Source of the DNA: Sphagnum compactum
Taxonomy: Eukaryota
Assembly (NCBI GenBank): GCA_965153455.1
Contig: OZ234494.1
Location: 10,168,001-10,232,000, forward strand
DNA length: 64,000 nucleotides
Direction of reading: 5' to 3'
Part shown: one piece after another, positions 1-64,000 of the stretch
How positions within the stretch are numbered: the stretch's first letter is position 1
Layout: every line of letters starts with the position of its first letter
The notes under the pieces: model-generated
What the model was told of the DNA's origin: nothing
Seen by the model: the letters and a program-made list of their open reading frames with translations, nothing else
Databases searched by the model: none
Made by a program: the position numbers and the translations under genes

Positions 1-39
1 ACTAAACATTAGGAGGTTGAGGTACTAATACTGAATATT

Positions 40-275
40 GTGGGGTATGTACGTAATGCCATGGAAGTGACCTTTCGAGAAGACAAGTGGGATGAATACA
101 AAGGGGATGGTGCTAACCTTGTTGCCTACATTTCACTAGGAGACAATTATATTGTGAATGCGAAGGAAGGAAATGAAAAGAAGGTGGGTTTTTACATTGT
201 ATTATATATGCACACAAACTAGCTTCATGGTTTCCAACCTTTCACTTGCCCATGGGGTAACAATTTTGGGGTTGA
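40..275 (+). mobile_element. Possible degenerate transposon-derived coding remnant
   Basis: Frameshifted protein-like stretch (GYVRNAME...GDNYIVNAKEGNE...GFYIVL / CTQTSFMV) in AT-rich DNA; family not identified. Confidence 0.25.
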
Positions 276-1298
276 AACTAAGTGTTGACTTGTGTGAACA
301 AGGTCTCATTACTTTGTTGCACAAAAGATTTTTTGTATTTCTTTACCAAGTTGTATGTACCATGTTAATTTATATGCAAACTAAAAGGTATATATATAGT
401 TTGGACCTTATAGTGGTTAATATCATATAACATTAGACACCAAAAATCCATGATTCATTGTATTAATTGCTTGTACCATGTCTAATTGTTGACCAATTTT
501 AAGTTTTGCAAGGAAGGTAATCATGCAATAGTTGGTTTACCAACTAGTAGAAGCACAAAGAATACACACTTCAAAACTTCATCTTTTCTAGGAAGAAAAA
601 ACATGCAAGACCATTTTCCAGGTGTAACAACCAATGTACAAAGACTTTTGTGCAGTTGCATGGATGCATTGACGTTGGTATACACCAAAGGTGGTTAGGA
701 TTTGAAGTATTTGAACTACCAATGACTAAACGTGGGCAAGGTAGAATGTTTCATGGGTTTGAAGTAGTGTTGCCCACCCTAACACATTTGGTACATTGTG
801 GTGGGTGAAAGCATACTATGAGGGGGCCAAGACTGTTATCATCTTTTACTCTTTTTCAGGGGTCCCATGTTTGAACTACAACCATGTTATTATTAAAAAG
901 GATTTTCACAATGTTTTTGCATATTATGGTAGGCCAAAACTTAGAAAAGTAATGCCAAAGAAACTATAATTTTTTATTTCATATGATGTGATGCTAGAGT
1001 ATATTTGTGCCACAAAAATATATGTCACAATGTCTCAAAGAATGTAAATGTATTCAAGAAATGATTGAAATGATTTCTAATCTTTATGAACATTTTTGTA
1101 TCTACTAAACATTATGATTCCATATGATTTGAGTAAGTTTGTGAGCCATGTGAAGAGTTTGATAATTATGATATCACAAATGGGTGTTTCTTATGACAAT
1201 GACTATAGATGGGTGAATGCATGGTAAGGTGGTTCACTTATGGAATCACATTCATATTTCTTCAAGGTATCTTTTGTTTAAATGGATGTGGTGATAAA

Positions 1299-1612
1299 TG
1301 TTAACAAATAGGAGATCTACTCAAGTGCAAACATAAAAAATTTATTGAAAAGAAACTATAACACGATGCTCACAACACAAAACACAACATCAAGAACTCC
1401 TCAAGGTTCTTGTCACAAGAAATACACAAACTTGTGTAATGAAGAAAAAAGAGCCAAACCATCAACACCAAGGTATTTAACTACAAAACCACACCACAAA
1501 TAACCAAACTAAAATAAGTAAAGAAAGTAGTTCAACCTTGTGAAAGTAACCTAGTTATTTTCTTACTCTAGTAACTAAAGAAACCTAACTAGTTGAGCTT
1601 GAATTCTCAACA
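1299..1612 (-). repeat. 3' LTR of the copia element
   Basis: Direct repeat of 7116-7429; preceded on the minus strand by the PPT. Confidence 0.97.
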
Positions 1613-4600
1613 CTCCCCCTCAAGCTCAAATCCACTTCTAGTACACCAAGCATTTTTCGAAACTTCTTTAGCTTGTCTGTACCTAAAGCCTTTGTGAAAA
1701 TGTCAGCAACTTGATCTTCGGTACTGACATGAATAAGGTCAATTCTTTTGCTAGAACTTTTTCTCTAATAAAGTGGTAGTGCACCTCAATGTGCTTTGTC
1801 CTAGCATGATAAACCGGGTTGTTAGCAAGTAGTATGCTACTAATGTTATCACAATAGATGACAACAGGAGCATCCACTGACTGTCCCAAATCTGAAAGTA
1901 GTTTTTGTAACCAAACTACTTCACACGCAGCAATTGCTGCACCTCTGTATTCTGCCTCCGTGCTTGATAATGCAACTGTTGGTTGTTTCTTACTGCTCCA
2001 ACTAACAGCACCACTCCCAAAAGAAAACATGAAACCACTAGTTGATCTTCTATCTGAAACATTGCCAGCCCAATCAGCATCTGTGTATCCATGTACTTGT
2101 AACTCGCTCTTGGCTTCATAGAAAATTCCACAATGTAAAGTATGTTTTATGTACTTCAATATGCCCCTCACTGCATCCAAATGTGGCTTTCGTGGTGTTT
2201 GCATGAATTGACTCACCACTCCAACTGCATAACTCAAATCTGGCCTTGTGATGGTCATGTAAATCAAACTCCCCACTATGCGTCTGTACATAGTGGTATC
2301 CTCCACGAGGTCTCCTTCATCTGCACTCAACTTCACATTTTGCTCCAATGGAATTGAAATGGGTTTATAACCCGTCATCCCATATTTGGACAATTTGTTC
2401 AAGGCATATTGCCTTTGTAATAACCATATCCCTTTAGGGGATTGGATTACCTCAATGCCGAGGAAGTAACGCAACTCTCCCAAATCCTTCATTTCAAACT
2501 TTTGCTTCAAAAGCTTCTTCAAATCAGAGATGTCTGCATCACTATCTCCTGTGATAATCAAGTCATCAACATAGATGACTATGACTACAATCCCATGATC
2601 TGTCTTTTTCACATATAGTGAAAAATCTGCATTGGATGTTTGAAATCCACTTGTGACAAGATACTGACCTATCTTGTCTGACCAAGCTCTAGGTGCTTGC
2701 TTCAAGCCATACAAAGCTTTCTTCAACCTACAAACCAAATTAGGATGTGTTTGGTCCACATAACCTAGTGGTTGTTCCATGTACACTTCTTCTTGTAAAT
2801 CTCCATGAAGAAAAGCATTCTTTACATCCATTTGATGTAAAGACCATCCTTTTGCTGCAGCCATAGCAATGATTGCTCTTATAGTTGTCATTTTGGCAAC
2901 TGGACTATAGGTCTCCTCATAGTCTATGCCATACGTTTGGGCATAACCTTTGGCAACCAATCTTGCTTTGTATCTGCTCACAGATCCATCTGCATTGTGT
3001 TTGACTTTGTACACCCATTTGCACCCAATTGCTTTCTTGTCTTTTGGTAAAGCTACCAATTCCCAAGTAGCATTCGCATCCAAAGCCGCCATCTCTTCAT
3101 CCATGGCATTGTCCCACTTAGGATTTCCAACCGCTTGTTCAAAACAAGTGGGTTCAACCTCTTGTATAACTCTCACCATGTATGCGTAATGATGAGCTAC
3201 AAAGCCATCATATGTGAGTCTTTGTATAGGGTACTTGACTCGTGTGGATTTTCGTACTCCAATGTTGTTGTCAGGTGTTTTCAAAGCTTTCTTGATCATC
3301 CGAACTCCAGGAGTAGTAATTGAGGTGATTCTTGATTCTTCACCCTCACTCTTCTCTGACTCACTTGATTCACCATCTACATGAAAATTTCTAGATGATG
3401 TTTGTGAACTACCATGTACCATGTTTGAAGATCTCAATCTTCCTTTCCATGGAGTGCTATTGGACCCATTAATTGAAGACTCTTGTGGTCCACTAATTAA
3501 TTGTGATTCTTGTTCCACATTTGATGAAACATCACCATTTCTAGCTTCTTCATCTTCTGCTACCTTCAATGGTGAGTACCAACTAGCCATCTCATCAAAC
3601 ACAACATCTCTACTCACTTGCAACTTCCGAGTGGAAGGGCTAAAACATTTATATCCCTTTTGTTCTGAGGAGTATCCAATGAAGATACATTTCTCAGCTT
3701 TTGGGTCTAGTTTTGATCTCTTCTCATCAGGAACATGCACGTATGCAATGCAACCAAACACTCTGAGGTGTGAAACATCGGGTTTCTTGCCTGTGAATTT
3801 TTCTTCAGGTGTCATGCCATGAACTGCCGTTGTGGGTGTTCGATTCATGATGTAAACTGAAGTTGCTACCGCTTCAGCCCAAAAGTAATTTGGCAAATTC
3901 TTCTCATTCAACATGGCACGTGCTATTTCTACAATGTGCCTGTTTTTCCTTTCAGCAACTCCATTCTGTTGTGGGGAATAACTACATGAGTACTTCTTTT
4001 GAATTCCATGCTCCTTCAAGTACTCACTGAATTCATTTGAAAAATACTCTCCCCCTCCATCGGACCTTAAGCACTTGATGCTCACACCTTTCTCCTTCTC
4101 CACCATTGCTTTGAAATTCAAAAAATGTTGAAACACTTCACCTTTGTGTTTCATGAAGTAGACCCACACCTTCCTTGTGTGGTCATCAATGAAACTCACG
4201 TAGTACTTGCATCCTCCAATGGATTCTGTCTTCGTGGTCCACACATCTGAGTGGATCATTTCCAAAGGTTTGGAACTTACATGAGTTGTTTGAGCTGGGA
4301 AAGGATGCCTAGCTTGCTTCCCCAATTGGCATGCTTCACAAACCTCTGACATCACCTCTTCTGCTCCAAATTTGGGAAGACCTCCAACAAGTTTTTGTTT
4401 CTCCATGAGCTTAAGACGTTGGAGATTAACATGGCCAACTCGCTTGTGCCAAATTCCAATGTCTCCAGCTCCTTTTCCATGTGTGAATAACATGGAATTC
4501 ACCTCAGGCATGTTCACATCTAAGGTGAACATTCGTCCATTCCTTTCCCCTTTTGCAATCAATTTGCCTTGGTTCTTCATGTCTTCCACAAAACATCCAT

Positions 4601-5879
4601 TTGGGTTGAATGTCACCTGTAAACCTTGTTCCACCATTTGGCCTACGGAGACCAAATTTTTTGTTATGGTTGGAACATGAAGTACATCTTTCAGGTACTT
4701 TGTTTGCCCATCTTCCATGGACAATGGCACCTTGCCAATTTGTGTGATGGGATGTGTAGTGTCATCACCAGTTTCCACAAACCCTGGTGTCTTCAAATCT
4801 TTTACGTCTCTAAACCATTCTCCATGGCTAGTCATGTGGTTTGAAGCTCCAGAGTCCACATACCAGACATTGTTGTCTGATACACCTCCTATCATTGAAT
4901 TTGCCATGTGCTGCATCACAAACAGTTGCTCATCACCTTGATTGTTTGTTGATGCATAATTCCCTTGTTGCAGCTTTCCATTTCGTGCATCATGCTCCCT
5001 TTGATAACAGTTCTTTGCCATGTGCCCAGGTTTCCCACAGTAGTAGCAATTTGAATCGCTATTTGGTTGTTGACCTTGATGACTTCCACCACGACCTCCA
5101 CGACTTCCTCGACTTCCTCTTCCTCCAAAGTTTCCTCGTCCACCTCCATGAGCTTGACCTTCATGTTGATGATGTCCACCATGCGAGCTTCCGTGTCGAC
5201 CTCGAAATGAGCTTTTACCACCTCTACCTCTACCTCTATTGGTATTTGAGTAGAAAGCACTTTCTTGTGATCCTCCATTGGAAGAAGTACCAACAATTCT
5301 CATCTCTTCACTTATAAGTAGTGTTATTAAGTCTTGGAAGTTGGGAAATGTTTCCCGAACTGCAATTGAGGTACGGAACTGACTATAGTCTTTTCCAAGT
5401 CCATTTAAGGTCACGGCCACTAAATCTTCATCATCTACAGGGGCTCCTATAGATGCAAGAGCATCTGCAAGGTTTTTCACCTTAGTAGAATAGTCATTGA
5501 TGTTCATCTTGTTTTTCTGTAGATTATGCAACTCTTGCTTGAGCTGCATTTTTCGGGCTTATGTATTGGTGCTGTACATCTTCACCAATGTATCCCAAGC
5601 TTGCTTGGGTGATTTTGCATCTTGAATATGCACAATCATGGAATCAGACACACTCACAGAAAGCTAATACAAGACTTTCCTTGCTTTTTCATGCCAAGTT
5701 TTATTGGCTTGAATTTGTTGTTGTGTGGGGTTTTCTAGGAGAGGAGGTTCTTTTTCATCACCAGTTATGAATTCCCAGTAGCCTTTCCCCATCAAGAAAT
5801 TCATAATCCTAAATTTCCACACTTGGAAATTGTTCTTGTCTAGTTTCTCAATTGCAATTTGAGAAAGACCGTCCGCCAT
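1585..5879 (-). pseudogene. Copia gag-pol polyprotein (gag, CCHC knuckle, protease, integrase, RT, RNase H) with 2 nonsense codons and 1 frameshift
   Basis: Starts MADGLSQIAIEKLDKNNFQVWKF. TAG at 5664-5666 and TAA near 5560 interrupt gag. Motifs: CYYCGKPGHMAKNC, WYVDSGAS, WHKRVGH/CEAC, RSDGGGEY, QQNGVAER, YVDD, DADWAG. A 1-nt loss near 1741 shifts the C-terminus; the restored frame reads IDLIHVSTEDQVADIFTKAL...LSLRGSVENSSSTS* with its stop inside the 3' LTR. Confidence 0.95.
1613..1621 (-). promoter_or_regulatory. Polypurine tract of the copia element
   Basis: Minus strand GAGGGGGAG abutting the 3' LTR. Confidence 0.9.
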
Positions 5880-7103
5880 CTCTCAAGGCACTACTCAATG
5901 TCTTCTTGGGGTTTCAAAATGATTTTAATTCCTTCCTTGGATTTCTAGGGTTAGGGTTAGGGTTTTCCTTCCTTAGGTTTCTAGGATTAGGGTTAGGGTT
6001 AGGGCTGAACAAGATAGACCTTGCATATGTATGTATGTCTTGAGTATTATACGAAATTCTATACTATACATAGGCTTTACGTATAGGTACGTACCTCGTA
6101 TAATATTTCGTATGGTATTAAGTACATGATTACATACCACACTTTTGTACGAAGGTCTTGATAATGTATTTGCGCTTCCCAATCTTCAAACTCCTTCCTT
6201 CAAGTTCTCCCAAGTTGTATTTGCTCCACTTCAACACTTTGCTTTGGTGTCTTTTCAAAACAAACTTTTGTCACAGCAACTTTGCAAAGCTCCTCCACTC
6301 GCATATGACCTTGGATCGTTCTGAAATTTTGGTGAAACATAAAAAGTTATGTCTACTATCATCTCTCAAAATTTCAGCTCATTTAATCTCATAAAATGAG
6401 AGATCTTGCTACTTCCTTGAAGTCACCTCAAACTGGGACCTGAACACAAAATGACTTACAACTCGCTCTCAGCAACTCCAAAATCCTTGAGATTTTGAGA
6501 GACACATAAGATATAGGTCTTCTATATCTGGTCAAAATTTCAGCTCTATTGATGATGACTACAAAGAGATATCACTTTCAAAAGAAACTGACTTCAAAAT
6601 TGAGACTGAAACTTCAGATGCTTGGATCTCTCTCAATACAAATTTAAATGACATGAAATTTCTCTCACACATATATTCCTATATGATCTATAAGATCCCA
6701 AAGCTGCAGATCCAAAAGAACTCAAACAAAGGAGATATGACCAAAAAACCAGATCTGATATAGAATCTTCAAAAGCTCATAACTCTCACAAAACAAATCC
6801 TTTTCACTTGAAATTTTGAGAATAGAAGCGTCTTATAGTCTTCTATAACCTCTCCAAGTTTCACTCCAAGATCTTTTCACAGTAGCTCTAGATCTAGCTT
6901 TAAAGATCTGATTTTCACAACTCTTGATATGTGGATCTCCTCTCACCTCTTTTCTTTTCTTTTCTTTCTCTTCACTTCTTTCCTTTCCCCGTTTCTCTTT
7001 TGCACTTGACAAACTCCTATGATATTACTAGAGACTCTCAAGTTCTAGTTCTAGAGACATTCTAGCTCTAGATCTCTTTCAACCTTCTCACCAAACAACC
7101 TAA

Positions 7104-7115
7104 GCTCTGATACCA
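7104..7115 (-). promoter_or_regulatory. Primer-binding site complementary to initiator tRNA-Met
   Basis: Minus strand reads TGGTATCAGAGC directly after the 5' LTR, the canonical plant tRNA-iMet PBS. Confidence 0.95.
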
Positions 7116-7429
7116 TGTTAACAAATAGGAGATCTACTCAAGTGCAAACATAAAAAATTTATTGAAAAGAAACTATAACACGATGCTCACAACACAAAAC
7201 ACAACATCAAGAACTCCTCAAGGTTCTTGTCACAAGAAATACACAAACTTGTGTAATGAAGAAAAAAGAGCCAAACCATCAACACCAAGGTATTTAACTA
7301 CAAAACCACACCACAAATAACCAAACTAAAATAAGTAAAGAAAGTAGTTCAACCTTGTGAAAGTAACCTAGTTACTTTCTTACTCTAGTAACTAAAGAAA
7401 CCTAACTAGTTAAGCTTGAATTCTCAACA
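7116..7429 (-). repeat. 5' LTR of the copia element
   Basis: Direct repeat of 1299-1612; immediately followed on the minus strand by the PBS. Confidence 0.97.
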
Positions 7430-10400
7430 ATAAATGTATGTTTTAATTTGTTAATTGATAATTGATTCTAAATTCATAACTTGAATATGAAACTAAACGT
7501 ATAATTATTTTTGAAAATGTTACCCCTATGATTTGTTAATAATGGACTTTTGAAGGGACAACTTATGGACTACTTTCCTAATTGCAATGGTATAACATCA
7601 ATGTATTCATAGTAAATTTCAATTTAATTGATTTTTAGTGACTAAGTATAGTTGAAAAATGGAATAAATAACATATATATGGGACCATTCTTTTGAAAAC
7701 CTTAACAAATATGTTTTTATGGAATCTAGAATGGTGAAAATTTGACCTTGTTTTCATAAGTCCTTATGAGTTACAAATTACTTTTTCTTTCAATTTTTTT
7801 GTTCTAAAAGTGTTTGTTTATGAAATATCGAAAAGGGCCATTATTCATATGGACTTTATTAAATTTTTTCCAGGTATTATGATTTTCAAAAAATTGCATC
7901 CATTAAAACAACTAACATCTAATTGCATGGTAAAATATACACAAAAAGTAGTGTAAGCAACAAAATATTGGGATCCCTAAAGAAAAAGATTAACAAGTAG
8001 TAGATTTTATGAGGATAATAAATTTTTTTTTGGTACATTATTTCTTAATTCTTGTTTGCATGGACTTCAAAAGCTAGATTATTATAATCATGTTTGTTTA
8101 AGCTACTTGCAAGTACTTGAATTGGACTTAAAATTTGTGGCAGTTTGAAAAATAAAGTTCAAGTACTTGAAAGTAGATGAAATGTTTTTGCAAGTATTTG
8201 GTTTTTTTTTGCAAACACTTCAATATTGATGTGGTGAACATTCTAATATAAGTTTTTTGGTTAATTGAGTTTGTTTTCATAACTAAAATCATCCCCAGCC
8301 CCTAAAAAATGGGGAAATTTTTGCGGATATTTTTGGGATATTTTTTCAAGTCCAAATGATATGATACAAATTGCTTTTGAAAGCTAGAGGGATGCTAGAG
8401 ATGGCCATGAAAAAAAAAAGTTTCATTTGTTTTGAAATGCTAAAAGAAAGTTAGAAGTTTGAAAAACTTTTTTTTTTGTGTTTTCAAGTACAAAACAAGG
8501 TAACAAGTATGTACAAAATATTTTGCTTGCGATCATCATTTTATTTAAGTTAAAAAATAGAATATGATGTTCACAAATGTATGAACATCAACTTATAAAT
8601 GATTATAATCATAAATTATGATAAACAAAATAACCATGTTCTTTAGCAAATTCTTTATGGACTCCTATGGAATGGAACATTTGCCTAAAATGAGCCACCT
8701 TACTATGCATTTGCCCAAATATGTAATAAATTAACAAATTGACAAACAATCATTTTCAAATGGAAGATGACAAGATATGCAAGGTGGGCCATTTTTCAAA
8801 TTTTCATTTCGAACGTTTTTAAAATTTATTTCTTTTTTCAAATAATATTTGATAACAATAACTTTTTGAATATCAAAATATGAAGCCCAAACACCAAAAA
8901 TAAAGCCCAAAATTAAATGCAACACATTTTGTAAGTGTATAATTTACACACATGTCATGTAACTCCCCAAGTTGGCCCCCCCATAACGTGCTTTCACCTT
9001 GGGGCACCATGTGTTTTTATAATTAAGCTAGGCATTCCGAAACATTCTATAGTATAATGGTTAATGACAATAGTAGTTGAAGGTTACATACTATGAAAAT
9101 AAAAACATTGCCATTGAAGCATCATATTTTTTATTCTAATTTCATTGTGAATTTCCAAAAATTATGGATTGTATTTGTTAAAAATCTATAAGCATATTGT
9201 TCTTTAAACTTGAACTACTAAATTTCTTAGGATTGCACAAACATGTGTCAATTAAAAAGCCCATTATTTTGTAAAATGCATGTTTAGATTTTGTTGAGGA
9301 TATGTACTTAATTATTTTTTTAAGGTTACACTATTTCATCAATTGATATTTGATAATTATCATTTTCCAATATTGTTAGCACGTTGGTTCATTTGTAAAA
9401 TTATTTGCATTTCTTATCATTGGAATTACAAGTTTTTATCTCTTGTTTCTAGACTAATGGATGTGTTATCCTACCATTGTAAATTCAATCACATTGGTAT
9501 AGTTGATGTTTGACAACAAAACATGTTGTATGCAATCAAATGACATATTAATGAATGTAAATTGACTTGAATATGTTCAACCACAAATATATGTATGCTT
9601 CAAAAACCTTGTACAAAAATAACAAGCTTCCAAAAATATTTTTGGAATATATTTTTGGAAGCTCCAAAAAAATGGTATATTTTTCAATAAAGATGTGCAT
9701 TACTAGAAATAGTGCAACATAAGATGTTATGTTTGGTTCAACAAAAAAATCTTACCAACAAAAAACTTTCACACCCTACTATGCGCTATTGGACCCAAGA
9801 GTCTAGTTGTAATACAAATTGTAAAAAAACTCACACATGGCAATAATTCATTGACATCAATAGAAATACACCACAATGATGCATATACAATTTGCAAAAA
9901 CATCCATATATTCTTATCATTAACCTAGCATTGTAACCAAATTGGTTTAGGGTATAGCTAAAATGGATTAGAACCATTTGTGTTCACATTGTCAATTGAC
10001 CAAGTCTACTCCTTTTCTTGGGTAAATGTGATCCCAACACTAATAACCCATTTCTTTGATTTTCATTAAAAATCAATATTGTCCTTTGCAATTAAGTAAA
10101 GAATGATAAGAAATTTTCAATGACTATGAATGACTTAGTCATATAATATAACTTTTAATCCTCTGTGGAAAAATAAATAGTCATGAATGAGATGTTTTTG
10201 TCACTTATAGATGATAATATTGCATACGGTAATATCAAAATCATTAGTTTGCAATTTTTAGATCCACAACATCCATGACAAAGGATAGAATGATGCGGAT
10301 TTTGTCATTTATATATATGATTATAAATTGACTATTGTTTAAAATGATGTGGACAATGATGACATGGCTTTTCAATGCAACTATCAAGTGACTATATTTT

Positions 10401-10574
10401 GAACAACATTCAACAATTGATGTATGGTTGAAGAAGCCATGCATTGACTACCATGCATTGACATGGATAATATTGACATGGTAGTTTAAAGTGATTGTGA
10501 AATGATTGGAATATGAAGAAGCAGTTGGGAATTACTAGAAAATGACTGATGTATGATGACATAGGTAATGTTAA

Positions 10575-10780
10575 CCACCTACCTACCTACCTACCCATTC
10601 ACACACCCACCTACCTATTTACCTACCCATTCACCCACCTACTTACCTCCTATAACCAACCTACCTGCCAACTTGCTTGCCTACCCACCTATTTATTTAC
10701 CCACTCACCCACCCACCTCATATAACTTACCAACCTACCTCCTATTTCCTATCTCCTACAATCTACCTAGCTCCTACCTA
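10575..10780. repeat. Degenerate (ACCT)n/(ACCC)n low-complexity tract
   Basis: Repeated acctacctacc motifs; explains the spurious PTY-rich ORF 10568-10855. Confidence 0.85.
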
Positions 10781-11624
10781 GGGTTGTTATTCCGTGAGTA
10801 TGTGAGAATGAACATGAATAAGGAGGAATATTCCAAATATATTTATCCAAGTTAGTAGGAATATTCCTTGATGGATACTTTTGACATGGAGGTATATTCT
10901 TCCACATCATCAAAACTCCCAAGTGGCATTCCATGGTTCCAACGTAAATAATCTCCCATTTAATACATTAGGAACTACCAAGATTTTAGAAATAAAAGAC
11001 TTCTTGAAATCATCAAGTTTGCAACTAAGTTTGCGACTAAATGAATGGGGAGCCTATTCTTGGATGAAAAATCCAACTAACTAGTCGACATGCAATGATG
11101 GACAATTTAGTAATTGCACCATAGTCACAAAACTAGTTGTAAAGTTTTAAACGTGGTGACTATGCAACTACATGTGACTATTTGTCATTTACAGTTAAAA
11201 TTTGATTTACTTTTAATCTTGTTGTTGTTGATTGAAAATGCTGAACTTTCAATATCAATATTTACATACCCAAGCAAAAAACTCCATGTTTGCAAAGAAA
11301 TGAATACTCAAAGGCTTGATTGGAGACAACCATGGAAGGGGGTAAAAATTTGGTTTAGAAAAATGTTGGTTTTTTAAGGAATAAGATCCCAAGTAAAGGT
11401 TACATAGAGAATACATAATCCAAAAACACACAACATTGCGATGACATGAAACTCAATTGTAATATTTAAAACATCTATAGAAAGAATAAGAGATTGAACT
11501 CTCCATCCATCCTAACAACAACTTGATTGAAACAAGTGTTGACCCCAAGCTCACATACAGTAGAAAACAAAGAAAAAAAAAACCCATTTAAAGCAAATTC
11601 ATCTATGAATGCATGATTCTTGAG

Positions 11625-13130
11625 TCAATGCTGGTGTTTTCGAACGATGGATCTAGGGATCTCAGCATATGAAGGTAGAACTGGGCTAATAGGACTTCAA
11701 AAAAACTCCTTACATGCAAAAAAGGAACATTCCTCAAAGGGTGTGAAGTTGGCATGTCTCTACAAAGCAACAACACCTAGATGAACATTAGACATTGCAA
11801 GATGTGGATTGAAATCAAAACATCACTAGCAACAATTTATTCACAATCTAATTGTTTCTTTATTATTTTCTTTGGGGGGGAATTTAGATTGAGATTGTAA
11901 CCCTTTGATTGTGTATCTTCGGGTTTAGATTCTTTCACCAATAGAAAAAAGGCCTTGTGGAAAGCAACATGATCCACCTCAAGTGCAAGAACACAACTTT
12001 CAATGACAACACATGCACAAATAATATTACCTGCTGCCAAACATGAATCAGAATCCTAGAAAGAAAATGACAAAGGAAATAGATTAAGATGGTAAAGAAA
12101 TCACTTATAGTGAAGTCCAAATGAACAACCAATGAGTCCAAAGGAAAACACATTTCAACCAACACTTGCAATGCGAGAGGATGAATCTTTGTGGCTACTC
12201 GGAATAGCATCCCATTATCAGATATAGTCATGGATGTTCATGTTGTTCAATTATATAGAACATCCTCCTCATAGACGCAAATCCCTTAAGCAAGTATAGC
12301 AACAAACAAAATGAAAAACTGGAAGTCTTCTCATGCAAGAAGAATGGCCTGACTTATAAGAGTTTGCAAGAAAAGAAACAATGATATATTAGAAGAAGAC
12401 CACGTAGAAGGGGGGAACTAAATTAGATTGAGTTGAGAATATAGGGAAGACCTTTCGGCTCTTGTCTTGAGCGCTGAAACAACTTGATGACCACCCACTT
12501 CATCTTGATATCAAGCTCGTAATAATAATAAAAAGGCAGAGACCTCCTTGAGAACACGAAGGTTATGATTATAATATGACTCACTTTGTTTCATCATTAT
12601 GATTAGTTGTATGCATTAGAATGTTACAATTCAAATCCCATCACCAAACATCACCACACCATAAGTTAGGTCAACAATTATTTTCATACAACCCATAAAT
12701 GAACACAAAACTCACTTTTCTGATTGGGTGCGATAACAAATTCAACACAATATTTGAACATCAGGTGTTCGATCATAGGCATTCAAAAAAAACAGTGGCA
12801 AGTGCATGTGCATCCATCGATTGATTAGGTTCTGCACTGTTGAGGCAATCAATTGTAAGCCTGTGTTTGGTGATGGGCATGTTTACCGTACCACGTTCAA
12901 ATGTTGATAGATACCCAGGCAACACTGGTGTGAGCAAACTCAGCTCAGAACTTAGCAGCAACGGACTTCTCTTCCGATTGGAGTTGTGCCATGAAGGAGT
13001 GATCTTGTGAGCAGGAGGAGGCACTGCAGCAGAAGAGCGAGAGATACGTTTCTAGGCATTGCTGTTGGTGAGGAGACTGACTGACTCTTCTGCAAGTAGG
13101 TGTGGTTGGAAGAGGTGAAAGAATCATCCT
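11625..13130 (-). pseudogene. Putative decayed multi-exon gene, product unidentified
   Basis: Exon-like blocks with GT donors at 12715 (gtgag) and 12451. Block 12452-12546 is open as RSLPFYYYYELDIKMKWVVIKLFQRSRQEPK; other blocks carry TGA/TAA stops and some weak splice sites; reading frames are ambiguous. Confidence 0.3.
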
Positions 13131-13501
13131 AGTCTAGACTGCGCGGTTTTGCTTTCTGTTCCAACTCAGATTTGTGCTAGTTCTATGATTTCTGAGAGCG
13201 CGGTGCGCGACAGGAGTTTGCGAGAGGGAGAGAGAGCGGGGGCGAAGTTGTTATAGCCATAGTGAGGAAGATATCGTCGCAGTGGGGAGACATACTACAC
13301 ACGTGCTAGCTCTCAAGGAGGCGGGGTACACCGATAAGCTGGTGGTGACTCTTTTTGGAAGCGGGATCTCGGAAGCGACAAGAGAGACTTGGAGATTCTG
13401 CAAGGTGCTGCTGTGGAGCACACGGTGCAGCAGCTCAGAGCAGCCCCTTGGGTGCTCAGCTCAGCCCCTTTTTACACTAGAGCCTGAAAGCCCATGACTT
13501 G

Positions 13502-14165
13502 AGTGCAGAGCTTCAAACCCTAATTGTGAAGCTGATGATGCCAAGGAGCTTGGGCTATGTTCTTTTGCTTTCCAGCTTGTTTGTTTGTTACAAAGCCTGG
13601 TCACACTAGGGCAAGTGCAGAGCGTCAAACCCTAATTTGTGAAGCTGCTTATGGTAGGGAGCTTGGGCTCTCTTGCTTTTGCTTTCCAGCTTTGTTTCTT
13701 TGTTAAAGCCCGAGGTACACTAAGGCTAGTTCAGAACTTCAAATCCTAATTGCAAAGCTGCTGATGCCAGGAAGCTTTGACTCTTATGTTTTTGCTTTCC
13801 AGTTTTGTTTTGTTTGCTGCAAAGCCTAGAGGACACTAGGGCTAGTTCAGAGCTTCAAACCCTAATTTGTGAAGCTGATGATGGTCAGGAGCTTTGGCTC
13901 TTTTCTTTTTGCTTTCCAGCTTTGTTTGTTTGTTGCAAAGCATAGGGGGGGCTAGTTCAGAGTTCCAAACTGTAATTTCTGAAACTGATGATGGTAGGGA
14001 GCTTTGGCTCTTTTCTTTTAGCTTTCCAGCTCTGTTTGTCTGTTACAAAGCTTGGGGTACACTAGGGTAAGTACAGAGCTTCAAACCTTAATTTCTGAAG
14101 CTGATGATGGAAGGGAGCTTTGGCTCTATGTAAATTTGCTTTCCAGTTTTGTTTATTCAAGCAGG
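13502..14165 (+). repeat. Tandem array of about 6 units of about 115 bp with telo-boxes
   Basis: Unit: cactagggctagttcagagcttcAAACCCTAAtttgtgaagctgatgatgg...gctttccag...caaagc. Confidence 0.9.
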
Positions 14166-14471
14166 AAAGCATCATCATCGTCATCATCAAATCTCAGGAT
14201 CAAAGGTTCAAATGCCATCCTTTGCAAGATCATTTTAGTACAAGGTTGTTTGCAATTGTGGTGAAAGTCACCAAACTATCCTTTTTCCTTATGTGTTTCA
14301 CTAGCAAACTAATTCTGGGCACCATTTTGCAAGAAAGCAAAAAAACAAACAGTAATCCTCTAGCAAAGATCCCAGCAGCAGCACAAACACTAATCCTCTA
14401 GCAAAGATCCCAGCAGCAGCAGCAACAGTAGAGAGGTATACATACTCAGGCTTCCTACAGGATTTTGGTTA

Positions 14472-15338
14472 ATGACGAATGCCACGGTTTTCGACGCTAA
14501 AGCATGGGAATGGAACAAGGACTCGCTGACGATCATGGAGATGCAGGCGGCTGAACTCCAGGCGCTCTGTACACGCTATAACCTCAAGCCTGCCAAGACC
14601 GGCAAGGCAGTCGCTGCAGCAGCCATCGTCAACCATCTCATGGTCCTTAGGGCCGATGTGGTAACGAAACAGGATGTGCACAATGCTATTGAGGTCACTA
14701 TGGAGCAGGTTGCGGAAAACATTCTGGCTCCAGCAATGGAAGCTAAGATTGTGACCGTTACTGGCCAAGTCGAAATGCTGCAAAATAAAGTAGATGAGAT
14801 GGCTAAGAGCTTTGATACCATGCAGGACAGTGGGGAGAAGTGGAAGGAGGTCGTGGGCAGGAAGGTTGACAAGGTTGCCAACAAGGTGGACCGGGCAACG
14901 GATGCTGACCTGGTCAAGGCCAGGGAGGCAAACATCCGGGTCACCGGGTTGACCATGAACAAGGGGGAAACCTCAAAACAACTTATGGAGTTGGTGCAGA
15001 CGGAGCTGCTCGACAGGTTGAAGGTTGCTGACCGTGTGCAGGTGCAGAAGGTGCACCGGCAGATGCCATCGGGGTGACTGGATAAGGCCACTGACAAGGC
15101 ACCAGCAACCATCATCACGCTGGCATTGATACACGACAAGCTCACGGTGCTGCGCGCTCGCAAAGGCCTGCAGGGCACTCAGCTTGGGCTCGACGAGGAC
15201 CTGATTCCTGCTCAGCAGGTCCAGAAACGAGCCGCTTGGGTCACCTTCAAGGAGGCCAAAGAGGCTGGCGAACGGGTCTACTGGCGTGGGGCTGATCTCT
15301 ACATCAACCACAAAGTCATAAACTCTCCTACTGCATAG
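14472..15338 (+). pseudogene. LINE ORF1: SAP-like N-terminus, coiled coil, L1-type RRM/CTD; one internal TGA
   Basis: MQAAELQALCTRYNLKPAKTGKA (SAP-like); REANIRVTGL; LRARKGLQGTQLGLDEDL...AKEAGERVYWRGADLYIN; in-frame TGA at 15075-15077. Confidence 0.8.
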
Positions 15339-15358
15339 GGGGCGGGGGCCAGAGACAG

Positions 15359-18300
15359 TTGCGCGTGTGCTTGTGGAACATCCATGGGGCCGCTATCACA
15401 AAGCTAGAAACACATGAACATCTGCTTGACCTATTTCAACATGTTGACGTTGTTGCTTTGACAGAAACACATCACTTCCTGAGCGATACATTCCCGGTCT
15501 TACCGGGGTTCTGCTGTTTTGATGTTGCCAGGCCTGTGACTCCACAAGGTGTCGTTCGAAAGCACAGTGGAGGCATTGCGGTACTAGTTAGGGAAACATG
15601 GGCAAATAGTACTGCTGTTTGGAAGACTGCAAGGGATGGGACTAGGATTTGGCTGCGCTTGGGCAATGCTTTCCAAAGGCCTTTGTTCCTATGCATAGTA
15701 TATGCTGCTCCAGCTCGCCATATGCGGACAGCAGCCTGTTTGAACACATATGCCAAGAGGTTGGAGAAGCCATGAACTTAGGCGTTGTGCTTCTTGCTGG
15801 GGATTTCAATGCAAGGACAAGCACAAACATTGATTTCATTGATTGTAGTCAACTAGCAAATGTGCTGCTGGTGCCACAAGCCATTGAGGACACCCTGCCC
15901 AACGATATGCTGGAGCACTAGAACTGTGACACTGTCACGGCTGGCTGGCATCGTGAGTTCCTGGATCTCTGCAGAACTACTGGGCTGTTCGTCCTCAATG
16001 GCCGCACACCAGGAGACATATCAGGGGAGTACACATGCCTATCCAATAAAGGTTTTAGCACTGTGGACTATTTTCTTACAATAGCTGACCAATTAGAGGG
16101 TGTCAAATGCTTAGAAGTTAACTGCGATGAAAAGTACTCAAGTCACAAAGATGCACACTCTGATCATAGACCATTGGTACTTACAATCACACAGCAGTGG
16201 CAACCCCCTCCTGTTCAGCAAAAGGCAATCAAACACCTACCACGTTTCAAATATGACACTGCCAAAGCAGCCGAGTTTAACAAGAGTGTACAGCATAACA
16301 TCGGTGTCTGGGCAAGCCTAGATGTACTTGATGCATCTGACGAACAAACAACAGTCATCTGTTACAACAATGCATCACACAATCTGCAGAAGAAGTGTTT
16401 GGAAATAGACAAGTGGCCTTAGGAAAAGCAATAAAGCACAGCCACAAACCCTGGTTTGACACAGAATGTCGCCAGACCAAAAGCCAGTTTGCTAAATTGT
16501 CACATGCGCACCCAGATAGGCAGGTCAGACTTAAGCAAATGAAACAGTTGTACAAAAGGAAAAAACGTGCTTATGATGTGCTCAAGGCTAAACAACTATG
16601 TGGTTTAGCGAAGGCGAATCCTGCAGCATTCTGGAAGCGGTACCGCAAGCGCACTGAGGGTGTCAATGGCATCACCAGTGAAGCGCTCAGGGATGGCTTC
16701 CAGCAACTGCTCCAGCCTCCGGCGGCATCAACCACAGCAGGAGCTGTGACAGGTGCCGTTATTCAAGCCCAGTGGGTCTCCTTTCCACCCAATGGTATTG
16801 ATTGCGAACAGTTGAATGTTGACATCACACTAGTTGAAGTACAACAAGCGTTCAAAAAGCTAAAACGACACAAAGCTGCAGGCATTGATGGCATCAAACT
16901 AGAGTTCCTTTTGGATGCGACTGATGCCCTGCACCAACCATTATTGATTGCTTTTAACAAAATTTTGCGCGAGGGCTATTGTGAATCACTCTCTGTTGGG
17001 ATCATACATGCATTGTACAAAGGGGGTGACTGTTGTCAGTTTGACAATTACAGGGGGATCACAGTAGGACCAGTTTTAGCCAAGGTGTTTGCAATGATTC
17101 TTGAGTCCCGCATCAGTCAATGGGCGGAGACCAATGATTTACGCGCAAAGGGACAGGCTGGTTTCAAAAAGGACTTTAGGACAACAGATAACTTGTTTAT
17201 TCTTCGCACTTTGACCGAACAAGCCAGATTTCAGCAAAAGAAGCTATACACTTGTTTTGTGGACTTCAAAAAAGCCTTTGATACAGTACCAAGGGACCTG
17301 TTGTGGCAAGTGCTGGAGGGACTTGGCATCAATGGGCGGATACTGGAGTGCTTGTGCTCCATGTCTCGTCAAGACCAGGCCTGCCTGCACCATCCAGAGG
17401 AGGGGCTCACGCCCACTTTCCTCTGTCGCATCGGAGTGAAGCAAGGATGCCCCCTCAGCTCACTCCTGTTTGGCCTCTTCATAGATGGCCTAGAAAAACG
17501 GCTGAATGCTTTAGAGGGTGACACACCACCAATGTTGGGACAGCTAGCTGTTCGTTTGCTTTTGTATGCAGACGACTTAGCTCTCATGTCACACACTCCT
17601 GCTGGATTGCAGAAGCAACTGGATGTCTTGCAAGCTTTTTGCTATGAGCGTCAGTTGACTATGAATGTCAAGAAAACCAAAGTTGTTGTGTTTGAAGCAC
17701 GCAAGTCTGTGTGTCAAGCTTTTTAGTATGAGGGCGAAGCTATAGAGCAACTAAACTCTTTCAAGTATCTAGGTGTTGAGCTGCACGGCACAAAAGGTAT
17801 GCAAGCGGCAATACAGCGGTTAGCAATGTCAGGGAAAAAGGCAGTTTTTGCATTGCGGCGCAGATGCGCAGAGTTGCGCATCTTTGACCCAGCATTACAA
17901 TGCCAGCTGTTTGATGCACCAGTCAAACCAGTGCTTAGCTATGGGTGTGAAGTATGGTCAGACCACATGGCATGCGAACAGTTAGAGGTGGTTCATCGGG
18001 CTTTTCTGAAGTTGTTGCTGGGGTCAGCACCACGACATCCAGCTACGTCGTGCTGGCAGAGTTTGGCAGGTTTCCCCTAGAAATATTTTGGTGGCAACAG
18101 ACCATGCGCTTTTTCTCACGTGTCAGTTCTGAGGTAGACTCAGATCGCATGCTCAGGCTAGCCTATGATGTACAGCTGCAGTTGCTTACAGCCAGGCGAA
18201 AAGTCTTACTCGGGAACCAGAATGCTGTGGGTAGAAAGAGCTGATTGCCTGCTTGCTGGCTAGCACAAGTAAATGAACGACTGTCGACGTACAATTTGTG

Positions 18301-18796
18301 CATCGATAGCGATCAGCTACCACCATGTGCTCGCCTCAAGCAATTGGCTGAAAGGCAATACATTGTACGCCATCAAGTGGCTGCAGTTGACTCCAGCAGG
18401 GTGAGAGCCTATCTGGGGTTGAATAGCTCAGCACAGTATGGGTACAAAGAATACCTCTCCAAGGTAGACAATGCATAGCTTAGGAGAAGCTTGGCACGTT
18501 TTCGTTGTGCGAATCACAAGTTGCAGATTGAGCTAGGAAGGCAAGTCAAGCCAGTGAAGGTGCCGATGCAGCAGCGTTACTGCAAATTATGCAACTTGGG
18601 TGCGGTTGAGGATGAGGACCACTTCTTGTTGGTTTGCCCTGCCTATCAAAGTGTTCGAGAGAGGTTTAGAGGTTCATTGCCACTAACTGCCATCACACCT
18701 TTGGCTGAATTGCTGAGCTGTCAGCAGCAAGGCATCCTTGCTAGATTCTTAGTGCAATGTCAGACGGTTAGATCTGAATTGCTTCATCAGTCTTAA
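15359..18796 (+). pseudogene. LINE ORF2: AP endonuclease, reverse transcriptase, C-terminal zinc finger; several stops and frameshifts
   Basis: APE: WNIHG, LTETH, SGGIAVLV, GDFNAR, VDYFL, SDHRPL. RT: NYRGIT, QAGF, FVDFKKAFD, GVKQGCPLS, YADD, FKYLG. C-terminus: LARFRCANHKLQIELGR...CKLCNLGAVEDEDHFLLVCPAY. Stops at 15919, 17724, 18242 and 18476; frameshifts near 15712, 16360 and 18020. Confidence 0.95.
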
Positions 18797-21700
18797 CGTC
18801 AATTGGGTTCTGGCCCGGGTGCTGTTTGGCCCACTTAATGATGCTAAATTGTAAGTAAGTAAGTAAGTGTCTACTAGTGTTAGCTGATTTTGGGATCTGG
18901 TCCGGATCTGGATGCAATGCCTGCTTTGGATGCTCTTCACACTCAGGTACTGCATTTCCCAACCATGAAACAACTCGTCGTACAAAGCTGAATAAGGTCA
19001 CTCCAACCCAGGTTCTGCCCTGGAGACCCAAAACTAAAACAAACTGAGCACTTGCACCAGAACCAGATCTTTCAACCAGGCCTTGCTGGAACCTAAACCT
19101 GGCTGCAAACCTCTTTTGCCCATGTTCCAGTTTTCTAGGCAAACAAGTATTGGAGGATTCTTATACAGGCAAGTGAACTTTTGGAAAAAAGGTCCTTTTA
19201 AGTTGTACTTAGTTAGGCAACACAATTCCCAATTGGAAATACAACTTACCTATACAATCTTCAATTTTGGGATGTGTGTTGATAGCTGGAGCCTGGAACC
19301 CGTTCGTTCTCCAAAGTACACCTGATTCAGAATTTGGTTTGAAGAGGAGCAAGACGTTAAAATTGTGAGGAATTGTCTCAGAACTTGAGGGGGGAGGTTC
19401 TATCAAATTAAAAAAATCTAGCTGGAACCAGAGCAATTGTAAGTTATATGAAATTGAAAAGCTACCCAGAACTGGAACCTACGGTTTTCTTCAATACTCG
19501 AAACCAATAAATGTTAATTATGCATACCTACAAATAAAAAACCAAAATGGAAAGAGAATGATCACAGGGTCACTTTCATTTTTTAGCGAATGGCATGCAG
19601 AAAGAAAAGAAAAAAGTATAACTGAGTCACCAGGAAATAAAATTTATAATTAGTTTAAATGAAAATAAGATACTCAAAATCTATTATGAGAACATAGTTA
19701 AAATATTCTTTTTTTAATAAAATACCAAAAGATACCCCTTCATCTCAAGTGTTTGATAAACTATAGAAAGAGTCCCCCTTGCAAGAGAATTGCAGCTTTT
19801 TATTTTGAAATTGGATGGTGCACAAGGTTGAGAATGAACAAGGTTTACAGGTCGGTAGATCATCTACCAAGTTACCTACCTCTCTAGTCTGGGAGGAACC
19901 CTACATTTTTGTATGTAAGTCCCTGTTAATTATACACTTTGGACTGTTTTGAATCATTGGGGGTTTTTGTGTTTGCCTTCAAAAGACTCTTTCATTAGCT
20001 GTAACACTTGTCAGTGAACACTTGTGAAGAGCACCCTGTTTTGGATTTGGTGTGTAGCACTTTTAGGACTGAAACCTTAATCCCCACACTAGGCTACTAG
20101 GCCACTAGTTCCATGTTCTCATGCAATTGGACACTTGCGCCTAATTGAACCAATGTCCTCTAGGAGGTCTTCTGGTTGGCTAATGTGATGAGTGTTAGGT
20201 AAGATGATGGTTGTTCATGTTTACAATATTGAGCTCTAATTAGGACCACATATGCAAGATCTGGTGTTTGGAAGGCAATGCAATCTATGTGTTGTTTCCA
20301 ATACAGTTTTTTCACTCGTCCGATCTTAAATAATTATAGAACAGATCTATCCATATTGGGTATTTAGGCTTTCATGAGTATTTTCCACATTCATTATTAC
20401 TTACATATCCCAAGTCCCACCCATAAACTTGAAAAAAGTGAGAGGTCACTTAAAATAAAGTAAGTGGATCGAATTGAATAATCTTATCAGCGAACCAAAG
20501 TGACAGATTATACCTAGCAGATCAATCAATCAATCTAGTCCGTAGTAGGATCTAATGTGTGCATTGATTTTTGCTAGCCACTGGTGCACCACACCCTATT
20601 GAAATATAGGATCCCAAAACAATTTTTTGGAATCAAACCGACAAGCTTTTACTTTTCTACATCCAAAACATGGTATAGAGTGCTTGGGGGTGGACCTGAT
20701 TTTAGAGCTTGTCCACCCACAGCCCCTACTCCAGCCTAGTAAAGTGTTTATCACATCCAACATAGAATGCTAATTGTTTCCCAAATGTCACCCATAAACA
20801 TAAAAAGTAGACAGTATAAGTCAAGAGACTATTTAATGTCACCACCTGGGCCAATTATTACAGCCAGCCAATCAAAGCAGTCATGTATTTGTAATGGGCC
20901 TTGAGGAGATCATGATGGTATGCTTTGCAAATGTACAGGAGCAGAATATTTAAACCATTTACACGCTTTTCGAAGTCTGCACTCTGTGCCAAATATACAG
21001 GGCATTTTATTGCTGCCTGTGCACCTTCTCTTGCAAAGGTAAATCTGGTTTAATTTTCATTTTACAGTTTCTTTCTTTTGCAGGGCTGACAAACATAAAA
21101 GTCCTCTTGGCCTGTTGAATGTGAGAACATCGTTACCAAAACATTCTTCTGATAAATCGAGAGAGTCCACCAGGGTCGTCAAGCAAATCCCAAGAATCGA
21201 GGGAACAAAGGTGAAGGGTACTGGGGATTTATTAGCCTAAAGGCTAATACTTGCAAGGATGGATGTGCTACATTCTCCCACTACATGGTTAAGGCGCTTG
21301 AATGCTGCTTGCATTCCTTGTTCTCTCAGTGCATTTTTCAGCAGCTGAAGAAAGCCAAATAAATGCAAATTGTTGTGGTTATACTGTGGGGTGCCTACAA
21401 CAGCCTGGTAGATTGATAGGGAGAGCTCTGAGTGACCTCCATGAACAAGAGAGCATCTTATTTTGTAGAGAAAGAGAAGTCATTGGCACTAGAAACTGGT
21501 AGAGAAAGTTAGGGCTTGAATGAAATTTTTTCTCTAAAGAAGAATAGAGAAAGAAGAAACAAATTAAAGGTCTTTCAAGAGTCCTTGTGCTTCGAGTCTC
21601 TGCTTCCAATTGTAACAATTTTGAATCCAACGTGCAAGTTGAGGAATGGGTTGACTTCAAAACTGTGCTAGCTGTGAACTTTACAAGGCTTGTGCACATA

Positions 21701-24231
21701 GGCTCTTTCAGAAGTGTAGTTCAGAGGACATAGTGATAACATCCAATTACCTAGGTTGAAGCATTAGGATATGTCTTGGTTAGTCATGAAGGAAGCCTCA
21801 AGGTGAGAGAAGTCTTCAGACCTCACATGTTATTCTATTCACACCCTCTGTACTACTCCCTTTGTATGCACAAAATTTGTCTGTGCATTGGTTTCCTTGT
21901 GGTACTTCTTACTTTCACATGTACACCCAGACTGTTGTATTTGGACTTTCCACCTTTTGGATCTGAAGGACACAAGGTTATAATTTTTTATTTTTTGGTA
22001 ACAAGTTGTTGAATAGAAATAATAACCCATACAATTCTCTTTTGCTATTTTCTAGCCAAAAATAATTCTCCAGAGACATGAAAGAGAATTATAGTGGTAG
22101 TAATGACTTAACATTGGTTTTTACTGAGTTGACATAGGCATCCTCATCATGAAAGTTAAGATTTATGTGGTGCAAAAATGAGAAGAAACAAAATTTGTTC
22201 AATGTCTTTAGATGCAAACTTGGAAAACTCTGTTCCACAAGGCTCATTTTCACACATTGAAGTAAGTAAGTGGGGATGCCTCTAACTACTTTTCAACATT
22301 CCATCTATGTTGTAGACAAAAAGTCTCAGCCAAAAATTTCATTCTTTAACTTGAGTTGGTGTGAATTCAAAGCTCCAAGATGATGTACAGTTGCTTACAC
22401 TTGTTTGGTCCCCTCTCCTATCTAGGGGCATTCTCACTTGCCAAAAATGCTCAAAAGGGAATTGGTTGCGTGGTAAATTTTATTTTAACCCTTGACCTTT
22501 CTACACCCATTTAAACTCCAATTGAAGTTTTAACTAGAAGTTGAGGCCAATCCCTTCATCCATGAATGAGATCACATATAACCCATTAGACTAAAATTTA
22601 TAGATTTAGAATTCTTTGTTAGAAATTTCAGCCAAAATTAAGTAAGGGTTGATGAATAGAAAAGCTAGATTGTTCTCATATGTAATTGATCAACTTGGTG
22701 CTACTCAAAGCTTGTCATGCCCATATGCATGGTTACATACATGATGGCCGGTTACGGGCATGCCAATCATGCCTTTTAGGGTTAATGTACGTTCTTAGGT
22801 TACTGTATGTTATTAGGTGTTTTAGGGTTATGGCTTGTTTAGGGTTTCAGCTTGTTAACGGTTGTATAAGAGGCCAAGCTCTTCCCTTCTCTTGTTAGTT
22901 TTTCTAGATTTCCTTTGTCAAGGAGAGTTTCCTCCATAGTCAGACTGGATTTCTAAATGTTCATGGCAGCTATTACACGGCCACCATTTACATACACTAT
23001 GTTTTCTTTCCTTCTTTTCAATTTAATTCTAGAAAAACTGCTCTCTGTCACTTAATGTTGAAAACGGCAGATTTTTCTTGGCTTTGAGTTTCTTGGGTTT
23101 ATTTTGTTTGTTGGTTTCTTGTGTTCTTGAGTTGCTGCTACTTCTTCTTCTGCTACAGAATCCAGTTCTACTGGTTCTAGAGGAGAAAGCCACAGGTGTA
23201 ATAAGCCCCTGGGTACCACTACCCAAAATCCTCACTTGGGCAAGAGCTGCCATTGCTTCGAGATTAGAAGAAAAGTCGAGGAGGCGTTGGAGAAGCGATG
23301 AGCGCGCACGCATGCTGCAGCACAAGAAGAGAAGACAACACTCTCTTAGTGGGGGACTAATCTGCAGCAACAAATCAGGTCCTTCTCCTCCTACTACAAT
23401 TGCAGCCGCTTACTGTTGAGTGAATAAGCTTGGGAATTTGTTGAAGTTGGACTCTTGCATTGTTACTTGTGGGAGAGCTTGATTTGCTGCTGTTGTCGCA
23501 GCCACGACAACAACAAGGATGTCTTGATGGATGCAGCGCCGAGGCCGGTATGTGGGATCAATTCTTCATTCAGAAAATTTCTCTCGTCAATCTACTCTTC
23601 TTGCTCACATCTGCTGTGGAACATCATGATCATGATCTTCTTTTAGCAAATGCCTTCCCTCTTCAAGTTACTTTGTGGTTGCTACGATCCCTCCCGTCCA
23701 ACGTGGTGGTCCGAACCCAAAAAGCTCTCGTGGGTGTGGGTTGTTGTTGGTAGAAAACTCTAAATCTATAGTGGGTGGTTAGGGTGAACTGTTTGTCGAT
23801 TCTTCAGCTCCTCACTACTAGACTAGACATCGTTCGCTCACTCCAAAGAAGCTGCCAGCTTTCCTTGTTCTTCCTTGGTAAATTTGTTGTTGTCTTGTTT
23901 TGTTCTCCTCTGGCTTGTTTTGGTAGTAGTAGCTGGTGACGACGTTTTGTTGGAAGAGGCGGAGGAAGCCTTGAAAACTCTCGAAGACTACAGGGCCAAG
24001 TGTAGCATCAAACAAATAGAAGGAAAAATATATATATATATATCTTCTGCATGATAGGCTGTAGCGCTCCCGGGCGATCTACAGCGCAGCATTCGTCATG
24101 TCACCGTTCGCCATCGTTGCAAAACTCCTGGGTGATTTGCAGTGCCGCATCGCAGCTCGCCATCGCTGTAGAGCTCTTGGGCGATCTGCAATGCCGTGTC
24201 CGTAGCGCCGTCCGTTGTGTTGCCGTCGCCA

Positions 24232-24340
24232 ATGTCCATCCACGGATGTCCGTCCACGGACTTTTGTCCATAGACTTCCGTCCACGGACATCCGTCCATG
24301 GACTTCCATCCATCGACTTTTGTCCATCGACGTCCGTTGA
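24232..24340 (+). repeat. GC-rich tandem array of about 15-bp units inside the gypsy-type element
   Basis: Repeated (t/c)gtccacggac(t/a)t(t/c) units, preceded by about 3 copies of ctcctgggcgatctgca at 24060-24200. Confidence 0.85.
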
Positions 24341-24438
24341 CGAATCTGCGCAGTTGGATAATGGAGAACCCAATACACCAGGTTCTTCAAACACACTTTC
24401 CAACTCCATTCCATATGCTTGCAACTACCCTTTCGTAA

Positions 24439-27405
24439 TGGGGAACCAGCTCACCAAGAAGGAGAGAGACCAGGTCAGAGACTTGCGAATTAAGTATGAA
24501 CATGTGTTTGCATTCTCGATGAAAGACTTAGGTAGGTGTAAGACCATGTAGTTCTCTATAGACCTTACAGATGAAACACCCATCTATTGGAAGAGGCATG
24601 GGTTGAGCAAGCATAAGTGGGAACTGGTAGATGAAAGATGTAAAAAGCTCCATGAGGCTAGTCTCATTTAACCATCAAGTTCTGATTTTGCAGCCGCTAC
24701 AATAATGTCAGCAAAGAAGGATTCAGCTAGATTATGGACTAAGAAAAGGATGTGCGGGGATTATAGGCCTTTGAACTTGGTTACATCTCAGGACAGGTAC
24801 CCCATGCCCATCCCTGAAGAACTGTTTGATAACATTGGAGAGTTAAACATCTTCACAATTGTGGATCTGAGGTAAGGTTTCAACCAGATTGTGCTCGCTA
24901 CGAAGGATCGCAAGAAAACGACATTCCATGGAAGCAACAAGTTGTGGAAATGGCTTGTGATGCCTTTTGGATTGAAGAATGCACATGTCTTCTTTCAGCC
25001 AGTCATGGACCAGGTTTTTGAAGGGGCAGATTTCTTGAAGTGTTACATAGATGACGTCTTAATGCATAGCAAGGGAATCCTGCAACATTTGGCTCATCTT
25101 GAAGAGTTATTCAAGAGGCTCCACGAAGTCAATATGAAGATCCATCTTAAAAAGTGTGAGTTTGTTGTCACTTCAGTAGTCTACCTTGGCCACAAAATTT
25201 TGCCAAATGGTATTATGGCTCATTGGGCCAAAGTAGTAGCCATTTTGGAGATGCCCAATCCTACTGATGTTCACACTTTGAGGAGCTTCATCAGACTATT
25301 TAATTATTACAAGATTTATGTCCAAGCTTTCAGTACTATTGTTCATCCTCTCTATGCATTGTTAAAGAAGGATGTTGCTTGGACATGGAGTGAAGAGGCT
25401 TAGGAAGCTTTCAACACACGCAAGGAAAAGCTTTCAGAGTTCCCCATTCTGAGAAGACCTGATTTTAGCAAGGTCTTCATTCTACACACTAACTGGAGTG
25501 CTCTTGGTATTGGTGTTATTCTTGGCCAACTTGATGAGGAAGGCAAGGAATATGTTATCGCCTATGCATCCCAAAGCAACAACAAGGCTGAGAGCAACTA
25601 TTCTTCATACGAGGAGGAATGTCTTGCTGTTGTATGGGCTGTCATACATATATTTATGGCACCAAGTTCACTTTGTATACCGACCACCAGCCTATCAAGT
25701 CGTTAATGACCAATAATAAGCTTATTAGTAAGTTAGCTTGTTGGGCGCTTATACTTCAGGAGTATGAGTTCAAGGTTATTCACCGACCTGGTATTACACA
25801 TCAGAACACGGATACCATGTCGCGGAGACCCTTCACTACCTTTGAAGATTTGTCAAAAGCCAGGTAAGACTTCAACCAGATTCCAATAGTACATGTATCT
25901 TACGCATCTAGTTATCTTGCACTACTACAATGTAACCTGGTTGAGCATCCCACTGTGGATATATGGGAGGACTTGGACACTTTGAGGTTTCTTTAGCCTG
26001 GGGAATACCCTCCCCAAGTTACATCAAGTCATCGGGATCACATACAACAATGGTTCAAACGCTACTCATGGAGAGACAATCACCTCATGCGATGCTTACC
26101 AGAAGGCGATAAAGTGGTTCCTCCACCACATGAACGGCTTGGTCTTATTCAGAAGGTACACTTGGAGCTTGGACATTTTAGAGTTAAGCGTACTTATAGC
26201 CTTCTTGCTCCTCATTACCCTTGGAGAGGTATGTATGCTCAAGTCCGAGATGTCATTGCTAGGTGTGAACAATGTGATAGAGTGAGAACTTCCTTTTCCT
26301 CTCGACAATTCACGCTTTCTCCAATCCCTATTCAGGGCATGTTTTATTGCTAGTCATGTGATTTAGCTAGAGAGTTACCATAGACCTCTAGGGGTAATGT
26401 CTACATCATGATTATGATTGAGCATTTTTCAAAGTGGGTCGAGCTTGTTGCGCTGCCGGACAAGTAATCACACAGCACTAACTAGGCTTTCTTACAACAG
26501 GTCCTAAGTAGGTTTGGGGCTTGTGCTAAGTGCCTTACTGATCAAGGATCAGAATTCAGAGGAAAATTCCAAGACCTACTTGATCATGCTCTCATTAACC
26601 ATCGTTGGACTTCAAGGGATCATCCCCAAGTGATGGCCTTGTAGAGAGGTTGGTTTAGACATGCAAGAAAGGATTTCGGAAGATTTGCTTCACTGGGAAC
26701 AAAGAGGATTGGGACCTACTTCTACCTTACATCGCCATGGGTTACAGGATGTCCAAGCACGCTTCTTTGTCTCATTTCGTTCCTTACTTTTTACTTTTTG
26801 GGAGACATCCCATTCCACCCTCTTCCATTGTTGTTCAAATGGACCAGGTTGTGGACTTGGACTCCCCAGCCACTTGGGCTAAGGTCATCGCAGAGAATGC
26901 TACTCTATTAAGGAGGGTTATGCCCATGGCCATGGAAAACTTGTCCATTGCACAACATCGAGACACCTTACGATATGCACACACAAAAGGTGGCAGTTAC
27001 AAACCTAAGGTGAGACAATTTGATGTTGGTGACTTTGTGTATTTCCAACGGCAACCTAATGATACTTTAGACATTTCTTCTGGTCGTACTATCTTGAGGA
27101 TTAAGACGATCAGGCCTTCAGGTGTGTTGGAGTTGCAAAGAGCCGACGGACGCACAATTCGGGATCACTCCAAAAACGGTGCACCTTGCCGCTTGCTGAA
27201 CTTAGATCCTACCATCATCACGTCAATTTGGATTCCTCCACTTGGCTATCCACGTCAGGTATGTCAAAGGACAGATGATGCTGATCAGATGCTGCTTTGC
27301 GATAATTATAATGGTGGATACCATCTATTTTGCTTCAAGCCGGAGCTCACTCAAGTTCCTGCTGGCATTTGGTACTGGTCATCATGTTTTCCTGCAGCAC
27401 CTTGA
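24439..27405 (+). pseudogene. Degenerate gypsy pol: RT, RNase H, integrase (HHCC, DDE) and C-terminal PHD finger
   Basis: RMCGDYRPLN, DRYPMP, VMPFGLKNA, YIDD (25044-25055), KKCEF, YLGH; EECLAVVWA, TDHQP, WALILQEYEF; H..LGHF...CEQC; TDQGSEF; QVCQRTDDADQMLLCDNYNGGYHLFCFKPELTQVPAGIWYWSSC; many stops and frameshifts. Confidence 0.93.
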
Positions 27406-27679
27406 TTTCTACTCAAACCATGTCACGCTTTTCTCGGCTCAAGTTTGGGGGGGGATACATGAGAATTTCATCTCAGGCTCCTCTTGTGCATTGTATATAT
27501 ATGTGCGCGCATCTCTTTTTGGTTGATTAGTTTCTACCTTTGACTAGTTTTAGTCTTTTTGTTCAGTAGAGTTTGCTATGGATTTACACCCTTATGACAC
27601 CAAATGTCACAACACTACACGTCACGACAAGCTGCATTCAAAATTTCATTGATAAAAAATGGGTTTTAGACTTGACACT

Positions 27680-28935
27680 CGTGCATGGGTGCGAATGAAT
27701 TAATAGGAGCCATTAGCGTCCTCTTAGGTAATTGATTTTGGGGAATATTTTTGAAATATTTTTGAAAAAAAAATTCAAAGTTTTTTAAAAAATGTTTTTT
27801 TTTTGGTATTATTTTGTGAAGGTTTGTGTTAAAAGTTTGTCAAAAATATGTCATTTAAAAAGTTTTTGAAATTCATTTGGGTACAAGTATAAAGATAGGA
27901 GCCAAAAACCATGTCGAATAGTGGTGAAAACTATGAATTTTTTTACATATGTTTTTTGTCTTACTTTTAAAAGTTATCTTAATCATTCCAAGTTGTGCTA
28001 AATGACTATATGAAAGTTGAGGAATTCAAATTCAAAATTCATTAAATTAAATTTTGAGTTTTGATTTTTAAAATGGATGTTTGAACTTGAATAAGTGTTG
28101 TGTCAAATGTGGTTAATTTTACAAAAGACCAGGTAAAGGACTATTGTAATAATATAATTTTGATGGTAAAAAAATTTAAATGATAGTAGCCTACTACCCA
28201 AGTTCAAAAAACATTCACAATTTAAAAGATATAAAAATATAAAAATATAAAAATTCAAAGTATTTTTCAAAATTAAAAATTTTCAAGAGTCGTTTACTAC
28301 ATGTAAATGGGGTGTAATGTGCATGACATACAAAACAAAGTTGTAGTTTATAATATTAAAAACAAAAACCTAAAATAGTTAGCATAATTTGGTATGATTC
28401 AAAATTATGATAAAATTTGAAAATGAAATGCCGAATCTGGTAGAATTACACACTTTGAAAAATTCATATGTATTCAACGATGATTAACACAAAACATGTG
28501 ATCTATTGCGGTAACTATATGTATTTTTAATAACAAGTTGCAAAAGATTTCATTCAAAATTTTTTCCATATGAAAAAATGAAAAAGGACTAAAAAGGACT
28601 TACAATCCTTTTGTAAAGTAATCCCATTGGCTCCTATCTATGTACTTGCACCCATTTATAAGTCCTTTTATTGCTTAAAAATAGTGGTTACAAATATTTA
28701 TACACTATTTTTGTATGAATATTCTTGTATGTATAAAGGTCTAAATGTTAATGAAATAATTTTATATTTTGAACATTTATAAAATAAGATATTAGATTTG
28801 ATAATGTGCAAAACTTTTAACTTATTTTCAAGTTACAATTAAAAAAAAATTGAGATAAAAAACACAAAATTAAATAATGGTTACGATTGCTTTTGGCTCC
28901 TATTTCCTATTAGGATGATTGCACTTGCATATGCA
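27680..28935. mobile_element. AT-rich non-autonomous DNA transposon remnant with inverted subterminal motifs
   Basis: ATAGGAGCCA at about 27703 and 27895, inverted at about 28628 and 28894; gggtacaagtataaagataggagcca pairs with tggctcctatctatgtacttgcaccc. Confidence 0.5.
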
Positions 28936-29780
28936 TCAAATTAACACCTGCAATGATCAACTTAAATACCAAAGAAAAAATAATTCAGGCTAAAATCAAG
29001 TAAGATTGAAGTTTTGTAATTTCTAGAATTTTAATGAGAGTATCTTTGAAAATGGGCAGTACCTTGAAAGGGAAGTTAATAGGATCCCAACATTGGAACC
29101 GCTGTTGGCTAGTTATTGCATTTTTCCATAATTGGCCAGGTAGTTTATTTTTTATTTTTGGAACACATAGGTTATCATATAAGATTTTCAAATATTTAAA
29201 CCCATCAATTATCAATTTCCATGGAAAAGTAATGCACTGATTATTAATTAATTGTTATTTTTTTGGGTAATAGTCATCAATTACGCATAAGGGTTGATTC
29301 TCAAATACTCACCTTGAGAATTGGTTGTGATCTAGGTAGGGTAGGTTATGATTATATTTTTTCTACTTTTTTTTATGGTAAACATGTTTAGGGTTTTAAG
29401 ATTGATAATTTATTTAGATGGAATTCCAATAATTTGGGTAAGGTACTGAAATTTGAAACTTTAACATCTGACCCATTGAGGTCTTTCAAGTTCTTGGAAT
29501 GATATGCAGCAGGCAGGTTGGTTATTTATTGATTTTTCCAAAAAATTAAATAATTGATTGTGAGGCTATCAATACCTGGGTTGATAATTCTGTTTTTTCA
29601 ATAAGTGGTTAACATTGGTTTGAACTCCTAAGTCAGCTCATATATGGGGTTTTCCAAGAGCTTTGAGATGGTCTATTGTTTGGCATTGCTATGTGGGTAC
29701 TGAGGTTCTGATAAAATAAGTGCAGGCCTTGAGTTTCAATTTGTGAACTAGGTGCTCACTCAAGAGTGCATCAATGGGAC

Positions 29781-30010
29781 ACAAGAAGCTTTTTTGGGAT
29801 TCCCAATAAGGAAGAGAGTGAAAATCTTTGATAACTTAAAGGTGAATTAACAAAACATAGGCAAAGCTCTCCACAGAAATCATGGACCCAATATTTCAAT
29901 GTTTTATTCTAATTTTCCCATTGTGAAACAGAGAAATCATTGTACTTTCCCATTGTCAAACAAACCATTTCATGTTTGCATAGGGAGAATTCAAGTTTTT
30001 CTTGATGGTC
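29781..30010 (+). repeat. Dispersed repeat copy A, inverted partner of 36255-36483
   Basis: Shared blocks such as ttcccattgtcaaacaaaccatttcatgtt and aattcaagtttttcttgatggtc. Confidence 0.8.
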
Positions 30011-31721
30011 CCAAAAGGTTAAACAACAAGTTTCCATACAACTCCCTGTGTGCAATATCGCAAAGCTCTCAGTTATCCCTGTTAGAAACCCCTCTGAGAA
30101 CCAACGTCAAAGGGAATATTCATTTCCCACAATAGATGCTTTTCAAATAAGAAAAACTTATTAACTTCCCCCTTTGACATTAGTTCACGGTACCCCTCTA
30201 ATGGCATAATTGAACTTTCCCTGTCAGGCTCCTTGGGAATGGTGCAAAACTCTCTGTGTCTCACAATTCCTTGTCAGTTGCATTTCAAGTCCATTCTTGA
30301 AAATAAAGTTAGACAATTTTCTCACAAGGGAATTCAAGAGCTCCCTGTAATACAATCAGTGGCTTTTTTTCAATTTTCTGATGTTGCATCATTTGTAGCA
30401 TCCCAAGAAAGATTTAGCATTAAATAACAACATCACAGGTAGAAGAGTATTTCTTTTAAAATGTTACTGTTGTTTGGCCACCTATAGGAGAATGCCTTCT
30501 ATACGAATGAACCCAGTTCAAAACCCTTGTTTTTTTTATGAATGTTTTCAAAAGTTTCAAAAATAAAAACCTTTGTAGAGCTCCTACCCCCAATTTATTA
30601 TTGATTGCGAAATTACTATGCATACAGCCAAGTAAAGTAAAATGAAAAAAAATTTGAATACCACACATTGAAAATTCCCACAAACACCAGATCTCGCTTA
30701 TCAGATGTTTAGCGGTTATGTAAAATGCCTGAATATTTGTCAATTTGCAGATTATGGGAATAAGTGGACATTGGGTTAATAAAATAACCTTCCAAGTTCC
30801 AAGTGCAAAACGACAGTTGACACCCTTCAAAAGTTGGAAACCTCTAGATTTGTGGTCGTTTCGTGTTTGGCAGTTTCCAGCTTGATATTAAACAATGAAC
30901 AGTGACTGCACTTTGTTGTAAGAGTACACAACCAAAAGGAAAAAATCCAAAAGGATAACAGAAACCACCTACTAATAAGTCTTAGCTCAATTGATGTACC
31001 TCTCATTTTTTAGGGTCTTTAGTCTTTGGCTGTTTGCCTATTGCTACTTTAAGGTAGTACAAGTGTAGTAGTTGGCATTCTTGAAACCTGCCACTTAAAA
31101 GAAAAACACACAGCATTCCCCCTGCTGTATTTCCAGATACCCTACTGCCTTGGCAGCTTTGACACTACTAATATTATTTTCAGAAATGTTGAAATTTGCA
31201 CAATTTGTTTTTATCAAATAAACTTTGTTTTTGAAGAAAAATATTGAATCTTCTGGTCTATTTCTTGAAATGAAAATTTCAAAATTATTAATTATTCAAC
31301 AGACATGTGCTGCCAAGGTACTACAGTACCCATTGCCAACACAAGGGATTGAGGAAAGTCCTAGATACTCGCTTTGACTCTTAGGGAGTCCCTCATGATG
31401 AAAATCATAAAGACAGGAGCAGACACAAAGAAGAGGACTTACTTCTACAACTCCTGTCTTCAACATGAAATAATGACTATCATAGGAGTAGTAAATTGTA
31501 CATTACCAAGACATGAAACTTTCCACAAATGCTCATAGGGCCCGGCCCCTCCCTGGGTGAACCAGCACCTACTCTGGGACATTCCTCTTCTTGTGTGAGG
31601 CCTCTTATTAGGGTCTATATTGAACCTGGGAAATGTTAAATTTGGAGTCACAGACCCTGATTTTAATGTAAGGATGAGATATTTATAATTTTTAGAAATA
31701 ACCCCAAGAAATGGGAATTTT

Positions 31722-32070
31722 TACCAGTGTTGGCTTGGTATCAACTTTAGAACATACCAGCCTGGTCCTGGTATGAAATTCATAAAAGAAAATACAGTAC
31801 CAGGATGCATGAAGCATGATCATTAGCCTCTGGTGTTGGGTCCTTTTAAAAACTTTTCTACCGTCCTGGTCCTGACCTCCTGTCCAAGACTGACTTTTGG
31901 CCCGTTTGAGGGGATATATATATAGCTGATATTCAAAGTAACATAACAATGGTAACAATGGTATAAGCCTGATGTTACCACAGGTCCATACTAGGCTGGT
32001 ACTGGTCCAAGGCTCCTATTGCCTAAGGTCGTACTCATACCAGGTTAGTAGGGTCCTCAATACCAGTAGT
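31722..32070. repeat. MITE-like repeat rich in ATACCAG/CTGGTAT motifs
   Basis: Multiple ataccag/ctggtat motifs in both orientations. Confidence 0.45.
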
Positions 32071-33474
32071 GTTGATAACAGGCACAGCCCAACATACCAA
32101 AGCAACACTAGTAAAAGTACTAATTGTAGGGGCTATTTCACCAAAGGAGTGAACCCAATAATATTAGCCCGTTACATTTATAAAATTTCGCTGGTGATCC
32201 CCTATTATGACAAATCTTGAGCCAAAACAAACTCCTCATTTAACAACAGAACAACAGCTGGACCCCCAATATACATACACAAATTTCTCACCTCCCGCAA
32301 AGAGAACACAGCAGATCAGACCTGTGAGAATTTGGAAAAAAATGCAAGGCAACAAAGGGGAGGGTGGTAAGGGAAAGTGGGTGGGCGGAAAGTTCATGGT
32401 GCTATCGAGGTTTGGGGGGCGGCGGGGGGCGGGGGGGGGGAAAAAGAGCCTGGCTAACGGCTCGACCGACCAGCGGACAGATTCAGCGGCAGCTCGCACA
32501 CTTGGTTCAATCTAATCACGTCTGTATAGCAACCAAACTCTCAACGACAATATCTGGGTTCCAGCTAGCTGCAGCAGCTCCTCGCCCTGCAAGTTCCAAA
32601 ACAAAGAGCTTTCAAGGTTTTGTACTCTGCAACTTCCAGCTGATCAGAATTCCAAAATATCTTATAATTTTAAGCTTGTCTTACAAATTTCTTATCAGCT
32701 GATCATTTCTGCATTTTCAAGCTCTGGAGCTTAAACAATTTTAATATATATATCTAGTCGCTGCACTAGGCACGCATTCTAAGCTCTGGAGCTCCAAAAA
32801 TATTGAGAATGATGATCAGGAAGCTCATGATCCGAATATTATATGTACATCTCGCTAGCTGGTAGTTATAATATTATAGACCTCATCATTTGTGCTCTAT
32901 ATTTGTAGGAGTTATAAGCTGCTTAAGGTCGCAGATTGGATCTGATGATCAAGTTTTTGTTTTGAGAAGCAGCTGCTGCACGTTCCATATTGTGATCTAG
33001 TGTTTGAACTCATGTCCATGTCAAGGATGTTGGGTGCAGCAGGGGATTATGAAGAATATTATGTTGTTCAACAGATCTAAGTGATCTGCAGAGTTGACAG
33101 TGAAATCTGTAGTTGGGATTGCGTGCGCAATTAATTAGAGGGGTCTAGTATAGATGCAGTTTCAGTATAAGAGCGAGTTGCACTTGAGGGGGTTTGGTCT
33201 GACTTATAATGCGATTCAGGGAACACCAGGACTGCAAGAGAGAATAATCCAGGGTTCTTGTGAAAGTTTCAGCCGAGTCGAATTGTGCAGTCGCACGAAT
33301 TTTTATTGGAAATCAGCCTTAATTCGTACTGGAAGCTGCAGTGAAAAGCTTGAAGTTTTGCGATCATATAGGCCATTACTTCTTCCTCGTTCAAGTACTT
33401 CCGGTTTGAGCGCCCGCGCGGTGATCACAAGCAGCAATGAATGAAGACATCATGTGTGAACAGTACTAGAAAAG

Positions 33475-34479
33475 ATGTCAACTGCGTGCAAATGGATTCT
33501 TCCACCTTGCTTTCTTGAAAGGAGAATGAAGGTTCAACGAGCTGCAGGGCTGATCAGGATTTCGCGGGGAATGGCTCTCTGCTGCATAGGCCTAATCCTT
33601 CTCCTCCTGACAACATTTCCGCTGCTATCCTTTGCAGGACGACGTGATCCTCGTAAGTAATGTAGTTGCACTCGTGTATGGCCAATCCTGTCCAGAGTGA
33701 TCAAACTCGGAATTTTTCATGTCTTCTGGCACTGTGACACATATAAGCGGCCGACCCCCACCGGGTTCATTGAAGGAAGTAGTAGTCGAGTGAAGGACTG
33801 CTAGATTGAAATCGCTTTTGGTGACTGTCGATGAGCAATGCATATGCAAGAAATCTTTACAGGACCTTCATGAATCCTGGCATCCATCTATGCTTGGCAC
33901 GACTCTGCACCATTGTATAATAGTTCTATCTCCGGTTAGGTGGAGAAATTAGCTCTTGACGAATGTCTGTGAATCGGCTGTATGAGCTTGTAGGTACAAC
34001 AGGATATGAATCAAGCGCAGCGGGAGCAGTTGAGGTCATTGCTAGTCGGTCAGTTGAGCAAATTGGAGTCGCAGCTGAAGAGAGAAAGATGCATTACCCT
34101 CACAAGCTGCAGGTACAGCTTCCATCCTCATGTGTCAGCTTGATCCACCAGCTGCAGTAGTGCCATGAACATTAGTATCGACTAATTTTCTTCCTTGACG
34201 TTTTGGTTGCCATGATCTTGTCTGTAGAGTGGAATCCACCGATCTGATTTCATGGTCTGGAAAAACAAACAGCAGCCTGTTCATGGAGAAATCATGCATG
34301 CGCACAGAAGGGTGCTAGTGGGTTCCTCTGCTCCTACATGTCGAGGAAGCTGTGGTCTTTGTCAGCCTTGTCAACCAGTCCATGTCGTCATTGGGGTTCC
34401 TCATGTAGCGATTACACAGCAAGAATACTACCCAGAGGTCTGGCGATGTGCGTGTGGGAACATGCTTTACATGCCTTAA
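33475..34479 (+). CDS. EPFL: EPIDERMAL PATTERNING FACTOR-like secreted cysteine-rich peptide (EPFL4/5/6-CHALLAH type), 3 exons
   Basis: Exons 33475-33652, 33994-34112 and 34228-34479 with GT-AG sites and consistent phases; hydrophobic signal; mature domain GSSAPTCRGSCGLCQPCQPVHV...EYYPEVWRCACGNMLYMP (6 Cys); the true start could be a downstream ATG. Confidence 0.92.
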
Positions 34480-36254
34480 GCTCCACTGCTGCTTGATAGA
34501 AACGACCATTCCATCCAGGTTGCTGATCGATACAATTTTCTTGAAGCCATGATCTGTTGCTTACAATAGCAGGTACTAGAACTTCGAAGCACTGGAGAGC
34601 GATCACGCTCGACTTTGCGTACCATAGCAGAGGTTTGCAGATCATGTTGCAGCTCCTCACGTTGCAGCAGCTTCTGGAAAGTGGCCTCAGCAGAAGAGTA
34701 CTCCCGATCACCGCTTTATACAACAATTTATTATAATACTTCGTGTCACTGAACCAATCCAGCAGATTAAGTCGTGAAATTGTTAATAAAATGTAGTGAG
34801 CAAATCAGGTACACTTCAGATCTAGAGTTTAGCAGTACAAGAGACGGTAGATTCAGTTAGGAAGTACGAAGTTCCGTGAAATACAAAAAATGTCAAGCTT
34901 TCAGCAGAACATGATGCATGATGTCTGATTGCCGGAGCTCAAAATCCTGCAAGCTCAGTACTCTAGAATTTGTCATGTTTAGCAAAACTCTATAGCCATT
35001 TGATCTGTTCCGGAATCCATTATCGAGGTTTGCCGGAGATGGTCAGCTGCACTATAAATTTAATTCTCATAACAAAGCTCAGGCTGCACCATTTGACTTT
35101 GAGAAGCTCTACATCGTTCCTTACAATATTACACCATCCAGATTGGAAAACCGAGCGCCCCAGTCGACAATATTGTTATAAATGCTAAAGCTTAAATGGA
35201 GGTAATACTTTTTGGTTAGTGTTTTGCTGCGAAGATGTTGAAACTTCACCTGCTGCTGGAATTGTTATGCAACTGATAGCTCGAGCGTGATCTCACGAGA
35301 AGTCTAGCATTGAATGCTGCAAATTCACCTCGTCCAGGTCCGCATGCACTTGAACTTTCTCAATGCTTGAATTGGAAGGTTGTCCGGCCAGTAGTGTCGT
35401 CCTGAAATCAGAGTTTATTTGCATCCAATATCATTCCTTCACGTCGAGTCACGAAGCACATTATAATTTCCAGAGTTGCAGCTTCAGATCTAGCAATTTT
35501 TTGTGCAATGATGTCTCCATAATTTCAGCAGACGACGCTCGATGACCCTCCGCCAATACATAGAGATGGGCAGAATCCAGATCAGGTGTTCAAAGTCTTG
35601 ACTAGGCCACCTACGAATATCGAATCTAATTGCAACGCAATGAAGGCAATAATTATATCGAACCCATCGATCCGCGACTAATTAAACGATTTCAGGCACA
35701 TACAGACATGCTATAACCGCTAATTAGCATGCGAGTGATCTGATCACGTCAACGACTTGTTGTCTCCTCTCAACTGGTTGTCTGCAATGATATTGCGGCC
35801 TCATGAGCCATTCATGGCAACCTGCGTTTCACTAGTATCATAATATTAATCGAGGATGCAATACTAGACTAGTAAAGTCCACTGTCCAACTTCCAAGCAT
35901 TGCCTCATATAACAGGACGGCTACAATTGAGGACAGGGAATATAATTTACAGATCATGCATTGCGTGCCAGGGTACAGAGAAGAATGATAAGTGCACTGC
36001 AGTAGAACATTTTGATATGAATATCACAAGCTGGTAGCTATGATCTGGATGACCAGCTTCTCTAGCTGCTCCTCCAGTACCTTGATCTTACAAGTCCCAA
36101 ACCCACTCCAACCTACTGATTGGTCTATATTGTATCCGCCTGCACAAGGGTTTCAGTAATTGGGTTCCCCACAGGCACGCCAGAAATTAAGTGTGCAGAA
36201 AAACTTGACATTTGAGATCAAATTTAACAACAAACCTTTTTAGGATTCCCTGTG

Positions 36255-36483
36255 CGACCATCAAGAAAAACTTGAATTTCCCCAATGCCAACATGAAATG
36301 GTTTGTTTGACAATGGGAATATACAATGATCCCCCCTATTTCACGATGGGAAAAGTTGAATGAAACATTGAAATATGTTCCCACAATTCCCTTGGAGAGT
36401 TTTCCCTGTGTTTTGTTAATTCAACTTCAAAGTTTTAGAGGTTTCCGCTCTTTTCCCTATAGGGAATGCCCAAAAAGTTTGCT
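36255..36483 (-). repeat. Dispersed repeat copy B, inverted partner of 29781-30010
   Basis: Its reverse complement aligns along about 230 bp with copy A. Confidence 0.8.
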
Positions 36484-36934
36484 GTCGCGTTAAAATATTC
36501 TGCAAATCTTTAGTAATTGTAAATCTAGCTAGTCTCCTCGCGGCTAGCCCTCTGCATCAATCGGTTGAATTGGTTACGACGTGATTTCGTAATTTCCTTT
36601 GAAGCTAGTGTGCAGTACACCTCGATTCTTATAAAATGCCGATCAGCTGAGCTCGAGCTACCCACCTACTACTATACTACTGCAATATGACCATGACTAG
36701 TTCTCTGCTCCAGTAGACTAGGTCCTTGAAAGAAAGTAAAATGTATCTCAGAACTTTTCAGATCAGCACCGATCCAACACAAGACTACACACTAGCTGCT
36801 GGTTGCAGAGGATCAGTCCTAGAACATGTGCCATACAAGGAAGCGAACAGATCAACGGCCGACCCCTATAATTAACGATTGAGAAACCATCCGACAAGTT
36901 AACGCGCAACTACCCTCAGCGTTGATCAAATTTC

Positions 36935-37299
36935 AAGTTACTGGAGAACGCGCGCCATGGGTGGCTGATTCTGCCAGGCAAACGGTCAGCAGGGGAGTCC
37001 AGCAGGGCGACCCTAGTGGCCGCAGCTGGCTCGGCAGACTCGGCCATTGAGGCCATGGCGTCTAGGGTTTATTAAGCCGTTTTTCGGGCTCATCTATATG
37101 GCCAAAATCAGCCTGCCTTTGCTGATTCTGCTGCCCTCCTCCCACCTTCCCCCACCCTAGCCACTGTGGGCGTACGTGCTTTGAAACGCCGTAGAGCAGG
37201 CCACCCAGGGCAGATCCTGGTTCTCAGTGTGCCCCTGGGCTCCCCCACTGACTTGCTGGGAACTGGAATCTGCCATGGGCGGCCTGCTCTCTAGTAACT
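36935..37299. mobile_element. GC-rich MITE-like element with imperfect TIRs
   Basis: Left aagttactggagaac...ccatgg...gattctgccagg; right ggaatctgccatgggcggcctgctctctagtaactt; a second right-end-like copy lies at 37509-37550. Confidence 0.55.
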
Positions 37300-39601
37300 T
37301 AAAGTCAGTTCAGCCTTTTTTCACACTTTATTGCCGCAGAATTCAACCCAGCTTGTCGATTTTGTGGCTGACACATTTGTAATGTTCCCCTCACTTCCTC
37401 TCACAGTCTCTGGTGTTCCAACAATGTTCCCTGCCTTTGATGCCACAGAACAGGCTACAAGAGGAGATTTTGCCAAGTGCACACATGCAAGGCTTGCCTA
37501 GGACATCACCTGGCAGAATCTGCCATCTACAGCCCACTCTCTAGTACTTAAATAGTAGGTTCCCTATGTTCAAAAGTCAGGGGAACTCCCTGAGCAGCTA
37601 TGTTCCCTCTGATTGTCAATAGGGCATGGAGAAATCACTAAGGCTATATAAATGTAAAGTCTATGTAAATGATTTAGTTTAGGCCTACAATGACGGGGTT
37701 TGTGTGTGTTGTGTTTGTCTCCTTCATCTTACTATCCATGCATCTTCTTTTTTTCATCTTCTTCTTTTTTAACATAACAGTGTTTTGTTATGTGTGTTAA
37801 GGTAAGTTATGTGTGTTTGTGTGTGTGCATGCATCAAACAACAGGAAGTGAAGAACATCCCTCTGTTGCCATCATTGTTTATTGTTCAAGTGAGCCTCTT
37901 ATGGTGCATTCTAGTTTGGTTTAATCTTGTTATGAATTGAAAAATGTCTAAAGTTTCTTCTCCCTATCCTTGTTTTTCTTTCAATTTCTAGATTAAAAAA
38001 ATTTGTCACTATTTCTCCCTCCCCCCCCCCCCCCCTCCACCCAAGAAAAAGAAGAAGAATTGTCTGGTATTTGATTCTTTGTAACTAGAATCGTAAGATT
38101 TCAATTGGTGCTTCTTACCTACCAACATAGGTATTCACCCAAGATTGGTAGCAACCTCCTAAGGAGGTCCATTCAAATGCTACAAGGAACCAATTAGGTG
38201 AAGGACACTATCAACAAGGTTGTGGTTAATACTTGAAGGAGGGGCAAGTGGCCAACACTTATTGTGGCTGATCATAATAAATATCTTTTTTAATTTGTGC
38301 ACAATCATAACATTTAAAAAGAATTCACAATCTAACCAATTGTATTCTAAGTTTAGGGGTAATGCAAGATGCATTTAAAAGTTAAATATCTAAATTTAAT
38401 TAAAGTCCTGTAAAGTTTTATTAAAAAACACATCATAGATTAGGAAAATGCAAATAGGAGTAAAATTAAAGAAAAGAGAAAAATGACAAGACATCAAGTT
38501 AGCTCAAAGTAAGTGTGAAAATCTTTGTCTGTCCATAACCAACTACCTTGGAGAGGTTGACCATATTTATATGTCAAAAATCAATGGCTTGTAATAGATT
38601 GATCATGGTGATGGAAGGTGTGTCTTGAAGGGGTGGAAGTCAAGAAGTAGTTAAGCCTTTGGCTATCGCCCAACTTCATATGGTTTTAGAGGAAGTATCT
38701 AAATGGTTTCTAAGGATGAATTGGCATGATATGGATTGAAGCACAGAGAAGTTCTTTATATTTCCAATATATAAGGGCATCTACATGAATTTCAACCAAA
38801 ATTTAACATAATTGCAACCAAATTATCAAACACAAAGTCAAATGTTTCACTTCCTTTAGGAGAGTTGAATTTGCAAATTTAACAAGCCTTATGACCCTTA
38901 TTCAATTCATCCTTTTAAGTCGAGAAATGACCACACCACTAACATGACAAAAAAATCCACATGGGCATATAAGTATCAAATCTTGGAGAGTGTTGAGCAA
39001 TTCACTTGCCCATTTTGATATCACAATGGGAAAATGACTACCTCCTACCCCCCCCCCCCCCCCCCCCCCCGCCCCAAGGAAAAAAAAGAAAGAAAAAGAA
39101 CCAAACCAAACCAAAAAGGTAAGAAAACAAAGAATAGCCTTAAAAGTACAAATAGCCACTTAATCTTATTCAGTTGGTGATTTAACCAACTCCTGGAGTC
39201 CCATTTTAATCCCTATAGTTTTTATCATGTGAGTGTACAATTCCACAAACCATAGCTTGGAAATCTTTACAATGTGAGTCGCTCCCATAAAGTCTAGCAA
39301 TCTAAGGAGGATTTCACGCTTGAATTTAATCTCTCTTTCAATCTAAATCTGAATTGCCATGCAACAACACCACAACTACAACAGAATGCAGAAAAGACAA
39401 AGCATACACAAGGTAGCTCAAACAATGAATAAAAGTGCACAATTTAGCACTTTCAAGAAACCTTCCTCTTTTTTAATGCTTCAAGATGAGGTCTGTCAAT
39501 AAGAAAGACCAGATCCAATGCTTTCTGGGGCATGCAGTTAAACTTTTTCCCTTGCTCATTTGGGTCCACTCACTAGTCTCATTACCCATGGATTTTATAA
39601 A

Positions 39602-41574
39602 CTAATCTTCAGACCTCAAATTTGAATCCTTCGCAGTATTCATCTTAACAGAGTTCTTCGGGTCTCCAGTTTCGTTCTCCTGTTTTACATGACCTGCTTT
39701 TTTAGGTGTTTCTCGACCTAGGTTTTGTACTTGACTTTGATCTGATTTTCTATCCAATTCTGGAACTGAATGATCTTGTGTAGTAGTCAGACAACCATTT
39801 TCCAGAAAGTAGGTCAAATCGACTGACACACCATTGGTGTGCCAACAAAAAGTGGGTCCCAAACAAGTGGTACATCAAAAAGGTCCTTCTCTGACACAGG
39901 ATTCTCATTGATGGGAAGATGCTCCATAAGTATAGCTGCTTTATATGTTTTCTTTCGTGCAACTCCATGAAGCACCACTGACCTGAACTCAGGTGACAAC
40001 TATTTAAGTCACTAAAATCATCCAATGATCTCACTGGAAAAGTAGACTAGATGCCACAAATGTGACATTGTAGGAGAAACGAGAGCAACAGGCTGGGTTT
40101 TAGATGTTTGATGTAGACTGAGAAACAAACCAGGTTTACAGATCACCTTTGTGGGTTTGAAGGAGAGCATTTTGTAATCTTGGTTTCAACAATTGAGAAC
40201 AAGAATTTTGGGATAAGTAAGCTGAGGGCACTTGTAACGATCAGAAAGAAGGGTTTGGGGATTCATGTTTCACAGACAGAGATGGAAAGAGAGAAACTTA
40301 CTCATAGTTCTTTGAAACAGCTGCTTTTGCCAACTCGAAGGAAGGAAGCATTCAATGCACTAATCAAACAAATTCTTGGAAAACAGAGACAAAAGCCACC
40401 TTACCTTAAGAGCAGCCTTGACCATTGGTGCCTTCAATCGAAATAGAATCCACAGATATCAAGTCCACCTGAAACCCACTTTCCACAGTTATACTTACTC
40501 TTTGTGCATTCCCACACTGATATCAAGCCTAACAACACTACCATTACCATGCTAGAGGTGATTGTACACGCATAAGAAAATTGTTGCGCAGACAGCAAGT
40601 GTCTTGGACTTCAGAGCATTCCTCTCAAGCAGAAAATGGAATGCTTGTTCTGTGAAGAATTATTCTGTGTGAGTAGAACCATTGCTTGACAGAACAAGAA
40701 GCATTCCACTCAAATGAAATGCAAAGCCAGATTTAGTCTCACCGGGTTCATACAATTGCCCAATGTGGTCCTGTGGGTGGGTTTTGCGAAACACACACAC
40801 AGGGATCAAGGATCCTCCCACATCTATAGAACAGCATGAGAAACATCACTGTGGTCTTGCAGTTATCTGAAGCACATGCAGGGGTCATTGTGCAGGGGTT
40901 GAGGAATCCTACTTCTACAGAACAGCAAGAGAAACATCAATGCTGTTTTGCAGTTATGCATAGCACATGCAGGGATCTAAGGATCCTGCATCTGTAGAAT
41001 AGCAAGAGAAACATCAATGCAGTCTTGCAGTTATGTGAAGCACATGCACAATTGAGGAATCTGACATCCATAGAACAGCAAGAGAAACATCAATGGAGTC
41101 CTGCAGTTTGCAGTTGATGCAAAGCACATGCAGGGATCAAGGTGTGTGTGTGTGATCATCTTTTTTCTCTTTACCTCAAGATGAGTGCAAGCTTCAGTGA
41201 AAGCTTTCTGGTTCTTGGGTTTCACTGCAACAATGTCATAGGAGCGTAGAACAGAATTTGCAGCATTGAGTGCAGCTGCCTGCACCATATCTTTGACTGC
41301 CACACTGATTCTGCTGAATTGTCTGAAAGGCTGAGCTGCTGGAACCTTAAGTAGCTTCCTGTGAAATTTTGCAGCCTCTGCTACTCCAGGTGCCGCAGCA
41401 ATCACAGATGAAAGCCAGTGGTTTGATTCTTGATAGATCAGAGTCAGCCATGATTCCTGTTAGCATGTGATTTGATGCAACTCCTGTGTAACCCAGTTGT
41501 AATGCCATCACCACCACTTCCCTCCTCGTCTGATCCTCCACTCCCTCAAACCCTAAGCTTAGATTATGAAACAT
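39602..41574 (-). pseudogene. RPP30: RNase P/MRP subunit p30 (RPP30/GAF1-like) pseudogene
   Basis: Exon 41175-41574: MFHNLSL...LGYTGVASNH...FRQFSRISV...YDIVAVKPKNQKAF. Exon about 40405-40468: VDLISVD/FRLKAPMVKAALK. Remnant FELAKAAVSKN at about 40313-40345. Last exon from 39982: SVVLHGVARKKTYK...WDPL. Frameshifts near 41410, 40447 and 39850; the central RGxYFEI...GKN segment is absent. Confidence 0.88.
40801..41142. repeat. Intronic tandem array, about 4 units of 78-90 bp
   Basis: Unit core gaacagcaagagaaacatcaatgcagtcttgcagttatg...agcacatgc. Confidence 0.88.
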
Positions 41575-41619
41575 TCTCTCTCTCAGATGTCTCACATCTC
41601 TTTCTGTCAACTCTTTCTG

Positions 41620-42075
41620 TGTCTGTCTGTCTGTGTGCTTGAGGAGTAAAACGAATGGAGACATAAGCATTGCTGCTGCTGCTCCAAACTGCAAACCCAC
41701 AACCCCTCTAAAGTCTGTCTGCTTGCTAGAACAAACCCCCAAACCCTAATCGCACACACACACTCTCTCTCTACTCTTTCTGTGTCTGTCTGTCTACTTG
41801 AGGAACAAAGGGAATGGAGACGTATGTATTGTCTGCAGCTGCTCCAAACTGCAAACCCACAACCCCTCTAAAGTCTGTCTGTTTGCTAGAACAAACCCCC
41901 AAACCCTAATCGCACACAGACACACTCTCTCTACTCTTTCTGTGTCTGTCTGTCTACTTGAGGAACAAAGGGAATGGAGGCGTAAGTATTGTCTGCAGCT
42001 GCTCCAAACTGCAAACCCACAACCCCTCCAAAGTGTCTCTCTGTTTGCGAGAAATACAAACCCCAAACCCTAATC
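41620..42075. repeat. 160-bp tandem repeat (about 2.8 copies) with telo-boxes in the RPP30/DGP3 divergent promoter
   Basis: gagga(a/g)...gaatggag recurs at about 41641, 41800 and 41960; each unit carries AAACCCTAA. Confidence 0.92.
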
Positions 42076-42517
42076 ACTGCGAAGAAGAAAGCCAAGCCAG
42101 GCTACTAATGTGGTAGAGAATCTAGGAACTACAGCAAACTGGTGCTCTCATGTGGACGTAAGGATCTTTGCAGCCACTTTAATTGTCCACTCTCACAGAA
42201 TTTCTCGAGAATTGTCGAGAACTGTCCTCGAGAGCTGTTGAAAATTCTCGAACCCTAAGAGAGGAGCACGAGATTGGGTACCCAATTCTTCGATTTCGTT
42301 TGTTTTTGCTGCCGCATTTTCTTTGGGTTATCGGATCATGACTCCTTTAAGGAGAAAGGGCCAGAGTTGAAGAAGGTGGAGAAGCAGAAGAAGAACAGGA
42401 GGAGGAGGAGGAGGAGGAGGAGACCTGAAGGAGTTGCGGAAGCACAAGAAGCGTAGAAGAAGGGGGAGCAAGGGAGAAACAAGGATTGCAAGAAGCTTGG
42501 AGCTCAGGGAGTTGGGA

Positions 42518-44590
42518 ATGGCCACAATGGTTGTTCCTACTTCTGCTCCACATGTAGCATCATTGAGGAGCAGCAGCAGCCAGGGGCGGCGGCGACAGGA
42601 TGGTAGTAGAAGGGCGGCTTCTGTTGCGCTCCTCTCAGCTGCCACAACTTCCAATTGCTCCTCGCTTGCTTCTTCTCTCCAGGAGACAAGAGGCATCTCT
42701 TCTTCTTCTTCAAAACTCAGGTTTCTTTCTTCACTAATACTCCATCCTATCCTACTGCTCTCTCCTCCCTTGGATGTGATTTTCCTGTTGCGTAAAAACT
42801 TCTTGCTAGCCCCCCTCCCTCCTTCACATTCAGTGTGAGATCTCAATGTTTGTTGCATCATCACCTTGTTGTGGCTGTTGTTGTTTAGATGGTTGCAAGG
42901 AAGAGAAGGGAAGGAGCTGCAGGAAAAGCTACAAAACAAAAGAAATCCAGCAATCAAGGAGCTTCAAAGGCAGTCATCAAGGACACAGCTTCTCCTTCTG
43001 CAGTGCCAGGCACAGAGGAGCTCAAGATGGAAGCAAATGGGCTGGTTGAAAAACTCAGCTGTGCCATCATCACTAGGAGCTTTCAGCTCCACAAGAACCC
43101 ATCCCTCAAAGAGACCCAATTCTGTAAGCTCTTTTGCACATTCAACAACCAAATCAGAAAAGAGGAGGGAGAGCTTGATCTATGGAAGTATATATATGTA
43201 GGCATGATTTTCCTGCTTGCAGGCAGATTGGGTGATCCCCATTCATGTGCATCCAGACTGTGCAAGCAAACATGGGCTCGAGTGAGCCACGTGTGGTAAA
43301 TCTGGCATGGGTGGCAAATCTTGAGTGAATGGAAAATCAAAAGTTCTTTGTTCTTGTGAAGTTGGAAATCTTCTCCTCTTTTGCTGTTCTACCTTCGGTT
43401 TTCTCAACCCTTTAGACTGAGATAAACCTATGAGTGTGGTGGGGGTTTTGGGTTTTCTACCAAGAGCTCCACCTTGTTCTTCATAGCCTTTTAGGGGTTT
43501 TTTGCTGGAATTGGATATGACTGAGAGCATCAGCTTTCTTTCAATGTGGTCAGGCGTGGCCAAGTTTGAGTTTTGAGGCCTAATTTACTGATCCAAATCT
43601 TTTGCTTGCCAGAAGCCGAGAAAAGCAGGTCTTAGGGCAGCAGCAAGTTTGCAGAAGAATGGAGGCACCATTGCTGCTCTGTTGGACACCAGAAGTGACG
43701 AGGAGTGGGACACCCTAGGGTCTGACATAGCTTACCTTACGAGATCAGCCAGGCTTGTGCAATGGTACCCGGGTCACATTGCCAAAGCTGAGAGATTGCT
43801 GAAGGAGCAGCTCAAATTGATGGATGTTGTAATTGAAGTCCGGGATGCCCGGATCCCCATTGCAACAACTCATCCAGAGATTGACACCTGGATTGGTGAC
43901 AGGATGAGAATCTTGGTCCTAAATCGGGAGGACATGATATCGAGCTCTGATAAGAATGCTTGGACACACTATTACATAAAGCAAGGGATCCACCCTGTCT
44001 TTACAGATGGACGACGAGGGGCTGGGAGCATGAAACTGGCAAGGATGGCAAAATCTGTAGCTGTTGATATCAATGTGAAGAGAAAAGCGAAAGGCCTTCT
44101 CCCTCGCAATGTGAGGGCTGCTGTAGTTGGGTACCCTAATGTGGGAAAATCATCAATCATAAACCGCCTGCTCAAGCGAAAGATGTGTGAAACAGCTCCC
44201 CGGCCAGGAGTTACCAAAAGCTTGAAATGGGCCAGAGTTGCTGATGGATTAGACCTCCTAGATGCACCGGGTGTTTTGCCAATGCAGATTCTGGATCAAG
44301 CTGGGGCAACAAGGTTAGCAATCTGCAATGATATTGGTGAGAATTCATATGCGGTGGCAGGAGTTGCAGCAGTTTTAGTCGAGATGATCAAGAGGATGCC
44401 AACTGCAGGGCCTGGGGTCTTGGAGATGAGGTACAAGATGAGTGTGGGGGATATGACAGGTGAAGCTTTCTTGGAGGAGCTTGCACAGCTGTTGTTCCAG
44501 GGGGATGTGAATCAGGCTGCATACCGGGTACTGCGGGATTATCGAGTAGGCAAGTTTGGGTGGATTGCTCTCGAAAGGCCTCCTTCTTAG
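42518..44590 (+). CDS. DGP3: Chloroplast ribosome-biogenesis GTPase RbgA/YlqF (DAR GTPase 3-like)
   Basis: Predicted exons 42518-42720, 42889-43123 and 43613-44590 join in frame (about 471 aa); Ser-rich transit-peptide-like N-terminus; WYPGHIAKA, EVRDARIP, NREDM, GYPNVGKSS, PGVT and DAPG (circularly permuted GTPase); the 5' exons are less certain. Confidence 0.9.
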
Positions 44591-45747
44591 ATCTGATTAG
44601 ACAAATCCGCAGGTAATGGATCTAGACTTTTGGTCTCTGTTGTATTATGGCACAATTCTTGAATTCAAACCCCCTGTTGGAAAACAGATTCACTGCACAG
44701 AGTTCCCCACCTTTGATTCACATTGCAAGTGGAAATGTCAGAACCCAACTGGAACCAGCACATGACCACCAGTCCCACCTAGGAAAAAGCCTGAAGAAGA
44801 CACCAGGGTCCAGAATTGGTTAAGTGTAGAGTAAGTGTGAGGCCATGCACTTTACCAGAATCTGACATAAACTTTGTATTTCCCAATTCCCCAAATTGTG
44901 TTGTTTGGTGTTTTTTTTGCAATATGTCCATTTTTAGATTATCATTGAATTGTTTTAGGGCTAGGGTTTAATGTTTTGAGCAAGTCTTTTTGGTATCTCT
45001 CTCACTTCACCTTCTTTCTACCTCTTGCCCTAATAGGTATTCAACAGACATCCAATTGGACTACTGTGCACCAATTGCTTCACAAGTTTTCTTGTTTCAT
45101 GTATCATGCCATGGGTTTTTTTACATTGTGATTTAAAATTCGACAAGACCAAAACTTATCATTGGGAATTGAATCGAGGCATGTGAAAAAAAATGTGACC
45201 ACATGGTTATAGCTATTAAGTTGTAAATTAGGGTTGAGAAGAATGGTTAGGTGGACAACACAGTTGGGAAGGAAATTTTTTCCATAGCTTGGAGCTTGGT
45301 GCTTAATGGTGTTGCAAGTTGGACATAACGTAATTTGATGCATAAAACCAGAGATTTGGAAAGAGAAACTTGCATTGTATTTGTGTTGATGAGAACAAAA
45401 AGAACAAGATTCAAACTTGTTTGTCAATGGGTATATGTAAGATTGTGCCCAACAAATTGCCATACTGAATTCACAATTGCTAGCTTAAAACATCATATTT
45501 GGAAATGGAGCCGCGTATCAAACCTTTAGAAGATTATTTGTTGGATCTATAAACACAATTGTCATTATGATAAAACCTTCGGATTCCAAGTTTGCAATAT
45601 TTCGTCATGTGTTTTATGAAGATTTCGAATGAGATTAGATAACAATTTTGAAATAAATAGATATCGTTTGGGGATAAAAACATGACAATAATGATACATT
45701 TTCCATTATGATCTTTTGAAATGTTTTGTTGATGGGTAGGTAAAAGC

Positions 45748-48293
45748 ATGATAAGCAAAGGAAACTCTCTAAAAGCAGGCAACAAATATGATAAGGACAA
45801 ATCTGAACAAGTGGCGGGCATTGTTCATGCCCTAAAAGAAGGTGCAACGAAAAAGTTGAAACCTGGAGAAAACCTAACATCCTCGGTGTTGCAAAGGCCA
45901 ACTGATAATTTGAAGAGCTTATACATCTTGGGGAAGAAGCTTGGTCAAGGACAATTTGGTATAACATATTTGTGCACGGAAAAGGCGACGGGTAAAGAAT
46001 ATGCTTGCAAAACTATCGCCAAAAGAAAACTAATATGCCAGGCCGATGTGGATGATGTTAGGCGTGAAATCCACATTATGCATCACTTGTCCGGGCATCC
46101 CAACATTGTCACAATTAAAGGGGCATATGAGGATGCAAGTGCGGTGCATTTGGTAATGGAGTTATGTGCGGGAGGAGAATTATTTGAACGCATTGTTAAA
46201 AAGGGACATTACAGTGAAGCAAAGGCTTCCGAACTAGCACGGACTGTTGTGGATGTTGTTGAGGCTTGTCATTCTTTAGGGGTAATGCATCGAGACTTGA
46301 AGCCTGAAAACTTTTTGTTACTTAACCACAATGAAAACTCCGTAATGAAAGCTACTGATTTTGGGTTGTCAATTTTTTTCAAACCGGGTGAAACCTTCAA
46401 AGATGTTGTAGGGAGCCCGTACTATGTAGCTCCGGAGGTGCTTCGCAAGCATTATGGTATTGAAGCCGATATTTGGAGTGCTGGGGTCATTATTTACATT
46501 CTCTTATGCGGGGTTCCACCATTTTGGGCTGATAATGAACAAGGGATTTTTGAAAATGTCAGTAAAGCTGAATTTGATCTTGAATCTGAACCTTGGCCAA
46601 ACATATCGGAAAGTGCCAAAGATTTGATCCGAAAAATGCTGAACCCAAGTCGGGCGAGACGTTTGAAAGCTCATGAAGTGTTGAGTCACCCATGGATCCA
46701 CGAAGAGGGTGTCGCTCCTGATAAGCCCATGGATTCAGCTGTACAATCTCGACTCAAACAATTTTCCGCCATGAACAAACTTAAGAAGCTTGCGATTCGA
46801 GTTATAGCGGAATCCATGTCAGAGGAAGAAATAGTAGGTTTGAAAGAGATGTTTAAGACAATCGACACTGATAGTAGCGGTGCTATTAGTTTTGAAGAAT
46901 TAAAAGAAGGTCTCAAAAAAGTTGGTTCCAATCTAACGGAGGCCGACATTCGAGACCTCATGGATGCTGCTGATATCGATCAAAATGGAACCATTGATTA
47001 TGGAGAATTTTTAGCTGCAACATTACATATCAATAAGATCAATCGCGAGGAAAATTTGTTTGCAGCTTTTAAGTTTTTGGACAAGGATAATAGTGGGTAC
47101 ATCACGATTGATGAGCTTCAACAAGCATGCATACAATACAACATGGGGGATATCCCAATTGAAGATTTGATCAGAGATGTGGACCAAGACAATGATGGAC
47201 GCCTTGACTACCATGAATTTGTTGCAATGATGCGCAAAGGAAATGAAGATGCTTCTCAAACAACACGAACCAACTTGCCTTTCTTTGAGGTTTGTTTTGT
47301 TTCTTTAATTTCCCCATAACACATTAATTGGGCTTACAAAAGTGTGGTTGATAAAAATATTTTGAAAATTTTAATATATTTTCTGGTGTGTTGCATCTCA
47401 TTTTAGATTGATGTTCTACTTGTTTCTACCAAACATACATTAAATTCTTTATGTCAAATTAAAAGTACCTCAATAATCAAACTCATTGACATGTTGGGGT
47501 CAAAGTTTATTGAATTTTGGAAAAGACTTAACATTATCAAAAGTACACAAGATTATGTTTTTGGATTTTAAAGTCAATGGACAAATAGAGGTCAACACAT
47601 TAATTTGAAATTAATGGAAACAATATGAAACGTCATTTAAGTAATTTAAATCTGAAATAATGTTTTTGTTATGGGAGATTAGAGATTGCATATGTGAATT
47701 TTCATATCACTTTGTTGGTCATTTGTCACATTATCACATCGTGATGCCACATGAATCAATTGATTGATTCCAACAAAAGGTTTTATGACATGAAAAATTT
47801 CATTCTTTAAATTATATTTGTGATCTTGGCCATTATATTTTGTTCACATGATTAATTGGCATTTCATAATTTGAACACGACACACAAGATGCTATAATAT
47901 GCATAAAATTTGTATGTTAGATTACACAAAATGCACAAAGTTGAAATGATGATTTCATTGTGTCAACTTTGCAATATCAGTGAAAATGTCCTCATCAAGT
48001 TTAAGTGAAAATTATGCCAAAAAATAAGTTATGACATACAAGTTTGTGCAGAAACCCATTCTTTGTTAACATTTACATGGAATTGCAATATAATGCATAA
48101 GTAATAAGTATAACTATTGTTTAAATATCCTACCTGTATAAAAACACATGACTAATTCTTCCCTTTTTTCCATTATTTACTATATGCATTATGAAGTTGT
48201 ATAATAAAGATATGTATTTGTTATTGGCAGGCCATTCAACCTACAAAGCCAAAAGCCAAATTGCCAATGGATAATTTGGATTGGATGGGCTAA
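45748..48293 (+). CDS. CPK: Calcium-dependent protein kinase (group I-like); kinase and four EF-hands in one exon
   Basis: [27 protein letters not shown]; junction [16 protein letters not shown]-hands [48 protein letters not shown]. Probable splice 47289 to 48231 gives AIQPTK...DWMG*; the unspliced ORF ends at 47319. Confidence 0.95.
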
Positions 48294-49545
48294 TTAAACA
48301 ATGATGGGTTTATGTATACTTGTATCAATACATATATTCCACACAATGTATTTTTCATTGTATTACACATTATATCATCATGCTTTTGAATTGCTCCAAC
48401 ATTATCATATCTGCATTTTTTATTGATTTTTGGATATTTATCACAATTGCCTTCAAACCAAAAAAAGACATATGATTTAAATTCATGAATGGCCAATGTG
48501 TCTTGCTATGACAAGTCTTGGCAATTTACCAAAAAATGGTGTGATACTATGAACATACAATAAACATTGTTATGTAAATTGGAAATGTATGGTGCTTAAT
48601 GTAAATTAATAACTAAAACAGTAAAGCATAACAACTTATATGGTATTGTGAGCTAAACAGTTTTAGTCCTAACTCTTTATTTGATTAACATGGAATCCTA
48701 TAAGGCACAAAAATGTCATTAATTGTACTTAATGGTGAGTATTATGGTTCCTTATTAAATATGTATATTCCCCCCTAAACCCACAAAAACAATATTTGGT
48801 AAGAATCCATCTTACTACCCCAAAAATTTGAATGAACATTTAAGTAAATATACTGACAACTTAATCCCAAAAGAAGAATTAGTACAATTTCAATCTTTGC
48901 AATGCCACATAAAAATAAACTATAATTTTGTTAATATGCTTTTGTTTCAATTTTTGACATTTACATTTGCAATTTGCTAAACTGCAATTGTTCAACATGG
49001 TTTTGCATTACCAGTAGCAATGAAAATTGTTTTTTTTCCTAATGAAGGTTTTCAAATGTGTTGACAAGTTCGTTTATATTTACATCTAGGTCAAGCACGG
49101 TCCCATCTTGGCTTTCAATATTTTATTGGTATTTATCAATGTTTTTTTGTGGCAAAGTTTTGCACCTTGGCGACTTCAAAAAGTTCAATGCGAATATTTT
49201 CTCCCAAATTCCTTGTTTTTAAGAAAACGATTTCCAACCTTTTGAGAAATTTTCTTGGGGGAAAAGTTCAGTAAGTTTCAACTGAGTTTTTATTTTTGGG
49301 ACAATAAAGTTATCTGTAAAGTAAAGTCAGGAAAAGTCGGCACCAGAACCCCGTGTTTGGTCACGTATGAGACAAGATTTCAAAAAACAGTGAGAAAAAG
49401 TACACTCGACATAAACGGAGCTCAACTGGGACTGAAACTCAGATTAGCACCACATTTGGTAATCAGAGTTCGGCCTGTTCCTTTTCTTCCTGAGCGCCTT
49501 CAACCAATCACTGCTGCTGCTTTGTGTACTGTATGTATAAATGCT

Positions 49546-49634
49546 CTCGAGCCTCTTGCATTTAATCGTGAGTCTGAGCATTTCATACCTCTCGAGCCTC
49601 TTGCATTTAATTGTGAGTCTGAGCATTTCATACC
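49546..49634. repeat. Near-perfect 45-bp tandem duplication
   Basis: ctcgagcctcttgcatttaat(c/t)gtgagtctgagcatttcatacc occurs twice. Confidence 0.95.
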
Positions 49635-52380
49635 CTTATTTAATAAAATTTCATGACTTTGCCAACAACAGTCAAGAGGGGATGAAGCATCAAATGAGGG
49701 GTGCAACTCAGGCCCAACTAGGCATGACTTTACGGATAACTTTAATGTTTCATTAGCTTTCTACTATTTGGACAAATTTATAAAACCTTGTCACCAATTA
49801 GTGCCAAATCTTTCTTGCAATACTTGCTAATGATGATACATCATTTTATAATTAAAAATGCTATGTTCAATTCATATCATTTAAATTAATAATAAATTAT
49901 TCATTTGAAAAAAATTCAATTGTATTTCAAAACCTAAATATTTTAATCAGATTGTTTGGACAATTGTAACATCAAGAATTTGGAAAGAACTTGAAACTTT
50001 GGCATTTGACAAGTTGCATTATTTCAAACATTGCACTGAAATCTCAGTGAAATCTCATTAGCTAATGTTGTTAGAGATTGTTTTGACCTCAGGAGAGCTA
50101 AATCATAATTAAGCATGTTTGAAAAATATTAGTTGTTGTCATCTTTCACAAAAATGTGAATGTGACTAACTTCTATTAGTTCAAAACCAGAAAGTAATGT
50201 TGAATGTTGTCTTGCTTCAATTCTAAACCATATTGAGATGAGTGAGATGGCCACTAATAGATTGAAGAGGTTGGAAAATTTTAGATTGGAAAACTATATG
50301 TCAATTCTTACAAGGTAGAATATCATATGGTCCAACCTTGTGTTATAATTTGAACCTTGTGTTATAGTTGGGGACGTTGGTAACACAAATCATTAAGAGG
50401 ATCTCCACCATAACACACCAAAGGCCCCTTCAATGGCAACCTATGTTTGTTGAAGAAGATGACACTATTGAGGCTCACACGGCATGCCGACCTAAAATCA
50501 GGACTTTGAGCTCCCCTATTGGACAACAAGGTGTTCTATGTTGTGGTCATCTAGAGTCCCGGTACTTGTGTAGATGAAGGAGCAATTGTAGATGAAGGAT
50601 GTAGTGAACCTAAACTTCACTCATTTAGTTAATGCAGGAAACTTGCTATTTATGCTGGGGAATGGGCCCTTCATGGCTGATTTTGGTGGGGTTTTACACA
50701 CCATGCATGCTCACCTGTTGCCTCATGAATTTAGTTTTGCATTGCCCAATTGGCCACCAAGGGCCTATTCTCTAGTATCGGAAATTGTTGAAGAATCAAG
50801 TTGAGTTGAAGGGTGATGTGTTCATAACTTTTGACTTTACTACTATTTCTCTTCCTTTGGAAACAACCCATGTGACAAAAACCAACTTTGACACAAGCAT
50901 GACATCAAAGGCACACATCATAGTATCAATGATAAATTTTTCCCATGCCTACTACATTTCAGCATAAGGTGCTTTAAGCTCCTAGTTCATATAAGATTCA
51001 TTATATCCACACTACCTAGGTCACACCTTTCGTAGTAACATATTGTCACACACATAAGAAATGTGTTTTTTTGGAGGTGGATTTTGCCATTGCTATGTCA
51101 AAAAAAACCAAATAAATTAAAATTGAAATGTTTGGTCAGAGGTGCTTAATTTTAAAAAAAGAAATTCCAAAACAAAAGAGGGAAATTTTGGTTTTTCAGG
51201 AAATTTTGTCACTTTTTGGATTGCCCTCAAAAGCTTATTTAGACACTTTTGTAAAACTTTTTGCCAATAAATGCTAAATCTAGCTTGGTATGTTTCCCAC
51301 CTACTCCTACATCAGAAAAAAGAAAAAAAAAGAAAAGAAAACAATGTACATAAGGCACAATGATACAACCAAATAAAAAATCAATAGGCAATTTCAACAC
51401 ATTGGAATTTGGATCCTTTTGAACTACGAAGTTAATTCCTAATATGTTCACACTTCAGACTAATTATGAGTTTTATAGAAACTAAAAATTCACAGCTGTT
51501 TTTCCAATTATTGTATTAAAAACCAGTAATTAAAGAATATCTTGCCCAGTCAATTGTATGCCCTAAGCCAATAACAACAATAACTACTAAAATGTAGATG
51601 GTAACCATGTGGTTTTGCTGACCATAAGAAATCATCACGCCCTCTTTACCTACCTTCCCCATGTCCTAATTTAATGGCCTAAATAAGTTTTTGTAGGCAT
51701 GTACTTAACGTTCATGTAAAATTTGAAACCTCATGCCCACCTATTCAGAAGGACTTGAAACACTAGGGGGTCACTTACATATCTACAAAAATGACATTAG
51801 TCTAAGATTATATGTTTAAAAAATTAATTTGGAAAGAAACAAGGTTTTTTTTTTGAGTTTTTTATTAATTAAAATTTTTAAAAAAAGAAGTTGAAAATGT
51901 TCTATATCTATAAATAATTTTAAATATTCATCAATTACCCCAAATTACCATAGTTACAAATAAACATGGATGGATACTACACATTCATCCCATTTATAAT
52001 TATGCAACAGCATAATAACTTCTGACCACAAGGGGTACCAAGAAAGTACAAAGACAACCCCCTTAAGACCGAGACCACAAGTCAATAGGTCAATTGTAAC
52101 ATGGATCAGAGGCTATTAGGAGGCAAAGATTGATAAGCAGAGTGTTTACCTATGAATAAACCTTCCACATGCAGCTACCTACTTAGTAGCCACCATATGA
52201 CTTACCTACCTATCCACTAAACACTTACATTATACATATGATCCAGCGGTGCTTAGTATATGATCTTGCACAGTAAAATTGCCTGAAGAAAAGTCAAAAT
52301 ATGTGGGTTTGACGTAGGAAAATGGTTTTGGCTCAGCAAAAGTGTACAGCTTGCGTGGCTTGTAAACGTAGTAGCAACAT

Positions 52381-52787
52381 TGTGCATAATGTGAGTGCAA
52401 TGCGTGTTTGGGCATCATTGATATTTTTTGAGAAAAGATGGTTCCAAATCGTGCATAGCATGAGTGCAATGCGTGTTTGGGTGTCATCAATCTCTTTTGA
52501 GAAAAGATGGATCCAAATCATGCATAACATTGTGCAATGTGTGTTTGGGCATTTATCCATCTTTTATGAGGAAAAAATGGATCCAAATCGTGCATAACAT
52601 GAGTCCAAAGAACAGTTGGGCATCATTCATGTTTTTCAAAAAAAAGATGAATTCAAATCATGCATATCATGAGTGCAAAGTGTGTCTAAGCATCATCCTG
52701 AACATGCAGAACATGAGTCAAAAGTGTGTTTGGGCACCATCCATGTTTTTGGAAAAGATGGATCCAAAACGTGCATAACATGAGTGG
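52381..52787. repeat. About 70-bp tandem minisatellite, about 6 units
   Basis: Unit gtgcataacatgagtgcaatgcgtgtttgggcatcat...gaaaagatggatccaaatc. Confidence 0.9.
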
Positions 52788-52853
52788 AACCCCATTAAGG
52801 GTCTTCCTGGAGTAGGCCCTCAAATCCAAGAAGACCTTGAATGAGGTTCTTTC

Positions 52854-54055
52854 CAGTGTCGAGCAGTTCTCACTTTTTTTTGAGAACTGCCGGTTCCGGT
52901 TCTTTCTGCCTCTATGTGAGAATGGGGTCAATTTTTTGATTTTTAAAAAAAATTAGCGTTGAAGAGAACCTACCCAATTTTTAATATTCTAAAATATATA
53001 TTATAATCCAGTTCTCAAGGTACTCAGTTGTCACTCATTTGAGAACAGTCAATTTTCAAAATCAGTTCTCAATAATTTGGTTCTCAAGTTTTTTTTAAAT
53101 CATAAAAGAAAAACAATGAAAACAAAAAACTGGATTATTAAACAATTAAAACTGAGCAAATAAGGGGTTTGATGCCTTGTTTTGTTAGTGGTCCAGTTTT
53201 CAAAAGAAGCAGTTGATTCAAGTCCGATTTTCTCAAATTTCTGAACCTCCGGTTCAGATATTTCAAAACCTAACCTAGAACCTGAACATAACCTGCAATT
53301 AACCTGGACCTGTCAACACTGGTTTTTTCCACCATTGAGCGGTTCTCAAATGCTCACCCAATTCTCAACCCAGCCCGGTTCTCACAATGAGAACTGATTG
53401 ACACTTTTAAATGTGAGAACCGGACTGAAAATCGACCTCAGGTTCTCACATGACCCAGAACCGATTATGAAAACCGGTTTAAATGTATACACATATATAT
53501 ATTTTTGAGAACGGACAGGTTCTTTGATAGAACTCAGATCCGGTTCTCAGAGTTCTCTGTATCATTTATTGGTTCCTCTTGTTCTTCTTCTCACTTAGGA
53601 CTGCTACTCTTGTCCTGTTGCTTTTTTTCTCATACTGCTATTACTTTTCTCCCATTATTACTCTTCTCTCTTATTGTTATTACTCCTCTTTATTACTATC
53701 ACTTCTTTCCCATTGCTCTTATTCTTTTCCTGTTGTTGTTACTTTTCTCACATAGTGTTGCTCTTTTCCTGTGAAGAAGTCATTTAATTAATAATTATTA
53801 AAACTGATTTTAATTAAGGAAAATTTTAATAATCAGGTTGTGAAAGCCAGATGTGAAAACAGATTGTTGTTGTATATATGAGAATCGACTTATTTGAGAA
53901 CTGGGTGAGTTTTTAAAAAATAAAAATTTGATAACCTCACCGGTTCTCGTCAGCCCAATATATATATATATTAGAGAACCGATCAGGTTCTCATAACATC
54001 ATGAGAGAACCGGAACCGGCTGGTTCTCACAAAAAGTGAGAACCGCCCAACACTG
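52854..54055. mobile_element. Non-autonomous hAT-like element
   Basis: TIRs CAGTGTCGAGCAGTTCTCACTTTTT and AAAAAGTGAGAACCGCCCAACACTG; many internal GAGAACC motifs; imperfect 8-bp flanks GTTCTTTC and GTTTTTCC. Confidence 0.75.
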
Positions 54056-54120
54056 GTTTTTCCCCAACATAATGAACATTTTCAAATCTAAAGGATGTTA
54101 CAAAAGTATAAGGTACCTTA

Positions 54121-54433
54121 CACAGGTACCTTACAACGCGATTTGTGATGGAGTCGCAGCGCAAGCGGCGGCAGCAACAGGTCTGACTGCCTCCATACTA
54201 CCTGTACGTTGCACCAACTCTCCTGTGAAAGCTTGAGATCCAACATGAGCAGCAGCAGAGTTGCAAGGAGAACATGAAGCAATGCACCGGCACATCAGGG
54301 TTTTCACAGCAGCAACGGCGCACCAAACCCTAATCTGCAGAGACGAAAGCGGGTATCGTACATTCTTGGGGGTGGGGGGGGGGGGGGGGGGGACCGAAAA
54401 CTTCTAGCCTTACAAATCTGTAAGGTACCTGTG
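54121..54433. mobile_element. TIR-bounded element carrying an inverted copy of the adjacent aspartate kinase 5' region
   Basis: Perfect TIRs CACAGGTACCTTACA (54121-54135) and TGTAAGGTACCTGTG (54419-54433) with TA on both sides; interior 54135-54409 is the reverse complement of about 54536-54803. Confidence 0.85.
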
Positions 54434-54646
54434 TAAGTATTTAAACACAGGATCTAATTGGACGGTCACGATGTAGTCTCTTTTTGCAGAGCATACGTTG
54501 ACCATGTTTGTTGCATGGAGATGGACGGTGGCGATTGGCGAGAAGTTTTCGTACCCCCCGGCCAGAAAGTACAATACCCGCTATCGTCTCCGCATATTAG
54601 GGTTTGGTGCAAACCCTAATGTGCCGTTACTGCTGTGAAAACCCTG

Positions 54647-57600
54647 ATGTGCCGTTGCATTACTTCATGTTCTCCTTGCAGCTCTGCTGCTGCTCTTGTT
54701 GGATCTCAAGCTTGCACAGGAGAGTTGGTGCAACGTACAGGTAGTATGGAGGCGGTCAGACCTGCTGCTGCCGCTTGCGCTGCGACTCCATCGCAAATCG
54801 CGTTCTACTTTTCGACTTCACGCCGTTGCACTAAGCTGCAATTCGCTGGCGGAGCTGACTTCTCTCCTTCGACTAGGGTTAAAGCTTCGTCCTTGGAATG
54901 GTCTGCTTCTTTTTCCTCTGGTAATGGAACGAGCTGGATTGAGAAATTCGGTTTTTGCAACTGCAAAAATGGGCCGAGACGACGACTTCTTCATCACGAG
55001 GCGCGGTGGGTGTGTTGTGATAACAACGGTGGTTTGGTGGGACTAGAGGAAAGAGTACTGGAAGGAGGTGGTGGTGCTGCGGCGGCAGGTGGGAAGAAGA
55101 GATCGCAGCAGCAGCAGCTTTACACTGTTGTCATGAAGTTTGGCGGATCCTCGGTGGCCTCAGCTGACAGAATGCGAGAAGTGGCAGACCTGATTCTCAG
55201 TTTCCGTGACGAGATTCCGATCATTGTGATGTCTGCTATGGGCAAGACCACGAATAATCTTCTCAAGGTGCCGTTTTCTCTCACATTTTGCCGCAGTTGT
55301 TTGTTGCAAAAAAAAGGTTTCGTGGGGGCGGATCCTTTTGCACAAGCAAAACCCCCTGGGTTTTGTGTCTTAGTGTGAAAGCAAGGTGATTCAATGGCGA
55401 GCAGATGTTGTTGTAGCATGTTGCAATGTTTGCAGCACTGATGTTTTGTCCACCTTTGGAACCAGGCAGGGGAGACAGCCATTTCTTGTGAAGTGGCAGA
55501 GTGCTGCTCTATTGTGGAGTTCAATCTTATAAAGGATCTCCATCTGCGGTACTGATTACTTTCCCATCCAGGTTGCAAAATGTTGTAACCATCTGCGTTC
55601 TCTTTATGATGTTATAGACAATTGTGAAGAGGTTTAGATTGCAAGTTCCAAGAGCTAATTGGTCTTGAGGAAGCATGACTGCTCTAAGACTTGTACACAT
55701 AAGCTGTTAATGGAATTCCTTCCGGAATATGTTGACAAGCATCATGACCATGTTGCACTGTGCACAAGAGTTGAGGGGATGCGATGCTGGGTATTGCAGA
55801 ACTGCTGATCAGCTGGGGATAGATCGCTCTATTATTGCAGGTATCCTGTGTACCTCATGCATGCCTTGTTTTCAAACCAGATTTTAAGATCGAAGTCTTG
55901 AGTTTTTTCTGAAACTAGGAGCCTGGTGCTGCCTTTGACATTTCCAATCATGCATGGCAGGACTTGTGCTGTATACTCTCTTTGCCGTTACTACATGCTG
56001 GCTCCATATGGCCTCCCCTTGCTTGATTCATGGATTGGGAGATGATATCATATGAGACTGTACCTGAAACACCCTGGGCACTAGTACAGAGTTGTCTACT
56101 TGTTTGGTCTAGAGTGTAGGGTATGTCTGTCAAATAGTAGAGATTCTGTGTTTTTTTATTCCATGGAGCAGATGTTGGATTCGACAGAATACAAGTGACA
56201 GCTTTTGCTAGGGGATGGTGGAACCGGGTTCTTGCAAACCATAATTGTTGAATGTCATGACTGAAATGCGTTGCTTTGTTTTGGAGCAGGACTTTTAGAA
56301 GAGCTGGAGAGTTTGCTGACCAGAATTGGTTCAGACGGAGAGCTGTCAGACTGCACTAAGGATGAGTTGGTTTCCTTTGGAGAACGACTCTCGACACGCA
56401 TTTTTGCCGCCTACCTGAACAAAATTGGAAGACATTCTCAGCAGGTCTGTCTGACACAATTTATGGCTGGTTTTATCTAGTGTTATGTGCATTTTTGCTA
56501 GGATGATTTTTGAAGGTCCAGCTTCAGTCCATGGAATTGAGTATATGAAGATAGCTGTTGTGCCTTCCCCTGTGATTATATAAATACTCATTTGCAAATG
56601 GTCCAAATAAATTATAGGTCTTCCTTGTGGTGATTTGGCGTGCAGTATGATGCTTTTGATTTAGGAGTCATCACAACTGATGAGTTCACAAATGCTGAAA
56701 TTGTGGAAACAACATATCCCACAGTTTTGAGACGGCTTCAAGAGGAGTCAGAGAGGTGCAAGACGTTTGCAAGGGGTCCAACAATACCAGTTGTGACTGG
56801 ATTCCTTGGCAAGGTAGGGGACATCATGAAACCTGCTACCTGTCCTTTTCACCATGCTAAAGAAGTTTGACTATGTCTGCAAGCTTATATGTTCTCCCAC
56901 TGTGAATTTGTGCTGACCTTTGCATAACATAGGTTGTATAGGATAATCAAATCTCTATCCAGCACAAATCCTGGTTGATTTAACAGAGCTTGTTGCAGCT
57001 GGAATGAAGATTCTATTGGCTTTTTTGATTTGCTACTCTTCTTGAGTGCTAGCTGTCATCATGACTGAGTCTTCATGTTGCCTTTTGAAATCTGGCAGAA
57101 GCTCAGAGTGCAGATTTTTATTGTACTGATAGCATTAAGTTTGAGCAGATGATTATACACTTATGTACATGTGCTGTTGTGAAGTGATGAAGTCAGTTTG
57201 GACCTAGTGGTAGCTAGTGACTGCCATTTGTCATGATGGTGATGGTCTGAAGTTTGTGATTGACACTCACAAGGTTACGACTATGCTTTTTCATGTTATA
57301 TTTCTTCTGGTGTTTTTTGGGATTGTAACACAATGGTTGCCTTGTTTTTGTCTTGGTCTTTTCCTGTTTCCTCACCTTGGTAACCTGATGGCCCCTCTCC
57401 AGTTCTTGTCCAGTTTTCTTTCTACTTTATCTAGTAAGAAGTTTTGTAGATGATCTGGTTTTTCCCAATTTCTGTGGCATGTACCTTGCAAGTGGGTGTG
57501 AAACCTGATATATTTGGTAACTCTAATAAATGACAAGAGGAGCCATTAGAAATACACTTGCACACCCACTTGCAGGGAGCTGATGAAGTCTGTAGGGATG

Positions 57601-60600
57601 TTATGGTAGCTGGTCACTGCCATATGCTTGCCATTGAAGTTCTTTCGACATGCATGTGACTGCTGCTGTTTGTTCAGATTGCACCTCGGTTTTGTTTTTG
57701 TTTCTTTTTTCTGTTCTATAGGGTTTGGTTTCTTCTTTTTCTTGTTCACTGAAATCTGTACAGCCTTGTTTATCAGATCATCTCTCAATTCTGTTTATGT
57801 TGACTTGAATCGTTAGTATGAAGAAGTTCTCAGGAGTTATGAAGATGGATGTGTTTCTGTTGACTTTTCAATCTGATTGAGCTTGAATAACACAGATGAG
57901 CCATCCTCTGTGCACAGGGCATGTCCACAGGACTGGTGACAACTCTTGGTAGAGGGGGAAGTGACTTAACAGCCACAGCCATTGGGAAAGCACTTGGACT
58001 CCGAGAAATTCAGGTGGCTTAGCTCCCTGCACCCAATTGCTTTACTTTGCTTTTTTGATTTATCTTCATGAAGGTCCTAAGTCCTCTCATTGGTTTTGTG
58101 AAGGAATTATGGCTCTTCTCTGCAAAAGGACTCTCTTTTTCACCATGCTCATAGTACCACATTTGTAGTCTCACCATACTTTGCTATCATTGCTTTCCCA
58201 GTTCTTTCATTGTGTAATGCTAAAGAGGTCTGTGGCTAGGAAAGTCCTGTTTAGTACTTTATGATCTGACTACAGAATGGTCCTTAAAGAATGTTGGTAC
58301 TAATATGTGAGGTTTGTTCACATTGTTTAGAGAATGTGAGTGCTCATCACTCAGATGTGCTTTCTCACATGGTGATATGTCTACTGTCAAGTATATGGAG
58401 TACCAAAGCAGAAGATTAAGTATTCCGTGTCTTTGTCAACCACCTGTTGAAGATTCCCCATACAGGAAGGCTTGCATGCAATCTTTGTATGAGTGTGAAT
58501 CTGAAGCTTTGTGTATCCTAATGCCTTCAATGAGGATATTCAAAATTGCAGCTCATTGAGGATGATTGCTGTTTGAGTTCCCATCTGGCAAATCTTGATT
58601 GTCTTTGATGAGAAGACTGATGTTGAGGCTCACTCTGGGCAGGTGTGGAAAGATGTTGATGGGGTTTTGACATGCAACCCCAGTATTTATGGCAAAGCTT
58701 TACCTGTTCCATTTTTGACCTTTGAGGAAGCATCAGAGTTGGCTTACTTCGGTGCCCAGGTACTTTTTCCACAGACCATTGTTACTTAAGTTGATTAAAT
58801 CAGCAGGCAGGCAGGCAGATGATAGAGACACTTGATGTTCCATATGCAGATGTCATGCAGAGTAACAGGGGCTCTTAAAAGATGTGGTTTACAGGAGGCA
58901 ACTGGTACTCACACAGGGTGGGATGTATTTTAATTCAAGAGTCTGGAACAGATTGAAGTCAAGCTATTTGTAGGAGCTGGTGATTATGATGATGTGTGCC
59001 TAGTATGGAGCTCTGACCAAGGTTTGATACTGGCAGGTGTTGCACCCTGAATCAATGAGACCAGCAGAAGCTGCAAATATCCCTGTACGTGTTAAAAATT
59101 CATACAATCCACAATCACCGGGCACCCTCATTACGAGAAACCGAGATATGAGTCAGGTCTGGTTTTCTGGACTAATTTGATATGGTTGTGGCTATGATTA
59201 TATGGTTCTGTAGATTCTGGATGCAAAATCCATGAGATGAACAAATTGATTGTGCCTTGTCTGAGAATTCTCAAACCACACCATGATGTTGTAGTTCCTC
59301 AAGGGCATTTGGACTGTTCTCTATGTTGGTGAGCCTGTTTCCCAGCTAAGTGTGGATGTAAACTTAGAGATTTTGGGGAGCTCAAGTAAGGGTGCTCTCA
59401 TAGAAAGTTCAATCCTTCATTTAACCTGTGACATTGTCATGATTTCAGTCAAACATAACAAGCATTGTGCTGAAACAAAATGTGACAATGGTGGACATTC
59501 AGAGCACCCGCATGTTAGGCCGAGTTGGCTTCTTGGCAAAGGTCAGCTTTGCACTTACCATGTGAACTATTTTTGGTGGGATCTGGTTTCACAGCTGATA
59601 TTGATTCTGAATTATTGGCAGATCTCATTCTGACTGTGATTTCTGTTATTTATCAGAGACTGAAAAGCTTTGTGAGTGTCATACAAGGGTGACTGACATG
59701 CTTGTCTTCCAGGTTTTCACCACATTTGAGAAATTGGGCATTTCAGTTGATGTCCTTGCCACAAGTGAGGTTAGCATCTCGCTGACACTGGACCCTTCCA
59801 AGCTATGGAGTCGAGAACTTATCCAGCAGGTACAGCTTTCACCTGCTGACCTCTTGTGACTGAAATAATTCTTTGTATCTGTTTTGATGGAATTTGCATT
59901 GTTGCTAAAGCTTCATGAACATGGCCCAGCAAGCATGGACAGTAGTTTTCTTGGAGTGATTTTCACCTGCAGCTTTGTGGTTTTTACATTTCTGAATGAG
60001 GCAATCATTATGTTTAGATCAGGATGCAGGATCAGTTTTGAGAGGATAATTCTATACAATTCCCATACAGAAAATTGGGGAGAAGATAATATTCCTTTAG
60101 TATGATTACTGAATTTCCAGACTGTGGAAACAGACTAGCTTTTGTGGTTAAGATGAGATGCTTGTCCCCTTGGACAGGTCTGCGGTTTTTATTCTTTGAG
60201 GATGATGTGTTCCATTTGCCTTACTGAACAAGTCTTTGAGATCTGATGGATAGCTGACAAGGGCCAGAAGGGACTGGAGGTGGAAAACAGGAATTGGACA
60301 AAATGAAGACAGAGCTGCAGAGTATTGGTGCAGTAGTGAATTTAGTGAAGAGGCGTTCCATCATTTCCCTTATTTGCAATGTCAAACGCTCCTCTCTCAT
60401 CTTGGAGAAGGTAAAACAATATGTTCTATATTCCTATTGATTTGTGGTCATGGGAACTTGAAGTGATGTTGCTGGCTTGCAAATGCAAATAGGATGAAGA
60501 GTGGTGCCTTATCTGCTGGGGTTGATGGCCTGATCCATCTTAAAACCTTCTTTGTGCTGGATCTGATCAAACAGGTTTTTGAGGTGTTCAACAAGAATAA

Positions 60601-61182
60601 TGTCAATGTTCAAATGATCTCTCAGGGTGCCTCCAAGGTGTGTGTCACATTCATTAAATCTGCTACACTGTTAAGTTGCAAATAATGGTTACAGACTGAA
60701 TGATGTCTTGCTTGATGTTGGTAAATTTTTTGCTCGTCTATGTACAGTTGACATTGAGCTTCTCATTGCTATGAGCTTCTTCTGTGACCCAGTTTGAGCA
60801 AAAGAACAATGTCTACAATTTGGCAGCTTTGCTTCCTAGTTATGTGTAGTTAGTGTCTGTAAAACTTGTGTATTTCATCTGCATGGCAATAAAGTCAACA
60901 AGCAGGGTAGGGTTTAACCTTGAAGGATGGACAGTATGTGTCAACCTACATCTGTAGATTTGTATACAAATTTATCTGTTTAGTTGTCCCAGAATGTATG
61001 TTTCTGCATGTACTGTAGTTTTGAATGATGGTATGTGTTGTATTTGGGGGAAACAGGTGAACATCTCAATGGTAGTGGATGATGCAGAGGCAGAGTCTCT
61101 TGTGATTCAGTTGCACAAAGTCTTCTTTCCAGAATTGGAGTCAGATGGAAATAAAGTGATTGTGAAAGGTATCTTGCAGTGA
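54647..61182 (+). CDS. AK: Monofunctional (lysine-sensitive type) aspartate kinase, plastid-targeted, 13 exons
   Basis: Exons 54647 (or 54746)-55267, 55466-55548, 55800-55840, 56290-56444, 56646-56813, 57918-58013, 58643-58759, 59037-59156, 59449-59541, 59713-59829, 60291-60410, 60575-60637, 61057-61182. Motifs: VMKFGGSSV, SAMGKTT, LVSFGE, TTLGRGGSD, WKDVDGV, ELAYFGAQVLHP, ATSEVSISLTLDPSKLWSREL, MISQGASKVNIS. Confidence 0.96.
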
Positions 61183-63152
61183 AACCTCCAATAAATATGA
61201 CTGCTTGTGGCCGCTTTTTGTTGCTTGATCAAATAAGCTTCAGATCTGTTTCATATGGTTCAAGGCTGCTTGTTTTACTTTGATCATGAATTGAACAGGG
61301 TCTGTTTCCCATGGAACTTTCGCCAGATGAAGAGAGTTGCTAGGGCTGTATTTGCACACAAAGTCAGCAGCTTATGTTCGATTTTTAAATTTGCAGGCCG
61401 TGCTTGTCAACCACTTTAGCATCGGGCATTGGCCATCAAGCAATGGAGAGTACCCACCCAGCAGCAGGCCCGAGCAACGATCAGCATGTTGTCAAGTCCA
61501 TGGGTGTAGATTGATGGAGGTGTACTTATCAAATTAGAGATTCTTCAAATTTTTTTCATGAACAGATGATTGTTTAGAAGTCAAAATGGAATGACTTTTA
61601 GGAAATTTTGCTACTATTGAAGGTGTGCCCCTGAGAGACTTGACAGGAGGATGTTTTGGTTATTATCTGGATGCAAAACAATTTCAGCACTATTCTTGGT
61701 TTTAGAGCAGCAGCCATTCTTTGTTTCAGAGAGGCATATTTGTCGAATCTTTCAAGTTTTTTTTTGCCCGCAAGGGGATAGAATCCAGCCACTAGGGGGG
61801 AAGAGATATAGTATAGACCTGTTATGACCAAATTGCAGAAACAGTGATGCGGCTAGCTGGGGTGAACATTCATCCATGTGGAAGAATTTGGATGGAGATA
61901 TTCATGCAAGATATTTGAAACTTGCATGTCTTAGTGTTTGCTTCTTTGTTGCCTACACATGCAGATCTGAAATCCTGACAACCTTATTTATTGGTGATCA
62001 CTGAATTCTATGTAGTTTTTCTTAATTTGTAAATTTGAATAAGTTCTCAGTATTGAGTTTCTATCTCAGTATTGGAAGCAACTGAATGACTGAGTCACAT
62101 TCAAACTGTTCATATGATTCTGGCAAAAATTTTGGGTTTAGGGTGGCCAGGTTTCATCAAGGAGTAGAGATGATTCAACTTGTGGTCTTGGTCCATTGCT
62201 GACATGGGTGAAATCTACATTTATATCACCAAAAGTATTGAGGACTCCTCTAGACTCACAATGCAAGTCAACCTGAAGATCATACATGATGAAAGGGTTA
62301 TGAGCTTTCAGATCTGACAACAGATCACCAATCAGGAATATTAAATCAAGCTGAAGAGTTGTTATGCAATTATTAACACAGGTTATAAGATTTCAGATCT
62401 TACAACATATCAGCAATCATGAAAAAGAAGAGACCAGATGCTTTGAAAAGCTCTCTATCCATGAGATTTTTGCATTTAATCTAGAATGCTGTTTTGGCTT
62501 CTACCACAAAAGGTAGGAGAGAAAAGTAACCAGTACCTGATGTTGTGGGATCACCATCCTTAATTGTTCTTTAAGAAAAGATCATGGGTCCCCCTTATCT
62601 TGCAGCACAATACTGGATGGTGATCCTACATTGTGGCCAAATGCTGTCAATGTTGAATAACTTGCAGAAAGAGAAGCCTGAAGTGTAGCACAGCATCTTG
62701 ATTCCCCACTATAAGGTGACTTCCAATTGGCAGATCACCAGTACTGGTTCTTGAAGCATCAACAAAGGTGGGCATTAAGCAGAAGCAGTGTGTGCAAACT
62801 AGGCAATACATAGAAGTCACCATCTGGGCACCCTGAGGTATTATGAGTCTTTGAAAGAACATGTACTTGCTTGTTTCAAATGAAAAGAGAGATGGTAAAG
62901 GGAGATGCAAAAGGTATTGACACTTCCGGCCACTCATCAGCCTCTTAGTTTTCCACAGCAACCTCCAGTACTGACTTATTGCACACATGAATCCAATGCA
63001 AAATTCGCCCCTCTCAATTTGCACATGACCACCTCCTCAAGGAAAAAGAACTAGAATCACTCATTCAACCTTCCCACACGCCCAAAGGTGAGAATCCTCC
63101 CAGGAAAGGGAAAAAAACGCATTGAAGAGACACTGAACCACAAGAATTTTAC

Positions 63153-63317
63153 AGGATTGTGGGCACATTGCAGGAGGTAAGGACTATGCTCCTGTGCAAG
63201 CCGCTTTGTGTACTTGTATGATGACTCCATATCTTCTACACCCTTCTGCACTTCTCGACTCTTCACTGTAAATGCCAATTTCGGATCTCTCCTTGCCAGT
63301 ATACCTCCCATCCACAA
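63153..63317 (-). pseudogene. SPATA20: SPATA20/YyaL-like thioredoxin-domain protein, first-exon remnant
   Basis: MESSYKYTKRLAQEHSPYLLQCAHNP followed by a GT donor resembles the conserved N-terminal TNRLxxEHSPYLLQHAHNP, with N>K and H>C changes; the expected VDWYPW exon is not found before the AK gene. Confidence 0.7.
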
Positions 63318-63375
63318 GGAGCAAACTTGGGGTTTTCTGGATCATCAGCAAGATTACCACCACTACAAATAGCAA

Positions 63376-63664
63376 CAGAAGAAGAAACAGCAACAGGAGG
63401 GGCAGCAACAGGCCGCAGCCTGGGAGTGCAAAGCAGTGTTCTGTTCTCCGATGCAACCTTCTTGTCAACAGCAAACTAATCTCGCTTTCTAAAGAGCTCC
63501 AAACCCTAACCCTAAACCAACAGAAGAAGAAACAGCAACAGGACGACCAGAAGCAGGCCTGCGGCCCAGTAGAGCAAAACAGTGATTTGTTCTCCAATGC
63601 AACATTCTTGTCAACAGCAATCTAATATCTCTTTCTAAGGAGCTCCAAACCCTAACCCTAAACC
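63376..63664. repeat. About 145-bp tandem duplication ending in telo-box pairs
   Basis: cagaagaagaaacagcaacagga...gagctccaaaccctaaccctaaacc at 63376-63518 and 63521-63664. Confidence 0.9.
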
Positions 63665-63804
63665 TCGCTGGGATGGGGACCGGGTGAGAGAAAAACAGGG
63701 AGAGAGAGCGAGCGACAGCGCGTCTCTTGTGTCTCGATCTAGTTCTGCATCTCTTCGAAGTCGCAGTTGTTGAGTCCTTGTTTTGGAGAAAGAGAGAGAG
63801 AGAG

Positions 63805-63975
63805 ATGGAGGGGGCGAAGGGAGGGAAGCAGTATGGATTACAGTTGCGCGTGAAAGCGCCCCCGAAGAAACCAGCGAGACCTGTCCCAGCGTTTTCCTTC
63901 GACGACGGTGCTGAGGAAGATACTGTGGAGGATGCCATCGCCCGTCAAGCCACGAAGAAACGATCTGTTCGTGAG
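63805..63975 (+). CDS. NSRP1: Nuclear speckle splicing regulatory protein 1 (NSRP1/CCDC55-like), exon 1; gene continues beyond the window
   Basis: MEGAKGGKQYGLQLRVKAPPKKPARPVPAFSFDDGAEEDTVEDAIARQATKKRSVRE followed by a GT donor at 63976; resembles the plant KKYGLQLR...F.DD.E..VE..I.RQA N-terminus. Confidence 0.8.
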
Positions 63976-64000
63976 GTATCTTGTTTTTTTTTCACAACGT

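Follow-up and report, generated by a model that had tools for sequence, protein, structure and literature searches.

Known elements related to the family

KnitGypsy-Dnmt3 of Klebsormidium nitens has been described as an element with a DIRS-type repeat structure and Gypsy domains (de Mendoza et al. 2018, PMC5890265). As far as that description extends, it is the closest known element to the retroelement family found in the window, the 64,000-nucleotide stretch of Sphagnum compactum DNA analyzed here. Both have a Gypsy-type pol, a polyprotein that includes a Dnmt3-like cytosine methylase, repeats in the order A-coding-B-A-B, and a streptophyte host. KnitGypsy-Dnmt3 is found in an alga, whereas the host of the window family is a land plant, and its nearest named relatives are from a liverwort and a moss. 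In addition, the methylase of the window family is located upstream of the reverse transcriptase (RT), unlike that of KnitGypsy-Dnmt3, and the window copy differs further in having no methylase, gag, protease, or A2-B2. In its available sections, the report on KnitGypsy-Dnmt3 makes no mention of termini, a 4-bp target-site duplication (TSD), a palindromic junction, a self-priming primer-binding site (PBS), or a PHD finger (PMC5890265). A partial K. nitens protein, P0004 (rve and PHD), which is not assigned to KnitGypsy-Dnmt3, was 46% identical to the integrase-PHD open reading frame (ORF) of the window.

Split direct repeats have also been described in the PAT-like, Toc, Ngaro, and VIPER groups of tyrosine-recombinase retrotransposons (PMC4157794, PMC8969392, PMC7192593). 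As described there, these groups share with the window family the order A1-internal-B1-A2-B2 and an internal joint with both termini side by side, and they have a tyrosine recombinase, no TSD, and, in DIRS/PAT, a Dam-like adenine methylase. In contrast, the window family has a DDE integrase (rve), 4-bp TSDs, and a C5 Dnmt3-like methylase, and no tyrosine recombinase (PF00589) appeared in the Pfam results of the window copy and its relatives. The family therefore has the split-repeat order of DIRS elements, with neither their recombinase nor their absence of TSDs.

Canonical Ty3/gypsy elements, above all the self-priming Tf1/sushi-Tcn1 group, resemble the family in the order gag-protease-RT-RNase H-integrase, TG..CA-type ends, a short duplication, and a polypurine-like tract (PMC6317226). 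In the Tf1/sushi-Tcn1 group, the PBS is complementary to the 5' end of the element's own transcript (PMC6317226), as may also be the case in the window family. A chromatin-reader module follows the integrase in both, a PHD finger in the window family and a chromodomain in the Tf1/sushi-Tcn1 group (PMC6317226). Canonical Ty3/gypsy elements are arranged as LTR-internal-LTR, whereas insertions of the window family end inside the block that reaches from the G run to the PBS (B + A). Ginger1 and Ginger2 are DNA transposons with a gypsy-like integrase, TGT...ACA ends, and a 4-bp duplication and without RT. The window family shares the first three features but has a full retroelement gene set, including RT and RNase H, and its repeats are regenerated in each element in each cycle.

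Ends and target-site duplications

By direct reading, the element occupies positions 22713-27629, with TGTCATG at 22713-22719 and CACGACA at 27623-27629, and is flanked by a duplication of the 4-bp kind found throughout the family:

22709..22712, no strand: left TSD copy, AGCT
27630..27633, no strand: right TSD copy, AGCT

We compared 81 loci, of which 62 belong to the same family (83-93% nucleotide identity to markers for A, B, or pol taken from the window). Among these members, 61 are short-read metagenome contigs, in which chimeric repeat assembly is possible at any single locus. TGTCATG was the start at the extrapolated boundary in 17 of the 21 related loci with a 5' end and lay 10 nt upstream of that boundary in L004, and ACA was the terminus at the extrapolated boundary in 32 of the 44 loci with a 3' end. 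Perfect 4-bp TSDs, each of a different sequence and flanking A1 to the last B, were found in 8 of the 14 elements with both ends (13 loci and the window): L008 TTTA, L019 ATAA, L024 AGAC, L029 ACCT, L030 CTTT, L046 AATG, L047 TTTT, and the window AGCT. Two further elements of the 14 matched at three of the four bases. The two insertion junctions of the window copy were each covered by contigs with 0 differences at single-copy depth. The ends and the duplication of the element are not due to chance. Direct reading and Pfam confirmed the ends, the AGCT flanks, and the gypsy RT-RNase H-integrase reported in the initial annotation, and the alignment of copies that it proposed showed that family members always carry two unlike ends with fresh 4-bp TSDs.

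Split direct repeats in the family

Two blocks at the ends of the window copy served as references for the related loci:

22713..23027, + strand: repeat A, the 5' 315 bp and the sole A of the window copy, alignable with both A copies (A1 and A2) of related loci
27455..27629, + strand: repeat B, the 3' 175 bp and the sole B of the window copy, ending in CACGACA, aligned to related loci

Fuller copies of about 9-10 kb were arranged as A1-leader-gag-protease-Dnmt3-like methylase-RT-RNase H-integrase-PHD-G run-B1-2 nt-A2-B2. This layout constitutes split direct repeats, two interleaved pairs of terminal repeats. The order pol-B-A-B was observed at 26 loci, one of which (L018) had an incomplete A2 and lacked B2, and pol-B alone, with a flank of at least 375 bp, at 19 loci. 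The joints of A-end with B-start and of B-end with A-start were both present in contigs of the window's species and of two relatives. The A-coding-B-A-B order with Gypsy domains of the KnitGypsy-Dnmt3 type is thus found in the family, and the window copy has the A...B form only. Where B1 meets A2, the sequence forms the palindrome ACA-GC-TGT, in which both termini are contained. A 2-nt spacer separated B1 and A2 in 16 of 20 loci (7 GC, 3 GT, 2 AC, 2 AT, 1 TA, and 1 unclear, L017); correction of alignment offsets gave AC for L019 and L029 and GC for L005. A2 and B2 abutted exactly in most copies, and in L015 the pol end and G run were located at the A2|B2 joint. We hold the identity and architecture of the family, as described, with high confidence.

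A direct repeat linking the two ends of the window copy was found neither by a repeat search of 18000-33000 nor by BLASTN of the element against the window or self-BLASTN of the whole window. Because the self-BLASTN recovered both 315-bp LTRs of a copia element unrelated to this one (1298-1612/7115-7429), a normal LTR pair of the gypsy element would have shown. When A and B of the window copy were aligned locally, the score was 20, against 18.7 +/- 2.6 in 300 shuffles, indicating no likeness. The earlier observation that the 3' block has no 5' counterpart therefore held in all these searches. Two identical LTRs, as in Ty3/gypsy elements, are lacking at the integrated ends, where A is unlike B and relatives show A-internal-B-A-B or A-internal-B; the short TSD and TG..CA ends of that group are present. 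B was found within 1.2 kb of the 5' A at 0 of 21 loci, and the B + A block was never intact on the 5' side. The proposal of an LTR-less family was thus right in that the element is not a normal LTR provirus, but the family is not LTR-less, since both blocks are repeated at the pol-B-A-B loci. The alternative of deletions in both LTRs does not fit, since the 5' end is complete and the 3' side lacks only the A2-B2 module.

Regeneration of the repeats within each element

A1-A2 identity was 0.881 within elements and 0.816 between elements, and the element's own A partner was the best match in 5 of 7 elements. In 22 elements, B1-B2 identity was 0.888 within and 0.858 between elements, and 0 of 20,000 permutations reached the within-element value. 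B1 copies and B2 copies did not cluster separately. Because A1/A2 and B1/B2 have their nearest relatives within the same element, the repeats are regenerated in each cycle by reverse transcription. This speaks against the LTR-less family suggested initially, as the repeats are renewed within each element in the manner of LTRs.

Promoter and candidate priming signals

Repeat A appears to act as a promoter-bearing, LTR-like block, judging from the following signals:

22865..22872, + strand: TATA box, TATAAGAG in the window and TATAAAAG in relatives, from an alignment of 19 copies
22897..22908, + strand: AGTTTTTCTAGA, putative self-primer at the presumed start of transcription, some 28 nt past the TATA box; its reverse complement recurs without mismatch at 23028-23039
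23028..23039, + strand: candidate self-priming-type PBS, TCTAGAAAAACT, directly after A, complement of 22897-22908
23040..24339, + strand: poorly conserved leader, ending at the internal deletion breakpoint (about 24334-24340)
27447..27454, + strand: G8 run, polypurine-tract-like, directly before B, by direct reading

The window has G at 22870, where all family contigs have A. The 12 nt directly after A are thus a perfect complement of the presumed transcript start, an arrangement that may correspond to the self-priming of Tf1/sushi-type elements. The predicted RNA fold paired both 12-mers (z = -3.96); no covariation was seen in the primer/PBS pair, both arms of which are nearly invariant. No tRNA-type PBS (TGG...) was found after the 5' block, so that the PBS described as missing is indeed absent in this form, but a self-priming-type candidate adjoins A. 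The G8 run noted before the 3' block was confirmed, and a run of at least 6 G residues directly preceded B in 31 of 42 loci. The promoter, the candidate PBS, and the G-run polypurine tract occupy the positions that an LTR element needs, contrary to the LTR-less reading. The leader contains 14-bp tandem repeats at 24221-24342, and the region 23725-24369, which includes the deletion breakpoint, is covered by a single-copy contig that shows 0 differences. In the one RNA run examined, no poly(A) RNA reads were found on A, pol, or B.

Coding content and decay of the window copy

Pfam identified RVT_1, RT_RNaseH_2/RT_RNaseH, Integrase_H2C2, and a C-terminal PHD finger in the window ORFs, in the gypsy-type order RT-RNase H-integrase. 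The pol remnant lies in three frames:

24438..25649, + strand: frame 1, start MGNQLT, RT and beginning of RNase H, 4 in-frame stops
25649..26641, + strand: frame 2, end of RNase H, integrase zinc finger (H2C2), and integrase core, 6 in-frame stops
26629..27405, + strand: frame 3, C-terminal part of integrase and PHD finger (27256-27387), 1 in-frame stop

Altogether, pol of the window copy carries 11 stops and 2 frameshifts, and 3 of the 8 zinc ligands seen in the PHD finger of P0001 are substituted. The copy is collinear with P0001 at 79-81% identity. An internal deletion of about 4.4-4.9 kb has removed gag, protease, and methylase, and no gag or protease was detected by Pfam in the 8 ORF pieces of the copy. 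Their absence, as first recorded, is correct for this copy but is not a family trait, because relatives carry both. L061 and L007 have a methylase (PF00145) and a protease upstream of RT; L061 also has a gag-asp_proteas match, and CCHC knuckles were read by eye in L007. Relatives contain rve (PF00665) and PHD as well. All 27 of the 27 PDB matches of the methylase piece were DNMT3A/B/C (E about 1e-4), and this piece was 32-34% identical to the methylase part of the PHD-integrase polyproteins P0032 and P0029. The Dnmt3-like C5 methylase typical of Gypsy-Dnmt3 elements is thus present in the coding region of relatives. These results indicate that the window element is probably a dead, nonautonomous, internally deleted copy of a plant Ty3/gypsy family with split direct repeats.

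Possible routes of replication

We tentatively favor a route through a circle and a palindrome, although we rate its chances as somewhat short of even. Transcription would begin at 22897-type sites in A1, and the RNA would prime itself at the PBS in the way of Tf1. With plus strands starting at the G run, reverse transcription would yield an LTR composed of B + 2 nt + A. In this model, the A2|B2 joint, which unites the last base before the PBS with the first base after the G run, would correspond to a 2-LTR circle junction. The integrase would ignore the outer cDNA ends and act on the ACA-GC-TGT palindrome inside this LTR, where two nicks would leave CA-3'OH ends recessed by a 2-nt overhang; insertion of these ends would generate the 4-bp duplication. 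If a circular or joined cDNA with two LTRs were opened at the palindrome, A-int-B-A-B would result; A-int-B, as in the window copy, would come from a form with one LTR or from a subsequent deletion between B1 and B2.

Integrase has been reported to cleave the palindromic LTR-LTR junctions of retroviral 2-LTR circles (PMC1905944, PMC1180852). As described, a palindrome of two viral DNA ends is cut internally, which is the chemistry required by the proposed mechanism. In these reports, the retroviral palindrome is the joint of outer LTR ends and at most a side route (PMC1180852, PMC1905944), whereas the palindrome of the family, known here from its sequence, sits inside the LTR equivalent and would be the main route. 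The mirror form A-B-A-int-B was found at 0 of the 21 loci with a 5' end, which counts against the circle route because it predicts this form as often as A-int-B-A-B. Terminal branches were 0.076 for A...B and 0.078 for B-A-B copies (p = 0.67); A...B copies are not older, which leans weakly against slow decay.

A directional mechanism of the DIRS/PAT/Ngaro type would account for the missing mirror forms. The B1-2 nt-A2 junction would be a stored template, and subgenomic RNA or cDNA would regain both termini by template switching; linear A1...B2 cDNA would be made directly, trimmed at CA and inserted by the integrase, and a circle would be unnecessary. A-internal-B-A-B is reported to be the commonest split-repeat order (PMC8969392, PMC4157794), and the internal complementary region of DIRS-1 is reported to be needed experimentally for full-length restoration (PMC7192593). 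The regeneration of both A and B within each element also agrees with this mechanism. However, B2 is never copied when minus-strand synthesis begins at the conserved PBS that follows A1, so that another primer site is needed, of which no sign was found, and the exact joint of PBS boundary and G-run boundary at A2|B2 has no obvious reason. We consider this mechanism unlikely.

In a truly LTR-less lineage, A...B would be the autonomous unit, its full-length RNA copied end to end and inserted by the integrase, with B-A-B copies as side products. A...B copies are common (19 loci versus 26), are no older than B-A-B copies, and have their own 4-bp TSDs (L024, L047, and the window). On the pol tree (38 tips, 4 duplicate loci dropped), however, the two forms were intermixed as at random (15 changes versus 13.0 +/- 1.6 in 2000 shuffles), indicating that A...B copies do not propagate as a lineage of their own. 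Both the TATA box and the putative start lie about 150-185 nt inside A, so that the RNA of an A...B copy would lack the first 184 nt of A, with no second A to restore them. The likeness of A1/A2 and B1/B2 within each element, moreover, shows that B-A-B copies were made by replication, and an LTR-less lineage is very unlikely.

Cut-and-paste movement of the Ginger type, in which the integrase would act at the inverted ends of 7 bp and an abutted-ends intermediate would have left the B-2 nt-A joint as a relic, is extremely unlikely. The TGT...ACA ends, the 4-bp duplication, and the 2-nt spaced palindrome of both ends fit this mode, and the abutted-ends intermediate (circle or dimer) would resemble that of some bacterial insertion sequences. 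If the element moved only as DNA, A1 and A2 would have drifted apart ever since the layout came into being, but they, like B1 and B2, are nearest relatives in each element. Conservation extends to the promoter, the PBS, the G run, and a complete set of gag, protease, RT, and RNase H, and read depth in the window's species was about two orders higher on the element than on its flanks, which fits copy-and-paste. The Ginger link raised initially has not been borne out, and DNA-only transposition is contradicted by the likeness of the repeats within elements. Lastly, a chance AGCT match between unrelated ends is refuted: a single 4-bp match would arise by chance in 1 of 256 cases, and an inverted match at 6 of 7 positions says little by itself, but the same two ends recur at dozens of loci with different flanks, together with 7 further perfect TSDs of different sequences.

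All genomic copies examined were broken, so the family may be extinct in this host. The split-repeat layout that these copies preserve has been reported once before for a gypsy element, KnitGypsy-Dnmt3 of a green alga.

Structure and decay of the window copy

The initial annotation had described a gypsy-type element bounded by TGTCATG and CACGACA, flanked by AGCT, with a G8 run and RT-RNaseH-integrase content. The ends, flanks and G8 run were confirmed by direct reading of the window. Pfam recovered the RVT_1, RT_RNaseH_2/RT_RNaseH and Integrase_H2C2 domains of the element, together with a PHD finger that had gone unremarked. The parts of the element are as follows.

22709-22712, left target-site duplication AGCT (read directly)
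22713-27629, element, starting TGTCATG and ending CACGACA (read directly)
22713-23027, repeat A, 315 bp
27256-27387, C-terminal PHD finger of the integrase ORF (Pfam)
27447-27454, G8 run (read directly)
27455-27629, repeat B, 175 bp
27630-27633, right target-site duplication AGCT (read directly)

As initially reported for this copy, no direct repeat joining its ends was found by repeat search, by BLASTN against the window, or by self-comparison of the whole window. The alignment score of A to B, used to look for a hidden R-like likeness, was not above that of shuffles. As an internal control, the self-comparison picked up both LTRs of a separate copia element in the window; a normal LTR pair at the element would therefore have shown. 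The other features of the window are listed below.

1298-7429, minus strand, apparently intact Ty1/copia element, 315-bp LTRs 99.4% alike, 5-bp duplication ATAAA on both sides
13502-14157, tandem-repeat array, period about 112 bp (self-comparison)
27685-28655, unit of about 970 bp with 28-nt inverted repeats (79-89% complementary), starting 52 bp past the right duplication of the element
41600-42075, tandem-repeat array, period about 163 bp (self-comparison)
52379-52789, tandem-repeat array, period about 70 bp (self-comparison)

A single open frame of 1291 aa in the copia element encodes gag, integrase and RVT_2 domains. The unit at 27685-28655 may be a small TIR element, and a stretch 65% similar to it lies in one related locus, L056.

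The window pol is collinear with P0001, an unbroken 929-aa RT-to-PHD relative, at 79-81% identity, but it is split over three frames and has 11 in-frame stops. Against its relatives, the window copy aligns over A and about 100 bp more, then patchily over a variable leader that includes 14-bp tandem repeats, and the alignment jumps at about 24334-24340 to a point just upstream of pol. About 4.4 to 4.9 kb with gag, protease and methylase is absent from it. Thus, gag and protease are indeed missing here, as first noted, but their absence is an internal deletion and not a family trait, since relatives carry a protease and CCHC knuckles. In the window's species, the deletion breakpoint is bridged with zero differences by a single-copy contig, thereby indicating that the deleted form did not spread. 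The window copy is an inert fossil.

Relatives and coding content of the family

A protein search with the integrase-PHD ORF matched 41 proteins, many of them RT-RNaseH-integrase-PHD proteins of about 1000 to 1150 aa. Among relatives with a name, a liverwort protein (74%) and a moss protein (64%) were nearest. Klebsormidium and a volvocine alga supplied others, and a C5 DNA methylase domain was also present in some of the proteins. A likeness of an SRL...GGG peptide between the N termini of the algal relatives and the G-run region of the window was set aside as a possible coincidence.

Metagenome contigs were scanned with an alignment of 12 relatives' proteins, which yielded 80 loci, and the scan of viral contigs gave a single, unrelated locus at 35% identity. 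Of the 81 loci, 62 shared 83-93% nucleotide identity with markers taken from the window; they are copies of the window's family, from the same plant or a close relative of it. L061, the relative with least damage, runs in one frame from about 5253 onward with single stops, and upstream of its RT Pfam placed both an aspartic protease of gag type and a C5 cytosine methylase. Two CCHC knuckles were identified by eye in another locus, L007. The methylase piece gave 27 PDB matches, every one to DNMT3A/B/C. No tyrosine recombinase appeared in any Pfam result for the window ORFs, the protein relatives or the related loci. In two more distant PHD-integrase polyproteins (P0029 and P0032), a homologous methylase (32-34% identical) is placed after RNase H and before integrase, whereas it lies upstream of RT in the window's family (L007 and L061); the position of the module thus differs among related elements.

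Both blocks are repeated in fuller relatives

Downstream of pol, 26 loci (23 distinct) showed the order pol-B-A-B, with duplicates recognized by identical flanks (L003=L007, L008=L031 and L064=L065). One of the 26, L018, has a partial A2 and lacks B2. Another 19 loci (18 distinct) resembled the window, with pol-B followed by unrelated flank. On the 5' side, which was present in 21 loci, a single A lies 5.5 to 8 kb upstream of pol, and no B was found within 1.2 kb of the 5' A in any of these. The full form is therefore A1-internal-B1-A2-B2, and the LTR-less family suggested by the initial annotation is contradicted by the 26 loci in which both blocks recur. Joints of A end to B start, and of B end to A start with a few letters between, were also present in contigs from the window's species and two relatives, so the layout is not an artefact of metagenome assemblies alone.

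The mirror form A-B-A-internal-B was sought and seen in 0 of the 21 loci with a 5' end, and the canonical B-A-internal-B-A was likewise not found among loci with that end. The flanks of the related loci held no solo A-B unit, although these loci were picked by pol and are a weak sample for it. L075 carries one stray inverted A. Insertions were observed within A2 of L049 (about 820 bp, 9494-10314) and between A2 and B2 of L030 (about 890 bp, 13658-14546).

Ends, target duplications and junctions

The two unlike ends recur across copies. At the 5' side, 17 of 21 copies have TGTCATG at the extrapolated boundary, L004 has it 10 nt upstream, and the remainder comprise two TATCATG ends and one truncated end. 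At the 3' side, 32 of 44 copies have ACA at the expected place, two have ATA, and ten end earlier. Fourteen elements had both ends (13 loci and the window). Perfect and fresh 4-bp duplications, all different in sequence, flank eight of them, and another two match at three of the four bases; L004 and L060 showed no match, and the ends of L054 and L056 are damaged. In B-A-B copies (L008, L019, L029, L030 and L046), B2 lies inside the duplications, as does the only B of A...B copies (L024, L047 and the window).

The end of B holds two tandem copies of the 10-mer CGTCACGACA, 15 bp apart (27600-27629 in the window). About 15 bp are missing from 10 of the 44 last-B copies, most of which stop at the first 10-mer, and the same early stop occurs in 2 of 23 internal B1 copies. 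Matching duplications lie at the early-stop end in L024 and L029. An early-ending B could be due to alternative cleavage or slippage.

The B1-A2 joint reads CACGACA, 2 nt, TGTCATG, and with a GC spacer it is a perfect palindrome. Spacers given for 16 of 20 loci were GC (7), GT (3), AC (2), AT (2), TA (1) and unclear (1, L017); allowing for alignment offset, they were AC in L019 and L029 and GC in L005. The A2|B2 joint connects exactly the boundary of A on the side of the putative primer-binding site (PBS) to the boundary of B on the G-run side. In L015, this joint (10908-11041) additionally contains 88 bp from the end of pol, plus the spacer and the G run, the product expected if a plus strand had been primed further upstream than usual.

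Putative priming signals and regeneration of the repeats

In an alignment of 19 copies, A carries a TATA box, TATAAAAGG, followed about 28 nt later by a 12-mer, AGTTTTTCTAGA. The perfect reverse complement of this 12-mer, TCTAGAAAAACT, stands immediately after the last base of A1. In an RNA fold of 22897-23045, the two 12-mers paired, enclosing a loop with structure of its own (-34.5 kcal/mol, z -3.96). Such a putative primer and PBS would match the arrangement in self-priming Tf1/sushi-Tcn1 elements (PMC6317226) and would account for the lack of a tRNA-type PBS that had been noted initially. B is directly preceded by at least six G in 31 of 42 loci; in the others the run is interrupted. Thus, A stops at the start of the putative PBS, and the polypurine-like run directly adjoins the start of B.

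On a tree of 40 A copies, A1 and A2 from one element were sisters or nearest neighbours. Their mean identity was 0.881 within elements versus 0.816 between elements, and the own partner was the best match in five of seven cases. For B1 and B2, identity was 0.888 within versus 0.858 between (22 elements, with L003 dropped as a duplicate), and none of 20000 permutations reached the within value. B1 copies were no nearer to other B1 copies than to B2. The likeness of own partners indicates that each transposition, like that of LTR elements, makes both repeats anew from a single template. Movement as DNA alone is thereby ruled out.

Relationship of the two forms and state of the family

The pol tree comprised 42 rows, the window and 41 loci with both pol markers. 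The two forms were mixed on it, with 15 parsimony changes versus 13.0 +/- 1.6 in 2000 label shuffles (four duplicate loci dropped), indicating that A...B copies arise repeatedly and are not a lineage. Terminal branches were 0.076 for A...B and 0.078 for B-A-B (p = 0.67), showing no age difference. The equal lengths lean weakly against slow decay by recombination of B1 with B2 and towards formation at or near insertion.

All genomic copies examined were broken. In the window's species, depth over A, pol and B exceeded that of the flanks by about two orders, and in two relatives it was higher still; these depths are not copy numbers. No joint of 22712 to 27630, as expected of an empty site, was among the joints listed for data sets X1, X8 and X9, and the flanks were barely covered in two related species. 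In about 12% of a poly(A) RNA run from the window's species (X22), none of the reads matched A, pol or B at a likeness of 92%. Reads of this run matched 23156-23986 of the leader only partially, at 90-95%, and continued into unlike sequence; 168 of the 171 covered it with just part of their length, and the two halves of the region were matched on opposite strands. The leader seems to hold fragments resembling sequence expressed elsewhere, which is not evidence of expression of the element.

Proposed route of integration

The layout, the duplications, the signals and the remaking of the repeats within elements are demonstrated; the steps that follow are inferred from them. Transcription would begin at the A1 12-mer, with the minus strand self-primed at the PBS; strong-stop DNA would transfer to A2, and plus strands would be primed from the G run. 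With ordinary LTR replication, both ends would then carry an LTR made up of B, 2 nt and A. Because no integrated copy has this unit at both ends, integrase would have to act at the ACA-GC-TGT palindrome inside the LTR. If both strands were nicked 3' of the CA, the result would be exactly the recessed 3'-OH ends with 2-nt 5' overhangs that an integrase joins to its target. End-joined cDNA (a 2-LTR circle with the joint A2|B2) opened at the PBS-adjacent palindrome would yield A-internal-B-A-B, and a one-LTR circle would yield A-internal-B. Retroviral integrases are known to cleave palindromic LTR-LTR junctions (PMC1905944, PMC1180852). It is possible, though we hold it doubtful, that a gypsy lineage shifted its integrase sites from the outer LTR ends to this palindrome and integrated circular or end-joined cDNA, its proviruses being circular permutations of a normal provirus.

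The main rival is a directional, DIRS-like route in which the internal joint is used as template, as proposed for DIRS elements (PMC7192593). Random choice of palindrome in a 2-LTR circle predicts the mirror form equally often, and its count of 0 of 21 is the weak point of the circle route and speaks for the directional one.

Relation to known elements and significance

The order A1-internal-B1-A2-B2 is the "split direct repeat" order of PAT-like, Ngaro and other tyrosine-recombinase retrotransposons (PMC8969392, PMC4157794), and such repeats have been presented as a feature of tyrosine-recombinase elements (PMC4157794, PMC8969392, PMC7192593). Those elements share the layout and make no target duplication; unlike them, the window's family has a DDE integrase, TGT...ACA ends and 4-bp duplications.

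The kind of element is already known. KnitGypsy-Dnmt3, which pairs Gypsy protein domains with repeats laid out as in DIRS, was described in Klebsormidium nitens by de Mendoza et al. in 2018, who inferred acquisition in the K. nitens lineage (PMC5890265), and a 2026 preprint mentions "streptophytes (Gypsy-DNMT3)" in passing. The main-text passages on KnitGypsy-Dnmt3 in the former make no mention of ends, duplication, palindrome, PBS or PHD finger (PMC5890265). These are worked out here, and the land-plant member is new.

An LTR finder would take A1 and A2 as the LTRs, drop B2 outside the element, and miss A...B copies entirely. Gypsy-Dnmt3 elements, in print for K. nitens, now extend to land plants, which bears on the inferred acquisition in the K. 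nitens lineage. The repeat boundaries coincide with the putative PBS and the G run, which offers a testable reading of the two blocks as one LTR cut at an internal attachment site. If this reading is true, split direct repeats follow from the position of the attachment site, whether the enzyme is a tyrosine recombinase or a DDE integrase, and the repeats of DIRS, PAT and Ngaro could be read likewise.

Follow-up and report, generated by a model that had tools for sequence, protein, structure and literature searches.

How does a gene come to have an inverted copy of its own beginning standing a short distance upstream of it and, once the copy is there, does it do anything? The question is raised by an aspartate kinase gene in the window analysed here (the whole stretch of DNA under study, 64,000 nucleotides), whose upstream copy is bracketed by a perfect inverted repeat. 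At first sight this has the look of a gene fragment captured by a transposon, and an earlier note made from the letters of this DNA had taken it as such, with a silencing hairpin or a second, outward-facing promoter as possible consequences. Comparison with a related taxon, and with RNA and DNA reads, leads to a different reading.

The inverted repeat

A repeat search finds the arms at 54168-54322/54620-54774 (155 nt, 94%) with further segments at 54320-54376/54554-54610, 54132-54176/54763-54807 and 54387-54409/54537-54559, and a gapped alignment merges all of these into one pair, 54132-54409 against the reverse complement of 54807-54537. In this alignment there are 240 matches and 19 mismatches over 259 aligned positions, together with four indels, of 3, 12, 15 and 1 nt. 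The inverted repeat that had been claimed, 54135-54409 against about 54536-54803, is borne out, as is the claim that what was copied, locally and in inverted orientation, is the beginning of the aspartate kinase gene, from the promoter through the 5′ UTR to the first codons; the spacer, put at about 125 nt, measures 127 nt, and both ATGs said to be spanned, 54647 and 54746, are indeed covered by the right arm. RNA folding, which had been proposed as a check, gives −522 kcal/mol for 54100-54820; 20 shuffles average −238 (z −37.6), and 0/20 equal it. Two inverted motifs in the promoter part of the right arm, at 54597-54605 and 54611-54619, are what we take to be telomere-box-like sequences. The features are collected in Table 1.

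Table 1. Features at and around the inverted copy, in window coordinates
Feature	Position	Strand	Remarks
Left palindrome half, CTTACACAGGTACCTTACA	54117-54135	.	perfect complement of 54419-54437; identical 19-mer at L001 3001-3019
Left copy of the 7-bp direct repeat CCTTACA	54129-54135	+	flanks the extra DNA; single copy in L001, 3013-3019
Left arm	54132-54409	-	inverted copy of 54537-54807
Extra DNA	54136-54414, 279 bp	-	in the window, missing from L001; inverted copy plus second CCTTACA
G5-T-G19 run	54368-54392	+	at the copy's inner end; the corresponding run of the template is just C6 (54554-54559)
Second CCTTACA copy	54408-54414	+	end of the 279-bp extra DNA; aligns to the same L001 copy, 3013-3019
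Spacer	54410-54536, 127 nt	+	DNA native to the region upstream of the aspartate kinase gene, collinear with L001
Loop AATC and right palindrome half	54415-54418 and 54419-54437	.	the right half is the right 'TIR' of the earlier note
Right arm, putative template of the copy	54537-54807	+	promoter ~150 bp, 5′ UTR from ~54687, 62 nt of coding sequence beginning at ATG 54746
Exon 1, coding part	54746-55268	+	likely start codon to splice donor

The gene and where its transcription begins

The identity of the gene is clear from several sources. Pfam AA_kinase matches 3 of the 7 ORF pieces and ACT (ACT_9) matches 1 of the 7, while NCBIfam aspartate kinase models match all seven in collinear order: TIGR00657 in pieces 1, 2, 4, 5 and 6 at profile positions 3-51, 100-136, 182-212, 205-257 and 250-290, NF004938 in piece 3 at 150-200 and NF006570 in piece 7 at 326-361. 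There is also a match to PDB 2cdq, 'aspartokinase', with E 8e-17. An amino acid kinase part followed by ACT domain(s) points to a monofunctional plant-type aspartate kinase, as judged on ORF pieces up to 60 kb of the window, the range within which a homoserine dehydrogenase part was sought. The N-terminal 125 residues have no family match, and the kinase domain is matched from residue 126 onwards (in exon 1, residues 126-174 by Pfam and NCBIfam, 126-173 by PDB 2cdq). At 55268 the splice donor is marked by 7 RNA reads that continue into sequence unlike that behind it.

Which of the two ATGs is used? In polyA RNA from one library with the same species label (X22, ~12% of its reads used; 52 reads placed, 48 of them at ≥99% identity), depth is 0 in all bins of 54104-54664 on either strand, 1.9 in 54665-54715, and 7-20 beyond, in exon 1. 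An RNA contig from another run (X15) ends at 54687. Because RNA coverage begins near 54690, translation likely starts at ATG 54746, with ATG 54647 probably lying outside the transcript. The native promoter still drives aspartate kinase, from ~54687.

Is the repeat an assembly product?

Long reads may fold back into chimeras, and assemblies may be mis-joined; the G19 homopolymer at the inner end of the copy would be in keeping with such an event, and 54219-54403 is covered by no contig of 4 runs. However, contigs from an independent DNA run on the same organism, from another study (X4), cover 54027-54218 and 54404-54753 with 0 differences and so span both of the outer, bracketed junctions. They break exactly at the sole 31-mers common to both arms (54189-54227 / 54715-54753), as would happen with a genome that contains the two of them. 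Unlike the product of a fold-back, the arms differ at 19 positions and by four indels, and 7 DNA runs from 2 studies contain 0.78-0.97 of the sampled words. An artefact, already thought unlikely in the earlier note on account of the divergence of the arms, hardly deserves credence.

The site without the copy

What does the site look like without the copy? An orthologous locus from a related taxon (L001), on a 109-kb host contig, has no left arm. It is collinear with the window on both sides (95.8% on the right, 88% on the left), BLAST pairing L001 2608-3019 with window 53725-54135 and L001 3013-6019 with window 54408-57414, and when the window's two flanks are joined by script, the product can be aligned over its full length with L001 2982-3050, at 91%. 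What the window has in addition is the copy alone, with CCTTACA on both sides and no transposon-internal sequence. As to the G5-T-G19 run, the right arm of L001 is like that of the window in having a short run in its place.

In the window the left arm is bracketed by a perfect 19-bp inverted repeat, 54117-54135 and 54419-54437. Both halves of it are in L001, side by side, where they form a 19-4-19 quasi-palindrome at 3001-3042: the left 19-mer is exact and the right one, 4 nt away, agrees at 16/19 positions. A 54-nt stretch of L001 folds as a DNA hairpin of −8.4 kcal/mol (z −3.7). As both are present in L001 only 4 nt apart, the 'TIRs' are part of the target site rather than of what was inserted, and the left palindrome half is, on this comparison of sequences, pre-existing target-site DNA. 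Of the 'perfect 15-bp TIRs with TA flanks' that had been described, the inverted repeat stands, though it is 19 bp long, and the TA flanks do not, being within the 19-bp complementarity.

The palindrome itself is not identical in the two taxa. Window 54409-54437 is the exact reverse complement (29/29) of L001 3001-3029, as against 33/38 for window 54408-54445 and L001 3013-3050 in direct orientation, and all 5 of the direct-alignment differences consist of a flip of the loop (GATT to AATC) and the stem being made perfect. Clustered as they are, the differences fit reverse-complement copying of adjacent sequence, and flipped loops and perfected stems are the signature that template switching in quasi-palindromes leaves, according to excerpts of PMC13100816 and PMC10710096.

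A probable templated inverted insertion

In our estimation the left arm is probably not the cargo of a transposon but a templated inverted insertion, made by snap-back or template-switch synthesis, into the tip of a palindrome that was already there, and it looks functionally silent today. We infer the repair mechanism, the order of its steps and the neutrality of the outcome as follows. A break, or a stalled replication fork, at the tip of the small palindrome (19-bp stems, 4-nt loop) ~400 bp upstream of the start codon would have been met by repair synthesis, snap-back or template-switch, templated by the DNA just downstream in the opposite orientation. The broken 3′ end would have folded back across the DNA that now forms the 127-nt spacer. 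Priming, with 1-2 nt of homology (CC), would have been at the promoter's proximal edge, from where ~271 nt, encompassing promoter, transcription start and 62 nt of coding sequence, would have been copied. Joining of the copied strand to the other end on ~1 nt of homology would then have left the 7-bp target duplication CCTTACA, and the perfect 19-bp 'TIRs' would be the two halves of the split palindrome. The perfecting of its stem and the flipping of its loop may have come about by the same template switch or by a separate one.

The inserted bases are an inverted copy of nearby DNA (240/259), the junction lies within the resulting inverted repeat, and the edge of the template is 127 nt from the inner junction, at which the copy adjoins original DNA. 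The spacer exactly fills the distance from the insertion point to the near edge of the template, as snap-back priming, in the form given in excerpts of PMC2943611, predicts. At the junctions, and this counts against the reading, the homologies are of only 1-2 nt, CC at the inner one and a single A at the outer one (TA-A, one mismatch), a length indistinguishable from chance. Retro-copying from mRNA was considered and is ruled out: ~150 bp upstream of the limit of RNA coverage are included, and so the copy was made from DNA. For the palindrome, neither the 3′ hairpin of a Helitron nor the excision footprint of a hAT element finds support in the sequence.

Pack-MULE and Pack-type TIR elements carry gene fragments between inverted repeats, and a gene fragment between inverted repeats is just what is seen here. 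Might a small non-autonomous TIR transposon, Pack-type or MITE-like and with a TA duplication, have captured the 5′ end of the aspartate kinase gene, the L001 lineage later losing the cargo between the CCTTACA repeats and keeping the TIRs? A perfect 19-bp terminal inverted repeat does enclose the copy, there is a TA dinucleotide outside a 15-bp core on each side, and the distances considered further below allow a structure older than the split from the L001 taxon. Yet the empty site of a transposon should be without its TIRs, and here both are present, 4 nt apart, at a site without the copy. The TA is part of continuous 19-bp complementarity and so is no independent sign of duplication; in the flanks outside 54117-54437 there is no direct repeat, and the only direct repeat, the 7-bp CCTTACA, is inside the 'TIRs' rather than directly outside them, where a target-site duplication would be. 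The interior is gene copy from edge to edge, with neither subterminal nor other transposon sequence. Nor does a family of copies come to light: the 19-mer has 2 matches at ≤3 mismatches in the 64-kb window, both at the repeat locus (0.01 expected), and in the metagenome contig collection it is at 1 locus only, that of the ortholog. The description 'transposon-bounded' is therefore one we would drop, and a transposon origin seems to us improbable.

Is the copy active?

Whichever way it arose, the repeat could have acquired a role. If the repeat were transcribed through, its arms would give a duplex of ~270 bp (the −522 kcal/mol fold) covering promoter, 5′ UTR and 62 nt of coding sequence. It is accepted that young MIRNA loci of plants can stem from inverted gene duplications (excerpts of PMC1790633), and a read-through hairpin RNA from an inverted duplication has been proposed for Mu killer of maize (excerpts of PMC3440606). 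The repeat might then be a candidate young hairpin-siRNA or proto-miRNA locus, or a promoter-directed silencing trigger for aspartate kinase or its paralogs, in conditions other than those sampled. Set against this is the polyA library, where depth is 0 for either strand along the left arm and spacer and in the promoter segment of the right arm, when exon 1 stands at 7-20; ~120 nt of the right arm, and no more, are in mRNA. The aspartate kinase gene is expressed in the X22 library and so is not silenced there. No Rfam family is matched inside 54100-54810 when 53800-55000 is searched at E up to 1, the 6 weak matches all being at 53882-54033 and far below gathering scores. We see only a slim chance of such a silencing role.

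Two of the functions suggested in the earlier note can be judged from the same library. No transcript joining both arms is present in its polyA RNA over 54104-54664 on either strand (~12% of reads), and with no read-through there the cis-silencing hairpin is left without its transcript; over the same interval no transcript is seen that would come from an outward-facing promoter copy. The copy looks functionally silent today. For the biology of aspartate kinase the evidence points to no effect, the gene being transcribed from its own promoter and the copy being silent in polyA RNA. In that some of a gene's 5′ portion is duplicated in inverted orientation, with potential for a long hairpin, the locus resembles Mu killer and the young MIRNA loci of Arabidopsis; those, in the same excerpts of PMC3440606 and PMC1790633, are transcribed and give small RNAs, whereas here there is no polyA transcript over the left arm or spacer and the gene is expressed.

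Relation to known repair products

End joining by polymerase theta in Arabidopsis is characterised by templated 'filler' insertions, which are drawn from flanks nearby and may have either orientation (excerpts of PMC10923293). With these, and with products of synthesis-dependent MMEJ by snap-back (excerpts of PMC2943611 and PMC10923293), the present insertion has in common that it copies a nearby flank, that an inverted repeat results which extends across the junction, the inner junction being at the break, and that the presumed priming homologies are very short and transposon features are missing. It differs from them in its fold-back loop of 127 nt, in its 7-bp target duplication, in having ~275 bp in place of small segments and, given three bases common to a relative's allele, in that its template may not have been the neighbouring copy. 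On length, the insertion, at 272-279 bp, is far longer than the small templated insertions dealt with in the excerpts of PMC10923293, a point that counts against the repair reading.

Template switches in quasi-palindromes homogenise the arms of inverted repeats or lengthen them, a hairpin arising in a single step (excerpts of PMC13100816 and PMC10710096). The likeness there is in the 5 clustered differences, all accounted for if the adjacent 29 nt were copied as reverse complement, in an imperfect stem (16/19) set beside a perfect one (19/19), in the inverted loop and in the promoter-proximal site; the switches described in those excerpts involve tens of bases, whereas here a further 271 nt came from up to ~670 bp away.

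This is an ordinary kind of mutation, but a long example of it with an empty site for comparison. For plant nuclear DNA it provides a clean natural case in which an inverted repeat with arms of 270 bp came about without a transposon, the orthologous copy-free site being available. Insertion at the tip of a palindrome links short-range quasi-palindrome template switching with a much longer templated insertion, and a pattern of 'TIR plus cargo' seen in a single sequence can be a target-site palindrome split by an insertion.

Age of the copy and source of its template

When was the copy made, and from which allele? In a three-way alignment of 259 sites, the left arm stands alone at 15, the window's right arm at 6 and L001 at 12. 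The window's two arms differ at 21/259 and the right arms of window and L001 at 18/259. With the distance between the arms about that between the orthologs, the copy could predate the split and have been lost in the L001 lineage by deletion between the CCTTACA repeats; the imperfect stem of L001 could equally have come from later substitutions.

Sequence from another relative (X9) bears on the template. Its 10.4-kb contig covers 54407-55400 plus 33 letters more, which would reach the start of the G19 if the relative resembles the window, and over 54407-54536, in effect the spacer, it has 0 differences from the window. X9 has depth 0 over ~54058-54358, a hole that proves nothing because the window organism's own run X4 has one too, at 54219-54403. 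The X9 contig is unbroken across 54715-54753, where the contigs of X4 break, and the relative is therefore without a left arm bearing that identical stretch. The left arm has three derived bases (right-arm places 54681, 54696 and 54754) in common with the right arm of the X9 relative that are not found in the neighbouring right arm, and a simple snap-back on the same molecule fails to explain them. It is conceivable, though quite doubtful, that the copy was templated from an X9-like allele by break repair off the homologous chromosome in a hybrid or heterozygous sporophyte, and that the promoter-spanning repeat is a candidate conditional small-RNA trigger. If that were so, the left arm would be a footprint of break repair from a homologous chromosome, and in a bryophyte the enzyme at the entry to Lys/Thr/Met synthesis could be subject to conditional small RNAs directed at its promoter.

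The inverted repeat and its assembly

A repeat search of the window recovered four collinear arm pairs where the earlier note had placed a long inverted repeat over the 5′ end of an aspartate kinase gene, and gapped alignment, which confirms that repeat, merged them into one pair: a left arm, 54132-54409, that is the reverse complement of 54537-54807 (the right arm, comprising the promoter and 5′ end of the gene), where 259 positions align, 240 of them identical and 19 mismatched, with indels of 3, 12, 15 and 1 nt. C6 in the template is expanded in the copy to a G5-T-G19 homopolymer at 54368-54392. RNA of 54100-54820 would fold at -522 kcal/mol versus a shuffle mean of -238 (z -37.6), with 0 of 20 shuffles folding as well; no Rfam family matched in the repeat. 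The brackets of the left arm, described before as perfect 15-bp TIRs with TA flanks, are indeed a perfect inverted repeat, but of 19 bp with the TA inside it. Within the 64-kb window the 19-mer, at up to 3 mismatches, has two matches only, both of them these brackets.

Could the arrangement be an assembly artefact? Contigs of X4, a DNA run made independently on this organism (organism A) in another study, cover 54027-54218 and 54404-54753 with no difference from the window, and so cross both bracket junctions. The arms have just nine 31-mers in common, at 54189-54227 and 54715-54753, and the X4 contig ends coincide exactly with them. De Bruijn assembly breaks at such shared 31-mers when the genome has both arms; the crossing of the junctions and the breaks at these 31-mers rule out an artefact. 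No contig of any of four runs covers 54219-54403, a stretch including G5-T-G19, and the contigs of two runs stop at or beside 54362-54403, which was masked in the read comparison.

Features of the window
Feature	Positions	Strand	Details
Copia-type polyprotein ORF, intact-looking	1683-5558	-	1291 aa; gag, integrase, RVT_2
Second ORF, RVT_1 reverse transcriptase	16341-17726	+	
PHD-finger ORF	26659-27405		
GTPase-domain ORF	43592-44590		
Calcium-dependent protein kinase type ORF, uninterrupted	45733-47319	+	528 aa; protein kinase domain, then four EF hands
Bracketing inverted repeat, perfect	54117-54135 and 54419-54437		19 bp
Direct repeat CCTTACA flanking the extra bases	54129-54135 and 54408-54414		7 bp
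Spacer between arms	54410-54536		127 nt
X22 polyA depth	54104-54664	either	0
X22 polyA depth	54665-54715		1.9
X22 polyA depth, to splice donor	up to 55268		7-20

A site without the copy

In a metagenome contig collection the 19-mer occurs at one locus, L001, which lies on a 109-kb contig and is the ortholog of this site in a related taxon. L001 3013-6019 matches window 54408-57414 at 95.8% identity and 2608-3019 matches 53725-54135 at 88%, blocks farther upstream are also collinear, and its right arm (3142-3415) is 92% identical to the window's. Within the 6 kb examined L001 has no left arm; in its place stand the 19-mer, GATT and TGTAAGATCCCTGTTTAAG, i.e., a quasi-palindrome of the form 19-4-19 in which 16 of the 19 stem positions pair (-8.4 kcal/mol as a DNA hairpin, z -3.7). 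The window's 279 extra bases, 54136-54414, consist of the right-arm copy, and its two flanks, when joined in silico, match L001 2982-3050 over their full length at 91%. Because both halves are present at L001 without the insertion, the sequence comparison identifies the apparent TIRs as the two halves of a target-site palindrome, split by the insertion. No duplication outside the 19-bp repeats was found at the locus, and their interior is gene copy alone. That the copy was transposon-bounded captured cargo, as the earlier note proposed, is rejected on the evidence of this empty site, which keeps both supposed TIRs.

Origin of the copy

The best reading, and probably the correct one, is a silent templated inverted insertion at the quasi-palindrome, a kind of mutation already known, this example being unusually long and open to comparison with a locus that lacks the copy. 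It would have arisen by snap-back synthesis after the DNA broke, or a replication fork stalled, at the tip of the hairpin. The anatomy fits this: the copy's inner junction adjoins original DNA, the spacer corresponds exactly to the stretch from insertion point to the template's near edge, and the copy runs away from the break; read off the alignments, the homology is CC at the inner junction and one A at the outer. Passages of PMC2943611 describe snap-back synthesis-dependent end joining as giving inverted repeats across the junction, and passages of PMC10923293 give, as a hallmark of Arabidopsis polymerase-theta end joining, templated ‘filler’ insertions from nearby flanks, forward or reverse-complement. 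Unlike the textbook templated insertion, this copy is ~275 bp long, has very short junction homologies and shows the change of C6 to G5-T-G19. It takes in ~150 bp that lie upstream of where RNA coverage begins, and was therefore made from DNA; mRNA as template is ruled out by the same stretch.

The palindrome itself differs between the two taxa. Reverse-complemented, window 54409-54437 agrees with L001 3001-3029 at every base (29/29), versus 33/38 in direct orientation (54408-54445 against 3013-3050), and all five differences are accounted for by the loop GATT becoming its reverse complement AATC and three mismatched stem pairs becoming paired. This is exactly the pattern expected of quasi-palindrome template switching, which according to PMC13100816 and PMC10710096 homogenises arms, inverts the loop and makes several changes per event. 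As two taxa are compared, either lineage may have changed; ordinary substitutions at three positions in the right half of L001, together with a flipped loop, would look no different. For the templated insertion two variants can be envisaged, indistinguishable here: a nascent strand would have copied the right arm, then the palindrome's 29 nt, and returned on TAAG, which would account for the template-switch signature within one event; or a simple insertion with 7-bp duplication would have entered a palindrome perfect beforehand.

Age and shared bases

When did this happen? In a three-way alignment of left arm, window right arm and L001, 226 of 259 shared sites are identical throughout, and 15, 6 and 12 sites, respectively, are unique, so that the arms are about as distant from each other as are the two taxa. 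On these counts the copy could have roughly the age of their split, and it may have disappeared from L001's lineage through a deletion between the CCTTACA repeats.

In organism B, a relative sampled by run X9, 10 substitutions separate the right arm from the window's, whereas 54407-54536 has no substitution; the window's left arm agrees with B at 8 of the 10. At five (54568, 54573, 54629, 54662, 54793) L001 also has B's base, which marks them, judged by sequence, as late changes in the window's right arm. The other three (54681, 54696, 54754) are derived bases that the window's left arm shares with the right arm of B only; a contig of X15, an RNA-library run of a taxon close to that of L001, likewise carries the other base at 54696 and 54754. 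One site, 54595, goes the opposite way, and a rough count puts the chance expectation for such coincidences at about 0.1. Possibly a B-like allele, e.g., on the homologous chromosome, served as template; it is also possible that later gene conversion moved the three bases. B's X9 contig runs without interruption through the places at which the contigs of organism A end, and it stops 33 letters to the left of 54407; X9 has no depth over about 54058-54358, with a comparable hole in organism A's own run.

Expression of the aspartate kinase gene

Seven ORF pieces (54746-59859) match aspartate kinase models collinearly, three with Pfam AA_kinase and one with ACT; among solved structures exon 1 comes closest to 2cdq, ‘aspartokinase’ (E 8e-17), and the first 125 residues from ATG 54746 had no family match. 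About a third of the words sampled from this DNA recur in runs labelled ‘moss metagenome’, so that its source is a moss or closely related to one. About 12% of X22, a polyA RNA run with the same species label, was read, placing 52 reads, 48 of them at least 99% alike, oriented as plus-strand mRNA in a usual stranded library. From the limit of X22 coverage and the end of an X15 contig at 54687, transcription starts near 54690. The mRNA thus takes in no more than some 120 nt of the right arm; ATGs 54619, 54647 and 54667 lie upstream of the start or at its edge, and 54746 is the first clearly within the mRNA. X22 polyA RNA contained no transcript of left arm or spacer, nor the outward transcript predicted from the inverted promoter copy, and with zero depth on either strand over 54104-54664 the suggested hairpin RNA and outward-facing promoter are unsupported. 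The gene is expressed in X22 and so is not silenced in that sample.

In exon 1, at 54920-55174, a minority of X22 reads are reversed (depth 0.6-2 versus 6-20); either weak antisense transcription or a library that is not fully stranded could account for them. The true promoter has two inverted, telomere-box-like motifs at 54597-54619, TTAGGGTTT at 54597 and AAACCCTAA at 54611; the copy has lost one of them through a 12-nt deletion.

Neighbouring repeats

Directly upstream, 53951-54057 is a high-copy, MITE-like repeat rich in GAGAACCG/CGGTTCTC inverted motifs. Contigs of X9 add up there to a depth of about 2000-2450, where single-copy sequence has 42, and those of X4 to 50-78 against a single-copy 3-7; many contigs diverge from the window at both edges of the repeat (about 53960-54022 and 54056-54060). 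A few polyA reads that stem from other copies align to it, and it is conserved in the same place in L001 (2845-2939, 95%). At 53624-53753, 400 bp upstream of the palindrome, lies a pyrimidine-rich array of about five degenerate 32-nt direct repeats.
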